DNA from: Clostridium collagenovorans DSM 3089
Lineage (GTDB): Bacteria; Bacillota; Clostridia; Clostridiales; Clostridiaceae
Length of the DNA stretch: 32,000 bases
Direction: 5' to 3'
Assembly (NCBI RefSeq): GCF_900130005.1
Contig: NZ_FQXP01000005.1
Span: 313,746 to 345,745, forward strand
A program made the translations under genes and the position numbers. The notes beneath the pieces were generated by a model. The model worked only from the letters and a program-made list of their open reading frames with translations, did no database searches and was not told the DNA's origin. Positions 1 to 32,000 of this stretch are shown one piece after another. Every line of letters starts with the position of its first letter. Positions within the stretch are counted from its first letter, which is position 1.

Positions 1-2
1 AG

Positions 3-818
3 AAAAAATATGCTTTATATGTAGTAGAGTGCTTAAATTCATTGTGCAAGATAGTTCTTATAAATAATAATAGTGAAAAAGCAACTAAATATTTAATATT
101 AGCTAAAAACTATATATATAAGTATAATTTAATTAATACTAGATCAAGTGCTATTATACACTGTAACCTTGGTTCCATATATTATAGAAACTTGAAATAC
201 ACAGAAACTATAAACTTACTTGAGAGTTTTTTAGATACTCCTAGAGACACTATTTATGTAGATGTATTTGCTACGCTTAATTTTAATTTATCTATCTCAT
301 ATTATAATTTAAATGATTATGATAAGGCTATAGTATATTTAAAACGTTGCTTAAATCTGTCTCAATATCATGGTAATTTATACAAAGATTATGTTTTATA
401 TTGTACACACTCTACATTTTTGATACATTCGAAAAAATTCGATGAATCTATTAATATGTTAACTTATTTAAAGTATCAATTTAAACATGATCCAATTGCA
501 TACAATAATTTACTTGCTCAAGAAATATTAACCTACTTCATTAGCGAAGATTATACAAAATGTCTTAAGGTATGTAATGAAATTAATCTTAACAAACTTA
601 CTAAAGCAGGTAAAATAGATTATTACTTTATTAAAGGATGGATTACTGATGATTTAGATTTATTAAAGCGATGCGAAAATTATTTTATAAATAAATCTTA
701 TTACAAAGATTTAATCGCTCTGTACGATAAATTATACAAAATAACTAAAAATCCAATTTACAAAGATCATATACATTCATATAAGGATAAATCCTTTAGC
801 AAAAATATATTTGCATAA
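3..818 (+). CDS. TPR-repeat protein, 5'-truncated by the window edge; probably the C-terminal sensor domain of an RNPP/XRE-TPR type regulator
   Basis: The frame is open from nt 3, with no stop upstream of the TTG at 42, so the gene starts outside the window. It has TPR-like helical repeats, e.g. LGSIYYRNLKYTETINLLESFL and SISYYNLNDYDKAIVYLKRCLNL. Stop TAA at 816-818. No DNA-binding domain is visible in the window. Confidence 0.55.
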   Translation, partial: KKYALYVVECLNSLCKIVLINNNSEKATKYLILAKNYIYKYNLINTRSSAIIHCNLGSIYYRNLKYTETINLLESFLDTPRDTIYVDVFATLNFNLSISYYNLNDYDKAIVYLKRCLNLSQYHGNLYKDYVLYCTHSTFLIHSKKFDESINMLTYLKYQFKHDPIAYNNLLAQEILTYFISEDYTKCLKVCNEINLNKLTKAGKIDYYFIKGWITDDLDLLKRCENYFINKSYYKDLIALYDKLYKITKNPIYKDHIHSYKDKSFSKNIFA

Positions 819-860
819 AAATAACAACTTTAGCTATGTCTAAAGTTGTTATTTTAGTTT
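817..860. terminator. Bidirectional intrinsic terminator between convergent genes
   Basis: Perfect 15-bp stem (817-832 aaaataacaacttta / 841-855 taaagttgttatttt) with an 8-nt loop. An A-run lies before it and a T-run after it. Confidence 0.8.
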
Positions 861-942
861 ATGCTTACTGAAAATAAAATTTTTCATTTTACATCTTAAT
901 TCTCATTCTTTAAAATTATTCTATTTATTATGATCAAATAAT

Positions 943-1566
943 TTAATGAAAGATTGATTCTCCTATTTGTCCTGCTACTTCTTTGTCTGCATCTAAGAAG
1001 TCTACATTACCTTGTGCTCCTCTCATTACATGAAAGATTGACTCTCCTATTTGTCCTGCTACTTCTTTATCTGTACCTAAAAAGTCTACATTGCCTTGTG
1101 CTCCTCTCATTACATGAAAGATTGACTCTCCTATTTGTCCTGCTATTTCTTTATCTGCACCTAAGAAGTCCACATTGCCTTGTGCTCCTCTCATTACATG
1201 AAAAATTGACTCTCCTATTTGTCCTGCTACTTCTTTATCTGCACTTAAGAAATCAACATTACCTTGTGCTCCTCTCATTACATGAAAGATTGATTCTCCT
1301 ATTTGTCCTGCTACTTCCTTACTTGCATCCAAGAAGTCTACATTACCTTGTACTCCTCTCATTACATGAAAGATTGATTCTCCTATTTGTCCTGCTACTT
1401 CTTTATTTTCATTTAAGGAATCTACTGTTCCTGGTGTGCCTCTCATCACATGAAAGATTGACTCCCCTATTTGTCCTGCTACTTCTTTATTTATGTCGAC
1501 TTTTACAACTGCTAATCCCATTAATGCTACTGCTACAGTTAAACAAGCTAAACTTTTCTTTTTCAT
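943..1566 (-). CDS. Secreted tandem-repeat protein: signal/anchor peptide plus 6 full and 1 truncated 28-aa repeats (core KE[VI]AGQIGESIFHVMRG)
   Basis: ATG at 1566 is preceded by GAGGTG (plus 1575-1580) with an 8-nt spacer. The N-terminus MKKKSLACLTVAVALMGLAVV is a positively charged n-region followed by a hydrophobic h-region. The repeats are visible directly in the translation. The protein ends exactly after the core ...GESIFH. Confidence 0.85.
   Translation of the reverse strand: MKKKSLACLTVAVALMGLAVVKVDINKEVAGQIGESIFHVMRGTPGTVDSLNENKEVAGQIGESIFHVMRGVQGNVDFLDASKEVAGQIGESIFHVMRGAQGNVDFLSADKEVAGQIGESIFHVMRGAQGNVDFLGADKEIAGQIGESIFHVMRGAQGNVDFLGTDKEVAGQIGESIFHVMRGAQGNVDFLDADKEVAGQIGESIFH
946..1500 (-). 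repeat. 84-bp tandem DNA repeat, about 6.6 copies, in-frame (28 aa)
   Basis: The motif atgaaagattga(c/t)tc recurs at 946, 1030, 1114, 1198, 1282, 1366 and 1450, an exact 84-nt period. Confidence 0.95.
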
Positions 1567-1608
1567 AATTTTAACACCTCAACCTTATATTTTATAGCTT
1601 AATTCTAA

Positions 1609-1617
1609 TTTATACCA
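1609..1617 (-). promoter_or_regulatory. Candidate extended -10 promoter (TGgTATAAA) for the repeat-protein gene
   Basis: The minus strand reads aTGgTATAAAtt about 40 nt upstream of the ATG. No good -35 is present. Confidence 0.35.
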
Positions 1618-2045
1618 TATTTTTTTTCAAACCTCTCTATTGTTTTTTAGGTACCATTAAAAATTACATTCACTTTAACATATTTATTTACTTCGTTTTT
1701 CTATAGGATTTATTTATTTTTTATTCAAATGTTACTCTCAACAACATTTCTACGTTTTATTTAATTATCATGGGTTTTTATGTAGATTTTTTTACATTTT
1801 ATGCTTGCAACGTCGATTTCTTTACAACGAATCTGTTTTTTATATCACTATACTTTATTGAATTGCCTATGAAATTGATCATTTTTTATTTTTTTATATT
1901 ATAATATATGTAATTTCCTCTATAATTTTATAGTGATTAGGTAGATTTAATTTAGCTTAGTTTGTATAATACTATAATATTAGTAAAACCTATTGTAAAT
2001 AGGTTTTAAAAGATATATGTAAAATTTATTATTGGGGGTATATAA

Positions 2046-2684
2046 ATGGAAATTAAATGGCTTGGACATTCATCATTTCTTATAACTACAAATGATGGCA
2101 CAAAAATTTTGACTGATCCTTTTGATAACACTATAGGTTATGATGTATATACTGGTAATGCTGATATTATTACTGTAAGTCATGATCATTATGACCATAA
2201 TTATTTAAGAGAAGTTAAAGGAACTCCTACTTTAGTAGATAAACCTATGACATATGATTTAGGTAATATAAAGATACATGGAATATCTTCTTATCATGAT
2301 GAAGTTAAGGGGCTTAAAAGAGGTTCTAACATTATCTTCGTAATAGAAGCTGATGGATATAAGCTTGCTCATTTAGGAGATTTAGGACATCTTTTAGATT
2401 TTGATACTATAAATATATTAAATAACCTTGATGTTTTATTCATACCTATAGGTGGAAATTATACAATTGGCCCAAAGGAAGCAGTTAAGTTATGTGATGT
2501 TCTTGATAGCAAATTAATTATTCCTATGCATTACAAAACACCTGCCTTGAATTTTACTATAAAGGGTTTAGAAGAGTTCATTCAAAATATCAAAAATGGT
2601 GAAAAAGTGCATTCTAAGGTTTATACCTTACCAGAAACTATGAATTTTAAAAATAAAGTTATTATTTTAGACTATTTAGATTAA
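2046..2684 (+). CDS. MBL-fold metal-dependent hydrolase (UPF0173/YtkL-like)
   Basis: IKWLGHSSFLI start and SHDHYDH metal motif, about 212 aa. GGGGG RBS upstream (2035-2039). Confidence 0.8.
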   Translation: MEIKWLGHSSFLITTNDGTKILTDPFDNTIGYDVYTGNADIITVSHDHYDHNYLREVKGTPTLVDKPMTYDLGNIKIHGISSYHDEVKGLKRGSNIIFVIEADGYKLAHLGDLGHLLDFDTINILNNLDVLFIPIGGNYTIGPKEAVKLCDVLDSKLIIPMHYKTPALNFTIKGLEEFIQNIKNGEKVHSKVYTLPETMNFKNKVIILDYLD

Positions 2685-2837
2685 TAACATGTTAATTTAT
2701 TGTATTTCTTGTGAATATATAATAGAATAATATATCTAAAACAGTATAAAAAAGTGTATAATGAAATATATAAAGTCTTATTGTCTTATTTTGACATTTT
2801 ACTTTATTTACATTTTGTTATAGGAAAGGAGATTATT

Positions 2838-3569
2838 ATGAGTAACACTACAAAGACAAATCCAGAAGTAAAACCTACAAGTAAAAACGTACCTGTTATA
2901 AAAGGAACTCTTAGAAATCATATGCTTGAAGTTCCTAACTCAATTAGAGATGCTAGTGGTATTGTGATTTTTGGTAAAAGACTTAAGTCTCTTGTGTTTA
3001 CAACTGATGTTGCTATTATAAAAAATACAAATGCTGATGCTGTAATCGCAGTTTATCCTTTTACTCCACAACCAATAATAACTGAAGCTTTAATTTTAGC
3101 TGCTGATGTTCCATTATTCTGCGGAGTTGGTGGAGGTATAACAACTGGTAAAAGAGTTGTAAACCTTGCTCTTGATGCTGAATTCAAAGGTGCAATGGGA
3201 GTTGTTGTTAATAACCCAACACCAAATGAGGTTATAAAGCAAATGAGAGATACAATTGATATTCCAATTATCGTTACTGTTGTATCTGAATTTGAGGATA
3301 TTCAAGGTAGAATAGATGCAGGTGCTACTATACTAAATGTATCAGGAGCTAAAAGAACTGCTCATATTGTTAGAGAAATAAGAAAAGAATTCCCTAATTT
3401 CCCTATCATAGCTACTGGTGGTCCTAATGATGAATCAATAAGAGAAACTATAGCCGCTGGTGCTAATGCTATTACTTATACACCACCTATAGCTTCTGAT
3501 ATATTGAATACTATAATGGAAAAATACAGAAAAGAATATAAGGAAGCTGACGAGCATAACCATGAATAA
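2838..3569 (+). CDS. Conserved TIM-barrel-like protein (phosphate-binding barrel, NanE/ThiE-like features), function unknown
   Basis: I moved the start to ATG 2838, behind AGGAAAGGAG. Gly-rich CGVGGGITTG and ATGGPNDESIRETIAAGANAI motifs resemble phosphate-binding barrels. No specific family was recognised. Confidence 0.6.
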   Translation: MSNTTKTNPEVKPTSKNVPVIKGTLRNHMLEVPNSIRDASGIVIFGKRLKSLVFTTDVAIIKNTNADAVIAVYPFTPQPIITEALILAADVPLFCGVGGGITTGKRVVNLALDAEFKGAMGVVVNNPTPNEVIKQMRDTIDIPIIVTVVSEFEDIQGRIDAGATILNVSGAKRTAHIVREIRKEFPNFPIIATGGPNDESIRETIAAGANAITYTPPIASDILNTIMEKYRKEYKEADEHNHE

Positions 3570-3599
3570 GATTGATTGACTCATAACAGTTACTTAAGA

Positions 3600-3639
3600 A
3601 ACCCTAAGAAATTTAATTCTTGGGGTTAAATTATTTTTC
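3600..3639 (+). terminator. Intrinsic terminator after the TIM-barrel gene
   Basis: Stem aaccctaagaa / ttcttggggtt (one G-U pair) followed by aaattattttt. Confidence 0.7.
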
Positions 3640-3837
3640 AATTAATATTGCTAATCTTAAATTAACATAATCATTATCTAAGAATCAATAATTATCTAAT
3701 CTAATAATTCTCCAACAATTAATTATTATCTATATATAATAACTTAATTTACTCATTTATCGTACTTTATTGTATATTAAATTTTGCATTTTAATTGTAT
3801 AATATTGTTTGTATGCATAATTATTACTAGCTAGGGG

Positions 3838-5223
3838 GTGGCTTTTATATCAGAGAACAATATTACAAATGTAATTGACAAGGATTTAAAACATGACTTA
3901 CTTGCCATGTCAGTTCCAACTATAATGGGATTTTTACTTCAGTCGGTTTATGACTTAGTAGATATGATGTGGGTAGGTCGTCTTAATTCATCAGCACTGG
4001 CTGGTGTTACTATTTTTTCAACAATATTTTGGCTTGTTGGAATATTAAATGAAATAATCGGCACAAGTTCTGTATCTCTTATTGCTCAATGTTATGGCTC
4101 AGGAGATATGAGAAAAACTAGGGTTGCTATAGAGCAAACCTTTACATTCAAGGCTTTAGTTGCTGTTTTAGCAGGATTTATTATGGCTGCCATACTTAAT
4201 CCTTTGCTTAAGTTTTTTACCACTGATTCCTCTGTATTAACTGCAGCATTAGATTATGGGTATATAAGATTATTTTTCTTACCAATAATGTTCTCTTCAT
4301 TTACGGTTAATACAGCTTTTAGATGTTTAGGTGATGCAAAAACTCCAATGAAAATTATGGTGGTAGCTTCTATAGTTAATTTAGTTCTTGATCCTATATT
4401 GATATTCGAAACTATTCCCGGGACAAGTATTCCTGGTTTTAACCTTGGAGTTTTTGGCGCTGGGTTAGCTACCGTAATATCAACTGTAGTTGCCTTTGGA
4501 ATAGGATTTTGGATTTTTTTAAGTGGAAGAACAAAGATTAAAATAATCTTTAGAGACCTATTTAAGCTTGATTGGGAAATTGATAAGAAACTATTAACTA
4601 TAGGCCTTCCTAATGGTTTTGAAGCTCTTATGAGACAACTTGCAAGTATCATAACTTTAAAGCTTGTAACCAGCTATGGAACCTCAGCCGTTGCTGCTAT
4701 GGGAATTGTTAATAGACTTCTAGATTTTTCATATGTGCCACTTAATTCACTTTCTATAGGAAGTAGTTCTATAGTTGGCCAATGTTTAGGAGCAAATAAT
4801 GTACCAAGAGCTAAGGCAACAACTAAATTAGCAACTAAGATAAATTTGGGAGCAATGATTATAATATCTTTAATTGCTATTATATTCCCTGAATTCTTAA
4901 TGAAAATATTCACTGATGATAGAGAGGTAATCGCAGCAGGTATACCTGCTATTAGGTTACTTATATCCTCATTAATATTTGCAGCTGTATCCTCTGGATT
5001 GGGCTCTGTATTTTCTGGTTCAGGATATAACCTTCCATTCTTAATTGCTAGTATAATTTCAAGATGGATTGTACAAATACCATGTATGTTATTAGTGGTT
5101 ATTGTGCTTAAGTTATCTAGTACTTATCTATGGGGCTGCTTCTTCTTAGCTAACTTCACTTCTATGATAGTGATGTATTATTACTATAAAAAAGGTACTT
5201 GGGAAAGTAAAAGAGTTGGCTAA
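3838..5223 (+). CDS. MATE family efflux transporter
   Basis: About 12 predicted TM helices. The N-terminus has the MATE-typical AMSVPTIMGFLLQSVYDLVDMMWVGRL. The exact start is uncertain: GTG 3838 abuts the AGGGGG RBS, and ATG 3907 is an alternative. Confidence 0.85.
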   Translation: MAFISENNITNVIDKDLKHDLLAMSVPTIMGFLLQSVYDLVDMMWVGRLNSSALAGVTIFSTIFWLVGILNEIIGTSSVSLIAQCYGSGDMRKTRVAIEQTFTFKALVAVLAGFIMAAILNPLLKFFTTDSSVLTAALDYGYIRLFFLPIMFSSFTVNTAFRCLGDAKTPMKIMVVASIVNLVLDPILIFETIPGTSIPGFNLGVFGAGLATVISTVVAFGIGFWIFLSGRTKIKIIFRDLFKLDWEIDKKLLTIGLPNGFEALMRQLASIITLKLVTSYGTSAVAAMGIVNRLLDFSYVPLNSLSIGSSSIVGQCLGANNVPRAKATTKLATKINLGAMIIISLIAIIFPEFLMKIFTDDREVIAAGIPAIRLLISSLIFAAVSSGLGSVFSGSGYNLPFLIASIISRWIVQIPCMLLVVIVLKLSSTYLWGCFFLANFTSMIVMYYYYKKGTWESKRVG

Positions 5224-5229
5224 CTAAAA

Positions 5230-5316
5230 GGCTGTTACAATAAGATTTTTTTCTAAGAATATATTAAAACATAAATTTTGCTTAATATATTCTTAGATTT
5301 CCTTACTATAACAGCC
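5230..5316. terminator. Nested bidirectional terminator between the MATE gene and nrdG
   Basis: Inner perfect 16-bp stem (5252-5267 / 5282-5297) and an outer imperfect stem (ggctgtta...taacagcc). T-tracts lie on both sides. Confidence 0.7.
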
Positions 5317-5333
5317 CTAGACTTCTTATATTC

Positions 5334-5843
5334 TTAAAACTTTAAAGTTATAACTCTTCCCTTTTTTAAGGTTTCTTTTATATCTATTATTCTTTGATTT
5401 GCTGATCCTTTAAATTTTAAGCCCTCAACCTTATGCTCTTCTTCGAATCTTCCATCAACTAATACATCTATATTATTTATTAACTCTTTCCAGCCTCTTC
5501 TCTCATTAAAATGCTCCATAATGTATTCCATTGTATATCCTGTGTAACACCATATTGATAAATCCTTCTTTTTAATTTCCTTTGCAAAGGCTGCAAAAGC
5601 TTCCCCTTGCTCTAAAGGATCTCCACCTGAAAATGTAACTCCAGTCAAAAGTGGATTTTCATCCATATCTTTAATAAGCTCCGATATAGGCATTAACTTT
5701 CCACCAGTTAAGTCATGGGTTTCTTTATTAAAACAACTTTTACAATTATGTTTGCATCCTTGAGCAAAAAATACTCTTCTTATTCCTGGCCCATTTACCA
5801 AACTTTCATATGCTATACCTGCTAATCTTAACTTCGTATCCAT
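5334..5843 (-). CDS. nrdG: Anaerobic ribonucleoside-triphosphate reductase activating protein (radical SAM)
   Basis: ESLVNGPGIRRVFFAQGCKHNCKSCFN contains the CxxxCxxC motif. Size and position next to nrdD fit. Confidence 0.92.
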   Translation of the reverse strand: MDTKLRLAGIAYESLVNGPGIRRVFFAQGCKHNCKSCFNKETHDLTGGKLMPISELIKDMDENPLLTGVTFSGGDPLEQGEAFAAFAKEIKKKDLSIWCYTGYTMEYIMEHFNERRGWKELINNIDVLVDGRFEEEHKVEGLKFKGSANQRIIDIKETLKKGRVITLKF

Positions 5844-6065
5844 AGTTGCTTTCTCCCCCTATAACCAATATATATACTATAATTATATCAATTTTAATAT
5901 CCTAACTTCAATGTTATAAATCTTATAGACCCATTCTACTTTTAATTATATATTCTTCAATAAATAATATTCAATATAGTATATTTATATCTATGCTTTA
6001 AATAAGTACAACACTAACTACATATAAAAAATTAATTAAAGCTTATATATATCAACCTAAAATTC

Positions 6066-6117
6066 ATTTTTAAATAAAATAATTAATGGGAATAGTTATC
6101 CCCTACTCCCATTAATT
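6066..6117 (-). terminator. Intrinsic terminator downstream of nrdD
   Basis: Perfect 11-bp stem aattaatggga / tcccattaatt, followed on the minus strand by attttattt. Confidence 0.6.
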
Positions 6118-6128
6118 ATTTTATATTA

Positions 6129-8243
6129 TTAAACTTCGTAAAACTTATCATGCTCTCCATTATGAGATGTTCTATCAGATCTCTCAGCGTGTTTTCCAGC
6201 TCCAAATCTTTCATCTAAAGAAAGATATCCTGTTACCCTACTTACCCCTTGAATGTTCTGACTTGAACATTTTGGGCACTTAGTCATAGAGCTTTCTATT
6301 CTTTCTCCACACTCTTTACAATATCTCATATGGAAGTTAATTCCTATATAACTTATATTAGTTTGCTTATATGCATAATCTACTATACTTTGAACTACTT
6401 CTTCTGATGGATAATCATCTATTTCTAAATAACTAATATGACCACCATTACAAAGTTTATGATAAGGTGCTTCAATATCAATTTTGTCCTTAATTGATAT
6501 TGGATGTCCTACTGGAATGTGATAACTATTAGTATAGTATTCCTTATCTGTAACACCTTTAATATCTCCAAATACAGCCTTATCTTGTAATATAAATCTA
6601 CCACTTAGTCCTTCTGCTGGTGTTGCATAAGTACTCCAATTTAAGCTTGTTTCTTTTATTAAATTATCAGTATAATTTCTAATATGAGTTATTATCTTAA
6701 TTCCTAACTCTTTAGCTTCTTCACTTTCTCCGTGATGGCATCCTACTAATGCTGTTAAAGTTTCAGCAAGACCTATAAATCCAATTGCCCAAGAACCTTG
6801 TTTTAAAATCGGTTCTATAGTATCTTCAGGATGTAAGTTTTCAGATCCCTTCATTAAGTTTTGTCCAGCTACAAAAGGTAAATCCTTAACTTTTAAATGT
6901 TTTAATACGTCATATCTATGTAATAAAGATTCCTTAGCAAGTTCTAATCTACTATTCAATAAAGTAAAGAATTTATCAATATCATTTTTAGCAAGTATTC
7001 CTAATCTAGGAAGGTTAATAGTTGTTGGTGCAATATTACCTCTTCCCTTTGTACCTGCTTCTCCATTGCAGTTTGAACATATATATGTTCTACAGCCCAT
7101 AGTTGCAGGAACTATTCCTTGATCATAGTAGAATTTATTAAAGTCTGCATCCATATTCATAAATGTTGGATTCATTCTCTTACTAGCTACTCTACATGCT
7201 AATTTATATAAATAGTAATATGGGTCTTCTTTCTCTCTATTTACCCCACTTTTTACTCTAAATATTATATTAGGGAATATTGGTTGTTCACCTCTACCTA
7301 ATCCTTTTTCATATTCTTCTAAGAATATTTTACATACTAATGCACTATCATTAGAGTTTGGGATACCTATATTCATAGAACTGAAAGGAACTTGTGACCC
7401 TGCACGAGAATGCATAGTATTAAGATTGTATACTATACCTTGCATAGATTGTCTAACAACTCTTTCAAGCTTCTTCTCTGCTAAATCATTAATCTTTTCT
7501 TCTTCTATTCCATATTCTCTTAATTCATTTCTTATTTCTTCTCTTGTAATTTCAACGAAATATCCCATATCATTGTCAAAGTCAGGGTGAGATTGTCCAC
7601 CAAACATATCATTTTGTGTCGCTTGTAAAAGTATGCAGGAAAGTTCAGCAGCTGACTCTATTCTCTTAGCTTTTCTAATATATCCATACCCTGTATTAAA
7701 ACCATTTTCTAATACTTCTTTTGTTGGTATATGGAGACAATTTGTTGTCAAGTTGTAACTATCTAAGTCGTGATAATATACATCTCCATTTTCATGAGCC
7801 TTTGACAAATGCTTAGGCATCATTGAAAGGTTATGCCACTTATTAGATTCACTTGCAATTCTTAATAACTTTGAACTAAAATTATTACCTACATTAGCAT
7901 TATCCCTATCTGTTTCTACACCTATTTTATTTATAGCCTTCATTAAATCAGATTTTATTTCTCTTATTCTTGTTCTTTCTTTTCTATAGTTTGAATAAGC
8001 TATACCAATGTTTTTATGTCCATTACTAAGTAGCATCGTCTCTACAACATTTTGTACTTCTTCAACCTTTAGTTTATCCTTATCTAAAGCTTCTAATTTT
8101 GTCATTGCCTTTTGAGTTAACTCCATTAACTCACTTTCTTTTATAATAAAACCAATCTCATCGGCTGCACCCCTTATAGCATTGGTTATCTTTATTGTGT
8201 CAAAATCCACAATCCTGCCATCTCTTTTAACTACATATAGCAT
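6129..8243 (-). CDS. nrdD: Anaerobic ribonucleoside-triphosphate reductase (class III, glycyl radical)
   Basis: N-terminal ATP-cone (VVKRDGRIVDFDTIKITNAI), a C-terminal Zn-ribbon (CKECGE...CPKC) and the glycyl radical motif SRVTGYL. Confidence 0.95.
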   Translation of the reverse strand: MLYVVKRDGRIVDFDTIKITNAIRGAADEIGFIIKESELMELTQKAMTKLEALDKDKLKVEEVQNVVETMLLSNGHKNIGIAYSNYRKERTRIREIKSDLMKAINKIGVETDRDNANVGNNFSSKLLRIASESNKWHNLSMMPKHLSKAHENGDVYYHDLDSYNLTTNCLHIPTKEVLENGFNTGYGYIRKAKRIESAAELSCILLQATQNDMFGGQSHPDFDNDMGYFVEITREEIRNELREYGIEEEKINDLAEKKLERVVRQSMQGIVYNLNTMHSRAGSQVPFSSMNIGIPNSNDSALVCKIFLEEYEKGLGRGEQPIFPNIIFRVKSGVNREKEDPYYYLYKLACRVASKRMNPTFMNMDADFNKFYYDQGIVPATMGCRTYICSNCNGEAGTKGRGNIAPTTINLPRLGILAKNDIDKFFTLLNSRLELAKESLLHRYDVLKHLKVKDLPFVAGQNLMKGSENLHPEDTIEPILKQGSWAIGFIGLAETLTALVGCHHGESEEAKELGIKIITHIRNYTDNLIKETSLNWSTYATPAEGLSGRFILQDKAVFGDIKGVTDKEYYTNSYHIPVGHPISIKDKIDIEAPYHKLCNGGHISYLEIDDYPSEEVVQSIVDYAYKQTNISYIGINFHMRYCKECGERIESSMTKCPKCSSQNIQGVSRVTGYLSLDERFGAGKHAERSDRTSHNGEHDKFYEV

Positions 8244-8258
8244 TTAACACCCTCCTAT

Positions 8259-8274
8259 ATACAAGATATTGTGA
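8259..8274 (-). promoter_or_regulatory. NrdR-box-like palindrome in the nrdD 5' leader
   Basis: atacaagatattgtga matches the remembered NrdR consensus acaCwAtATaTwGtgt at 13 of 16 positions. It lies just downstream of the predicted promoter. Confidence 0.45.
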
Positions 8275-8281
8275 CTTGCTA

Positions 8282-8310
8282 ATTATACTCATAAAAAGAT
8301 TTTATATCAA
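8282..8310 (-). promoter_or_regulatory. SigA-type promoter of nrdD
   Basis: The minus strand reads TTGATA, a 17-nt spacer, then TATAAT (plus 8305-8310 and 8282-8287). Confidence 0.6.
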
Positions 8311-8501
8311 TTTTCAAAAAAACCTTAAGAATATACTATCTTAATTTACATCTGCTTATCTTCATTTTCTTACTATTTTTATATCAATTCTATTGTTGAC
8401 ACTTATATTTATCTTTTTCTTGAATTGCTTTATTCTTCCTTTTAATTTTCTATATTGTCGAAATTTTTTTTATTTATTTAAAGTTTTTTTTATTTATATG
8501 G

Positions 8502-8530
8502 TTGCATTTTTGATACCTCAGTGATATATT
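8502..8530 (+). promoter_or_regulatory. SigA-type promoter of the cadC-cadA operon
   Basis: TTGCAT (8502-8507), 17-nt spacer, TGaTATATT extended -10 (8522-8530). Confidence 0.6.
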
Positions 8531-8536
8531 AATAAT

Positions 8537-8562
8537 AACATATGAATAAATGCTCATATGTT
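8537..8562. promoter_or_regulatory. ArsR/SmtB-type operator (9-8-9 perfect inverted repeat)
   Basis: AACATATGA-ataaatgc-TCATATGTT sits immediately downstream of the -10, the typical position for a CadC/CzrA-type repressor. Confidence 0.65.
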
Positions 8563-8596
8563 TATATATCAACTTATTGTTATGGAGGGTTAATTT

Positions 8597-8971
8597 ATGG
8601 ATAGAACATCTTTAGATAAAGCTACTATGGAATATTGCAGTTGTACCACGATACATGAAAATATAGTAAATGATGTAAAAAAAGATATGCCTAATGAAGA
8701 AAAGCTTCAAAATATAGCAGATTTATTTAAGGTATTTGGGGACTCTACTAGAATTAAAATAATTTATGCCTTATTTAAATCTGAAATGTGTGTATGTGAT
8801 ATAGCATCTCTACTAGAGATGAATCAATCAGCTATCTCACATCAATTAAGAGTTTTAAAACAAGCAAGATTAGTTAAGTATAGACGTGATGGTAAAGTTG
8901 TATACTACTCTTTAGATGACGATCATATTAAAGGTATTTTTGATATGGCAGCTCATCATATTGACGAATAG
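8597..8971 (+). CDS. cadC: ArsR/SmtB family metal-sensing repressor (CadC/CzrA-like)
   Basis: FKVFGDSTRIKIIYAL...EMCVCDIASLLEMNQSAISHQLRVLKQARLV is a winged HTH carrying the CVC metal motif. It lies directly upstream of a P1B-ATPase gene. Confidence 0.85.
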   Translation: MDRTSLDKATMEYCSCTTIHENIVNDVKKDMPNEEKLQNIADLFKVFGDSTRIKIIYALFKSEMCVCDIASLLEMNQSAISHQLRVLKQARLVKYRRDGKVVYYSLDDDHIKGIFDMAAHHIDE

Positions 8972-8985
8972 TGAGGTGTTTGAAT

Positions 8986-11349
8986 ATGACTGAAAAAGAC
9001 AAAGTAAAAATCTCAAAACAAAATAAAATAGATAGTTCATCTTCTATTGATAAAAAGTTTATACCTTTAAATAAGGATATAGTACATTCTCATAATGAAG
9101 ATAACTGCAATTGTGGAGGTCATCACTCTGATCATGAGAATTCACCACACTCTCATGGTCATGAACATGGAGCTTGCAATTGCAGCTCTGATAATAAAAA
9201 ACCTTCAGAAAATAAAACTTTAAAAGAATCTTCATTAACTAAGCACTATATTTTGAAAGGTTTAGATTGTGCTAACTGTGCTGGAAAGATTGAACTTGGA
9301 GTTAATAATTTTCCTAATGTTGAAGAAGCTTTATTGAACTTCTCAACTTCAACTTTATCAGTAAAAGTTAAAAATAAATCTGCATTAAACACAGTAGAAA
9401 ATGATATAAAGGCTCTTGTGAATAAACTTGAACCTCATGTGTTAGTTATAGAAAAAGGTGATTATAATAAAAATCAATCTGAGGAACATGATGAAGGCTT
9501 TAAAGTTTCAAAAATCATCCCTACTGTAATTGGTACTATTATATTTGCCATTGCAATGCTTTTTAATTTTGATAGCAATGTAGAGTTCGTAATGTTCATG
9601 CTAAGTTATCTTTTAATTGGTGGAGATATACTTTTAAAGGCACTTAAGGGTATTCTTAAAGGGCAAGTTTTTGATGAAAACTTTTTAATGTCTATAGCCA
9701 CAATAGGAGCTGTATTTATAAAAGAATATCCTGAAGCCGTAGCTGTTATGTTATTCTACAAAGTTGGTGAAGCCTTCCAGGGTATTGCTGTTAATCGCTC
9801 TAGAAATTCTATTACTGCTTTAATGGACATACGTCCTGATAAAGCAAACTTAAAAATAAATAACGAAATAAAAGTAGTGTCTCCTGAGGAAGTTTCAATT
9901 GGAGATTTAATAATTGTTAAACCTGGTGAAAAAATTCCTCTAGATGGCGTAATAGTAGATGGTTCTACTATGTTAGATACTTCTGCTTTAACTGGTGAAT
10001 CTGTTCCACGTAAAGCTAATGTTGGAGATGATGTACTAAGTGGAAGCATTAATAAAAACTCTTTAATAACTTTAAAAGTTACTAAGGACTTTGCAGAGTC
10101 TACTGTTTCTAAAATACTAGACTTAGTTCAAAATGCTGGTTCTAAAAAAGCAAAAACTGAAAAGTTCATAAGTAAATTTGCAAGATACTATACTCCTATT
10201 GTAGTTTTCTCTGCTATAGCCTTAGCTCTTTTAGGTCCTGTAATTTTTAATGGTTCCTTTAATGACTGGCTACAAAGAGCACTTATATTCTTGGTAGTTT
10301 CTTGTCCATGTGCTTTAGTTATTTCTATACCTTTAGGTTTCTTTGGTGGTATAGGTTCAGCTTCTGCTAATGGAGTATTAGTTAAAGGTGGAAACTATTT
10401 AGAAGCTTTAAATGAAGTAGATACTATTGTTTTCGATAAAACTGGTACTTTAACTAAAGGTGTCTTTGAAGTTACTGAAGTTAACTTAGCTTCTGATGCT
10501 ACCTTAACTAAAGATGAACTTTTAAAATATGCAGCATATATCGAAAGTTTCTCAACTCACCCTATTGCAACATCTATAACTACTGCATATAAAGGTGAAA
10601 TAAATAAAAGTGTGATTTCTAATTATGAAGAAATTGCTGGACATGGTATAAAAGTTCTAATTGATAAAAAAGAAGCACTAGCTGGTAACTCTAAGCTAAT
10701 GGATAAATTCAATATAAAATATACTAAAAATGCTTCTATTGGAACTATAGTTTATATAGCCATCGATAATAAGTTTCAAGGTTCTTTAACAATATCTGAT
10801 ATGTTAAAAGACGATTCTATAAATGCTATTAAAGGATTTAAAGAAATAGGTATTAAACAAACTATAATGTTAACAGGTGATAATAAGGATGTTGCAAATG
10901 CTATAGGCTCTAAACTTGGCTTGGATAAAGTTTATTCAGAGCTATTACCTCAAAATAAGGTTGAAATCTTAGAAGAAGTTATAAACTCCAATAAGGATAT
11001 TGGTAAGGTTGCCTTTGTTGGTGATGGTGTAAATGATGCTCCTGTATTAGCTAGAGCTGATATCGGTATTGCTATGGGTGGTTTAGGCTCAGATGCAGCC
11101 ATTGAGGCAGCTGATATCGTTTTAATGACTGATGAGCCTTCTAAGATAATAAACGCTATAAAAATAGCTAAATACACTAAAAAAATAGTTACTCAAAACA
11201 TTATCTTTGCTTTAGCTATCAAAATAGGTGTATTGGTACTAAGTGCCTTTGGTTTATCTACTATGTGGGAAGCTATATTTGCTGATGTTGGAGTGTCAGT
11301 ACTTGCAATATTAAATGCCATGAGAGTATTAAAATATAAAGCTAAATAA
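8986..11349 (+). CDS. cadA: Heavy-metal (Cd/Zn/Co-type) translocating P1B-type ATPase
   Basis: I moved the start to ATG 8986, after GAGGTG. It has a His/Cys-rich N-terminal tail, an HMA domain GLDCANCAGKIE, and the CPC, DKTGTLT and GDGVNDAP motifs. Confidence 0.92.
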   Translation: MTEKDKVKISKQNKIDSSSSIDKKFIPLNKDIVHSHNEDNCNCGGHHSDHENSPHSHGHEHGACNCSSDNKKPSENKTLKESSLTKHYILKGLDCANCAGKIELGVNNFPNVEEALLNFSTSTLSVKVKNKSALNTVENDIKALVNKLEPHVLVIEKGDYNKNQSEEHDEGFKVSKIIPTVIGTIIFAIAMLFNFDSNVEFVMFMLSYLLIGGDILLKALKGILKGQVFDENFLMSIATIGAVFIKEYPEAVAVMLFYKVGEAFQGIAVNRSRNSITALMDIRPDKANLKINNEIKVVSPEEVSIGDLIIVKPGEKIPLDGVIVDGSTMLDTSALTGESVPRKANVGDDVLSGSINKNSLITLKVTKDFAESTVSKILDLVQNAGSKKAKTEKFISKFARYYTPIVVFSAIALALLGPVIFNGSFNDWLQRALIFLVVSCPCALVISIPLGFFGGIGSASANGVLVKGGNYLEALNEVDTIVFDKTGTLTKGVFEVTEVNLASDATLTKDELLKYAAYIESFSTHPIATSITTAYKGEINKSVISNYEEIAGHGIKVLIDKKEALAGNSKLMDKFNIKYTKNASIGTIVYIAIDNKFQGSLTISDMLKDDSINAIKGFKEIGIKQTIMLTGDNKDVANAIGSKLGLDKVYSELLPQNKVEILEEVINSNKDIGKVAFVGDGVNDAPVLARADIGIAMGGLGSDAAIEAADIVLMTDEPSKIINAIKIAKYTKKIVTQNIIFALAIKIGVLVLSAFGLSTMWEAIFADVGVSVLAILNAMRVLKYKAK

Positions 11350-11521
11350 TATAGCTAATATTTCTAAAAATGTTTATATAATTTTAGATATTAATAATAC
11401 TATATATCTTGCATTAAATAAACTTCATTAATATTTTATAGAACAAAAAAATTAATATATAATAAATTACGATTATGTAGATTTAATATTTCAAAGTATA
11501 TATTTAAAAGTTATTGTTTTA

Positions 11522-11564
11522 AAAGAACTAAGTTTTAGTTAAAGCTTAGTTCTTTTTTTATTTT
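11522..11564 (+). terminator. Intrinsic terminator about 170 nt downstream of cadA
   Basis: Perfect 11-bp stem aaagaactaag / cttagttcttt followed by a T-run. Confidence 0.65.
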
Positions 11565-11768
11565 ATCTTAACAATGTATACTTATTTTAATAATGGAAAA
11601 TACTCTTAATATAAATCATTAAACCTAAGTTATAAGTAAATAAGTACTTAAGTGCTTATTTCAGTTTCTTTACCACTATGTCTTTAATAAAAATCTTTAT
11701 TTAATACAAAGTTTAATCATAAGGTTTTAAGATTTGAAAGTTTATATATTAATTTAGGAGTGTGTACT

Positions 11769-11948
11769 ATGAATGGTATTGTATTAGATTTAAACTCTAC
11801 CTGTGCTGTAATTAACTTAACTAATGGCAGAGTAGTAGAAATGTCCTTAAATACCCTTCCCTTTAATCTTAAAATAGGCGATAAGGTAAATGTTGATACT
11901 TGTAGTCACAATGCACTAAGTAACAATAAAACTATGGATTTGTTTTAA
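11769..11948 (+). CDS. Small DUF3006/RsgI-N-like protein (59 aa)
   Basis: ATG 11769 lies 8 nt after TAGGAG. The pattern GIVLDLNSTCAVINLTNGRVVEMSLNTLPFNLKIGDKV resembles DUF3006. This rests on memory only. Confidence 0.5.
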   Translation: MNGIVLDLNSTCAVINLTNGRVVEMSLNTLPFNLKIGDKVNVDTCSHNALSNNKTMDLF

Positions 11949-11965
11949 ATATTGCTTCCCCATAA

Positions 11966-12013
11966 AAAAGGCTTGGATTAGAATTTTAATTATAATTCTA
12001 ATCCAAGCCTTTT
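11966..12013. terminator. Bidirectional terminator between the small gene and mrp
   Basis: About 20-bp perfect stem aaaaggcttggattagaatt / aattctaatccaagcctttt. Confidence 0.85.
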
Positions 12014-12023
12014 ACTTTAATTA

Positions 12024-12884
12024 TTACTTAATTATATTTACGGACTTATTAATGGCTTTATTTACACCTTCAAATAGCTCATCATAATTATGAGAATTTA
12101 GTACATACTCTTCTGCGTTTCCCTTTTCTAAACTTTCTACAAAGTCTAAATCAATCGGCATCTCACTTAGTAATTCTAATCCTAAGTACTCAGCTTGCTC
12201 CTTAGCACTCTTTTTACTAAATACTCTTATTCTTTCATCGCACTTTCCACAAGTAACATAAGACATATTTTCAACTACACCTAAAGTATTCATATTTAAT
12301 TTACTAGCCATAGTAACTAACTTCTTAACTATCATAGTTACCATGTCCTGTGGTGTAGATACCATAACCACTCCTGTAATAGGTGTGCTTTGCATTATTG
12401 TTAATGCTATGTCTCCAGTTCCAGGTGGCATATCAATTAATAAGTAATCTAATTCTCCCCAGACAGTATCCACATACATTTGATTTAAAACACCATTTAT
12501 AACAGGTCCTCTCCAAATTACTGGATCCTCTTCATTTTGTATTAATAAGTTTAAAGAAATAACCTTTATTCCAGTCTCACTTTCAACTGGAATAAACTTA
12601 ACCTCTTCACCCTCTGGCTGCATAATAGCTCTTTTATCATTTATTCCAAAGAATCTTGGCATTGATGGACCTGTTATGTCCGCATCTAATACACCAACAC
12701 TATGCCCTGCTTCTCTAAGTTTAGTTGCTAATATTCCTGTAACTGTAGATTTACCTACGCCACCTTTTCCACTCATAACAGCAATTATTTTTTTTATTTT
12801 CCCATGTTTAGGTAGCATAACTGTACATTTGCTTTCCTTTGTACAGCTTCCATTTTGTGAACAACTTGAACATTTATCGCTCAT
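12024..12884 (-). CDS. mrp: Mrp/NBP35 (ApbC) family P-loop ATPase, Fe-S cluster carrier
   Basis: Deviant Walker A box SGKGGVGKST. Cys-rich N-terminus. I moved the start to ATG 12884, behind AGGAGG, which removes the overlap with the upstream gene. Confidence 0.85.
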   Translation of the reverse strand: MSDKCSSCSQNGSCTKESKCTVMLPKHGKIKKIIAVMSGKGGVGKSTVTGILATKLREAGHSVGVLDADITGPSMPRFFGINDKRAIMQPEGEEVKFIPVESETGIKVISLNLLIQNEEDPVIWRGPVINGVLNQMYVDTVWGELDYLLIDMPPGTGDIALTIMQSTPITGVVMVSTPQDMVTMIVKKLVTMASKLNMNTLGVVENMSYVTCGKCDERIRVFSKKSAKEQAEYLGLELLSEMPIDLDFVESLEKGNAEEYVLNSHNYDELFEGVNKAINKSVNIIK

Positions 12885-12901
12885 TTTTTTCCTCCTATTT
12901 T

Positions 12902-13732
12902 CTAGAAGTCTTTTGGCTTCTCTGTGGTTATGCTTGTTTCCCAAGCACCTGATTTATTTTTACACCATACATAATAAACATGTTCCTTTAGTTTCTTATC
13001 CTTGGTAATAGATATCTTCGCCTTATAAACGTCCGTCTTATAACCCTCTGTTATAACATGAACTAAAGTATCATATTCTTTTCCTTCTTGGGCTAATTCA
13101 GCATTCTTAAACTCTTGTCTTAATAACTCGTTAAGTTTAACAAGCTCCGTTGATAAAATAAACTTAGATATACTCAAGTCCTCAGATATATCAACTCCAA
13201 CAGATCCTATTTGAATGTTGTCTGACTTTGCCTTAGCAAAATCCTCTTTCATAGTACTTATTATACTACCATGATAAACTTCTTCAAAGTATTTAGGTTT
13301 TCTTATGTTTGAAAAATGTTTTAGCACATCATTATCTAATCTTGAAGAAACTATATAACTTTTATCATCACCATAGAAGTTTGCACCATCATTTTTATCA
13401 ATACCTGCTATGTAGTTATACTTATGTACCTTTCCACCCTTTTCATATATCTCAAATATATAATCTGGTTCCAATGTACTTTTAGTACCAACTTCTTTTC
13501 CGGATGCTAAAATATCGTACATCTGCTTTATAGCAGCGACATCTGTTAAAACAAATTTAAATCCTTTGTCTCTATTACTTTGTATTACTATTTTCTTAGC
13601 ATTACCTTCTTTTATATATTCAAAGTCTTCATTTCTAAAACCAAGCTTTGTTTTAATTGTATCTGATACACTACACCCAGTCATGGACATAGCTATAGCT
13701 ATAGCTAGAAATATGGTAACTATCTTTTTCAT
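12902..13732 (-). CDS. Lipoprotein of unknown function
   Basis: Signal peptide MKKIVTIFLAIAIAMSMTGC with a lipobox Cys. No recognisable domain. Confidence 0.7.
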   Translation of the reverse strand: MKKIVTIFLAIAIAMSMTGCSVSDTIKTKLGFRNEDFEYIKEGNAKKIVIQSNRDKGFKFVLTDVAAIKQMYDILASGKEVGTKSTLEPDYIFEIYEKGGKVHKYNYIAGIDKNDGANFYGDDKSYIVSSRLDNDVLKHFSNIRKPKYFEEVYHGSIISTMKEDFAKAKSDNIQIGSVGVDISEDLSISKFILSTELVKLNELLRQEFKNAELAQEGKEYDTLVHVITEGYKTDVYKAKISITKDKKLKEHVYYVWCKNKSGAWETSITTEKPKDF

Positions 13733-13756
13733 TACTCAATTATCCTCCACTACTAA

Positions 13757-14512
13757 TTACTCTTTTTTTCTTAGTTTGTGCATATTATATAAGCCAATAC
13801 CAAAAATCAAAGTAAAAATAGCTATAAATTGTGATGTAGATAAAATTCCTACATTTCCTCTTGGATCAACCCTAAAGAATTCAACTATAAATCTACCAAC
13901 ACTATATACAATAAAATATAAACCAGTAAGTTGGCCTTCTTCATGCTTTTTATTTTTATCATACCATAATAAAAATATAGCTAAAAGAAAATCAAATACA
14001 GCAGAATATATTTGTGTTGGATGTCTATGAACTCCAGCTGATACAAAAGGTGAATTTTTAAATTCAATTCCTATTGGCAAAGTCGTAGGTGCACCATAAC
14101 AGCATCCTGCAAGCAAGCAACCTATTCTTCCAAATCCCTGTGCAAGTGGTATACTTGGTACAACTAAATCAAATACTCCAAGAGTACTCCATTTTTGTTT
14201 TCTACAATAAAGCCATATAGCTAAGGCTCCACCAATTATAGCTCCATATATAACAAAACCGTAACCTATTTTCTCCAAAGTAAAAGGTGTACTTATAAAT
14301 TCTTTAAAGTCCGTTATTATATATAATACCTTTCCACCTAAAACTCCAGAAATAATAGCTATTATAGTCATATTCCAAATCTTATCTTCATCATATCCAT
14401 AATTAGTTCTTCTTTTCTCTAGTAAAAATACAGCAGCAATAATACCTATTGCTATCATCAACCCATATCCTTTAACACTTATCCCAAATATTTCGAATAA
14501 TTCTGGCCTCAT
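13757..14512 (-). CDS. lgt: Prolipoprotein diacylglyceryl transferase
   Basis: The multi-TM protein carries GRIGCLLAGCCYG and HPTQIYS motifs. I moved the start to ATG 14512, after AGGAGTGAGAG. Confidence 0.9.
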   Translation of the reverse strand: MRPELFEIFGISVKGYGLMIAIGIIAAVFLLEKRRTNYGYDEDKIWNMTIIAIISGVLGGKVLYIITDFKEFISTPFTLEKIGYGFVIYGAIIGGALAIWLYCRKQKWSTLGVFDLVVPSIPLAQGFGRIGCLLAGCCYGAPTTLPIGIEFKNSPFVSAGVHRHPTQIYSAVFDFLLAIFLLWYDKNKKHEEGQLTGLYFIVYSVGRFIVEFFRVDPRGNVGILSTSQFIAIFTLIFGIGLYNMHKLRKKE

Positions 14513-14591
14513 TCTCTCACTCCTATTCAATGAAAATAATAGACTACTTCACCTTAATTCCATCTACTTATATTATATTTTATTTTAAATC

Positions 14592-14625
14592 CCATAAACA
14601 ACAAAAGAAGCCTAAAGCTTCTTTT
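14592..14625 (-). terminator. Intrinsic terminator after the 165-aa gene
   Basis: 9-bp stem aaaagaagc / gcttctttt followed by ttgttgttt on the minus strand. Confidence 0.6.
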
Positions 14626-14688
14626 ATTCTAAAATATTCTTGTTTAAATTATAATACTTATGGAGTGTTAAAGCAAACATATTACTAA

Positions 14689-15186
14689 CTATTCATTGTA
14701 TTTTAAAGATTTTAAAACTGAGTTAATTTGCTTTGAAACATCTTTTTCACTCATCTTTTTGTCATAGTTAAAAACTACCTTAACTAAAATCTCATTTTTT
14801 TCTATGCAATATTTTTTTGATATGTTCCCATTTAGAGTAACAGGCTCTTCATTTTTTTCTAAAAACCTGTCCATGTCATTTGGTATGTTCTTAACAGTGA
14901 TTACGCCAGTTATGTTTTTATCTTGAGAAGTAATTTGAGCTTCGTACAAAGTATCCTCCACCTTACTAGTTAACTCCTCTATGTTCCACGTACTTGGTAT
15001 TGAAAATACAAGTTTATCATTTAATACTGATTTATATGTTGCTGTCGTTCCTTTGGTTACTTGAGCAAATGACGCTTCCTGCAATCTATTATGCAGTGCA
15101 AATTCCATGGCAAATAACATAACCATAAATGCAGCTAAACACACTATGGTACCTGCCTTTTTTCTATCTACTACTATTATTTTCAT
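14689..15186 (-). CDS. Membrane-anchored protein of unknown function (165 aa)
   Basis: A single N-terminal TM segment (GTIVCLAAFMVMLFAM). GGGGGA RBS. No family recognised. Confidence 0.6.
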   Translation of the reverse strand: MKIIVVDRKKAGTIVCLAAFMVMLFAMEFALHNRLQEASFAQVTKGTTATYKSVLNDKLVFSIPSTWNIEELTSKVEDTLYEAQITSQDKNITGVITVKNIPNDMDRFLEKNEEPVTLNGNISKKYCIEKNEILVKVVFNYDKKMSEKDVSKQINSVLKSLKYNE

Positions 15187-15261
15187 TTAAATCAATCCCC
15201 CTTATGATTCAAGTCACTTACTACAATATATGCTACATATATTAATTTATTCTAAGTTTCT

Positions 15262-15305
15262 CTATAAAATAAAAAAGCCCCCTTAGCAAAATAACTAAGA
15301 AGGCT
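15262..15305 (-). terminator. Intrinsic terminator of the 425-aa gene
   Basis: The minus strand reads agccttcttag-ttattttg-ctaagggggct followed by tttttattttat. Confidence 0.65.
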
Positions 15306-15445
15306 TAAGTTCGCCTAACTAAATCAAAGATTTAGAGGACTCATATGAAACTCCGACTCATTCCATTCGTAGGAGTAAGTTCGCCTAACTAAATCAAAGA
15401 TTTAGAGGACCAATAAGAAACTCACTGGGATTACAACTGTTGAGT
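15306..15445 (-). repeat. 70-bp tandem duplication (2 units) spanning the CDS 3' end and its 3' UTR hairpin
   Basis: 15306-15340 and 15376-15410 are identical over 35 bp. The next 23 bp match at 19 of 23 positions, and similarity then decays. Each unit contains the hairpin ctaaatc-aaa-gatttag. Confidence 0.85.
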
Positions 15446-16679
15446 TTTTGTAATCGTAGAACATTACCCAGTATCCATGATCATGTTTACCTTTGCATGG
15501 TATCCATGTAACAAATCCTGTTTTACCTCCAAATGGTTGATCTTCTTTGCTTCTACCACCTGGAATACCGTATACTAGATATTTCAATTTATTATTTTTG
15601 TCCATCTTCATTCCAAATATAAAATGTCCATGTTTAGTTATATAAGAATGATAACATGCCATTGGATAGTATAATACAACATGCTTATCATAGTTACACA
15701 TGTTGTGTAATTCTTCTATATCCTTAACAGCAACCTTTTTCCACTTGCAATTATGAATTTCTTCTTCTAACTCAACGAAGTCTTCACAATCTTCTACAAT
15801 ACCTCTAAAGTACTGTCCTGTAACCCCTACAGGTGCTTCTTCATCTTCTTCATAATACTCTTCTTCTCCTGAGTAATCATACTCATATAAGTCAAGCTTA
15901 TCATCTTCTGAACTATCAGCATCTGATTTAGATCTTTCCATGTCTACTATAGCATTAGATTCAGTTAAACTTTCTGACTCTATCTCACACTCTTCATCAT
16001 GAATTGATTCTACTTCTACAACATCATCCTCATTTGAACTTTCTGCTGCTTTGACCTTTTCATTATTACTTTCTTCTCTCACCTTTGATTCTTCATCACA
16101 ATTATTAAGTTCTGAATTTGAAACTTCTTTTTGATCTTGCTCAATACTTACATCAGCTTTTTCTGCTCTACTCTTACTCTTGCTCATTTCTATTCTTTCT
16201 TCATAAGAATCAAACATATTTACTGCTGCTCTAGTATCACCCTTTTGACTCATTACAAGCTCATAATTTTGCCATCCCTTTGGTGGAATAGATGCATTAA
16301 ATCCAGACATTATTCCTATGACATTGTTATCAACCAACTTAACGATGGCTGCACCTGTAACCTTCTCCATACTTATACCTGTTCCAGATATATTTTCTGA
16401 ATCATAATCATTAGAAACTTCAATTTTTCCGGAATCATCAAAGCTTAATTTCCCAAGATTCACTATTTTCTTATTATCATTATCCGCACATACTAATGCC
16501 ATATAATATGGCTGCATTTTTGGATTTATGTTCTGTACATAATAAGAAACCTTACATTTTCCATGATTCTTTTCAAGCTTAACGTAACCTGATGGTGTTT
16601 TATCTCTATCTAATGTATATCCTCTCTCTTCTTCCTGTAAAATTATAAAGAATCTAGAGTAATTTTTTTTAGGTGTCAA
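15402..16679 (-). CDS. Two-domain protein of unknown function with a long acidic low-complexity linker (425 aa)
   Basis: The TTG start lies 6 nt after AGGAGGG. The ORF is long and uninterrupted, with an N-terminal domain of about 160 aa, a D/E/S-rich linker of about 120 aa, and a Cys/His/aromatic-rich C-terminal domain. Confidence 0.75.
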   Translation of the reverse strand: MTPKKNYSRFFIILQEEERGYTLDRDKTPSGYVKLEKNHGKCKVSYYVQNINPKMQPYYMALVCADNDNKKIVNLGKLSFDDSGKIEVSNDYDSENISGTGISMEKVTGAAIVKLVDNNVIGIMSGFNASIPPKGWQNYELVMSQKGDTRAAVNMFDSYEERIEMSKSKSRAEKADVSIEQDQKEVSNSELNNCDEESKVREESNNEKVKAAESSNEDDVVEVESIHDEECEIESESLTESNAIVDMERSKSDADSSEDDKLDLYEYDYSGEEEYYEEDEEAPVGVTGQYFRGIVEDCEDFVELEEEIHNCKWKKVAVKDIEELHNMCNYDKHVVLYYPMACYHSYITKHGHFIFGMKMDKNNKLKYLVYGIPGGRSKEDQPFGGKTGFVTWIPCKGKHDHGYWVMFYDYKNSTVVIPVSFLLVL

Positions 16680-16707
16680 TATAGTCCCTCCTAATACTTA
16701 TTCCTTA

Positions 16708-16734
16708 TAATATATGAGTAGAATTTTCAAAAGT
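16708..16734 (-). promoter_or_regulatory. Weak SigK-like promoter match (AC-N16-CATAtatTA) upstream of the 425-aa gene
   Basis: The minus strand reads cAC-16 nt-CATATATTA about 27 nt before the start codon. The motif carries little information in AT-rich DNA. Confidence 0.2.
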
Positions 16735-16763
16735 GAACAAATAAATGAATTTTATTTATATAA

Positions 16764-16799
16764 ATAAAAAAGTCACTAATATTATATTTATTAGTGACT
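16764..16799 (-). terminator. Intrinsic terminator after rsmA
   Basis: 11-bp stem agtcactaata / tattagtgact followed by ttttttattt on the minus strand. Confidence 0.8.
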
Positions 16800-16840
16800 G
16801 ATAATATGTTTACTTTCTAACATTTTCCAAAGTATATTTC

Positions 16841-17674
16841 TTATCTTAATTCATATATGCAATCTGATAGCTTTCCAAATTCCTGTATAGTTAAGGTTTC
16901 TCCTCTTCTCTTTGGATCAATTCCTGCATTCTCAAAAGCTTTTTCTAAATTTTCTTTATCTAATCCGATACCCTTCATAGTATTCCATAAAGTTTTTCTT
17001 CTCATATTGAATGCATCCTTAACAACCTTAAAGAACAATTTTTCATCCTTAACTTCAATTCTAGGCTTTTCTAATCTATCTAGTCTAATTACTATAGAAT
17101 CAACCTTAGGTCTTGGTACAAAAGCTGAACATGGTACCATTCTTACTATTTTAGTATCACAGTAATACTGTGCTAATATAGATAATGCACCATAATCCTT
17201 AGTACCTGGTTCTGCATCTATTCTTTCAGCAACTTCTTTTTGAATCATAATAGTTAGAAATTTAAAATCAATTCCTTCTGTTAAAAACATTGCTATTATA
17301 GGCGTTGTAACATAGTATGGTAAGTTAGCTACAACCTTAATAGATTTTTCACCCTCAGTTAATTGCTCATAATCCACCTTTAAGGCATCCTTATTTATTA
17401 ACTTAAAATTTTCATACTCCGCAAGTTCTGTTTCTAGAATAGGAATCAATCTACTATCTAACTCTATAGCGCAAACTGATTTAGCTCTATCTAAAAGTTC
17501 CTTTGTTAAAGTTCCTACCCCTGGTCCTATTTCTATTACAAAATCATCTTTAGTTAATTCTGATGAATCAACTATGGCATTTAAAACTGAATCATCTATT
17601 AAAAAGTTCTGACCTAAACTTTTAGTAAATTTAAAATCATACTTTTTAACCATTTCATTAGTCCATTTGCTCAT
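16841..17674 (-). CDS. rsmA: 16S rRNA (adenine1518/1519-N6)-dimethyltransferase
   Basis: [10 protein letters not shown] and [13 protein letters not shown] motifs. Conserved position after rnmV. AAGGAG RBS. Confidence 0.95.
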
Positions 17675-18230
17675 ACTTTGTCTCCTTGTCTATCTTATTT
17701 ATAGCTTTTATAAATTCTTCTCTACATATTCCGTAATTATTTAATCTAGTTATAAGTTGTGTTGTATTGCCGTATCCTATACCAAGCTCTTTGCCCAATA
17801 AATGTCTTCTTTCTTTAGCCTCTGGTATACCAGTAAGTCCAAAGAAAATCATATCATCTATAGTAAAATATTCTCTTTTTTCTGCAACATTACACTTAGC
17901 ACCTTGTAAAGCTTTTAAAATAACCTGTGGATTTGCATTCTCGACACCTATGTCACCATCTTTTAAACCATCTTTTTTAGCTATGTATGCATGTTTAATA
18001 CCAGGTATCCTCTTTGATATTATACTTCTTATTTTTTCTCCTGCAAAATCTGGGTCAGTAAGTACTATAACTCCACATCTTTTTTGAGCTTCTCTTATTT
18101 TGTCAATTACTTTTGCATTAATTCCAAAACCACCAACTGCTATAATCTCTGCATCAACAGCTCTCTTAACAGCAGTTATATCGTCTCTTCCTTCAACTAC
18201 TATAACTTCCTTAATCATTTTTTCCTCCAA
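17658..18230 (-). CDS. rnmV: Ribonuclease M5 (TOPRIM)
   Basis: [26 protein letters not shown] and [11 protein letters not shown] motifs. Its 3' end overlaps the rsmA start by 17 nt. Confidence 0.9.
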
Positions 18231-18262
18231 CTCAGTTCATAAACACATATTTCTATTCTCTA

Positions 18263-18289
18263 TGTAAACCGCTCGTATTCTGCTTCGTA
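18263..18289 (+). promoter_or_regulatory. ECF-sigma-type promoter candidate (TGTAAAC-N16-CGTA) directed antisense toward yabE
   Basis: -35 tgtaaac at 18263-18269, 16-nt spacer, -10 cgta at 18286-18289. It lies on the strand opposite to every neighbouring gene. Confidence 0.35.
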
Positions 18290-18434
18290 ACAAGGATATA
18301 CTATTAAAGTTATTTATAGTATATTCTCTTAACTCTACTTATTAATTATCTTTTTATTATACTACTTAATTTATAAAATAAAAACTTTTAATTAAATTAT
18401 AGCCTATTATTATAATTAGTAAGCAATATTTTTA

Positions 18435-18472
18435 CCCAAAAATAAAGAGGAGCTATTGCCCCTCTTTTTAAA
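18435..18472. terminator. Terminator hairpin after yabE, with T-tracts on both strands
   Basis: 7-bp stem aaagagg / cctcttt. It is followed by atttttggg on the minus strand and tttaaataaat on the plus strand. Confidence 0.55.
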
Positions 18473-18506
18473 TAAATATCATACTCTTGATGATAATTTG
18501 TACACT

Positions 18507-19529
18507 TTATTTTACAATGTACACTTTAACGTTCTTACGTCCCCATCTACAGCTTTCTTCATAACTGTTTAAGAAAACATCTATTATATTTCCTTTAATT
18601 GCTCCACCAGTATCTTCAGCTATGGCATAACCATAACCCTCTACATATACTTTAGTTCCTAATGGAATTACTGATGGGTCAACTGCTATAGTACTGTATC
18701 CACTTGGATTTCTTCTTGCTACTGTTCCTGTAGCAGTAATAGCAGTACTTGCTGCTCCTAATGGGTTGTAAGCTGTTGCTTCACAGTTAATTACCTTACT
18801 GTAATTAAAACTTACACTTCCACCTCTTGAAGGTCTATAAACACCTAATGTTCCTAAAGCAACTATTTGCTTAACTGGTTCTCTTTGAACCTCATCTTTG
18901 ACAACTTCTCTAGAAACTTCTTTTCCATCTTCAAAGGTTATCTTTGATGAAATTAATCTTTCACCATTTGCTCCCTCTTGAAGCACCTTTTCCTTGCCTT
19001 GTTCAATCTCATCTGTTTTTTGATATTCCTTATCAAATGCTATTTCTTGAACTTCATCTATAACTCTCTCTTGTACTCTAGTTATCTTAACATTTAAACC
19101 CTCACTAACAGTTGTATCAACTGCTGGTTCAATTTTATCTAGATCGTTCATTGAAATACCTTCTGTATCTAGAACTTGGCCAACATTATCTTCTGCTGTT
19201 AAAACTTCTAATTCTTCATTGTCTACGGCCACTTTTACTTTAACGGCTCTCTTTATATCTACTACATCTCCGTCTGCTACTTCACTGTCCAGATTGACAG
19301 ATATCTTATCTTTTTCTCCAACTACTATACCATTAGCGTCTAATATCGCTTTTAGATTGTTCCTTAAAGTTGTTATTTTCATAACTTCATTATTTACCGA
19401 CACTGTTATCGTTTTTCTCATGTTGAATATCACTATGGTCATTATCAATAATACCATAGTAAAGGCTATTATAGTTTTTGGTATAGCGGAAAAAAAACTC
19501 TGTGAATTTTCTTTGGTCGCATTCCTCAT
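18507..19529 (-). CDS. yabE: YabE-like cell-wall protein (N-terminal TM, DUF348 repeats, G5 domain, C-terminal 3D domain)
   Basis: The domain order is readable in the sequence. The 3D-domain tail reads TAYNP...TATGTVARRNP..IAVDPSVIPLGTKVYVEGYGYAIAEDTGGAIKGN. Conserved position between tatD and rnmV. Confidence 0.85.
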   Translation of the reverse strand: MRNATKENSQSFFSAIPKTIIAFTMVLLIMTIVIFNMRKTITVSVNNEVMKITTLRNNLKAILDANGIVVGEKDKISVNLDSEVADGDVVDIKRAVKVKVAVDNEELEVLTAEDNVGQVLDTEGISMNDLDKIEPAVDTTVSEGLNVKITRVQERVIDEVQEIAFDKEYQKTDEIEQGKEKVLQEGANGERLISSKITFEDGKEVSREVVKDEVQREPVKQIVALGTLGVYRPSRGGSVSFNYSKVINCEATAYNPLGAASTAITATGTVARRNPSGYSTIAVDPSVIPLGTKVYVEGYGYAIAEDTGGAIKGNIIDVFLNSYEESCRWGRKNVKVYIVK

Positions 19530-19739
19530 AACCTTACCTCCCTTTACGAGTCTTTAACATTATAACTTAAAGATGCTCATAAGTCAAATTTGCCCCTTAA
19601 AAGCCTTAAATAAGCTAATTTCAACTGATGTATATATGAAATCTATACTTCTTGCTTTTCGACATTTTCGGGGGCGTTTTGAGGGTTTAAAACATATTGT
19701 TTTATTATGAAGTATATGAGGAATTATTAATTATAATGA

Positions 19740-20501
19740 CTATATTTTAAAAAGCTCTTTTGTATTCTTTATAGTAATTGATTCTAGATCATTTTGACTA
19801 AGATTTTTTATCTCTGATATTTTATCTATAACATAAGCTATATAGTCAGATCTATTCCTTTTTCCCCTATAAGGTGTTGGTGCCATGTAAGGTGCATCAG
19901 TTTCTACTATAAGTCTATTTAAAGGAATTTCTTCTACAACTTCCACCACTTTTTTAGCATTTTTGAAAGTCACAACTCCCCCAATTCCTATATAATACCC
20001 CATTTTTATACATTCTCTTGCAAATTCAACACTTCCTGAAAAGCAGTGTACTACTCCTGTAACCTCTGGATATTCTTTCATTATTTCAAGAGTATCTCCA
20101 TGTGCATCCCTGTCATGTATAACAACGGGTAATTTTAATTCTTTTGCAAGTTCCATCTGCTTTCTAAATGCATCCTTTTGGATATCATGTGAAGGATTTT
20201 CTTCCCAATAATAATCAAGACCAATCTCCCCTATAGCCTTAACCTTTGGATCCTTAGTAAACTCTTTAATTTTAGCAATATTTTTTTCTGTCAAATCTAG
20301 TGCATCACTGGGATGAATTCCTACAGCTGCATAAATAAATTCATATTTATTTGCAAGTTTAACAGAATCTATAGTACCTTGCATAGAAGCTCCACAGTTC
20401 AAAATGCCTATTATACCATTTTCCTTTAGTTCCTTAAGAACTTCTTCTCTATCCTCATTAAAACTTTCATCATCATAATGAGCATGTGAATCAAAAATCA
20501 T
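19740..20501 (-). CDS. tatD: TatD family metal-dependent hydrolase/DNase
   Basis: IFDSHAHYDDE start, plus GEIGLDYYW and VIHDRDAH motifs. Confidence 0.92.
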   Translation of the reverse strand: MIFDSHAHYDDESFNEDREEVLKELKENGIIGILNCGASMQGTIDSVKLANKYEFIYAAVGIHPSDALDLTEKNIAKIKEFTKDPKVKAIGEIGLDYYWEENPSHDIQKDAFRKQMELAKELKLPVVIHDRDAHGDTLEIMKEYPEVTGVVHCFSGSVEFARECIKMGYYIGIGGVVTFKNAKKVVEVVEEIPLNRLIVETDAPYMAPTPYRGKRNRSDYIAYVIDKISEIKNLSQNDLESITIKNTKELFKI

Positions 20502-20553
20502 TTTAAGTCCTCCTACTCTACAAACCTTTTATTAACTAATAATTATTGTATAT

Positions 20554-21762
20554 TTATAATATAGACCCTATTATAGGTGATAATATTCCTATAAGTCCTC
20601 CTAGTAATCCCCCTAACCAAGTTATAGCACTTAATTCCTTGTTAGCAAGATCTAAAACTAGTTTTTCTGTAAATTCAATATCAAATTCATTAATTTTATT
20701 TTCAACCATTTCAGATATATTAAACTTACTAATGAAAGCTTTGGCTTTACATCTCACTAGATTATTGTATATATTTCTAATAAGATGACTTGATACTTTC
20801 TTCAACTTTTCAACATCATCTCCAATAATATCAGCTATTGGCCTAGATATAATATTTTCAATAATACTATCCACTACGGGCTTTAATTTATTAGCCATAT
20901 TCTCATCCTTCATAACTGTTAATATTTTATCACTTATGAAGTTAGATAAAGTATCTATAGTATCAACTGATAATTCATCCATGGTAGTTTCAAAAACTCT
21001 ATCCATCAAAGAACCATTAATCATTTGAGCAATCTCTTTTTTATTTTCATCATTATCTAAGAAATTATTTACTTCTGGAAGTAAATAATCATATATTACA
21101 TTTGAATTTATAAACATAGAAACCATAGGGCTAAGCCTTGTACTTATAGCTTCATCTATAGCCTTCTTTATTTTCACTTCTGTACTTTCAGAACCTAATA
21201 CCTTCTTTAATTCCTCCGCAATAATATCTCTCTTATTAAATATCATACTTTTAATTGATAACTTAATATTATCTGGAATTAAGCTATCAATTGTTTTGTT
21301 TCCACTTAAAGACTTGTTAACCTCTTCATATATAAGATTTTTAAGTCCTTTATCTGTTTCTTCTGAGTTAAGATATTCAATTATTATTTTCTCTATTTGA
21401 GTAGATAACAATCCTCTTAAATCTAAATCTAAGTTTAATTTATCTACATAGTCATTTATTGTTTTTCTTTCTTTAATAACTATCTCTAATTCATCATTAA
21501 CCCACTTCTCTAAACTTTCTTCAATTTCCTTATTACAAAGAGATTCTACTATATCATCCTCAGTTATAAGATGTTCTCCAACAGTCTTTCCAACACTCTT
21601 TGCAATTCTAAATCTTTCCTTTGGTATTAACCCTGGTGTAAACGGAATTCTTACACCAAATATTCTTTTTTCATTATATGGTCTAAAAATCATTTTTATA
21701 GCGATATAGTTTGTTAAATATCCTATAACTGCTCCTATAACTGCTGCAATTAAATATTTCAT
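20554..21762 (-). CDS. DUF445 family membrane-associated protein (YheB-like)
   Basis: N-terminus GAVIGYLTNYIAIKMIFRPY...IPFTPGLIPKERFRIAKSVG and a C-terminal TM segment WLGGLLGGLIG. Confidence 0.8.
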   Translation of the reverse strand: MKYLIAAVIGAVIGYLTNYIAIKMIFRPYNEKRIFGVRIPFTPGLIPKERFRIAKSVGKTVGEHLITEDDIVESLCNKEIEESLEKWVNDELEIVIKERKTINDYVDKLNLDLDLRGLLSTQIEKIIIEYLNSEETDKGLKNLIYEEVNKSLSGNKTIDSLIPDNIKLSIKSMIFNKRDIIAEELKKVLGSESTEVKIKKAIDEAISTRLSPMVSMFINSNVIYDYLLPEVNNFLDNDENKKEIAQMINGSLMDRVFETTMDELSVDTIDTLSNFISDKILTVMKDENMANKLKPVVDSIIENIISRPIADIIGDDVEKLKKVSSHLIRNIYNNLVRCKAKAFISKFNISEMVENKINEFDIEFTEKLVLDLANKELSAITWLGGLLGGLIGILSPIIGSIL

Positions 21763-22215
21763 AGTTCTCCTCTAGGGTTCCCCTCCTTTAGCTTAAGTTC
21801 ACCTTAATTATAATGCAAAAACTTTATTTTTTCAAAAAATCCCTACATTATATATACTCTTAAATTGCACATATGAATTTATATATTTTTGCTTTCTAAA
21901 ATAACTAGTTTAGCTCTAATGTTGTATTACCTAAAAAAGTAATTTTTAAATTATAATAAAGGACTTATACTTTCATGAAAATAGCTTCTATATTATAATG
22001 TTTTTTTCATTATAATACACTAGAAGTAAATTTATAACAGTAATTTTTTATATACATCACTATATACATTCCATTTAATTTTACACCTTTATTTACAAAT
22101 AAAGTCACAGCTAATTATTACATTTAGTTTTAATATACTAAATTTTTTCCAACTTAAAATTCATATGCTATATCTTATATTGTTCATTTTAAAACTTATT
22201 AATGGATATATTAGA

Positions 22216-22242
22216 AAAGACACAGCTATATACTGCGTCTTT
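22216..22242 (-). terminator. Probable metG terminator
   Basis: Minus-strand stem aaagacgcag / ctgtgtcttt (one G-U pair) with a short U-tract. Confidence 0.45.
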
Positions 22243-22313
22243 CTATATACCCTTACTTATTAATATATTCTAAACACCTGTTTTTTCCATTGTTTTTTGA
22301 ATTTTTACATCCA

Positions 22314-24272
22314 TTATCTAACAACACTACCAGTTGGAAGCTTTCCAGGGTCAGCTAAGAATAATTTACTATCATCATTAGTTGATGCTGCTAAAATCAT
22401 TCCTTGTGATAATTCCCCTCTTAATGTTACAGGTTTTAAGTTTGCAACTAAAACTACATATTTTCCAACTAACTCTTCTGGTTTGTAATGACATGCAATC
22501 CCTGAAACTACCTGTCTTACTTCTCCACCTAAATCAACTTTAAGTTTCAAAAGTTTCTTAGCTTTCTTTATTGGCTCACATTCTAAAACCTTAACAACTC
22601 TCAAATCTATCTTTTCGAAATCATCAATTGTAATTTCTTCTTTAATAGGAGTCATTTCTTGAACTTCTTCAACAGCTTCTTGAGCTACTTGAGCTACTAA
22701 TCTTTGCTCTTCAGCTATCTTGTTAAGCTCTTCTAACTTCTTCTCAACATCTATTCTTGGGAAGATAACTCCAGTTTTATTAACCTTAGTTCCTGCTTGA
22801 GTACCATCGAAGGATGCTAAGCTATCCCAAGTTGTTAAATCAACATTTAATTGCTCGTTGATTCTTTCACTTGTCTTTGGTAAGAATGCAGATACTAAAA
22901 CTGATGTGAATCTTAAAGCTTCAGCTAAATTATATAAAACAGTTGCTAATCTATCTTTCTTTTCTTCATCTTTTCCAAGTACCCATGGTTCTGTCTCATC
23001 TATAAATTTATTTGTTCTTCTAATTAAAGCCCAAATGTGATCTAAAGCTTGAGGAATTCTTAAATCATCAATAGCTTCTTCAACTAACTTTGGAGTTTTT
23101 AATGCAAGTGTTATTAATTCGTCATCAACAGCTTCCTTAATTACTGGTGCTGGAATATGACCATCAAAATATTTATCAATCATTGTAACAGTTCTTGAAA
23201 CTAAGTTACCTAGATCATTAGCTAAATCTGAATTTGTCTTTTTGATAAATATCTCATTACTAAAGATACCATCTGCACCAAATGGAATTTCATGTAGTAA
23301 ATAATATCTTACTGCATCAACACCAAAATGATTTACTAACATTACAGGGTCTACAATGTTACCTTTAGATTTAGACATCTTACCACCTTCAAGCATTAAC
23401 CATCCGTGTCCAAATACTTGTTTTGGAAGTGGTAAATCTAATGCCATAAGCATTATTGGCCAATAAATAGTATGGAATCTTAAAATATCCTTTCCTATTA
23501 AATGTACATCTGCTGGCCAATATTTTTCCATAAGATTTTCTTCATTATTAAATGCACCTAAAGCTGTAATATAGTTTGAAAGTGCATCTATCCAAACATA
23601 CACAACATGCCCTGGATCAAACTCAACAGGAACTCCCCAATCAAAAGATGTTCTTGAAATACAAAGGTCTTGTAATCCAGGTTTTAAGAAGTTATTTAAC
23701 ATCTCATTCTTTCTTGATTCTGGTTGAATAAATTCTGGATGAGTTTCTATATATTCAATTAATTTATCTGCATACTTAGACATTTTAAAGAAATAAGACT
23801 CTTCCTTAGCTTTTTCTACTGGTCTACCACAATCAGGACATTTTCCATCTACTGCTTGAGTTTCTGTCCAGAAAGACTCACATGGTGTACAATATAATCC
23901 TTCATAAGAACTCTTATATATATCACCTTGGTCATATAATTTCTTGAAAATTGCTTTTACAGAATCCATATGATATTCATCAGTAGTTCTGATAAATTTG
24001 TCATATTTAACATCCATGATGTTCCAAAGTTCTTTTATACCTTCAACAATTTCATCAACATAAGCTTTTGGTGTAACACCTTTTTCTTCTGCTATTCTTT
24101 GAATCTTTTGTCCGTGCTCATCTGAACCTGTTAAAAACATTACATCATAACCTGTTAATCTTTTAAATCTTGCAACAGCATCAGCAGCAACTGTTGTATA
24201 GGTATTACCTATGTGAAGTTTTGCTGATGGATAATATATAGGTGTAGTAATATAATATGGTTTTTTACTCAT
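22314..24272 (-). CDS. metG: Methionine--tRNA ligase with a C-terminal tRNA-binding (Trbp111/EMAP-like) domain
   Basis: HIGN (HIGH-type) and KMSKS motifs, a Zn knuckle CTPCE...CPDCG, and a C-terminal DLRVVKVLECEPIKKAKKLLKLKVDLG. Confidence 0.97.
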   Translation of the reverse strand: MSKKPYYITTPIYYPSAKLHIGNTYTTVAADAVARFKRLTGYDVMFLTGSDEHGQKIQRIAEEKGVTPKAYVDEIVEGIKELWNIMDVKYDKFIRTTDEYHMDSVKAIFKKLYDQGDIYKSSYEGLYCTPCESFWTETQAVDGKCPDCGRPVEKAKEESYFFKMSKYADKLIEYIETHPEFIQPESRKNEMLNNFLKPGLQDLCISRTSFDWGVPVEFDPGHVVYVWIDALSNYITALGAFNNEENLMEKYWPADVHLIGKDILRFHTIYWPIMLMALDLPLPKQVFGHGWLMLEGGKMSKSKGNIVDPVMLVNHFGVDAVRYYLLHEIPFGADGIFSNEIFIKKTNSDLANDLGNLVSRTVTMIDKYFDGHIPAPVIKEAVDDELITLALKTPKLVEEAIDDLRIPQALDHIWALIRRTNKFIDETEPWVLGKDEEKKDRLATVLYNLAEALRFTSVLVSAFLPKTSERINEQLNVDLTTWDSLASFDGTQAGTKVNKTGVIFPRIDVEKKLEELNKIAEEQRLVAQVAQEAVEEVQEMTPIKEEITIDDFEKIDLRVVKVLECEPIKKAKKLLKLKVDLGGEVRQVVSGIACHYKPEELVGKYVVLVANLKPVTLRGELSQGMILAASTNDDSKLFLADPGKLPTGSVVR

Positions 24273-24289
24273 ACTTTTTAATCCTCCTT

Positions 24290-24590
24290 GTTGAAAAAAA
24301 ATGCCTCTAAGCTTATCTATAAGCTTAGAGGCATATTATTTACGCGTTACCACTCTAATTCATCCTTATTTCTCAATAAGGATCTCAATAGGTATATATT
24401 TCTATCGTACCCTTCAATATAACGGTTGAAACCGAAACATCTTAAATATATCACTTTCAATATAAATTCAGATGTTTTGCTCAGAGTCCATGTTCATAAG
24501 ATCTTTTATCACCAGCTTTCACCTACCCTGGCTCTCTTTAGATAATCTCCCTTATTACTCTTCTCTTCATAGCTTTTTATGATTTATAAT
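24290..24590 (-). promoter_or_regulatory. T-box leader (Met-specific) controlling metG
   Basis: The minus-strand leader has stem-I elements AGAGAG and GGTGAAAG. The T-box sequence AGAGTGGTAACGCG is at plus 24343-24356. AUG triplets occur in the specifier region at plus 24489-24491 and 24495-24497. A terminator follows. Confidence 0.85.
24293..24334 (-). terminator. T-box terminator hairpin
   Basis: Perfect 15-bp stem (24301-24315 / 24320-24334), 4-nt loop, then a run of 7-8 U. Confidence 0.9.
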
Positions 24591-24941
24591 TAAAATCCCT
24601 TAGGATATAATCCTTCTCTTTAAAAACAACACATTAAAACTTATTTTGAATCTTATTGAATATAATATGCTTAACACAAAATTATAATACACTTAAATCC
24701 AAATTAATAAAATATGTTTCATTAAATTAATTTACACTTTAACTTATTTATGTTTTTTTGTCAAGGCTATATTATAAAGTTACATTTAAATCAATTTAAG
24801 ATTTTACTTTTTATAACTTAAATGTTATTATATATTCAATTATATTCTTACTTTGTCTAATTAAAAAACTTCTTTGTTTTCATCTTTAATATTTATCTTT
24901 AAAGCAGCTTATTCTATTACTAAATATCCATAGGAGGTTTT

Positions 24942-25121
24942 ATGAAAGTTAAAATACGCAAAAATATTTTTTTATTATTTCTAGCATATTTACTTATTTC
25001 TGTTACTATTCTATTTTTCATATGGGCAGTATACAAAAAATCTTATTCTTCTATACCTATGACTGCTTTTTTAATTTATTATTTTATATTTCTAATCAAT
25101 AATCTGAAAAAACAACTTTAA
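24942..25121 (+). CDS. Small two-TM membrane protein (59 aa), absent from the ORF track
   Basis: ATG 24942 lies 7 nt after TAGGAGG. Translation: MKVKIRKNIFLLFLAYLLISVTILFFIWAVYKKSYSSIPMTAFLIYYFIFLINNLKKQL. Stop TAA at 25119-25121. Confidence 0.5.
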   Translation: MKVKIRKNIFLLFLAYLLISVTILFFIWAVYKKSYSSIPMTAFLIYYFIFLINNLKKQL

Positions 25122-25264
25122 TTATAAGCATTTTATCCACTTAATTATAAAAAAATAATCATCTCAAAAGTAATTTTACATAAAATAAATAAAAAACTAA
25201 ATTTTTATAAAAAACTTTTATTTTATATGTATATTATTCTTTAAATGGTTAATAATATTAATAC

Positions 25265-25357
25265 ATATATGATCCCCCTAATTATATATGTATCCCCCAT
25301 TTAGCATTTATAATGCAAAAGTCCTACTTGAGTGCCCTCAGTAGGACTTTCTTCATT
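25265..25357 (+). ncRNA. Candidate C-rich small RNA (anti-Shine-Dalgarno type)
   Basis: Two UCCCCC motifs (25273-25278, 25293-25298), a small hairpin gcatt-tat-aatgc (25304-25316), a 10-bp terminator stem (25319-25328 / 25340-25349) with CCC in its loop, then UUUCUUCAUU. No promoter could be pinned down. Confidence 0.3.
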
Positions 25358-25525
25358 AAATAAAAAAAGATCTAGATACAATATCTCAATACCTTAAATT
25401 GAGTACTATATCTAAATCTTTATATCTTAATTACCCTTTTAATTTTAAATCAACATTTTTTATTTCCCCAAATAAAAAACATAATTATTTCATGTAGTCT
25501 AATATATCTTAAAATTATTTAAAAC

Positions 25526-26446
25526 TTATGCAACATCCTCTAAGTCTTTTTTCTTATTTCCCCTTAAGAAGTTCAACTTAGTTTCAGCTGTGATTAGTCC
25601 AACTAAAATAAATGCACATCCAATAACCATCTTAACAGTAAATAATTCTCCTAGAATTATAACTGATGCTAAAGCACCAAATACACTCTCTAAAGATAAA
25701 ATTATAGCTGCATGAGTTGATGTCGTATATTTTTGTGCTGAGTTTTGAATAATATATGCAACCATAGTGCTTACTGCACCTAAGTAAAATACCGCTGCCC
25801 ATCCTACTGTTGGTACATTAGTAGGCATTCCTTCCCCTGATATAAGGACCGCGATTACTGAAAGTATCATAGCCGTTGCCATTTGTAATACTGTTATTAT
25901 AATTGGGTCTGACTTTTGTGTAAAATGCTCCACAACTATAATATACATTGCAAAGAATACCGCACAAACAACTGTTAAGCCGTCCCCTAAAAGCTGAGTA
26001 CTCTCGAAAGAAGCCTCACCATTTAAACTTAACAATCCCATACCTAATAAGCATATAAAAGTCGCTGCAAAAGTATAGTTATCAGGTTTCTTTTTCTTTA
26101 CAAACCAATAAAAAAATGGAACCATAACTACGTTTAATCCAGTTAAAAAAGACTGTTTTCCTGGAGTGGTATAATTAAGTCCTACTGTTTGAGTAGTAAA
26201 TGCTAAAAATAATACAATACCTACTATAACCCCAGCTTTTACGTCTTGTTTATTGATTTTTTTAAGCTTTTTAAAGAATATTATTGCCATTAATACAAAG
26301 GCTACTCCGAATCTTATGGCCATTGTATAATATGTACCTATCCCATTACTTAAAGATAAATCAGTAGCAACAAATCCTAAGCCCCATATTAAAGCACATA
26401 GCAATAAGGCTAAATCTGCCATTACAGTTTTCTTCTTTTCGTTCAT
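25526..26446 (-). CDS. EamA/DMT superfamily transporter
   Basis: Ten TM helices in two EamA-like halves. I moved the start to ATG 26446, after AGAGGGGGA. Confidence 0.85.
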   Translation of the reverse strand: MNEKKKTVMADLALLLCALIWGLGFVATDLSLSNGIGTYYTMAIRFGVAFVLMAIIFFKKLKKINKQDVKAGVIVGIVLFLAFTTQTVGLNYTTPGKQSFLTGLNVVMVPFFYWFVKKKKPDNYTFAATFICLLGMGLLSLNGEASFESTQLLGDGLTVVCAVFFAMYIIVVEHFTQKSDPIIITVLQMATAMILSVIAVLISGEGMPTNVPTVGWAAVFYLGAVSTMVAYIIQNSAQKYTTSTHAAIILSLESVFGALASVIILGELFTVKMVIGCAFILVGLITAETKLNFLRGNKKKDLEDVA

Positions 26447-26575
26447 TATAATTAAATCCCCCTCTTTTGAAATCAATCGTCTCATGCCTTAAAACGATTT
26501 TTTTCTTAAATTATCTTAATAATCATACATCATTATAAAGATAAGTTCCAGTAAAAGGTTTTCTATTCTTTTACT

Positions 26576-26604
26576 AATTAAGACTCTATAATAGAGTCTT
26601 AATT
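26576..26604. repeat. Perfect 29-bp palindrome (14-1-14)
   Basis: aattaagactctat-a-atagagtcttaatt. It lies 82 nt after the peptidase stop and 130 nt before the EamA start. There is no U-tract on the transcribed (minus) strand. Confidence 0.9.
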
Positions 26605-26685
26605 ATATTTTATCCCCACTTTTAGCTCAACTTTATCCCCAAAGAGCCAAGTAACCACTTACTAAACCGTTATAGGCTTATATTT

Positions 26686-27756
26686 TTACTTTATACAAAT
26701 TAATTCTTTAGAAGTTTTTGTTAGAATTTCTACTCCATCATTTTTAACAACAACAGTATCTTCTATTCTAACTCCACCCCAATCAGGAATATAAAGACCT
26801 GGTTCTACAGTTACAACACAGTTTTCTTCGAAAACTCTGTTCCCCGCGTAACTTATAAATGGCTGTTCATGTAATTCTAAGCCCACACCATGACCTATAC
26901 CTGAATAATAGTATTCTATATACTTTTCTGAAGCTGCTCTTGCTAAATCATCTGGAGTCTTTGTTGAAACACCAGTTTTAATAGAGTTTTGAGCATCCTC
27001 TTGAGCCTTTTTCACCATATTATATATTTCTAGTTGCTTTTCATCAGGTGTGCCCATAACTATTGTTCTTGTCATATCAGAACGATATCCATTATACATA
27101 GCGCCATAATCAAATAATAAAAAATCCCCATCTTCTATTACTTTATCCCCTGGCTGCCCATGTAGAAGAGATGTTTTAGCACCTGAAATTAGAATAGTAT
27201 CAAAAGCAAGTCCATCTGCACCTTCTTTTTTCATATAATATTCTAATTCTAAAGATACTTCTTTTTCAGTCATTCCAACTTTAACGAAGTCTAATATTTT
27301 AGAAAAGGCTTTATCAGCAATAATTGCTGCTTTTCTTGTACATTCTATTTCTTCTTCATCTTTAACATATCTTAAATCTTCAATAATTCCATCAGTTGGA
27401 ACTAATTGAGCTGTAGTTAAACAATTCTTTAATTTTTCATATAAAGAAAAACTAACCACTTCTTGCTCAAAAGCAATTTTAGAAATATTATTCTCTTTAG
27501 CAATAGCTTCAACTGATTGTCCTAAAGTATTTCCTGGTCTTGCCCATTTTTCAACTATGAATCCTGGACATTGCTTTTCAGCCTGCTCCGTATATCTTCC
27601 ATCAGTAATTACATACTGTTTCTCAGGTGTTATAAATAAATACGCACCTGAATCAGTAAACCCACTAATGTATCTAACATTAGGAACCTTACTTATAAAG
27701 AATCCGTCAATCCCCTGACTTCTCATAACTTCTTTTAATCTACTTAATCTTTTCAT
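26686..27756 (-). CDS. M24 family Xaa-Pro aminopeptidase/dipeptidase
   Basis: Creatinase-like N-domain followed by a pita-bread domain, with FDYGAMYNGYRSDMTRT, HGVGLELHE and VEPGLY...GGVRIEDT metal-ligand motifs. I moved the start to ATG 27756. Confidence 0.88.
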   Translation of the reverse strand: MKRLSRLKEVMRSQGIDGFFISKVPNVRYISGFTDSGAYLFITPEKQYVITDGRYTEQAEKQCPGFIVEKWARPGNTLGQSVEAIAKENNISKIAFEQEVVSFSLYEKLKNCLTTAQLVPTDGIIEDLRYVKDEEEIECTRKAAIIADKAFSKILDFVKVGMTEKEVSLELEYYMKKEGADGLAFDTILISGAKTSLLHGQPGDKVIEDGDFLLFDYGAMYNGYRSDMTRTIVMGTPDEKQLEIYNMVKKAQEDAQNSIKTGVSTKTPDDLARAASEKYIEYYYSGIGHGVGLELHEQPFISYAGNRVFEENCVVTVEPGLYIPDWGGVRIEDTVVVKNDGVEILTKTSKELICIK

Positions 27757-27790
27757 ACAACTCACCTACTGTGTTTTAAAGTAAAGTATC

Positions 27791-28615
27791 CTATTTTCTT
27801 TTTGAATCATAAGAAGACATTTCTTTAGATTTCTCAGCACAAGCCATCATACCTTCAATAACAGCATTTCTCATGCCATATTTTTCCATAGCTATAACAG
27901 CATCTATAGTTGTTCCTGCTGGAGAACAAACCATGTCTTTTATTTCTCCTGGATGCTTTCCTGTTTCAAGAATCATTTTAGCTGTACCTAATACTGCTTG
28001 TGAAGCCATCTTGTATGCACTTGGACGTGTTAATCCTAATGCAACACCTGCATCAGCCATAGCTTCTACAAATAAGCATACATAAGCTGGAGATGATCCA
28101 CTAATTGCTATAAATGCATCTATGAAACTTTCTTTAAGTATTTCTACTTTTCCAAAACTTTGATATATTTCTTTAACTAAATCTAGTTCTTCATCACTAA
28201 TGTTTCTATTAGGACATAGAGCTGACATAGCTTCTGAAACTAAAGCTGGTGTATTAGGCATAGTTCTAACTAACTTTATACCTCTTTCAAAAGAATGTTC
28301 TATTTCAGCAATAGTTACTCCTGCCATTATACTTACTATAATACAATCCTTTTTAACCTTTGACTTTATTTCATCCGCAACTATTGGAAATATATTAGGT
28401 TTAACAGATAATATCAATACATCAGCTTCAGCTACAACTTCTAAGTTAGATTTAGTAGTCCTAACCCCTAACTCCTTCTCTGCTATATCTAAAGATGGTT
28501 GATATAAATCTGAAACTATGATATTTGTACTTGGTACAAGGTTAGATTTAATTATCCCCCCCATCATAGCTCTTCCCATATTTCCACAGCCTATAAAACC
28601 TATAATTTTATCCAT
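27791..28615 (-). CDS. proC: Pyrroline-5-carboxylate reductase
   Basis: IGFIGCGNMGRAM Rossmann motif, plus RTMPNTPALV and SPAGTT motifs. I moved the start to ATG 28615, after GAGGGGGA. Confidence 0.92.
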   Translation of the reverse strand: MDKIIGFIGCGNMGRAMMGGIIKSNLVPSTNIIVSDLYQPSLDIAEKELGVRTTKSNLEVVAEADVLILSVKPNIFPIVADEIKSKVKKDCIIVSIMAGVTIAEIEHSFERGIKLVRTMPNTPALVSEAMSALCPNRNISDEELDLVKEIYQSFGKVEILKESFIDAFIAISGSSPAYVCLFVEAMADAGVALGLTRPSAYKMASQAVLGTAKMILETGKHPGEIKDMVCSPAGTTIDAVIAMEKYGMRNAVIEGMMACAEKSKEMSSYDSKRK

Positions 28616-28646
28616 AACTAAATAAGTCCCCCTCAAGTATTTATAA

Positions 28647-28680
28647 GGAACCAAGGATACTCTCCTATATCCTTGGTACC
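28647..28680 (-). terminator. Strong hairpin between the glycyl radical enzyme gene and proC (terminator or processing site)
   Basis: 13-bp stem ggaaccaaggata / tatccttggtacc matching at 12 of 13 positions, 8-nt loop, weak U-tract (uuauaaau). Confidence 0.45.
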
Positions 28681-28764
28681 CATATTCCACACATTATATT
28701 GCTATACAATTCTTGCAATATACCCTCAAACATTATTAAGGGATCTTCTTAGTAAAGTTTATAA

Positions 28765-31146
28765 TTAGCAGCAGCTTGCTACTCCTTCTATCTCTTGTTC
28801 TGTTCTGTTTATGATTTCATCTTGTAATACTTTATTTAAATTACAGAAGTAATCACTGTATCCAGCAACACGAACTATTAAGTCCTTGTATTCATCTGGA
28901 TTTTCTTGAGCTCTCATTAAAGTAGCTCTGTCAACAACGTTAAATTGGATATGGTGTCCACCCATCTTGAAGTAAGATCTTACTAATTTAACGATATTAT
29001 TTAATCCATCATCACCAGCAACAACCCCTGGAGTGAATTTTTGATTTAATAGTGTACCACCAGTTTTTACGTGGTCCATTTTAGAAGCTGATTTAATAAC
29101 TGCTGTTGGGCCGTTTCTATCAGCGTTCTTTGATGGAGATATACCTTCTGAAGTTGGTAATGCAGATTTTCTTCCATCAGCACTTGCGCCCATTACTTTA
29201 CCAAAGTAAACGTGACAAGTTGTTGGAAGCATATCAATTCTGTAAGTACCACCATTTACAGTTGGTCTTCCATCTATAGATTTTTGGTACATATTAAATA
29301 CTTCTTTCATAATGTCATCAGCATAGTCATCATCGTTACCATACTTAGGAGTATTGTTACATACTAAGCTGTATACATCATTATGACCTTCGAAGTTATC
29401 TTCTAAAGCTTTCATTAATTCAGCCATTGAGAAGTTTTTATTATCGAATACATTGTATTTAATTGAAGATAAAGCATCTGTAATTGTTCCAATACCAACA
29501 CCTTGAACATATTTTACATTGTATCTAGCTCCACCAGCATTGTAGTCTTTTGCATTAGTGATACAGTCATCAATAACAACAGACATAAATGGTGAAGGCA
29601 TCATTGTAGCGTATATTCTTTCGATGATTTGGTTACCTTCAAGTTTAATTTCAACAAAGTGATGAACTTGTTTTGTATAAGCTTCGAATAATTCTTCGTA
29701 GCTCTTGAAGTCTTCAGCCTTACCAGTTTGTAAACCTATTTGTTTCTTAGTTCTTGGGTCGTAACCATTATTTAATGTAATTTCAAGAATCTTAGGTAAG
29801 TTAAAGTATCCTGTTAAAGCATAACACTCCTTACCAAAAGCACCAGTTTCAACACATCCACTAGTTCCACCACATCTAGCATCTTCGATAGATTTTCCAA
29901 CTCTTAACATTTCTTCAATAACTGTCTCTACGTTGAACATTGATGGCTGTCCAAATCCAGTTCTAACAATCTTAGCAGCTCTCTTAATAAAGCTATCTGG
30001 ATTTAGTCTACTTACTTGGATATTTGAACTTGGTTGTAATAATCTCATTTCTTCAATTACATCTAAAATCATAAATGTTACTTCATTAACAGCGTCCTTA
30101 CCTTCTTTAGTAACACCACCTAAGTTAATGTTACAGAAATCTGTGTAAGTTCCACTTTCCTCTAAAGTTATACCAACTTTTGGAGGAGCTGGTTGGTTGT
30201 TAAATTTAACCCAGAAACACTCTAATAATTCTGTAGCTTGCTCTTCAGTTAAAGTTCCAGCTTCATTTTCTTTTTTGTAGAATGGATATAAGTGACTATC
30301 TAATCTTCCTGGGCTGAATGAATCCCAAGTATTTAACTCGATAGTTACTCCTAAGTGTACAAACCAGTACATTTGTAATGCTTCACGGAATGTTCTTGGA
30401 GCATGTTCTGGTACCCATCTACAAGTTTCAGCTATTTCTAATAATTCAGATTTTCTTTGTGGACATTCTTCTTTAGCAGCTAATTCTTCTGCTAAATCTG
30501 CATGTCTGTGTGCAAATATAATTAATCCATCACAAACGATATCCATAGCTTTTAATTCAGCTTCTTTATCGTATGCTTGTACGTCATTTACGAAGTCTAA
30601 CTTAGCTATTTCTTCAGCTATTTGAGCTTTGAAATCTAAGAATCCTTTATGATAAATCTTGTCTCCACAAACTGCATGTCCTGGTGATCTTTGCTCCATG
30701 AATTCAGTAATAATACCTGCTTCATATAAGTCATGCCATTCTGGAGTCATTCTATCAAGTATAATTTTTCTTAAAGCTCTATTTTCCCAGTAAGGAATTA
30801 TTTCTTCCTTTTGGAATTGTTTTTTCTCTTCATTTACTCTAAAAGATATCTTTTCACGTCTGTCCATGATATCGAAATCTTCTAAAGTGTGACAACATAA
30901 TTCTGGATAGTTTGGTGTAGCAGCTGGTGCTGAACCTTTTTCCCCTACTATTAACTCTCCATCATTGATACAAACAGTTTTATTAGCCATAACATGTTTG
31001 AATGCTAATGCTCTTAAAACCGGTGTTGGTACTGTACCTTGATACATTTTGTAAGCTTCTGTTATATATTTTGCTCTTTCTAAGCAAATATATGGGTCAG
31101 CGCTAACACTTTGAGCTCTTAATTTTTTAACTCTTTCTGTCATCAT
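28765..31146 (-). CDS. hypD: Glycyl radical enzyme of the dehydratase (1,2-eliminase) class; by context trans-4-hydroxy-L-proline dehydratase
   Basis: C-terminal glycyl radical motif VRVAGYSDYF. Cys-loop GGTSGCVETG (Cys-x-Glu, dehydratase type, not the PFL Cys-Cys). Flanked by an activase and proC. Confidence 0.75.
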   Translation of the reverse strand: MMTERVKKLRAQSVSADPYICLERAKYITEAYKMYQGTVPTPVLRALAFKHVMANKTVCINDGELIVGEKGSAPAATPNYPELCCHTLEDFDIMDRREKISFRVNEEKKQFQKEEIIPYWENRALRKIILDRMTPEWHDLYEAGIITEFMEQRSPGHAVCGDKIYHKGFLDFKAQIAEEIAKLDFVNDVQAYDKEAELKAMDIVCDGLIIFAHRHADLAEELAAKEECPQRKSELLEIAETCRWVPEHAPRTFREALQMYWFVHLGVTIELNTWDSFSPGRLDSHLYPFYKKENEAGTLTEEQATELLECFWVKFNNQPAPPKVGITLEESGTYTDFCNINLGGVTKEGKDAVNEVTFMILDVIEEMRLLQPSSNIQVSRLNPDSFIKRAAKIVRTGFGQPSMFNVETVIEEMLRVGKSIEDARCGGTSGCVETGAFGKECYALTGYFNLPKILEITLNNGYDPRTKKQIGLQTGKAEDFKSYEELFEAYTKQVHHFVEIKLEGNQIIERIYATMMPSPFMSVVIDDCITNAKDYNAGGARYNVKYVQGVGIGTITDALSSIKYNVFDNKNFSMAELMKALEDNFEGHNDVYSLVCNNTPKYGNDDDYADDIMKEVFNMYQKSIDGRPTVNGGTYRIDMLPTTCHVYFGKVMGASADGRKSALPTSEGISPSKNADRNGPTAVIKSASKMDHVKTGGTLLNQKFTPGVVAGDDGLNNIVKLVRSYFKMGGHHIQFNVVDRATLMRAQENPDEYKDLIVRVAGYSDYFCNLNKVLQDEIINRTEQEIEGVASCC

Positions 31147-31152
31147 AATAGA

Positions 31153-32000
31153 TTACCCCCCAATCTTTACTTTTAAACCTACATTTTTGAAAATTTCTGA
31201 CAATTCATTCATTTTCGCATGTGATGGTTCTTGAATTTCTTGTAATTTAAGATCCATATTTAATCTTTTATATTTATCCATACCCATTTTGTGATATGGT
31301 AAAAGATTCACTTGAATAATGTTTAGGTTCTTTAATAATTCAGCAGCCTTTTTTAAATCTTCTATATCATCATTAACACCTGGTATTATAGGCATTCTGA
31401 TGTAAATATTTTTCCCCAAGTCCGATAACTTCTTCAAGTTATCCAAAATCAATTCATTTGGTACTGAGGTATAAATTTTGTGTTTATCACTATTCATATG
31501 CTTCAAATCATATAAGAATAAGTCTGTATAATCTACTATCTTTTCAAACTTATCCCATGATACATACCCACAAGTATCTATTGTAGTGTGTATGTCCATT
31601 CTCTTGCACTTCTTCATTACTTCTCTTAAAAAATCAGCTTGGATAAGTGGCTCTCCCCCTGAGAAAGTTACTCCCCCATTTGATTCATCATAGAATACCT
31701 GATCTTTCATAATTTCTTTAAATAACTCATCTACAGAAATATACTTTCCTTTAATAACCCTTGCTTCATTAATGCAATATTTCGAACATTCAGAGCAAAG
31801 TTCACAACTCTCAGAATTATATTTAAGTTTGCCATCAACAATTGATAAGGCGCCCTTTGGACAATGTTTTATACAATTTCCACAAGCCGTACACTTTTCT
31901 TCCCAGTACATTACTTCTGGTTCTAGATGCTGACTTTCTGGATTGTGACACCACCAACAATTAAGTGGACAACCCTTGAAAAATACTGTTGTACGTATGC
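31153..32000 (-). CDS. Glycyl-radical-enzyme activating protein (radical SAM with ferredoxin-like insert), 5' end outside the window
   Basis: The frame stays open above the ATG at 31911. The upstream in-frame translation reads ...FFKGCPLNCWWCHNPES, which is the CxxxCxxC motif. Two CxxCxxCxxxC clusters follow. The stop lies 6 nt before hypD. Confidence 0.9.
   Translation of the reverse strand, partial: IRTTVFFKGCPLNCWWCHNPESQHLEPEVMYWEEKCTACGNCIKHCPKGALSIVDGKLKYNSESCELCSECSKYCINEARVIKGKYISVDELFKEIMKDQVFYDESNGGVTFSGGEPLIQADFLREVMKKCKRMDIHTTIDTCGYVSWDKFEKIVDYTDLFLYDLKHMNSDKHKIYTSVPNELILDNLKKLSDLGKNIYIRMPIIPGVNDDIEDLKKAAELLKNLNIIQVNLLPYHKMGMDKYKRLNMDLKLQEIQEPSHAKMNELSEIFKNVGLKVKIGG

Follow-up and report, generated by a model that had tools for sequence, protein, structure and literature searches.

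The left end of the 32,000-nucleotide stretch of Clostridium collagenovorans DSM 3089 DNA analysed here (the window) probably carries a PlcR-like (RRNPP-type) peptide quorum-sensing cassette, in which the pro-peptide gene has been internally amplified to seven copies of the signal. A gene for an HTH-TPR regulator, whose beginning lies outside the window, faces a convergent gene for a secreted protein containing seven copies of one short peptide. We infer all functional steps from sequence; the system would be of a known kind, in a multi-copy form of unusual size, in convergent arrangement and in a new bacterial group. A broader proposal is made more tentatively, the balance falling slightly against it: that the cassette represents an unrecognised PlcR-like RRNPP subfamily of Clostridium with a poly-pheromone precursor, the alleles of which differ in peptide code, architecture and copy number.

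Results

The secreted multi-copy pro-peptide gene (positions 943-1566, minus strand) was recognized from its ORF, from an 84-nt tandem repeat and from the homologues found next to related regulators. It encodes 207 aa, starts with ATG, ends with a stop codon at 943-945 and is preceded by a ribosome-binding site, GAGGTG (1575-1580, minus strand), read from the sequence 8 nt before the ATG. The protein begins with MKKKSLACLTVAVALMGLAVV, in which three lysines (a KKK n-region) precede a stretch of ~17 hydrophobic residues (Kyte-Doolittle means over 11-mers, 2.1-2.9). On this hydropathy, residues 1-26 (MKKKSLACLTVAVALMGLAVVKVDIN; 1489-1566, minus strand), identical in the L008 allele, are predicted to form a Sec-type signal peptide plus a short linker. 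Processing as a lipoprotein via Cys8 was considered and rejected, there being no lipobox context and the Cys being missing in the L004 allele.

Tandem Repeats Finder reports a period of 84 nt between positions 946 and 1490 (6.5 copies, 90% matches, score 845), and unit analysis divides the region into six full 28-aa units KEVAGQIGESIFHVMRGxQGNVDFLxxx (985-1488, minus strand; from first to last 1405-1488, 1321-1404, 1237-1320, 1153-1236, 1069-1152 and 985-1068) and a seventh, truncated unit, KEVAGQIGESIFH (946-984, minus strand), in which the protein ends at the His of the core. The seven GQIGESIFH cores are identical, the last one forming the C-terminus of the protein, and the count of seven copies of one peptide in the earlier note is borne out. 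Between units, the differences in codons 1-17 are almost all synonymous (with one V/I change), whereas codons 18-28 show many replacements. The synonymous pattern in codons 1-17 marks the minus-strand frame as the coding one and shows purifying selection on the core. Multi-copy pro-peptides are characterized by at least two mature copies separated by variable spacers; here seven cores are kept and the spacer residues vary.

No family in Pfam or NCBIfam covers the precursor. Searching a word-indexed set of 5.8 billion sequences returned nothing at E <= 1e-3, and an exhaustive search of 1.84 billion representatives found only the syntenic precursors P0011 and P0015; the remaining hits were collagen-like and other repeat proteins, which, once their sequences had been read, were dismissed as similar in composition alone. 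A metagenome scan with the precursor N-terminus gave no match, and the exact 207-aa sequence is not in a collection of 15 billion proteins in which its neighbours from the same genome are present.

The ORF on the other side (3-818, plus strand) is stop-free over 271 aa, terminates with TAA at 816-818 and matches the Pfam families TPR_1/2/8/12. Translation, TPR matches and full-length homologues together identify it as the TPR domain of a regulator of 421 aa, in keeping with the earlier view that it is the TPR-rich C-terminal part of a longer protein; the first ~150 aa, with the HTH, are encoded left of the window. The HTH of the DSM 3089 copy is deduced from a metagenomic orthologue with 99% protein and 97% DNA identity. 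A full-length homologue of 421 aa (P0001; 99% identical) matches TPR_1, TPR_2 and TPR_12, and four others (P0002-P0005) are 67-78% identical over the 271-aa fragment and 73-83% identical over their full length. All five measure 419-421 aa and carry HTH_3/HTH_19 at residues 5-64 followed by TPRs, so that the N-terminal HTH of XRE type and the RNPP-like architecture expected from the fragment are both found. RRNPP(A) receptors are cytoplasmic proteins of 250-500 aa containing TPR-type repeats (PMC10075063), a range that includes the 421 aa of P0001; the N-terminal HTH that marks every subfamily except Rap is present in P0001 and in all its relatives.

When the regulator family profile was compared with the PDB, PlcR (2qfc) was the best natural match (E 6.4e-12), profile positions 7-144 aligning with PlcR residues 5-143, that is, past the HTH and through the linker and the first TPR. 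ComR and Rgg were matched on the HTH only. Taken with the fold search described next, these alignments establish homology to validated RRNPP members over the N-terminal third, whereas similarity in the remainder is unspecific. The AF2 model of the regulator is an all-alpha array of helix pairs (pLDDT 82). A fold search with this model matched Rap proteins at E 4e-5 to 1e-4 (TM 0.33-0.50), outranked by generic TPR proteins (LGN, OGT); neither PlcR nor NprR was among the top 50 matches.

Five lineages of the regulator are known, from two closely related species. A convergent homologue of the precursor gene lies immediately downstream of the regulator gene in 5/5 of them, which agrees with the co-occurrence that the earlier note had predicted. 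The wider order ileS - regulator - precursor - MBL hydrolase is likewise common to all five; because the two species are closely related and share this wider synteny, conserved adjacency alone is weak evidence. Three of the precursor genes are cut by contig ends, which makes copy numbers outside the window uncertain. The core GQIG[ED]xI[FIM]H recurs within every allele of which enough sequence is available, in layouts of seven 28-aa units, two 28-aa units as assembled, or, in L004, five 9-aa units (GQIGESIMH, back-to-back) without the 19-aa spacer. Since the core is kept while the layout changes, the core, and not a 28-aa fold, appears to be the functional element. The precursor is 109 aa long in L004 and 79 aa in L008, and the excess length of the window protein is fully explained by its internal repeats. 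Ending at the core, formerly taken as a property of the precursor, holds in the window but not in other alleles, which terminate with ...VDFL* after the spacer or with a degenerate unit.

Within one species the peptide codes of the alleles are ESIFH, EPIIH and DTIIH, and in the sister species ESIMH. When L008 is set against the window and L001, identity is 97-100% in the flanks, HTH, promoter and signal peptide but falls to 58-85% in the TPR domain and the repeat region. Four alleles have the same HTH (100% identity), while their TPR segments share 52-98% identity; dS ranges from 0 to 0.11 within the HTH and from 0.8 to 2.4 in the rest (>1.3 in 5/6 pairs), and dN/dS outside the HTH is ~0.05-0.14. 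The variable block is bounded by the HTH/TPR junction and by the residue after GQIGE. By these substitution data, the alleles are old and functional, with breakpoints at domain boundaries, and the deep divergence, with saturated dS, of the TPR domain together with the mature repeats is, by the same data, the pattern of a receptor-ligand specificity (pherotype) cassette.

Since the genes lie side by side and converge, one old recombination block would take in the TPR domain and the repeat region by linkage alone. A conserved 54-aa ORF that precedes the regulator gene (L001, 5465-5629) was examined as the real pro-peptide and discarded: it lacks a signal peptide, its identity between strains simply reflects that of the entire flank, and an unrelated 41-aa ORF takes its place in L004.

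The two convergent genes are separated by 124 bp. A perfect 16-bp hairpin flanked by an A-run and a T-run (818-855, both strands) is a candidate bidirectional intrinsic terminator; as it folds at -20.3 kcal/mol (z -5.5) on one strand and at -16.6 kcal/mol (z -5.6) on the other, the suggestion that both genes share a terminator is plausible. A sigma-70-like promoter candidate for the precursor gene, TTGAAA-17-TAGAAT (1602-1630, minus strand), was assigned by consensus match only; both hexamers are kept in the related species (TACAAT there). The inverted repeat ATGTA-N8-TACAT at 1780-1797, put forward in the earlier note as a possible operator, does exist, but it is a short repeat with 5-bp arms in AT-rich DNA, is not conserved in the related species (L004), and has its like in 15/100 shuffles of the window; it was therefore abandoned.

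The supported operator candidate is instead a palindrome at 1727-1749, AAATGTTAC-TCTCA-ACAACATTT, unique in the window and recurring in relatives. Its strict form, TGTTRY-N5-RYAACA (1730-1746), lies 172 bp upstream of the precursor ATG and is found at one site in each of the 32-kb window, L001 and L016 and at two sites in L004. Every strict box found sits at these promoter regions, against an expectation of ~0.07 sites per 32 kb. The L001 box is upstream of the regulator gene and is the best 21-mer shared between the two intergenic regions (19/21 identical), a match that by itself is modestly significant (19/21 was reached in 8/300 resamples). In L004 the box precedes both the regulator and the precursor genes, and in L016, a relative with 33% identity, it is in the intergenic region between divergent genes. 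Measured from its centre, the box stands 172, 169 and 168 bp before the ATG of the peptide gene in three cases, and it is ~100 bp upstream of the best sigma-70-like promoter; a common -10 at a constant distance from the box gave inconsistent results in L016 and L004.

Regulators with 33-35% identity adjoin single-copy small secreted ORFs (...DEKEPIFIMNGGTARS and ...DELRPVILSSRVSKC), the cores of which resemble E[SP]I[FI]H..RG. Outside the five lineages, then, more distant regulators in unrelated contexts are also next to small secreted peptides. A scan of metagenomes with the regulator profile brought in the P0007 lineage and otherwise nothing but matches confined to the HTH, and a scan of genome contigs added no locus beyond one MAG already found.

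Discussion

The way in which such a cassette might operate can be outlined as follows. The 207-aa precursor would be exported by Sec via its N-terminal signal peptide. The exported part consists of seven identical (KEVA)GQIGESIFH cores with a less constrained spacer, VMRGxQGNVDFLxxx, between them. Extracellular proteases would then release short peptides containing ...GESIFH. Their C-terminal residue is probably His, at which the last unit ends and which also closes the 9-mer GQIGESIMH repeated back-to-back in L004. By analogy with PlcR-PapR, NprR-NprX and Rap-Phr, each translated precursor could yield as many as seven signal molecules, were all its cores cut out. The peptides would be re-imported, presumably by an oligopeptide permease encoded elsewhere (the 32-kb window contains no Opp genes), and would bind the concave face of the TPR domain, as in those systems. 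The conserved HTH is predicted to recognise TGTTRY-N5-RYAACA upstream of both genes, closing an auto-regulatory loop, and further targets of the regulator may lie outside the window. Specificity would reside in the TPR domain and in the residues after GQIGE, which appear to have diverged jointly into at least four pherotypes in one species, with a fifth in the related species.

The most serious alternative is that the repeat protein is a secreted or surface protein of structural or adhesive function, at most a regulated target and not the source of the ligand, the regulator sensing something else or being an orphan. We consider this unlikely, although several features would suit it: 207 aa far exceeds the length of validated pro-peptides (21-50 aa, PMC10075063), the spacer RG.QGNVDFL is fairly conserved within the protein and across three alleles, and the candidate operator fits a mere target gene equally well. 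The best AF2 model of the precursor (pLDDT 57, pTM 0.56) has a weak periodic helix-strand-strand pattern, as a structural repeat might, but the other four of the five models reach pLDDT values of only 38-43, and comparison with PDB folds gave no match with E < 0.1. Nor can a conserved 28-aa structural repeat be reconciled with L004, in which 9-aa units follow each other back-to-back without spacer. The precursor has no cell-wall anchor, lipobox or known repeat family, the variable block corresponds exactly to the TPR domain plus the mature region, and distant relatives of the regulator pair with classical small pro-peptides of similar core.

It is very improbable that the adjacency of the two genes is only historical, with no functional link and with their shared variability reflecting a local recombination hot spot. 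It is true that the five lineages represent two species, closely related and alike in their wider synteny; however, the boundaries of the block match the HTH/TPR junction and the residue after GQIGE, a rare palindrome is found upstream of both genes in both species, and distant regulators in unrelated contexts adjoin small secreted peptides as well. Multi-core precursors are known in several RiPP classes, and a radical-SAM gene lies 3.8 kb away (5334-5843), which might suggest a RiPP or bacteriocin-type precursor with modified antimicrobial repeats whose production the regulator merely controls. This we find scarcely credible: the radical-SAM gene encodes the anaerobic ribonucleotide reductase activase and adjoins NrdD, and the NrdG and HypD activases account for all radical-SAM proteins nearby. 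The 32 kb contain no modification enzyme or maturase, no dedicated ABC exporter or peptidase and no immunity gene; moreover, the leader is a Sec signal peptide and not of RiPP type, and the core lacks Cys, Ser/Thr-Cys or any other typical modification motif.

The preferred interpretation, a PlcR-like cassette with an amplified pro-peptide gene, can be set against characterized systems. As in PlcR-PapR of the Bacillus cereus group, a receptor with N-terminal XRE-type HTH and TPRs is encoded next to a Sec-exported pro-peptide, the HTH is conserved but TPR domain and peptide vary, and a palindromic box upstream of regulator and peptide genes suggests auto-regulation; the PlcR box and the polymorphism of PlcR pherotypes are well known. 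Unlike PlcR (~285 aa), the receptor here has 421 aa and more TPRs, with no detectable sequence similarity to PlcR outside residues ~1-144; unlike papR, which is co-directional and downstream, the peptide gene is convergent; and whereas PapR has 48 aa and one C-terminal heptapeptide, the precursor has 207 aa and 7 copies. The box sequence differs too, and the organism belongs to the class Clostridia.

In Bacilli, multi-copy pro-peptides have been described for the Rap, NprR, PlcR and AimR subfamilies (PMC9765709, PMC11343458, PMC5199041), with up to 6 (PMC9765709) or up to 8 (PMC11343458) copies per pro-peptide. Release of internal copies requires cuts on both sides, and Phr105 yields pheromone from both of its copies (PMC5199041, PMC9765709, PMC11343458). 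No multi-copy pro-peptide of Clostridia was found in these three papers. This agrees with the earlier note's view that a poly-pheromone precursor has not been described for this class; repeated units, on the other hand, extend beyond the Phr precursors that it mentions. The window precursor shares with the Bacillales Phr, NprX, PapR and AimP proteins the identical or near-identical mature copies within one pro-peptide. In those, however, the cores are of 5-7 aa, the spacers short and the proteins mostly <100 aa, in contrast with the period of 28 aa, the semi-conserved 15-19-aa spacer and the 207 aa seen here; moreover, the present alleles differ in unit architecture (28-aa versus 9-aa) and have no sequence relationship to those peptides.

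Clostridial HTH-TPR regulators of RRNPP type are represented by Qsr/Qsp in C. acetobutylicum (PMC7376267) and QssR in C. saccharoperbutylacetonicum (PMC7206700), which, compared by description, likewise pair with a Sec-type pro-peptide. The Qsp genes differ in that they encode one copy, share a conserved L/P/W motif and lie downstream in the same orientation. In QspB the active heptapeptide, AEPTWGW, is not C-terminal but internal (PMC7376267), from which it follows that clostridia can process internal signals. By analogy only, the tandem identical peptides and spacers recall MFalpha1 of yeast and other eukaryotic poly-pheromone and neuropeptide precursors. The yeast alpha-factor precursor contains tandem mature peptides released by endoproteolysis; unlike the system described here, it is eukaryotic, is processed by Kex2/Ste13 in the secretory pathway and is sensed by a surface GPCR.

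If confirmed, the cassette would show that multi-copy pheromone precursors are not confined to Bacillales but occur also in Clostridia, and with a PlcR-like receptor lineage of which no member is characterised. Its alleles form a natural series in which DNA-binding domain, promoter and signal peptide are constant while TPR pocket, peptide code and copy number vary, and which could be used to test the evolution of receptor-peptide specificity and of signal dosage; if the poly-pheromone reading is true, signal identity and dose per transcript would both be evolvable parts of a pherotype. The cassette also points to a blind spot in genome mining: RRNPP_detector takes only pro-peptides of 10-100 aa (PMC10075063), a limit kept in L008 but exceeded in L004 and in the window, whose 207-aa precursor escapes it. 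As the host degrades collagen, the regulon, which might include secreted proteases, could have applied value, although this is pure speculation.

The spacer deserves a separate comment. Arbitrium AimP peptides have the form xxxRGA, and the H-x-x-RGA of the spacer was considered as a conserved AimP-like signal; this was ruled out by the L004 allele, which lacks it. The spacer peptide (H)VMRGAQGNVDFL might nevertheless be a second released product.

The precursor gene and its repeats

The precursor ORF (943-1566, minus strand; 207 aa) lies in an AT-rich window (30% G+C). A ribosome-binding site, GAGGTG, can be read 8 nt 5' of its ATG, and the N-terminus is signal-like, with KKK preceding about 17 hydrophobic residues. 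Tandem Repeats Finder reports a period of 84 nt with 6.5 copies and 90% matches. As described in the earlier note, the gene encodes seven copies of one peptide and ends at the core: six full units, KEVAGQIGESIFHVMRGxQGNVDFLxxx, are followed by a seventh that stops after ...GESIFH. When units are compared with one another, codons 1-17 show only synonymous differences besides one V/I, whereas replacements are frequent in codons 18-28. This identifies the minus-strand frame as the real one and the antisense Leu-rich ORF (954-1568, 204 aa) as its shadow; it also shows that the core is under selection.

Domain searches assigned the precursor to no family. Its predicted structure has no confident fold (pLDDT 57; 38-43 in four of five models), a fold search with the model returned no structural match, and no RiPP-type partner genes occur within the 32-kb window. 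The exact 207-aa sequence is missing from a collection of 15 billion proteins in which neighbours from the same contig have exact matches (NrdD, SHH82843.1; MBL-fold hydrolase, SHH82777.1; MetG, SHH83146.1); the gene may be unannotated, or differently annotated, in the deposited genome. A 225-aa protein from a representative library (P0024) contains five units SEVAGIPSYIHDARRIRGFTQFLQAG that resemble the unit KEVAGQIGESIFHVMRGAQGNVDFLGAD at 40% identity (E 6e-7). Lacking a signal peptide and with an odd N-terminus, it may be distantly related, the product of a mis-called frame or similar by coincidence.

The regulator and its relatives

Translation and TPR matches identify the ORF at 3-818 (plus strand) as the C-terminal 271 aa of the regulator. 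Over these 271 aa the nearest database protein, P0001, shares 99% identity, and its contig shows 97% DNA identity to the window. P0001 (421 aa) has its HTH_3/HTH_19 match at residues 5-64, with TPRs after it, in support of the N-terminal DNA-binding domain expected of an RNPP-like protein. The DSM 3089 regulator is represented by no NCBI member of the P0001 cluster and was not found by scanning the genome contigs with patterns in its N-terminal part; in that assembly the gene may be broken up or sit at the end of a contig.

Close regulator lineages number only five (P0001-P0005). A profile search added four distant ones (P0007-P0010) with 27-35% identity and unchanged architecture; no NCBIfam or Pfam family applies besides generic domains. 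The best natural solved match of the nine-sequence profile is PlcR (2qfc, E 6.4e-12), profile positions 7-144 corresponding to PlcR residues 5-143 in an alignment that reaches past the HTH; the HTH domains of ComR and Rgg come next. The AF2 model is an all-alpha TPR array (pLDDT 82) for which Foldseek ranks generic TPR proteins at the top, with E-values of 4e-5 to 1e-4 for Rap proteins; this fold evidence is compatible but not specific.

Pairing and co-divergence of regulator and precursor alleles

On every contig of P0001-P0005 a precursor homologue lies directly past the regulator stop on the opposite strand, so that the co-occurrence proposed earlier holds throughout the close lineages. Between the two genes lies a perfect 16-bp hairpin (818-855) flanked by an A-run and, opposite, a T-run. 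It is predicted to fold stably on either strand and could plausibly serve as the common terminator suggested in the earlier note. Short-read contigs mostly break inside the precursor gene. The window/P0001 allele has seven copies of ...GQIGESIFH, each full unit continuing into a spacer; L008 (P0002) has two copies, MKKKSLACLTVAVALMGLAVVKVDINKEVAGQIGEPIIHSTRGARGIVDILGADREVAGQIGEPIIHSTRGASGIVDFL; L004 (P0003, a Clostridium sp. MAG) reads KEVA[GQIGESIMH]x3, a linker, [GQIGESIMH]x2 and GQIGIGQELI; L011 (P0004) reads ...GQIGDTIIHNTRGAKGIVDFL. In L013 (P0005), ...HVMRGAQGNIEFL, the contig stops short of the core and only spacer is readable. GQIG[ED]xI[FIM]H is common to every allele whose sequence extends that far, and L004 dispenses with the 19-aa spacer, which argues for a released short peptide as the product and against a 28-aa structural repeat.

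Comparison of the window and L001 (the P0001 contig) with L008 delimits the divergent block. Identity is 97-100% in the ileS leader, the promoter and HTH of the regulator, the promoter and signal peptide of the precursor, and the MBL gene. It drops to 58-85% between the HTH/TPR junction and the residue that follows 'GQIGE' in the first repeat; the breakpoints coincide with functional module boundaries. P0001, P0002, P0004 and P0005 share a 100% identical HTH (dS 0-0.11), against a dS of 0.8-2.4 in the remaining codons (above 1.3 in all pairs save P0004/P0005) with dN 0.08-0.19. By these values the alleles are old and individually under purifying selection, within one species background. Such a pattern is known from the pherotype loci PlcR-PapR, ComQXP and agr. 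Co-divergence is the strongest evidence in this report for the TPR domain as receptor and the repeat core as ligand. A joint divergent block of TPR domain and repeats could also arise from physical linkage alone, which is retained as a rival for that reason.

Two distant relatives offer a simpler arrangement. The P0007 lineage (35% identical) has a small upstream ORF, MRKKLFVLALLTLLLISSFSITPKTNRLYADEKEPIFIMNGGTARS, and P0009 (33% identical) a directly divergent one, MKKILAFMLVLSIFCCVIPYNVAQANDELRPVILSSRVSKC; by sequence, both would be pro-peptides of the classical RRNPP type with a single copy. The core sequences, EPIFIMNGG and RPVILSSR, are similar to ESIFHVMRG and EPIIHSTRG. This suggests that the multi-copy form arose by internal amplification within a family of ordinary peptide-receptor pairs. 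On L015, the contig of the 35%-identical lineage, a secreted PG_binding_1 protein (1390-1752, minus strand) lies between the regulator and the pro-peptide-like ORF (920-1060, minus strand), and its gene is a possible target of that system.

A candidate operator

The ATGTA-N8-TACAT repeat at 1780-1797, previously put forward as an operator, exists but is neither conserved in L004 nor rare in shuffles, and was rejected. A better candidate upstream of the precursor is AAATGTTAC-TCTCA-ACAACATTT (1727-1749), kept in L008 and present in L004 with altered flanks (GAATGTTAC-TATAG-ATAACATTC) within a diverged intergenic region. A copy about 135 bp upstream of the regulator ATG is identical at 19/21 positions, and no pair of 21-mers from the two intergenic regions matches better; 8 of 300 first-order Markov resamples reached at least 19/21. 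At the aligned position upstream of the regulator L004 has TGTTGC-CTACA-GCAACA. Chance would give the strict palindrome TGTTRY-N5-RYAACA about 0.07 times per 32 kb; its observed occurrences, all at these promoters, are one each in the 32-kb window, L001 and L016 (a distant relative) and two in L004. Its centre lies 172, 169 and 168 bp from the peptide-gene ATG in the window, L004 and L016, respectively; no common transcription start could be placed consistently at these promoters. We infer an auto-regulatory loop in which the regulator would act through this box upstream of both genes.

Relation to known systems

Internally duplicated pro-peptides are already established for Bacillales. Phr autoinducer sequences are repeated within pro-peptides (Even-Tov et al. 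2016, PMC5199041); up to 6 identical copies occur in AimR, NprR, PlcR and Rap pro-peptides and none in those of Rgg or ComR (Felipe-Ruiz et al. 2022, section 7, PMC9765709); and duplicated Phr pro-peptides were shown experimentally to give multiple pheromones, with up to 8 copies cited (Felipe-Ruiz et al. 2024, PMC11343458). The pro-peptides of clostridial Qsr/Qsp (PMC7376267) and QssR (PMC7206700) are single-copy and co-directional, and the active heptapeptide of QspB is internal. None of these papers reports a multi-copy precursor in Clostridia, and a literature search for the core sequences gave no match. RRNPP_detector accepts pro-peptides of 10-100 aa (PMC10075063), so that a 207-aa precursor would be missed.

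The earlier reading of a multi-copy pheromone beside an RNPP-like regulator is supported: the candidate RRNPP cassette is genuine, coherent and well delimited, and we regard the proposed mechanism as probable. The cassette is not categorically new. It is set apart by its occurrence in Clostridia, convergent layout, PlcR-like receptor without characterised relatives, long precursor, 28-aa period, seven copies, allele-dependent architecture and clear within-species pherotype structure.

Other features of the window

A perfect 11-bp inverted repeat, TAAAACCTATT-N3-AATAGGTTTTA (1984-2008), lies immediately 5' of the start codon (2046) of the MBL hydrolase. L008 has it unchanged and L004 lacks it; it may form a small hairpin or serve as a binding site. 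A 271-aa ORF (2754-3569, plus strand) adjoins the hydrolase and is conserved there, L004 included; its weak TIM-barrel, aldolase or PEP-mutase-like matches are all below cut-offs. A degenerate AT-rich tandem repeat (3663-3742; periods 18 and 34 nt) is intergenic, upstream of a MatE efflux gene (3838-5223). T-box leaders above the Rfam gathering score lie at 24324-24579 (minus strand), upstream of metG, and at L001 5003-5240 (minus strand), upstream of the ileS gene just left of the regulator in that related contig.

A hydroxyproline-utilisation cluster (25526-31911, minus strand) fits a collagen-degrading clostridium. On that strand it comprises an EamA transporter (25526-26485), an M24 Xaa-Pro dipeptidase (26686-27765), pyrroline-5-carboxylate reductase (27791-28690), trans-4-hydroxy-L-proline dehydratase HypD (28765-31146; NF043068, 1446 bits against a cut-off of 1100) and the HypD radical-SAM activase (31153-31911). 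The listed activase ORF is short of the activase model by about 46 N-terminal residues, and its true start is probably upstream.

Follow-up and report, generated by a model that had tools for sequence, protein, structure and literature searches.

The 207-aa repeat protein encoded in the window, by which we mean the whole 32,000-nt stretch of DNA analysed here, is probably an unusual, multi-copy version of the pre-pro-peptide found in RRNPP-type (PlcR/Qsr-like) quorum-sensing systems. The evidence comes from the anatomy of the gene, its conserved pairing with a regulator, a 9-mer that is the sole element common to all alleles, and a cassette-like polymorphism, all of which were observed directly. 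In the proposed pathway, the 207-aa product would be exported by Sec and lose its signal peptide, and extracellular proteases would then release from the rest of the chain seven copies of a short peptide, either the nonapeptide GQIGESIFH or a part of it. An oligopeptide permease would take the peptide back in, and the peptide would bind the TPR domain of the convergently encoded cytoplasmic XRE-HTH/TPR regulator, altering its DNA-binding activity; the regulator might also act back positively on the promoter of the precursor gene. With seven copies in each chain, one transcript would yield a multiplied signal, and the TPR part and the peptide cores would constitute several old, discrete alleles (pherotypes), swapped as a cassette between strains of the same species.

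A preliminary description of this DNA had proposed a precursor that releases several identical peptides. Its central idea, a peptide precursor rather than a structural repeat protein, gains strong but indirect support from the regulator pairing, a relative with bare 9-mer units and the co-variation of alleles; several of its details are revised below.

Anatomy of the repeat gene

The reported 28-aa unit, present six times and followed by a 13-aa seventh copy, was confirmed by the open reading frame, by Tandem Repeats Finder (946-1490, period 84 nt, 6.5 copies, 90% matches, score 845) and by an in-register alignment in which the units begin at residues 27, 55, 83, 111, 139, 167 and 195. The seventh unit, of 13 aa only, ends in ...GQIGESIFH and is followed by the stop codon. 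The core boundaries in Table 1 were set by comparing the window protein with alleles B, C and E.

Table 1. Features of the repeat gene and its surroundings, in window positions
Feature	Position	Strand	Remarks
XRE-HTH + TPR regulator, C-terminal 271 codons (TPR part)	1..818	+	gene cut by window start
Hairpin, likely bidirectional terminator	818..855	none	between convergent genes; A-run on one side, T-run on the other
Repeat-protein gene	943..1566	-	207 aa; stop codon 943-945
Repeat region	946..1488	-	six 28-aa units + 13-aa seventh
Core copy 7, GQIGESIFH	946..972	-	residues 199-207; stop directly after; same end in L004-L006
Core copy 6, GQIGESIFH	1030..1056	-	residues 171-179
Core copy 5, GQIGESIFH	1114..1140	-	residues 143-151
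Core copy 4, GQIGESIFH	1198..1224	-	residues 115-123
Core copy 3, GQIGESIFH	1282..1308	-	residues 87-95
Core copy 2, GQIGESIFH	1366..1392	-	residues 59-67
Core copy 1, GQIGESIFH	1450..1476	-	residues 31-39
Sec-type signal peptide region (predicted)	1504..1566	-	residues 1-21, MKKK + hydrophobic stretch
Ribosome-binding site GAGGTG	1575..1580	-	8 nt 5' of ATG; kept in L002 and L003
Promoter-like TTGAAA-17-TAGAAT	1602..1630	-	10/12 positions match
Palindrome AATGTT-N9-AACATT (candidate operator)	1728..1748	none	~100 nt upstream of -35 element

At the protein level, 23 of the 28 positions are invariant in units 2-6; positions 3 and 18 carry one substitution each, and positions 26-28 are variable. 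Unit 1 is the sole unit with a divergent second half. The earlier picture of an essentially invariant 17-aa core between varying acidic spacers therefore understated the conservation of the spacers. Eight columns vary among the 17 core codons, one of them exchanging V and I. Because the other seven are synonymous, the minus frame is the constrained one, and the precursor gene appears to be under purifying selection. A mirror ORF on the plus strand (954..1568) was rejected as an artefact of the repeat, the constraint lying on the minus frame.

The N-terminus looks Sec-like. MKKK precedes a stretch with a mean Kyte-Doolittle hydropathy of 2.58 over residues 7-21 (15 residues), the values being at most 0.63 everywhere after residue 25, and candidate signal-peptidase sites of the small-x-small pattern lie after AVA14 or GLA19. 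The mature part, only about 180 aa long, contains seven His (one per unit), no Cys, no Trp and a single Pro, which lies within the divergent unit 1.

Several elements around the gene may serve its expression. The promoter-like block is conserved across species (TTGAAA-17-TACAAT in L003, a locus from another species), the promoter scan overall being not enriched over shuffles. The hairpin between the convergent genes has a 16-bp stem, with 0.3 sites expected by chance in the terminator scan, and L002 and L003 have hairpins of other sequence at the equivalent place. The palindrome is a speculative candidate for the operator of the HTH regulator: it is the sole match in the window, a result not significant alone since 31 of 100 shuffles gave at least one match, and it recurs at the equivalent place in L002 and in L003, where the flanking pair changes from A/T to G/C on both sides.

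The searches agreed with the earlier statement that the repeat protein has no anchor or sorting signal, and they assigned it to no known family. Pfam and NCBIfam returned no family above threshold and no anchor, sorting, LPXTG, S-layer or cell-wall-binding domain. A PDB sequence search matched only a designed helical repeat (E 9e-4), a word-indexed protein search with the full protein gave nothing at E<=1e-3, and an exact-sequence look-up of the 207-aa protein found no record. Nor did a collection of 5.8 billion protein clusters contain the full-length precursor. An exhaustive HMMER search of 1.84 billion representative proteins gave 23 matches, of them just two true relatives, P0001 and P0005; the homology check by HMMER and Pfam suggested in the preliminary description thus yielded two relatives and no Pfam family. 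The rest match through their periodicity: P0002-P0004 and P0007, which were read, are long, unrelated repeat proteins, and the others, of 489-2854 aa, appear to be so too. The 26-aa unit of P0014, SEVAGIPSYIHDARRIRGFTQFLQAG, resembled the window unit, but P0014 lacks a signal peptide and comes from a JGI contig that is poor in genes and has no receptor; we set it aside as chance or a non-coding satellite. Also rejected were the one match of a GTDB scan, a NUDIX hydrolase of an Acidobacteriaceae MAG with only 'LDFLDADKE' in common; NCBIfam PrdD, whose 26 bits (the cut-off is 320) are summed repeat noise, no stretch passing by itself; an Aegerolysin match (18 bits), noise of the same sort; and 11 single, unrelated matches to a DNA pattern for VAGQIGE in JGI metagenomes. 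Rfam gave none in or near the locus.

The convergent regulator and its locus

The repeat gene adjoins, convergently, a gene for an HTH-TPR regulator, a neighbour that the preliminary description passed over. The window DNA is 97% identical to L004-L006, where the regulator gene is complete; the full-length ortholog P0026 has 421 aa. Pfam detected TPR_2 in the window regulator (34.5 bits, cut-off 27) and HTH_3 in P0026 (38.9 bits, cut-off 23), and the regulator orthologs carry HTH_3/HTH_19, TPR_2 and TPR_1 above the cut-offs. The best natural PDB match by sequence is PlcR (2qfc), over positions 4-112, with E 1.5e-6 for the single sequence and 1.5e-8 with a profile. An AF2 model is all-helical over residues 129-408, with pLDDT mostly above 80 for 140-370 and low confidence at residues 1-128 (the HTH part). 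Foldseek with this model ranked PlcR third (E 3e-5, TM 0.31/0.44) and Rap of phi3T 23rd, in a set of matches dominated by TPR proteins, where designed TPRs, LGN and KLC score similarly to PlcR; the structural likeness to PlcR is thus modest. Taken together, the full-length regulator has the XRE-HTH + TPR architecture of an RRNPP-type quorum-sensing receptor.

We compared the pair with the RRNPP signature of Bernard et al. 2023 (PMC10075063). Complete orthologs of the regulator measure 419-421 aa, inside the receptor range of 250-500 aa, and the TPRs are supported by TPR_2 and TPR_1 above Pfam cut-offs and by the all-helical AF2 region. Receptor and precursor genes are always convergent and lie 124 nt (window), 92 nt (L002) or 49 nt (L003) apart, within the -60 to 400 bp of the signature (PMC10075063). 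The Sec/SPI element, defined there by SignalP, was judged here by hydropathy and the AVA/GLA sites, which fit, and the N-terminal XRE-type HTH is homologous to that of PlcR, as in the PlcR type. The precursor departs from the signature in size: validated propeptides have 21-50 aa and the detection range is 10-100 aa (PMC10075063), whereas the window precursor, at 207 aa, has four times the length of even the longest validated one.

The convergent arrangement holds in all loci readable on both sides (the window, L002, L003, L004-L006, L007-L008 and L009), and both true relatives, P0001 and P0005, sit in the three-gene arrangement of the window. Around the locus lie genes for a conserved MBL-fold hydrolase, an uncharacterised protein of 243-271 aa, a MATE pump and NrdDG, and it is NrdG, the activase next to NrdD, that accounts for the radical-SAM protein nearby. 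The window contains no protease or Opp genes. A 54-aa ORF upstream of the receptor was rejected as a propeptide: it begins at a GTG within the near-invariant flank and encodes neither a signal peptide nor a hydrophobic stretch. Every short-read contig of the window's species breaks inside the repeat gene; the samples in which alleles B, C and D occur are ERZ27313664, SRR23684555/6 and SRR33868086.

More distant regulators include P0030 (32-34% identity), whose 1.9-kb contig has no recognisable repeat gene, and HTH regulators on B. cereus-group plasmids (family unverified; 26-27% identity over residues 4-306). Searches of viral contigs, phage records and plasmids found no member, only these distant plasmid regulators and HTH-only matches, and a regulator profile scan of JGI metagenomes gave no match.

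The gene content of the loci bears on two other readings. Identical repeated cores separated by conserved, recognition-like spacers would also suit a RiPP precursor with several cores that enzymes modify, as in cyanobactins or microviridins. A Sec signal peptide, as predicted here, is normally absent from bacterial RiPP precursors, and no locus has an adjacent radical SAM, YcaO, lanthionine synthetase, ATP-grasp or protease gene, which leaves this reading highly improbable. The other reading takes the multi-copy precursor to yield a peptide that is not a self-signal (antimicrobial, interfering or host-directed), the HTH-TPR protein being only its regulator or another sensor. It draws on the same precursor evidence as the pheromone reading, and strain-specific variation is also common in bacteriocin loci. 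Nevertheless we consider it quite unlikely: no immunity, ABC-export or modification gene is adjacent, the peptide is short, acidic to neutral and not amphipathic-cationic, and the precursor is tightly paired with a regulator of peptide-binding TPR type whose TPR part co-varies with it.

Variation among alleles

The precursor has 207 aa in the window, 79 aa in L002 and 109 aa in L003. L002 reads two units only, and its length was possibly collapsed by assembly. L003 has 27-nt units coding GQIGESIMH, in 3+2 copies arranged head to tail without a spacer. Given these bare 9-mer units, the common core is a 9-mer and not a 17-mer or a 28-aa fold; GQIG(E/D)xIxH is the only element common to all alleles, and it replaces the 17-aa core named earlier as the conserved element. 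Nine residues fall within the size range of known RRNPP pheromones. QspB7, for example, has 7 aa (PMC7376267).

The 19-aa spacer (HxxRGAxGxV(D/E)FL...) is well conserved within and between alleles A-D, which hints that it may do more than space the cores, by serving as another peptide or as a protease site, or by forming a fold. The C-terminus, described before as ending exactly at the core, does so in the window allele and in L004-L006, but three other alleles end in ...[VI][DE]FL* and one in ...GQIGIGQELI*. Because the precursor C-terminus differs in this way, a 'C-terminal peptide' rule gives no consistent answer.

Residues after the core His vary as well (H-S-T, H-N-T and H-G-Q in other alleles). 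This comparison largely refutes the earlier suggestion that the H-x-M (FHVM) motif marks a periplasm-like or extracellular metal-binding repeat protein, which now seems very improbable. One His per unit gives seven in the mature part, and an ArsR regulator and an HMA P-type ATPase lie 7 kb from the repeat gene, but H-x-M is not conserved, a single His per unit is accompanied by no Cys, and the metal genes are neither adjacent nor within the conserved three-gene arrangement.

A more substantial alternative is a secreted or surface repeat protein that works intact, as a matrix, adhesive or solenoid protein, and merely adjoins, or is regulated by, the HTH-TPR gene; its allelic diversity would then be surface-antigen or phage-receptor variation. 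The 28-aa unit, spacer included, is strongly conserved within the protein, a single-sequence AF2 model shows a regular helix + two-strand repeat (low confidence, pLDDT 57, uninformative), and variable surface proteins likewise show allele-like diversity. We nonetheless regard an intact function as unlikely. The unit architecture varies between alleles, with bare 9-aa units in L003 and two units only in L002, and is therefore incompatible with a conserved 28-aa structural repeat; moreover, the mature part is small, at about 180 aa, and carries no anchor, LPXTG, S-layer or cell-wall-binding domain.

The distribution of the polymorphism bears on the same question. L002, L004, L007 and L009 are 98-100% identical to one another both in the 1360 nt that precede the receptor gene and in its HTH codons, for which dN is 0 and dS 0.03-0.14. 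The TPR-coding part and the repeat region are only 55-85% identical between alleles in one species, the TPR codons having dS 0.8-2.3 (saturated) and dN/dS about 0.1, and identity rises again, to 95.8%, over the stretch that runs from the signal peptide to the MBL gene inclusive. All same-species alleles agree completely in their first 34-38 residues, which comprise the signal peptide and the beginning of unit 1. Contigs with an identical MBL protein and signal peptide carry the cores ESIF(H), EPII(H) or DTII(H), and each receptor allele was found with only one kind of peptide tail.

The polymorphic block is thus bounded by the HTH/TPR junction and the signal peptide/repeat junction. These edges are those expected of a ligand-receptor specificity cassette rather than of an antigen gene alone, which argues against an intact surface protein, and the receptor TPR part and repeats look like a pherotype-like cassette in otherwise near-identical strains. 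Owing to the convergent gene order, the divergent TPR part and repeats lie together in a single unbroken block of ~1.7 kb. The co-variation of receptor and repeats could accordingly be plain linkage in one recombination unit rather than co-adaptation, and linkage alone could account for it if the protein works intact. Under the pheromone reading, the co-variation of TPR part and core, with the HTH part and signal peptide staying identical, would lend indirect support to re-import of the peptide and its binding to the TPRs.

Relation to known peptide-signalling systems

Among the closest known systems are the Rap-Phr systems of Bacillus and its phages, where several pheromone copies occur inside one propeptide (PMC5199041), up to eight in number (PMC11343458). 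Since multi-copy pheromone propeptides have been described there, the window system is not of an unprecedented kind. In phi105 Phr and phi3T Phr (PMC5199041, PMC11343458), a Sec-exported propeptide contains several identical or near-identical copies that are more conserved than the regions between them, and the gene for the cognate TPR receptor adjoins, receptor and peptide diversifying together; the window system would share these features. Rap, however, has an N-terminal 3-helix bundle and no HTH, whereas the window receptor is an XRE-HTH regulator. Phr pheromones have 5-6 aa and their propeptides are short, compared with a common core of 9 aa in a 207-aa precursor whose units recur every 28 aa and include a conserved spacer of 19 aa. 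The window genes are also convergent, and the host belongs to the Clostridiaceae rather than to Bacillus. We found no sequence homology of the precursor to any Phr.

PlcR-PapR of the Bacillus cereus group has a receptor of the same architecture, an N-terminal XRE-type HTH followed by TPRs, and a Sec-exported precursor, as predicted for the window protein. It occurs as discrete pherotypes, the peptide varying together with the TPR region of its receptor. PlcR has 285 aa, the window-type receptor 421 aa, and the 48-aa PapR carries one C-terminal heptapeptide and is encoded downstream of PlcR on the same strand. We identified no sequence resembling a PlcR box.

The clostridial systems Qsr-Qsp (C. 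acetobutylicum) and QssR-QssP (C. saccharoperbutylacetonicum) resemble the window system in host and in their Xre-HTH regulator, which has ~7 TPRs (PMC7376267). In this comparison, made with Qsr by description, the adjacent precursor likewise has a positively charged N-terminus and a hydrophobic region. The active Qsp peptide, of ~7 aa, is internal in the C-terminal part of the precursor (Kotte 2020, PMC7376267). Qsp precursors are unlike the window protein in being 39-50 aa long, single-copy and encoded downstream in the same orientation (PMC7376267), with conserved L/P/W near the C-terminus, the window mature part having no Trp and one Pro. Yeast alpha-factor MF-alpha1 and fungal mating pheromones are similar by analogy only, with a signal peptide followed by tandem identical peptides and spacers, so that each chain yields several signals; MF-alpha1 depends on dibasic Kex2 sites and Ste13 trimming in the secretory pathway and on a surface GPCR, whereas the window precursor has no dibasic sites and its presumed receptor is cytoplasmic.

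The locus may represent more than a variant of these systems. We tentatively entertain an unrecognised HTH-TPR quorum-sensing clade with a 'polyprotein' signal of seven identical nonapeptides, embedded in a 28-aa frame within 207 aa, and at least four ancient pherotypes in one Clostridiaceae species; the conserved spacer could then act as another signal, or as a module dedicated to processing. Practical value would be modest until the organism or regulon is known. If the pheromone reading is true, the multi-copy strategy documented for Rap-Phr of Bacillus and phages would extend to clostridial HTH-type receptors, in a far more extreme form, given 7 copies in a precursor of 207 aa. The four or five alleles of receptor and peptide, which differ at 2-3 peptide positions in near-isogenic backgrounds, would make a good system for following the evolution of peptide specificity in TPR receptors. 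The locus would also expose a blind spot in detection. Standard RRNPP detection limits propeptides to 100 aa, an upper limit that follows from the shortness of described Phr propeptides; because longer precursors exceed this cut-off and short-read assemblies break inside them, long multi-copy precursors could be overlooked systematically across Bacillota.

The repeat gene and its genomic setting

The minus strand carries an ORF of 207 aa, in which Tandem Repeats Finder detects an array with a period of 84 nt (6.5 copies, 90% matches, score 845). Read in register, the protein comprises an N-terminal part, MKKKSLACLTVAVALMGLAVVKVDIN, followed by six 28-aa units, KE[VI]AGQIGESIFHVMRG-xQGNVDFLxxx, and a seventh unit of only 13 aa (...KEVAGQIGESIFH), with the stop codon immediately after it. 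The ORF, the array, and the in-register units agree, confirming the seven-copy repeat noted in the preliminary description. The core had been described as invariant and the spacers as variable; the core is indeed conserved, but so is the spacer, with 23 of the 28 positions invariant in units 2–6, one substitution each at positions 3 and 18, and variability at positions 26–28. The second half of the unit diverges in unit 1 alone. Across unit positions 1–17, eight codon columns vary, seven synonymously and one between V and I, so purifying selection acts on the minus-strand frame. The mirror ORF arises as a consequence of the repeat.

Three lysines followed by a hydrophobic segment (mean Kyte–Doolittle 2.58 over residues 7–21) give an N-terminus predicted to be Sec-like, and hydropathy indicated no further hydrophobic stretch beyond this segment. 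All Pfam and NCBIfam families scored below cut-off, in agreement with the initial view that the protein has no recognised family, and a comparison with solved structures returned no related entry.

Features of the precursor locus and of the remaining window
Feature	Position	Strand	Remarks
Long hairpin	818-855		Downstream of repeat gene; common to both convergent genes
Repeat (precursor) gene	943..1566	-	207 aa
Tandem repeat array	946-1490		
Mirror ORF	954..1568	+	
Ribosome-binding-type GAGGTG	8 nt 5' of repeat-gene ATG	-	
Promoter-like TTGAAA-17-TAGAAT	1630..1602	-	
Palindrome AATGTT-N9-AACATT	1728-1748		About 100 nt 5' of the -35 element
MBL-fold (Lactamase_B_3) gene and 243-271-aa ORF	2046-3569	+	
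ArsR-family regulator, then HMA-domain P-type ATPase	8597-11349	+	
Methionyl-tRNA synthetase gene	22314-24272	-	
T-box leader RF00230	24324-24579	-	109 bits; upstream of methionyl-tRNA synthetase gene
Gene run	25526-31911	-	EamA transporter, M24 Xaa-Pro-peptidase-like, pyrroline-5-carboxylate reductase, PFL-like glycyl-radical enzyme, 252-aa ORF
PFL-like glycyl-radical enzyme	28765-31146	-	
252-aa ORF	31153-31911	-	

Outside the locus, the window holds ordinary chromosomal content. The T-box leader and the methionyl-tRNA synthetase gene form an ordinary arrangement. The synthetase has 100% matches only among proteins of read-archive assemblies; its identity to the enzyme of a Clostridium sp. 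MAG is 88% and to that of Oceanirhabdus 85%, and the source belongs to the Clostridiaceae. The minus-strand gene run may be akin to a HypD-type (hydroxyproline dehydratase) cluster. The ArsR/ATPase pair, of an ordinary metal-efflux type, lies 7 kb away from the repeat gene and outside the conserved arrangement. The MBL-fold gene and the 243-271-aa ORF, which has only sub-threshold TIM-barrel-like Pfam matches, flank the precursor gene in each locus, that of the other species (L003) included. The MBL protein is identical in 11 contigs. The pair is probably unrelated to the signalling cassette.

Relatives, alleles, and the candidate peptide

Neither a word-indexed search nor an exact look-up with the repeat protein gave a match, and the sole match in a GTDB scan, to a NUDIX protein, was spurious. 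An exhaustive HMMER search of 1.84 billion representatives identified only two true relatives, P0001 (locus L002) and P0005 (L003, from a Clostridium sp. MAG), making the repeat protein nearly unique. The two loci share the order MBL-fold hydrolase, repeat gene, and convergent HTH-TPR gene. P0001 has the signal peptide of the window, units KEVAGQIGEPIIHSTRGARGIVDILGAD, and the C-terminal end ...GIVDFL. In P0005, a diverged signal peptide is followed by three head-to-tail copies of GQIGESIMH, a 24-aa linker, two further copies, and a terminal GQIGIGQELI; Tandem Repeats Finder confirmed the 27-nt units.

All short-read (Logan) contigs of the species (L004–L009, L022–L030) end within the 84-nt array, whichever side they come from, so the full-length precursor is missing from large protein collections. 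The two-unit version in L002, which comes from a MEGAHIT k141 contig, may result from assembly collapse. Contigs whose MBL protein is identical to that of the window have the same signal peptide and then cores ESIF.., DTII.., or EPII... The C-terminal readings, each up to the stop codon, are ...VMRGAQGNVDFLDADKEVAGQIGESIFH in L004-6 (the window's allele, 97% DNA identity), ...GQIGDTIIHNTRGAKGIVDFL in L007-8, and ...HVMRGAQGNIEFL in L009 (2789-2903, beside receptor P0028). In the sample that yielded L009, SRR33868086, the N-terminal side (L028, 1-188) reads ...GQIGEPIIHSTRGARGIADLSDLDKEVAGQIG; this mismatch reflects either one allele with two unit types, and hence two peptides per precursor, or two co-occurring strains.

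The element common to all alleles is the 9-mer GQIG[ED]xIxH only, shorter than the 17-aa core first proposed, and the stop codon directly after the core, with its free C-terminus, holds for the window allele and is specific to it. The H-x-M motif put forward as a possible metal-binding site reads HST, HNT, or HGQ in other alleles, which removes that reading; we consider a metal-binding repeat protein very improbable. An intact structural or surface repeat protein is unlikely, since a 28-aa structural repeat is difficult to square with an allele consisting of bare 9-mers. If all seven window copies yield one product, it must end at or before the histidine, because nothing follows in copy 7, and the product in L003 must fit within nine residues. 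Together, these limits suggest GQIGESIFH, or part of it, as the mature peptide. The initial reading as a precursor of several peptides was largely right in spirit, with details that need revising.

The convergent receptor-type gene and its polymorphism

A plus-strand ORF ending at 818, which stays open back to base 1 of the window, converges on the precursor gene across a 124-nt gap. TPRs in this part score above the Pfam threshold, and in complete orthologs (419–421 aa) the TPRs come after an XRE-type HTH (HTH_3, HTH_19) at the N-terminus. Among natural proteins of solved structure, the closest is PlcR, a peptide-binding virulence regulator of Bacillus (phmmer E 1.5e-6; six-receptor profile E 1.5e-8, positions 4–112). 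An AF2 model built from six sequences is all-helical (pLDDT 69.6 overall, 80–96 over most of residues 140–370), and Foldseek ranked designed TPRs first, PlcR-PapR third, and Rap of phage phi3T 23rd. HTH regulators of B. cereus-group plasmids, their family unverified, show 26–27% identity over residues 4–306. The predicted architecture is that of HTH-bearing RRNPP quorum-sensing receptors. The family is tiny: among 5.8 billion clusters, a cut-off of E<=1e-10 leaves seven proteins.

We compared the polymorphism among L002, L004, L007, and L009. Over the 1360 nt 5' of the receptor gene and the initial ~200 nt of that gene, identity is 98–100%; it falls to 55–85% in the repeat region and in the sequence coding for the TPRs. 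When the window is compared with L002, identity recovers to 95.8% across the first repeat unit, signal peptide, promoter, MBL gene, and 243-271-aa ORF. The divergent block is thus bounded by the HTH/TPR and signal peptide/repeat boundaries. Nei–Gojobori estimates gave dN = 0 and dS = 0.03–0.14 for HTH codons 1–65, and dS 0.8–2.3 with dN/dS about 0.1 beyond codon 65, where divergence within the species is as large as that from L003. The alleles are therefore old and under functional constraint, in a near-clonal background. Each receptor allele was seen with one peptide kind; because the genes are convergent, their divergent parts are contiguous, and linkage alone could yield this co-variation. 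The polymorphism as a whole has the pattern of pherotype loci, e.g., PlcR-PapR, ComQXP, and Agr.

Divergent from the receptor gene, L002 (3246-3410) has a 54-aa ORF (VIAFDEIDIRIADFNHYF...) with a GTG start, and L004–L009 have equivalents. Six of the seven other loci share an identical sequence, and L009 has a single-residue difference. Having no signal peptide and lying within the near-invariant flank, it is probably neither a propeptide nor a gene.

A proposed signalling route and its relation to known systems

We propose that the precursor would be exported by Sec and lose its signal peptide, that extracellular proteolysis would release seven copies of a peptide of nine or fewer residues, and that the peptide, taken up via an oligopeptide permease, would bind to the HTH regulator at its TPR domain. 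We regard this explanation, of which gene anatomy, pairing, and polymorphism are the observed part, as moderately probable. Like an intact repeat protein, a precursor of a bioactive peptide that is not a signal is unlikely, and a RiPP precursor is highly doubtful.

The palindrome, which lies between the divergent precursor and MBL genes, is a candidate operator. It is kept in L002 (1095-1115) and, with the flanking pair changed on both sides, in L003 (6016-6036); the palindrome alone is not statistically significant (matches in 31 of 100 shuffles). The regions upstream of the receptor genes gave no copy of it.

For Rap-Phr, propeptides with several pheromone copies have been described (Even-Tov 2016, PMC5199041; Felipe-Ruiz 2024, PMC11343458), with up to eight copies of the same pheromone reported (PMC11343458). 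Of the five features in the RRNPP signature (PMC10075063), four are present or plausibly present here; the exception is the small propeptide, as the precursor has 207 aa versus 21–50 aa in validated propeptides and a detection limit of 100 aa. Clostridial Qsr-Qsp systems (PMC7376267) likewise have Xre-HTH regulators with ~7 TPRs, but their single-copy precursors of 39–50 aa share the orientation of the regulator and have conserved L/P/W, none of which applies to the window precursor. On these criteria and comparisons, we file the locus as one that would work in the manner of RRNPP systems, its receptor having a PlcR-like architecture.

The sequence family is new and very rare. Three things are new in the variant: a seven-copy, 207-aa precursor goes with an HTH-type receptor, a conserved spacer lies within a 28-aa frame, and the genes are convergent. 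The underlying biology is of a known kind; the system is an interesting, testable variant of peptide quorum sensing, and current pipelines would miss it.
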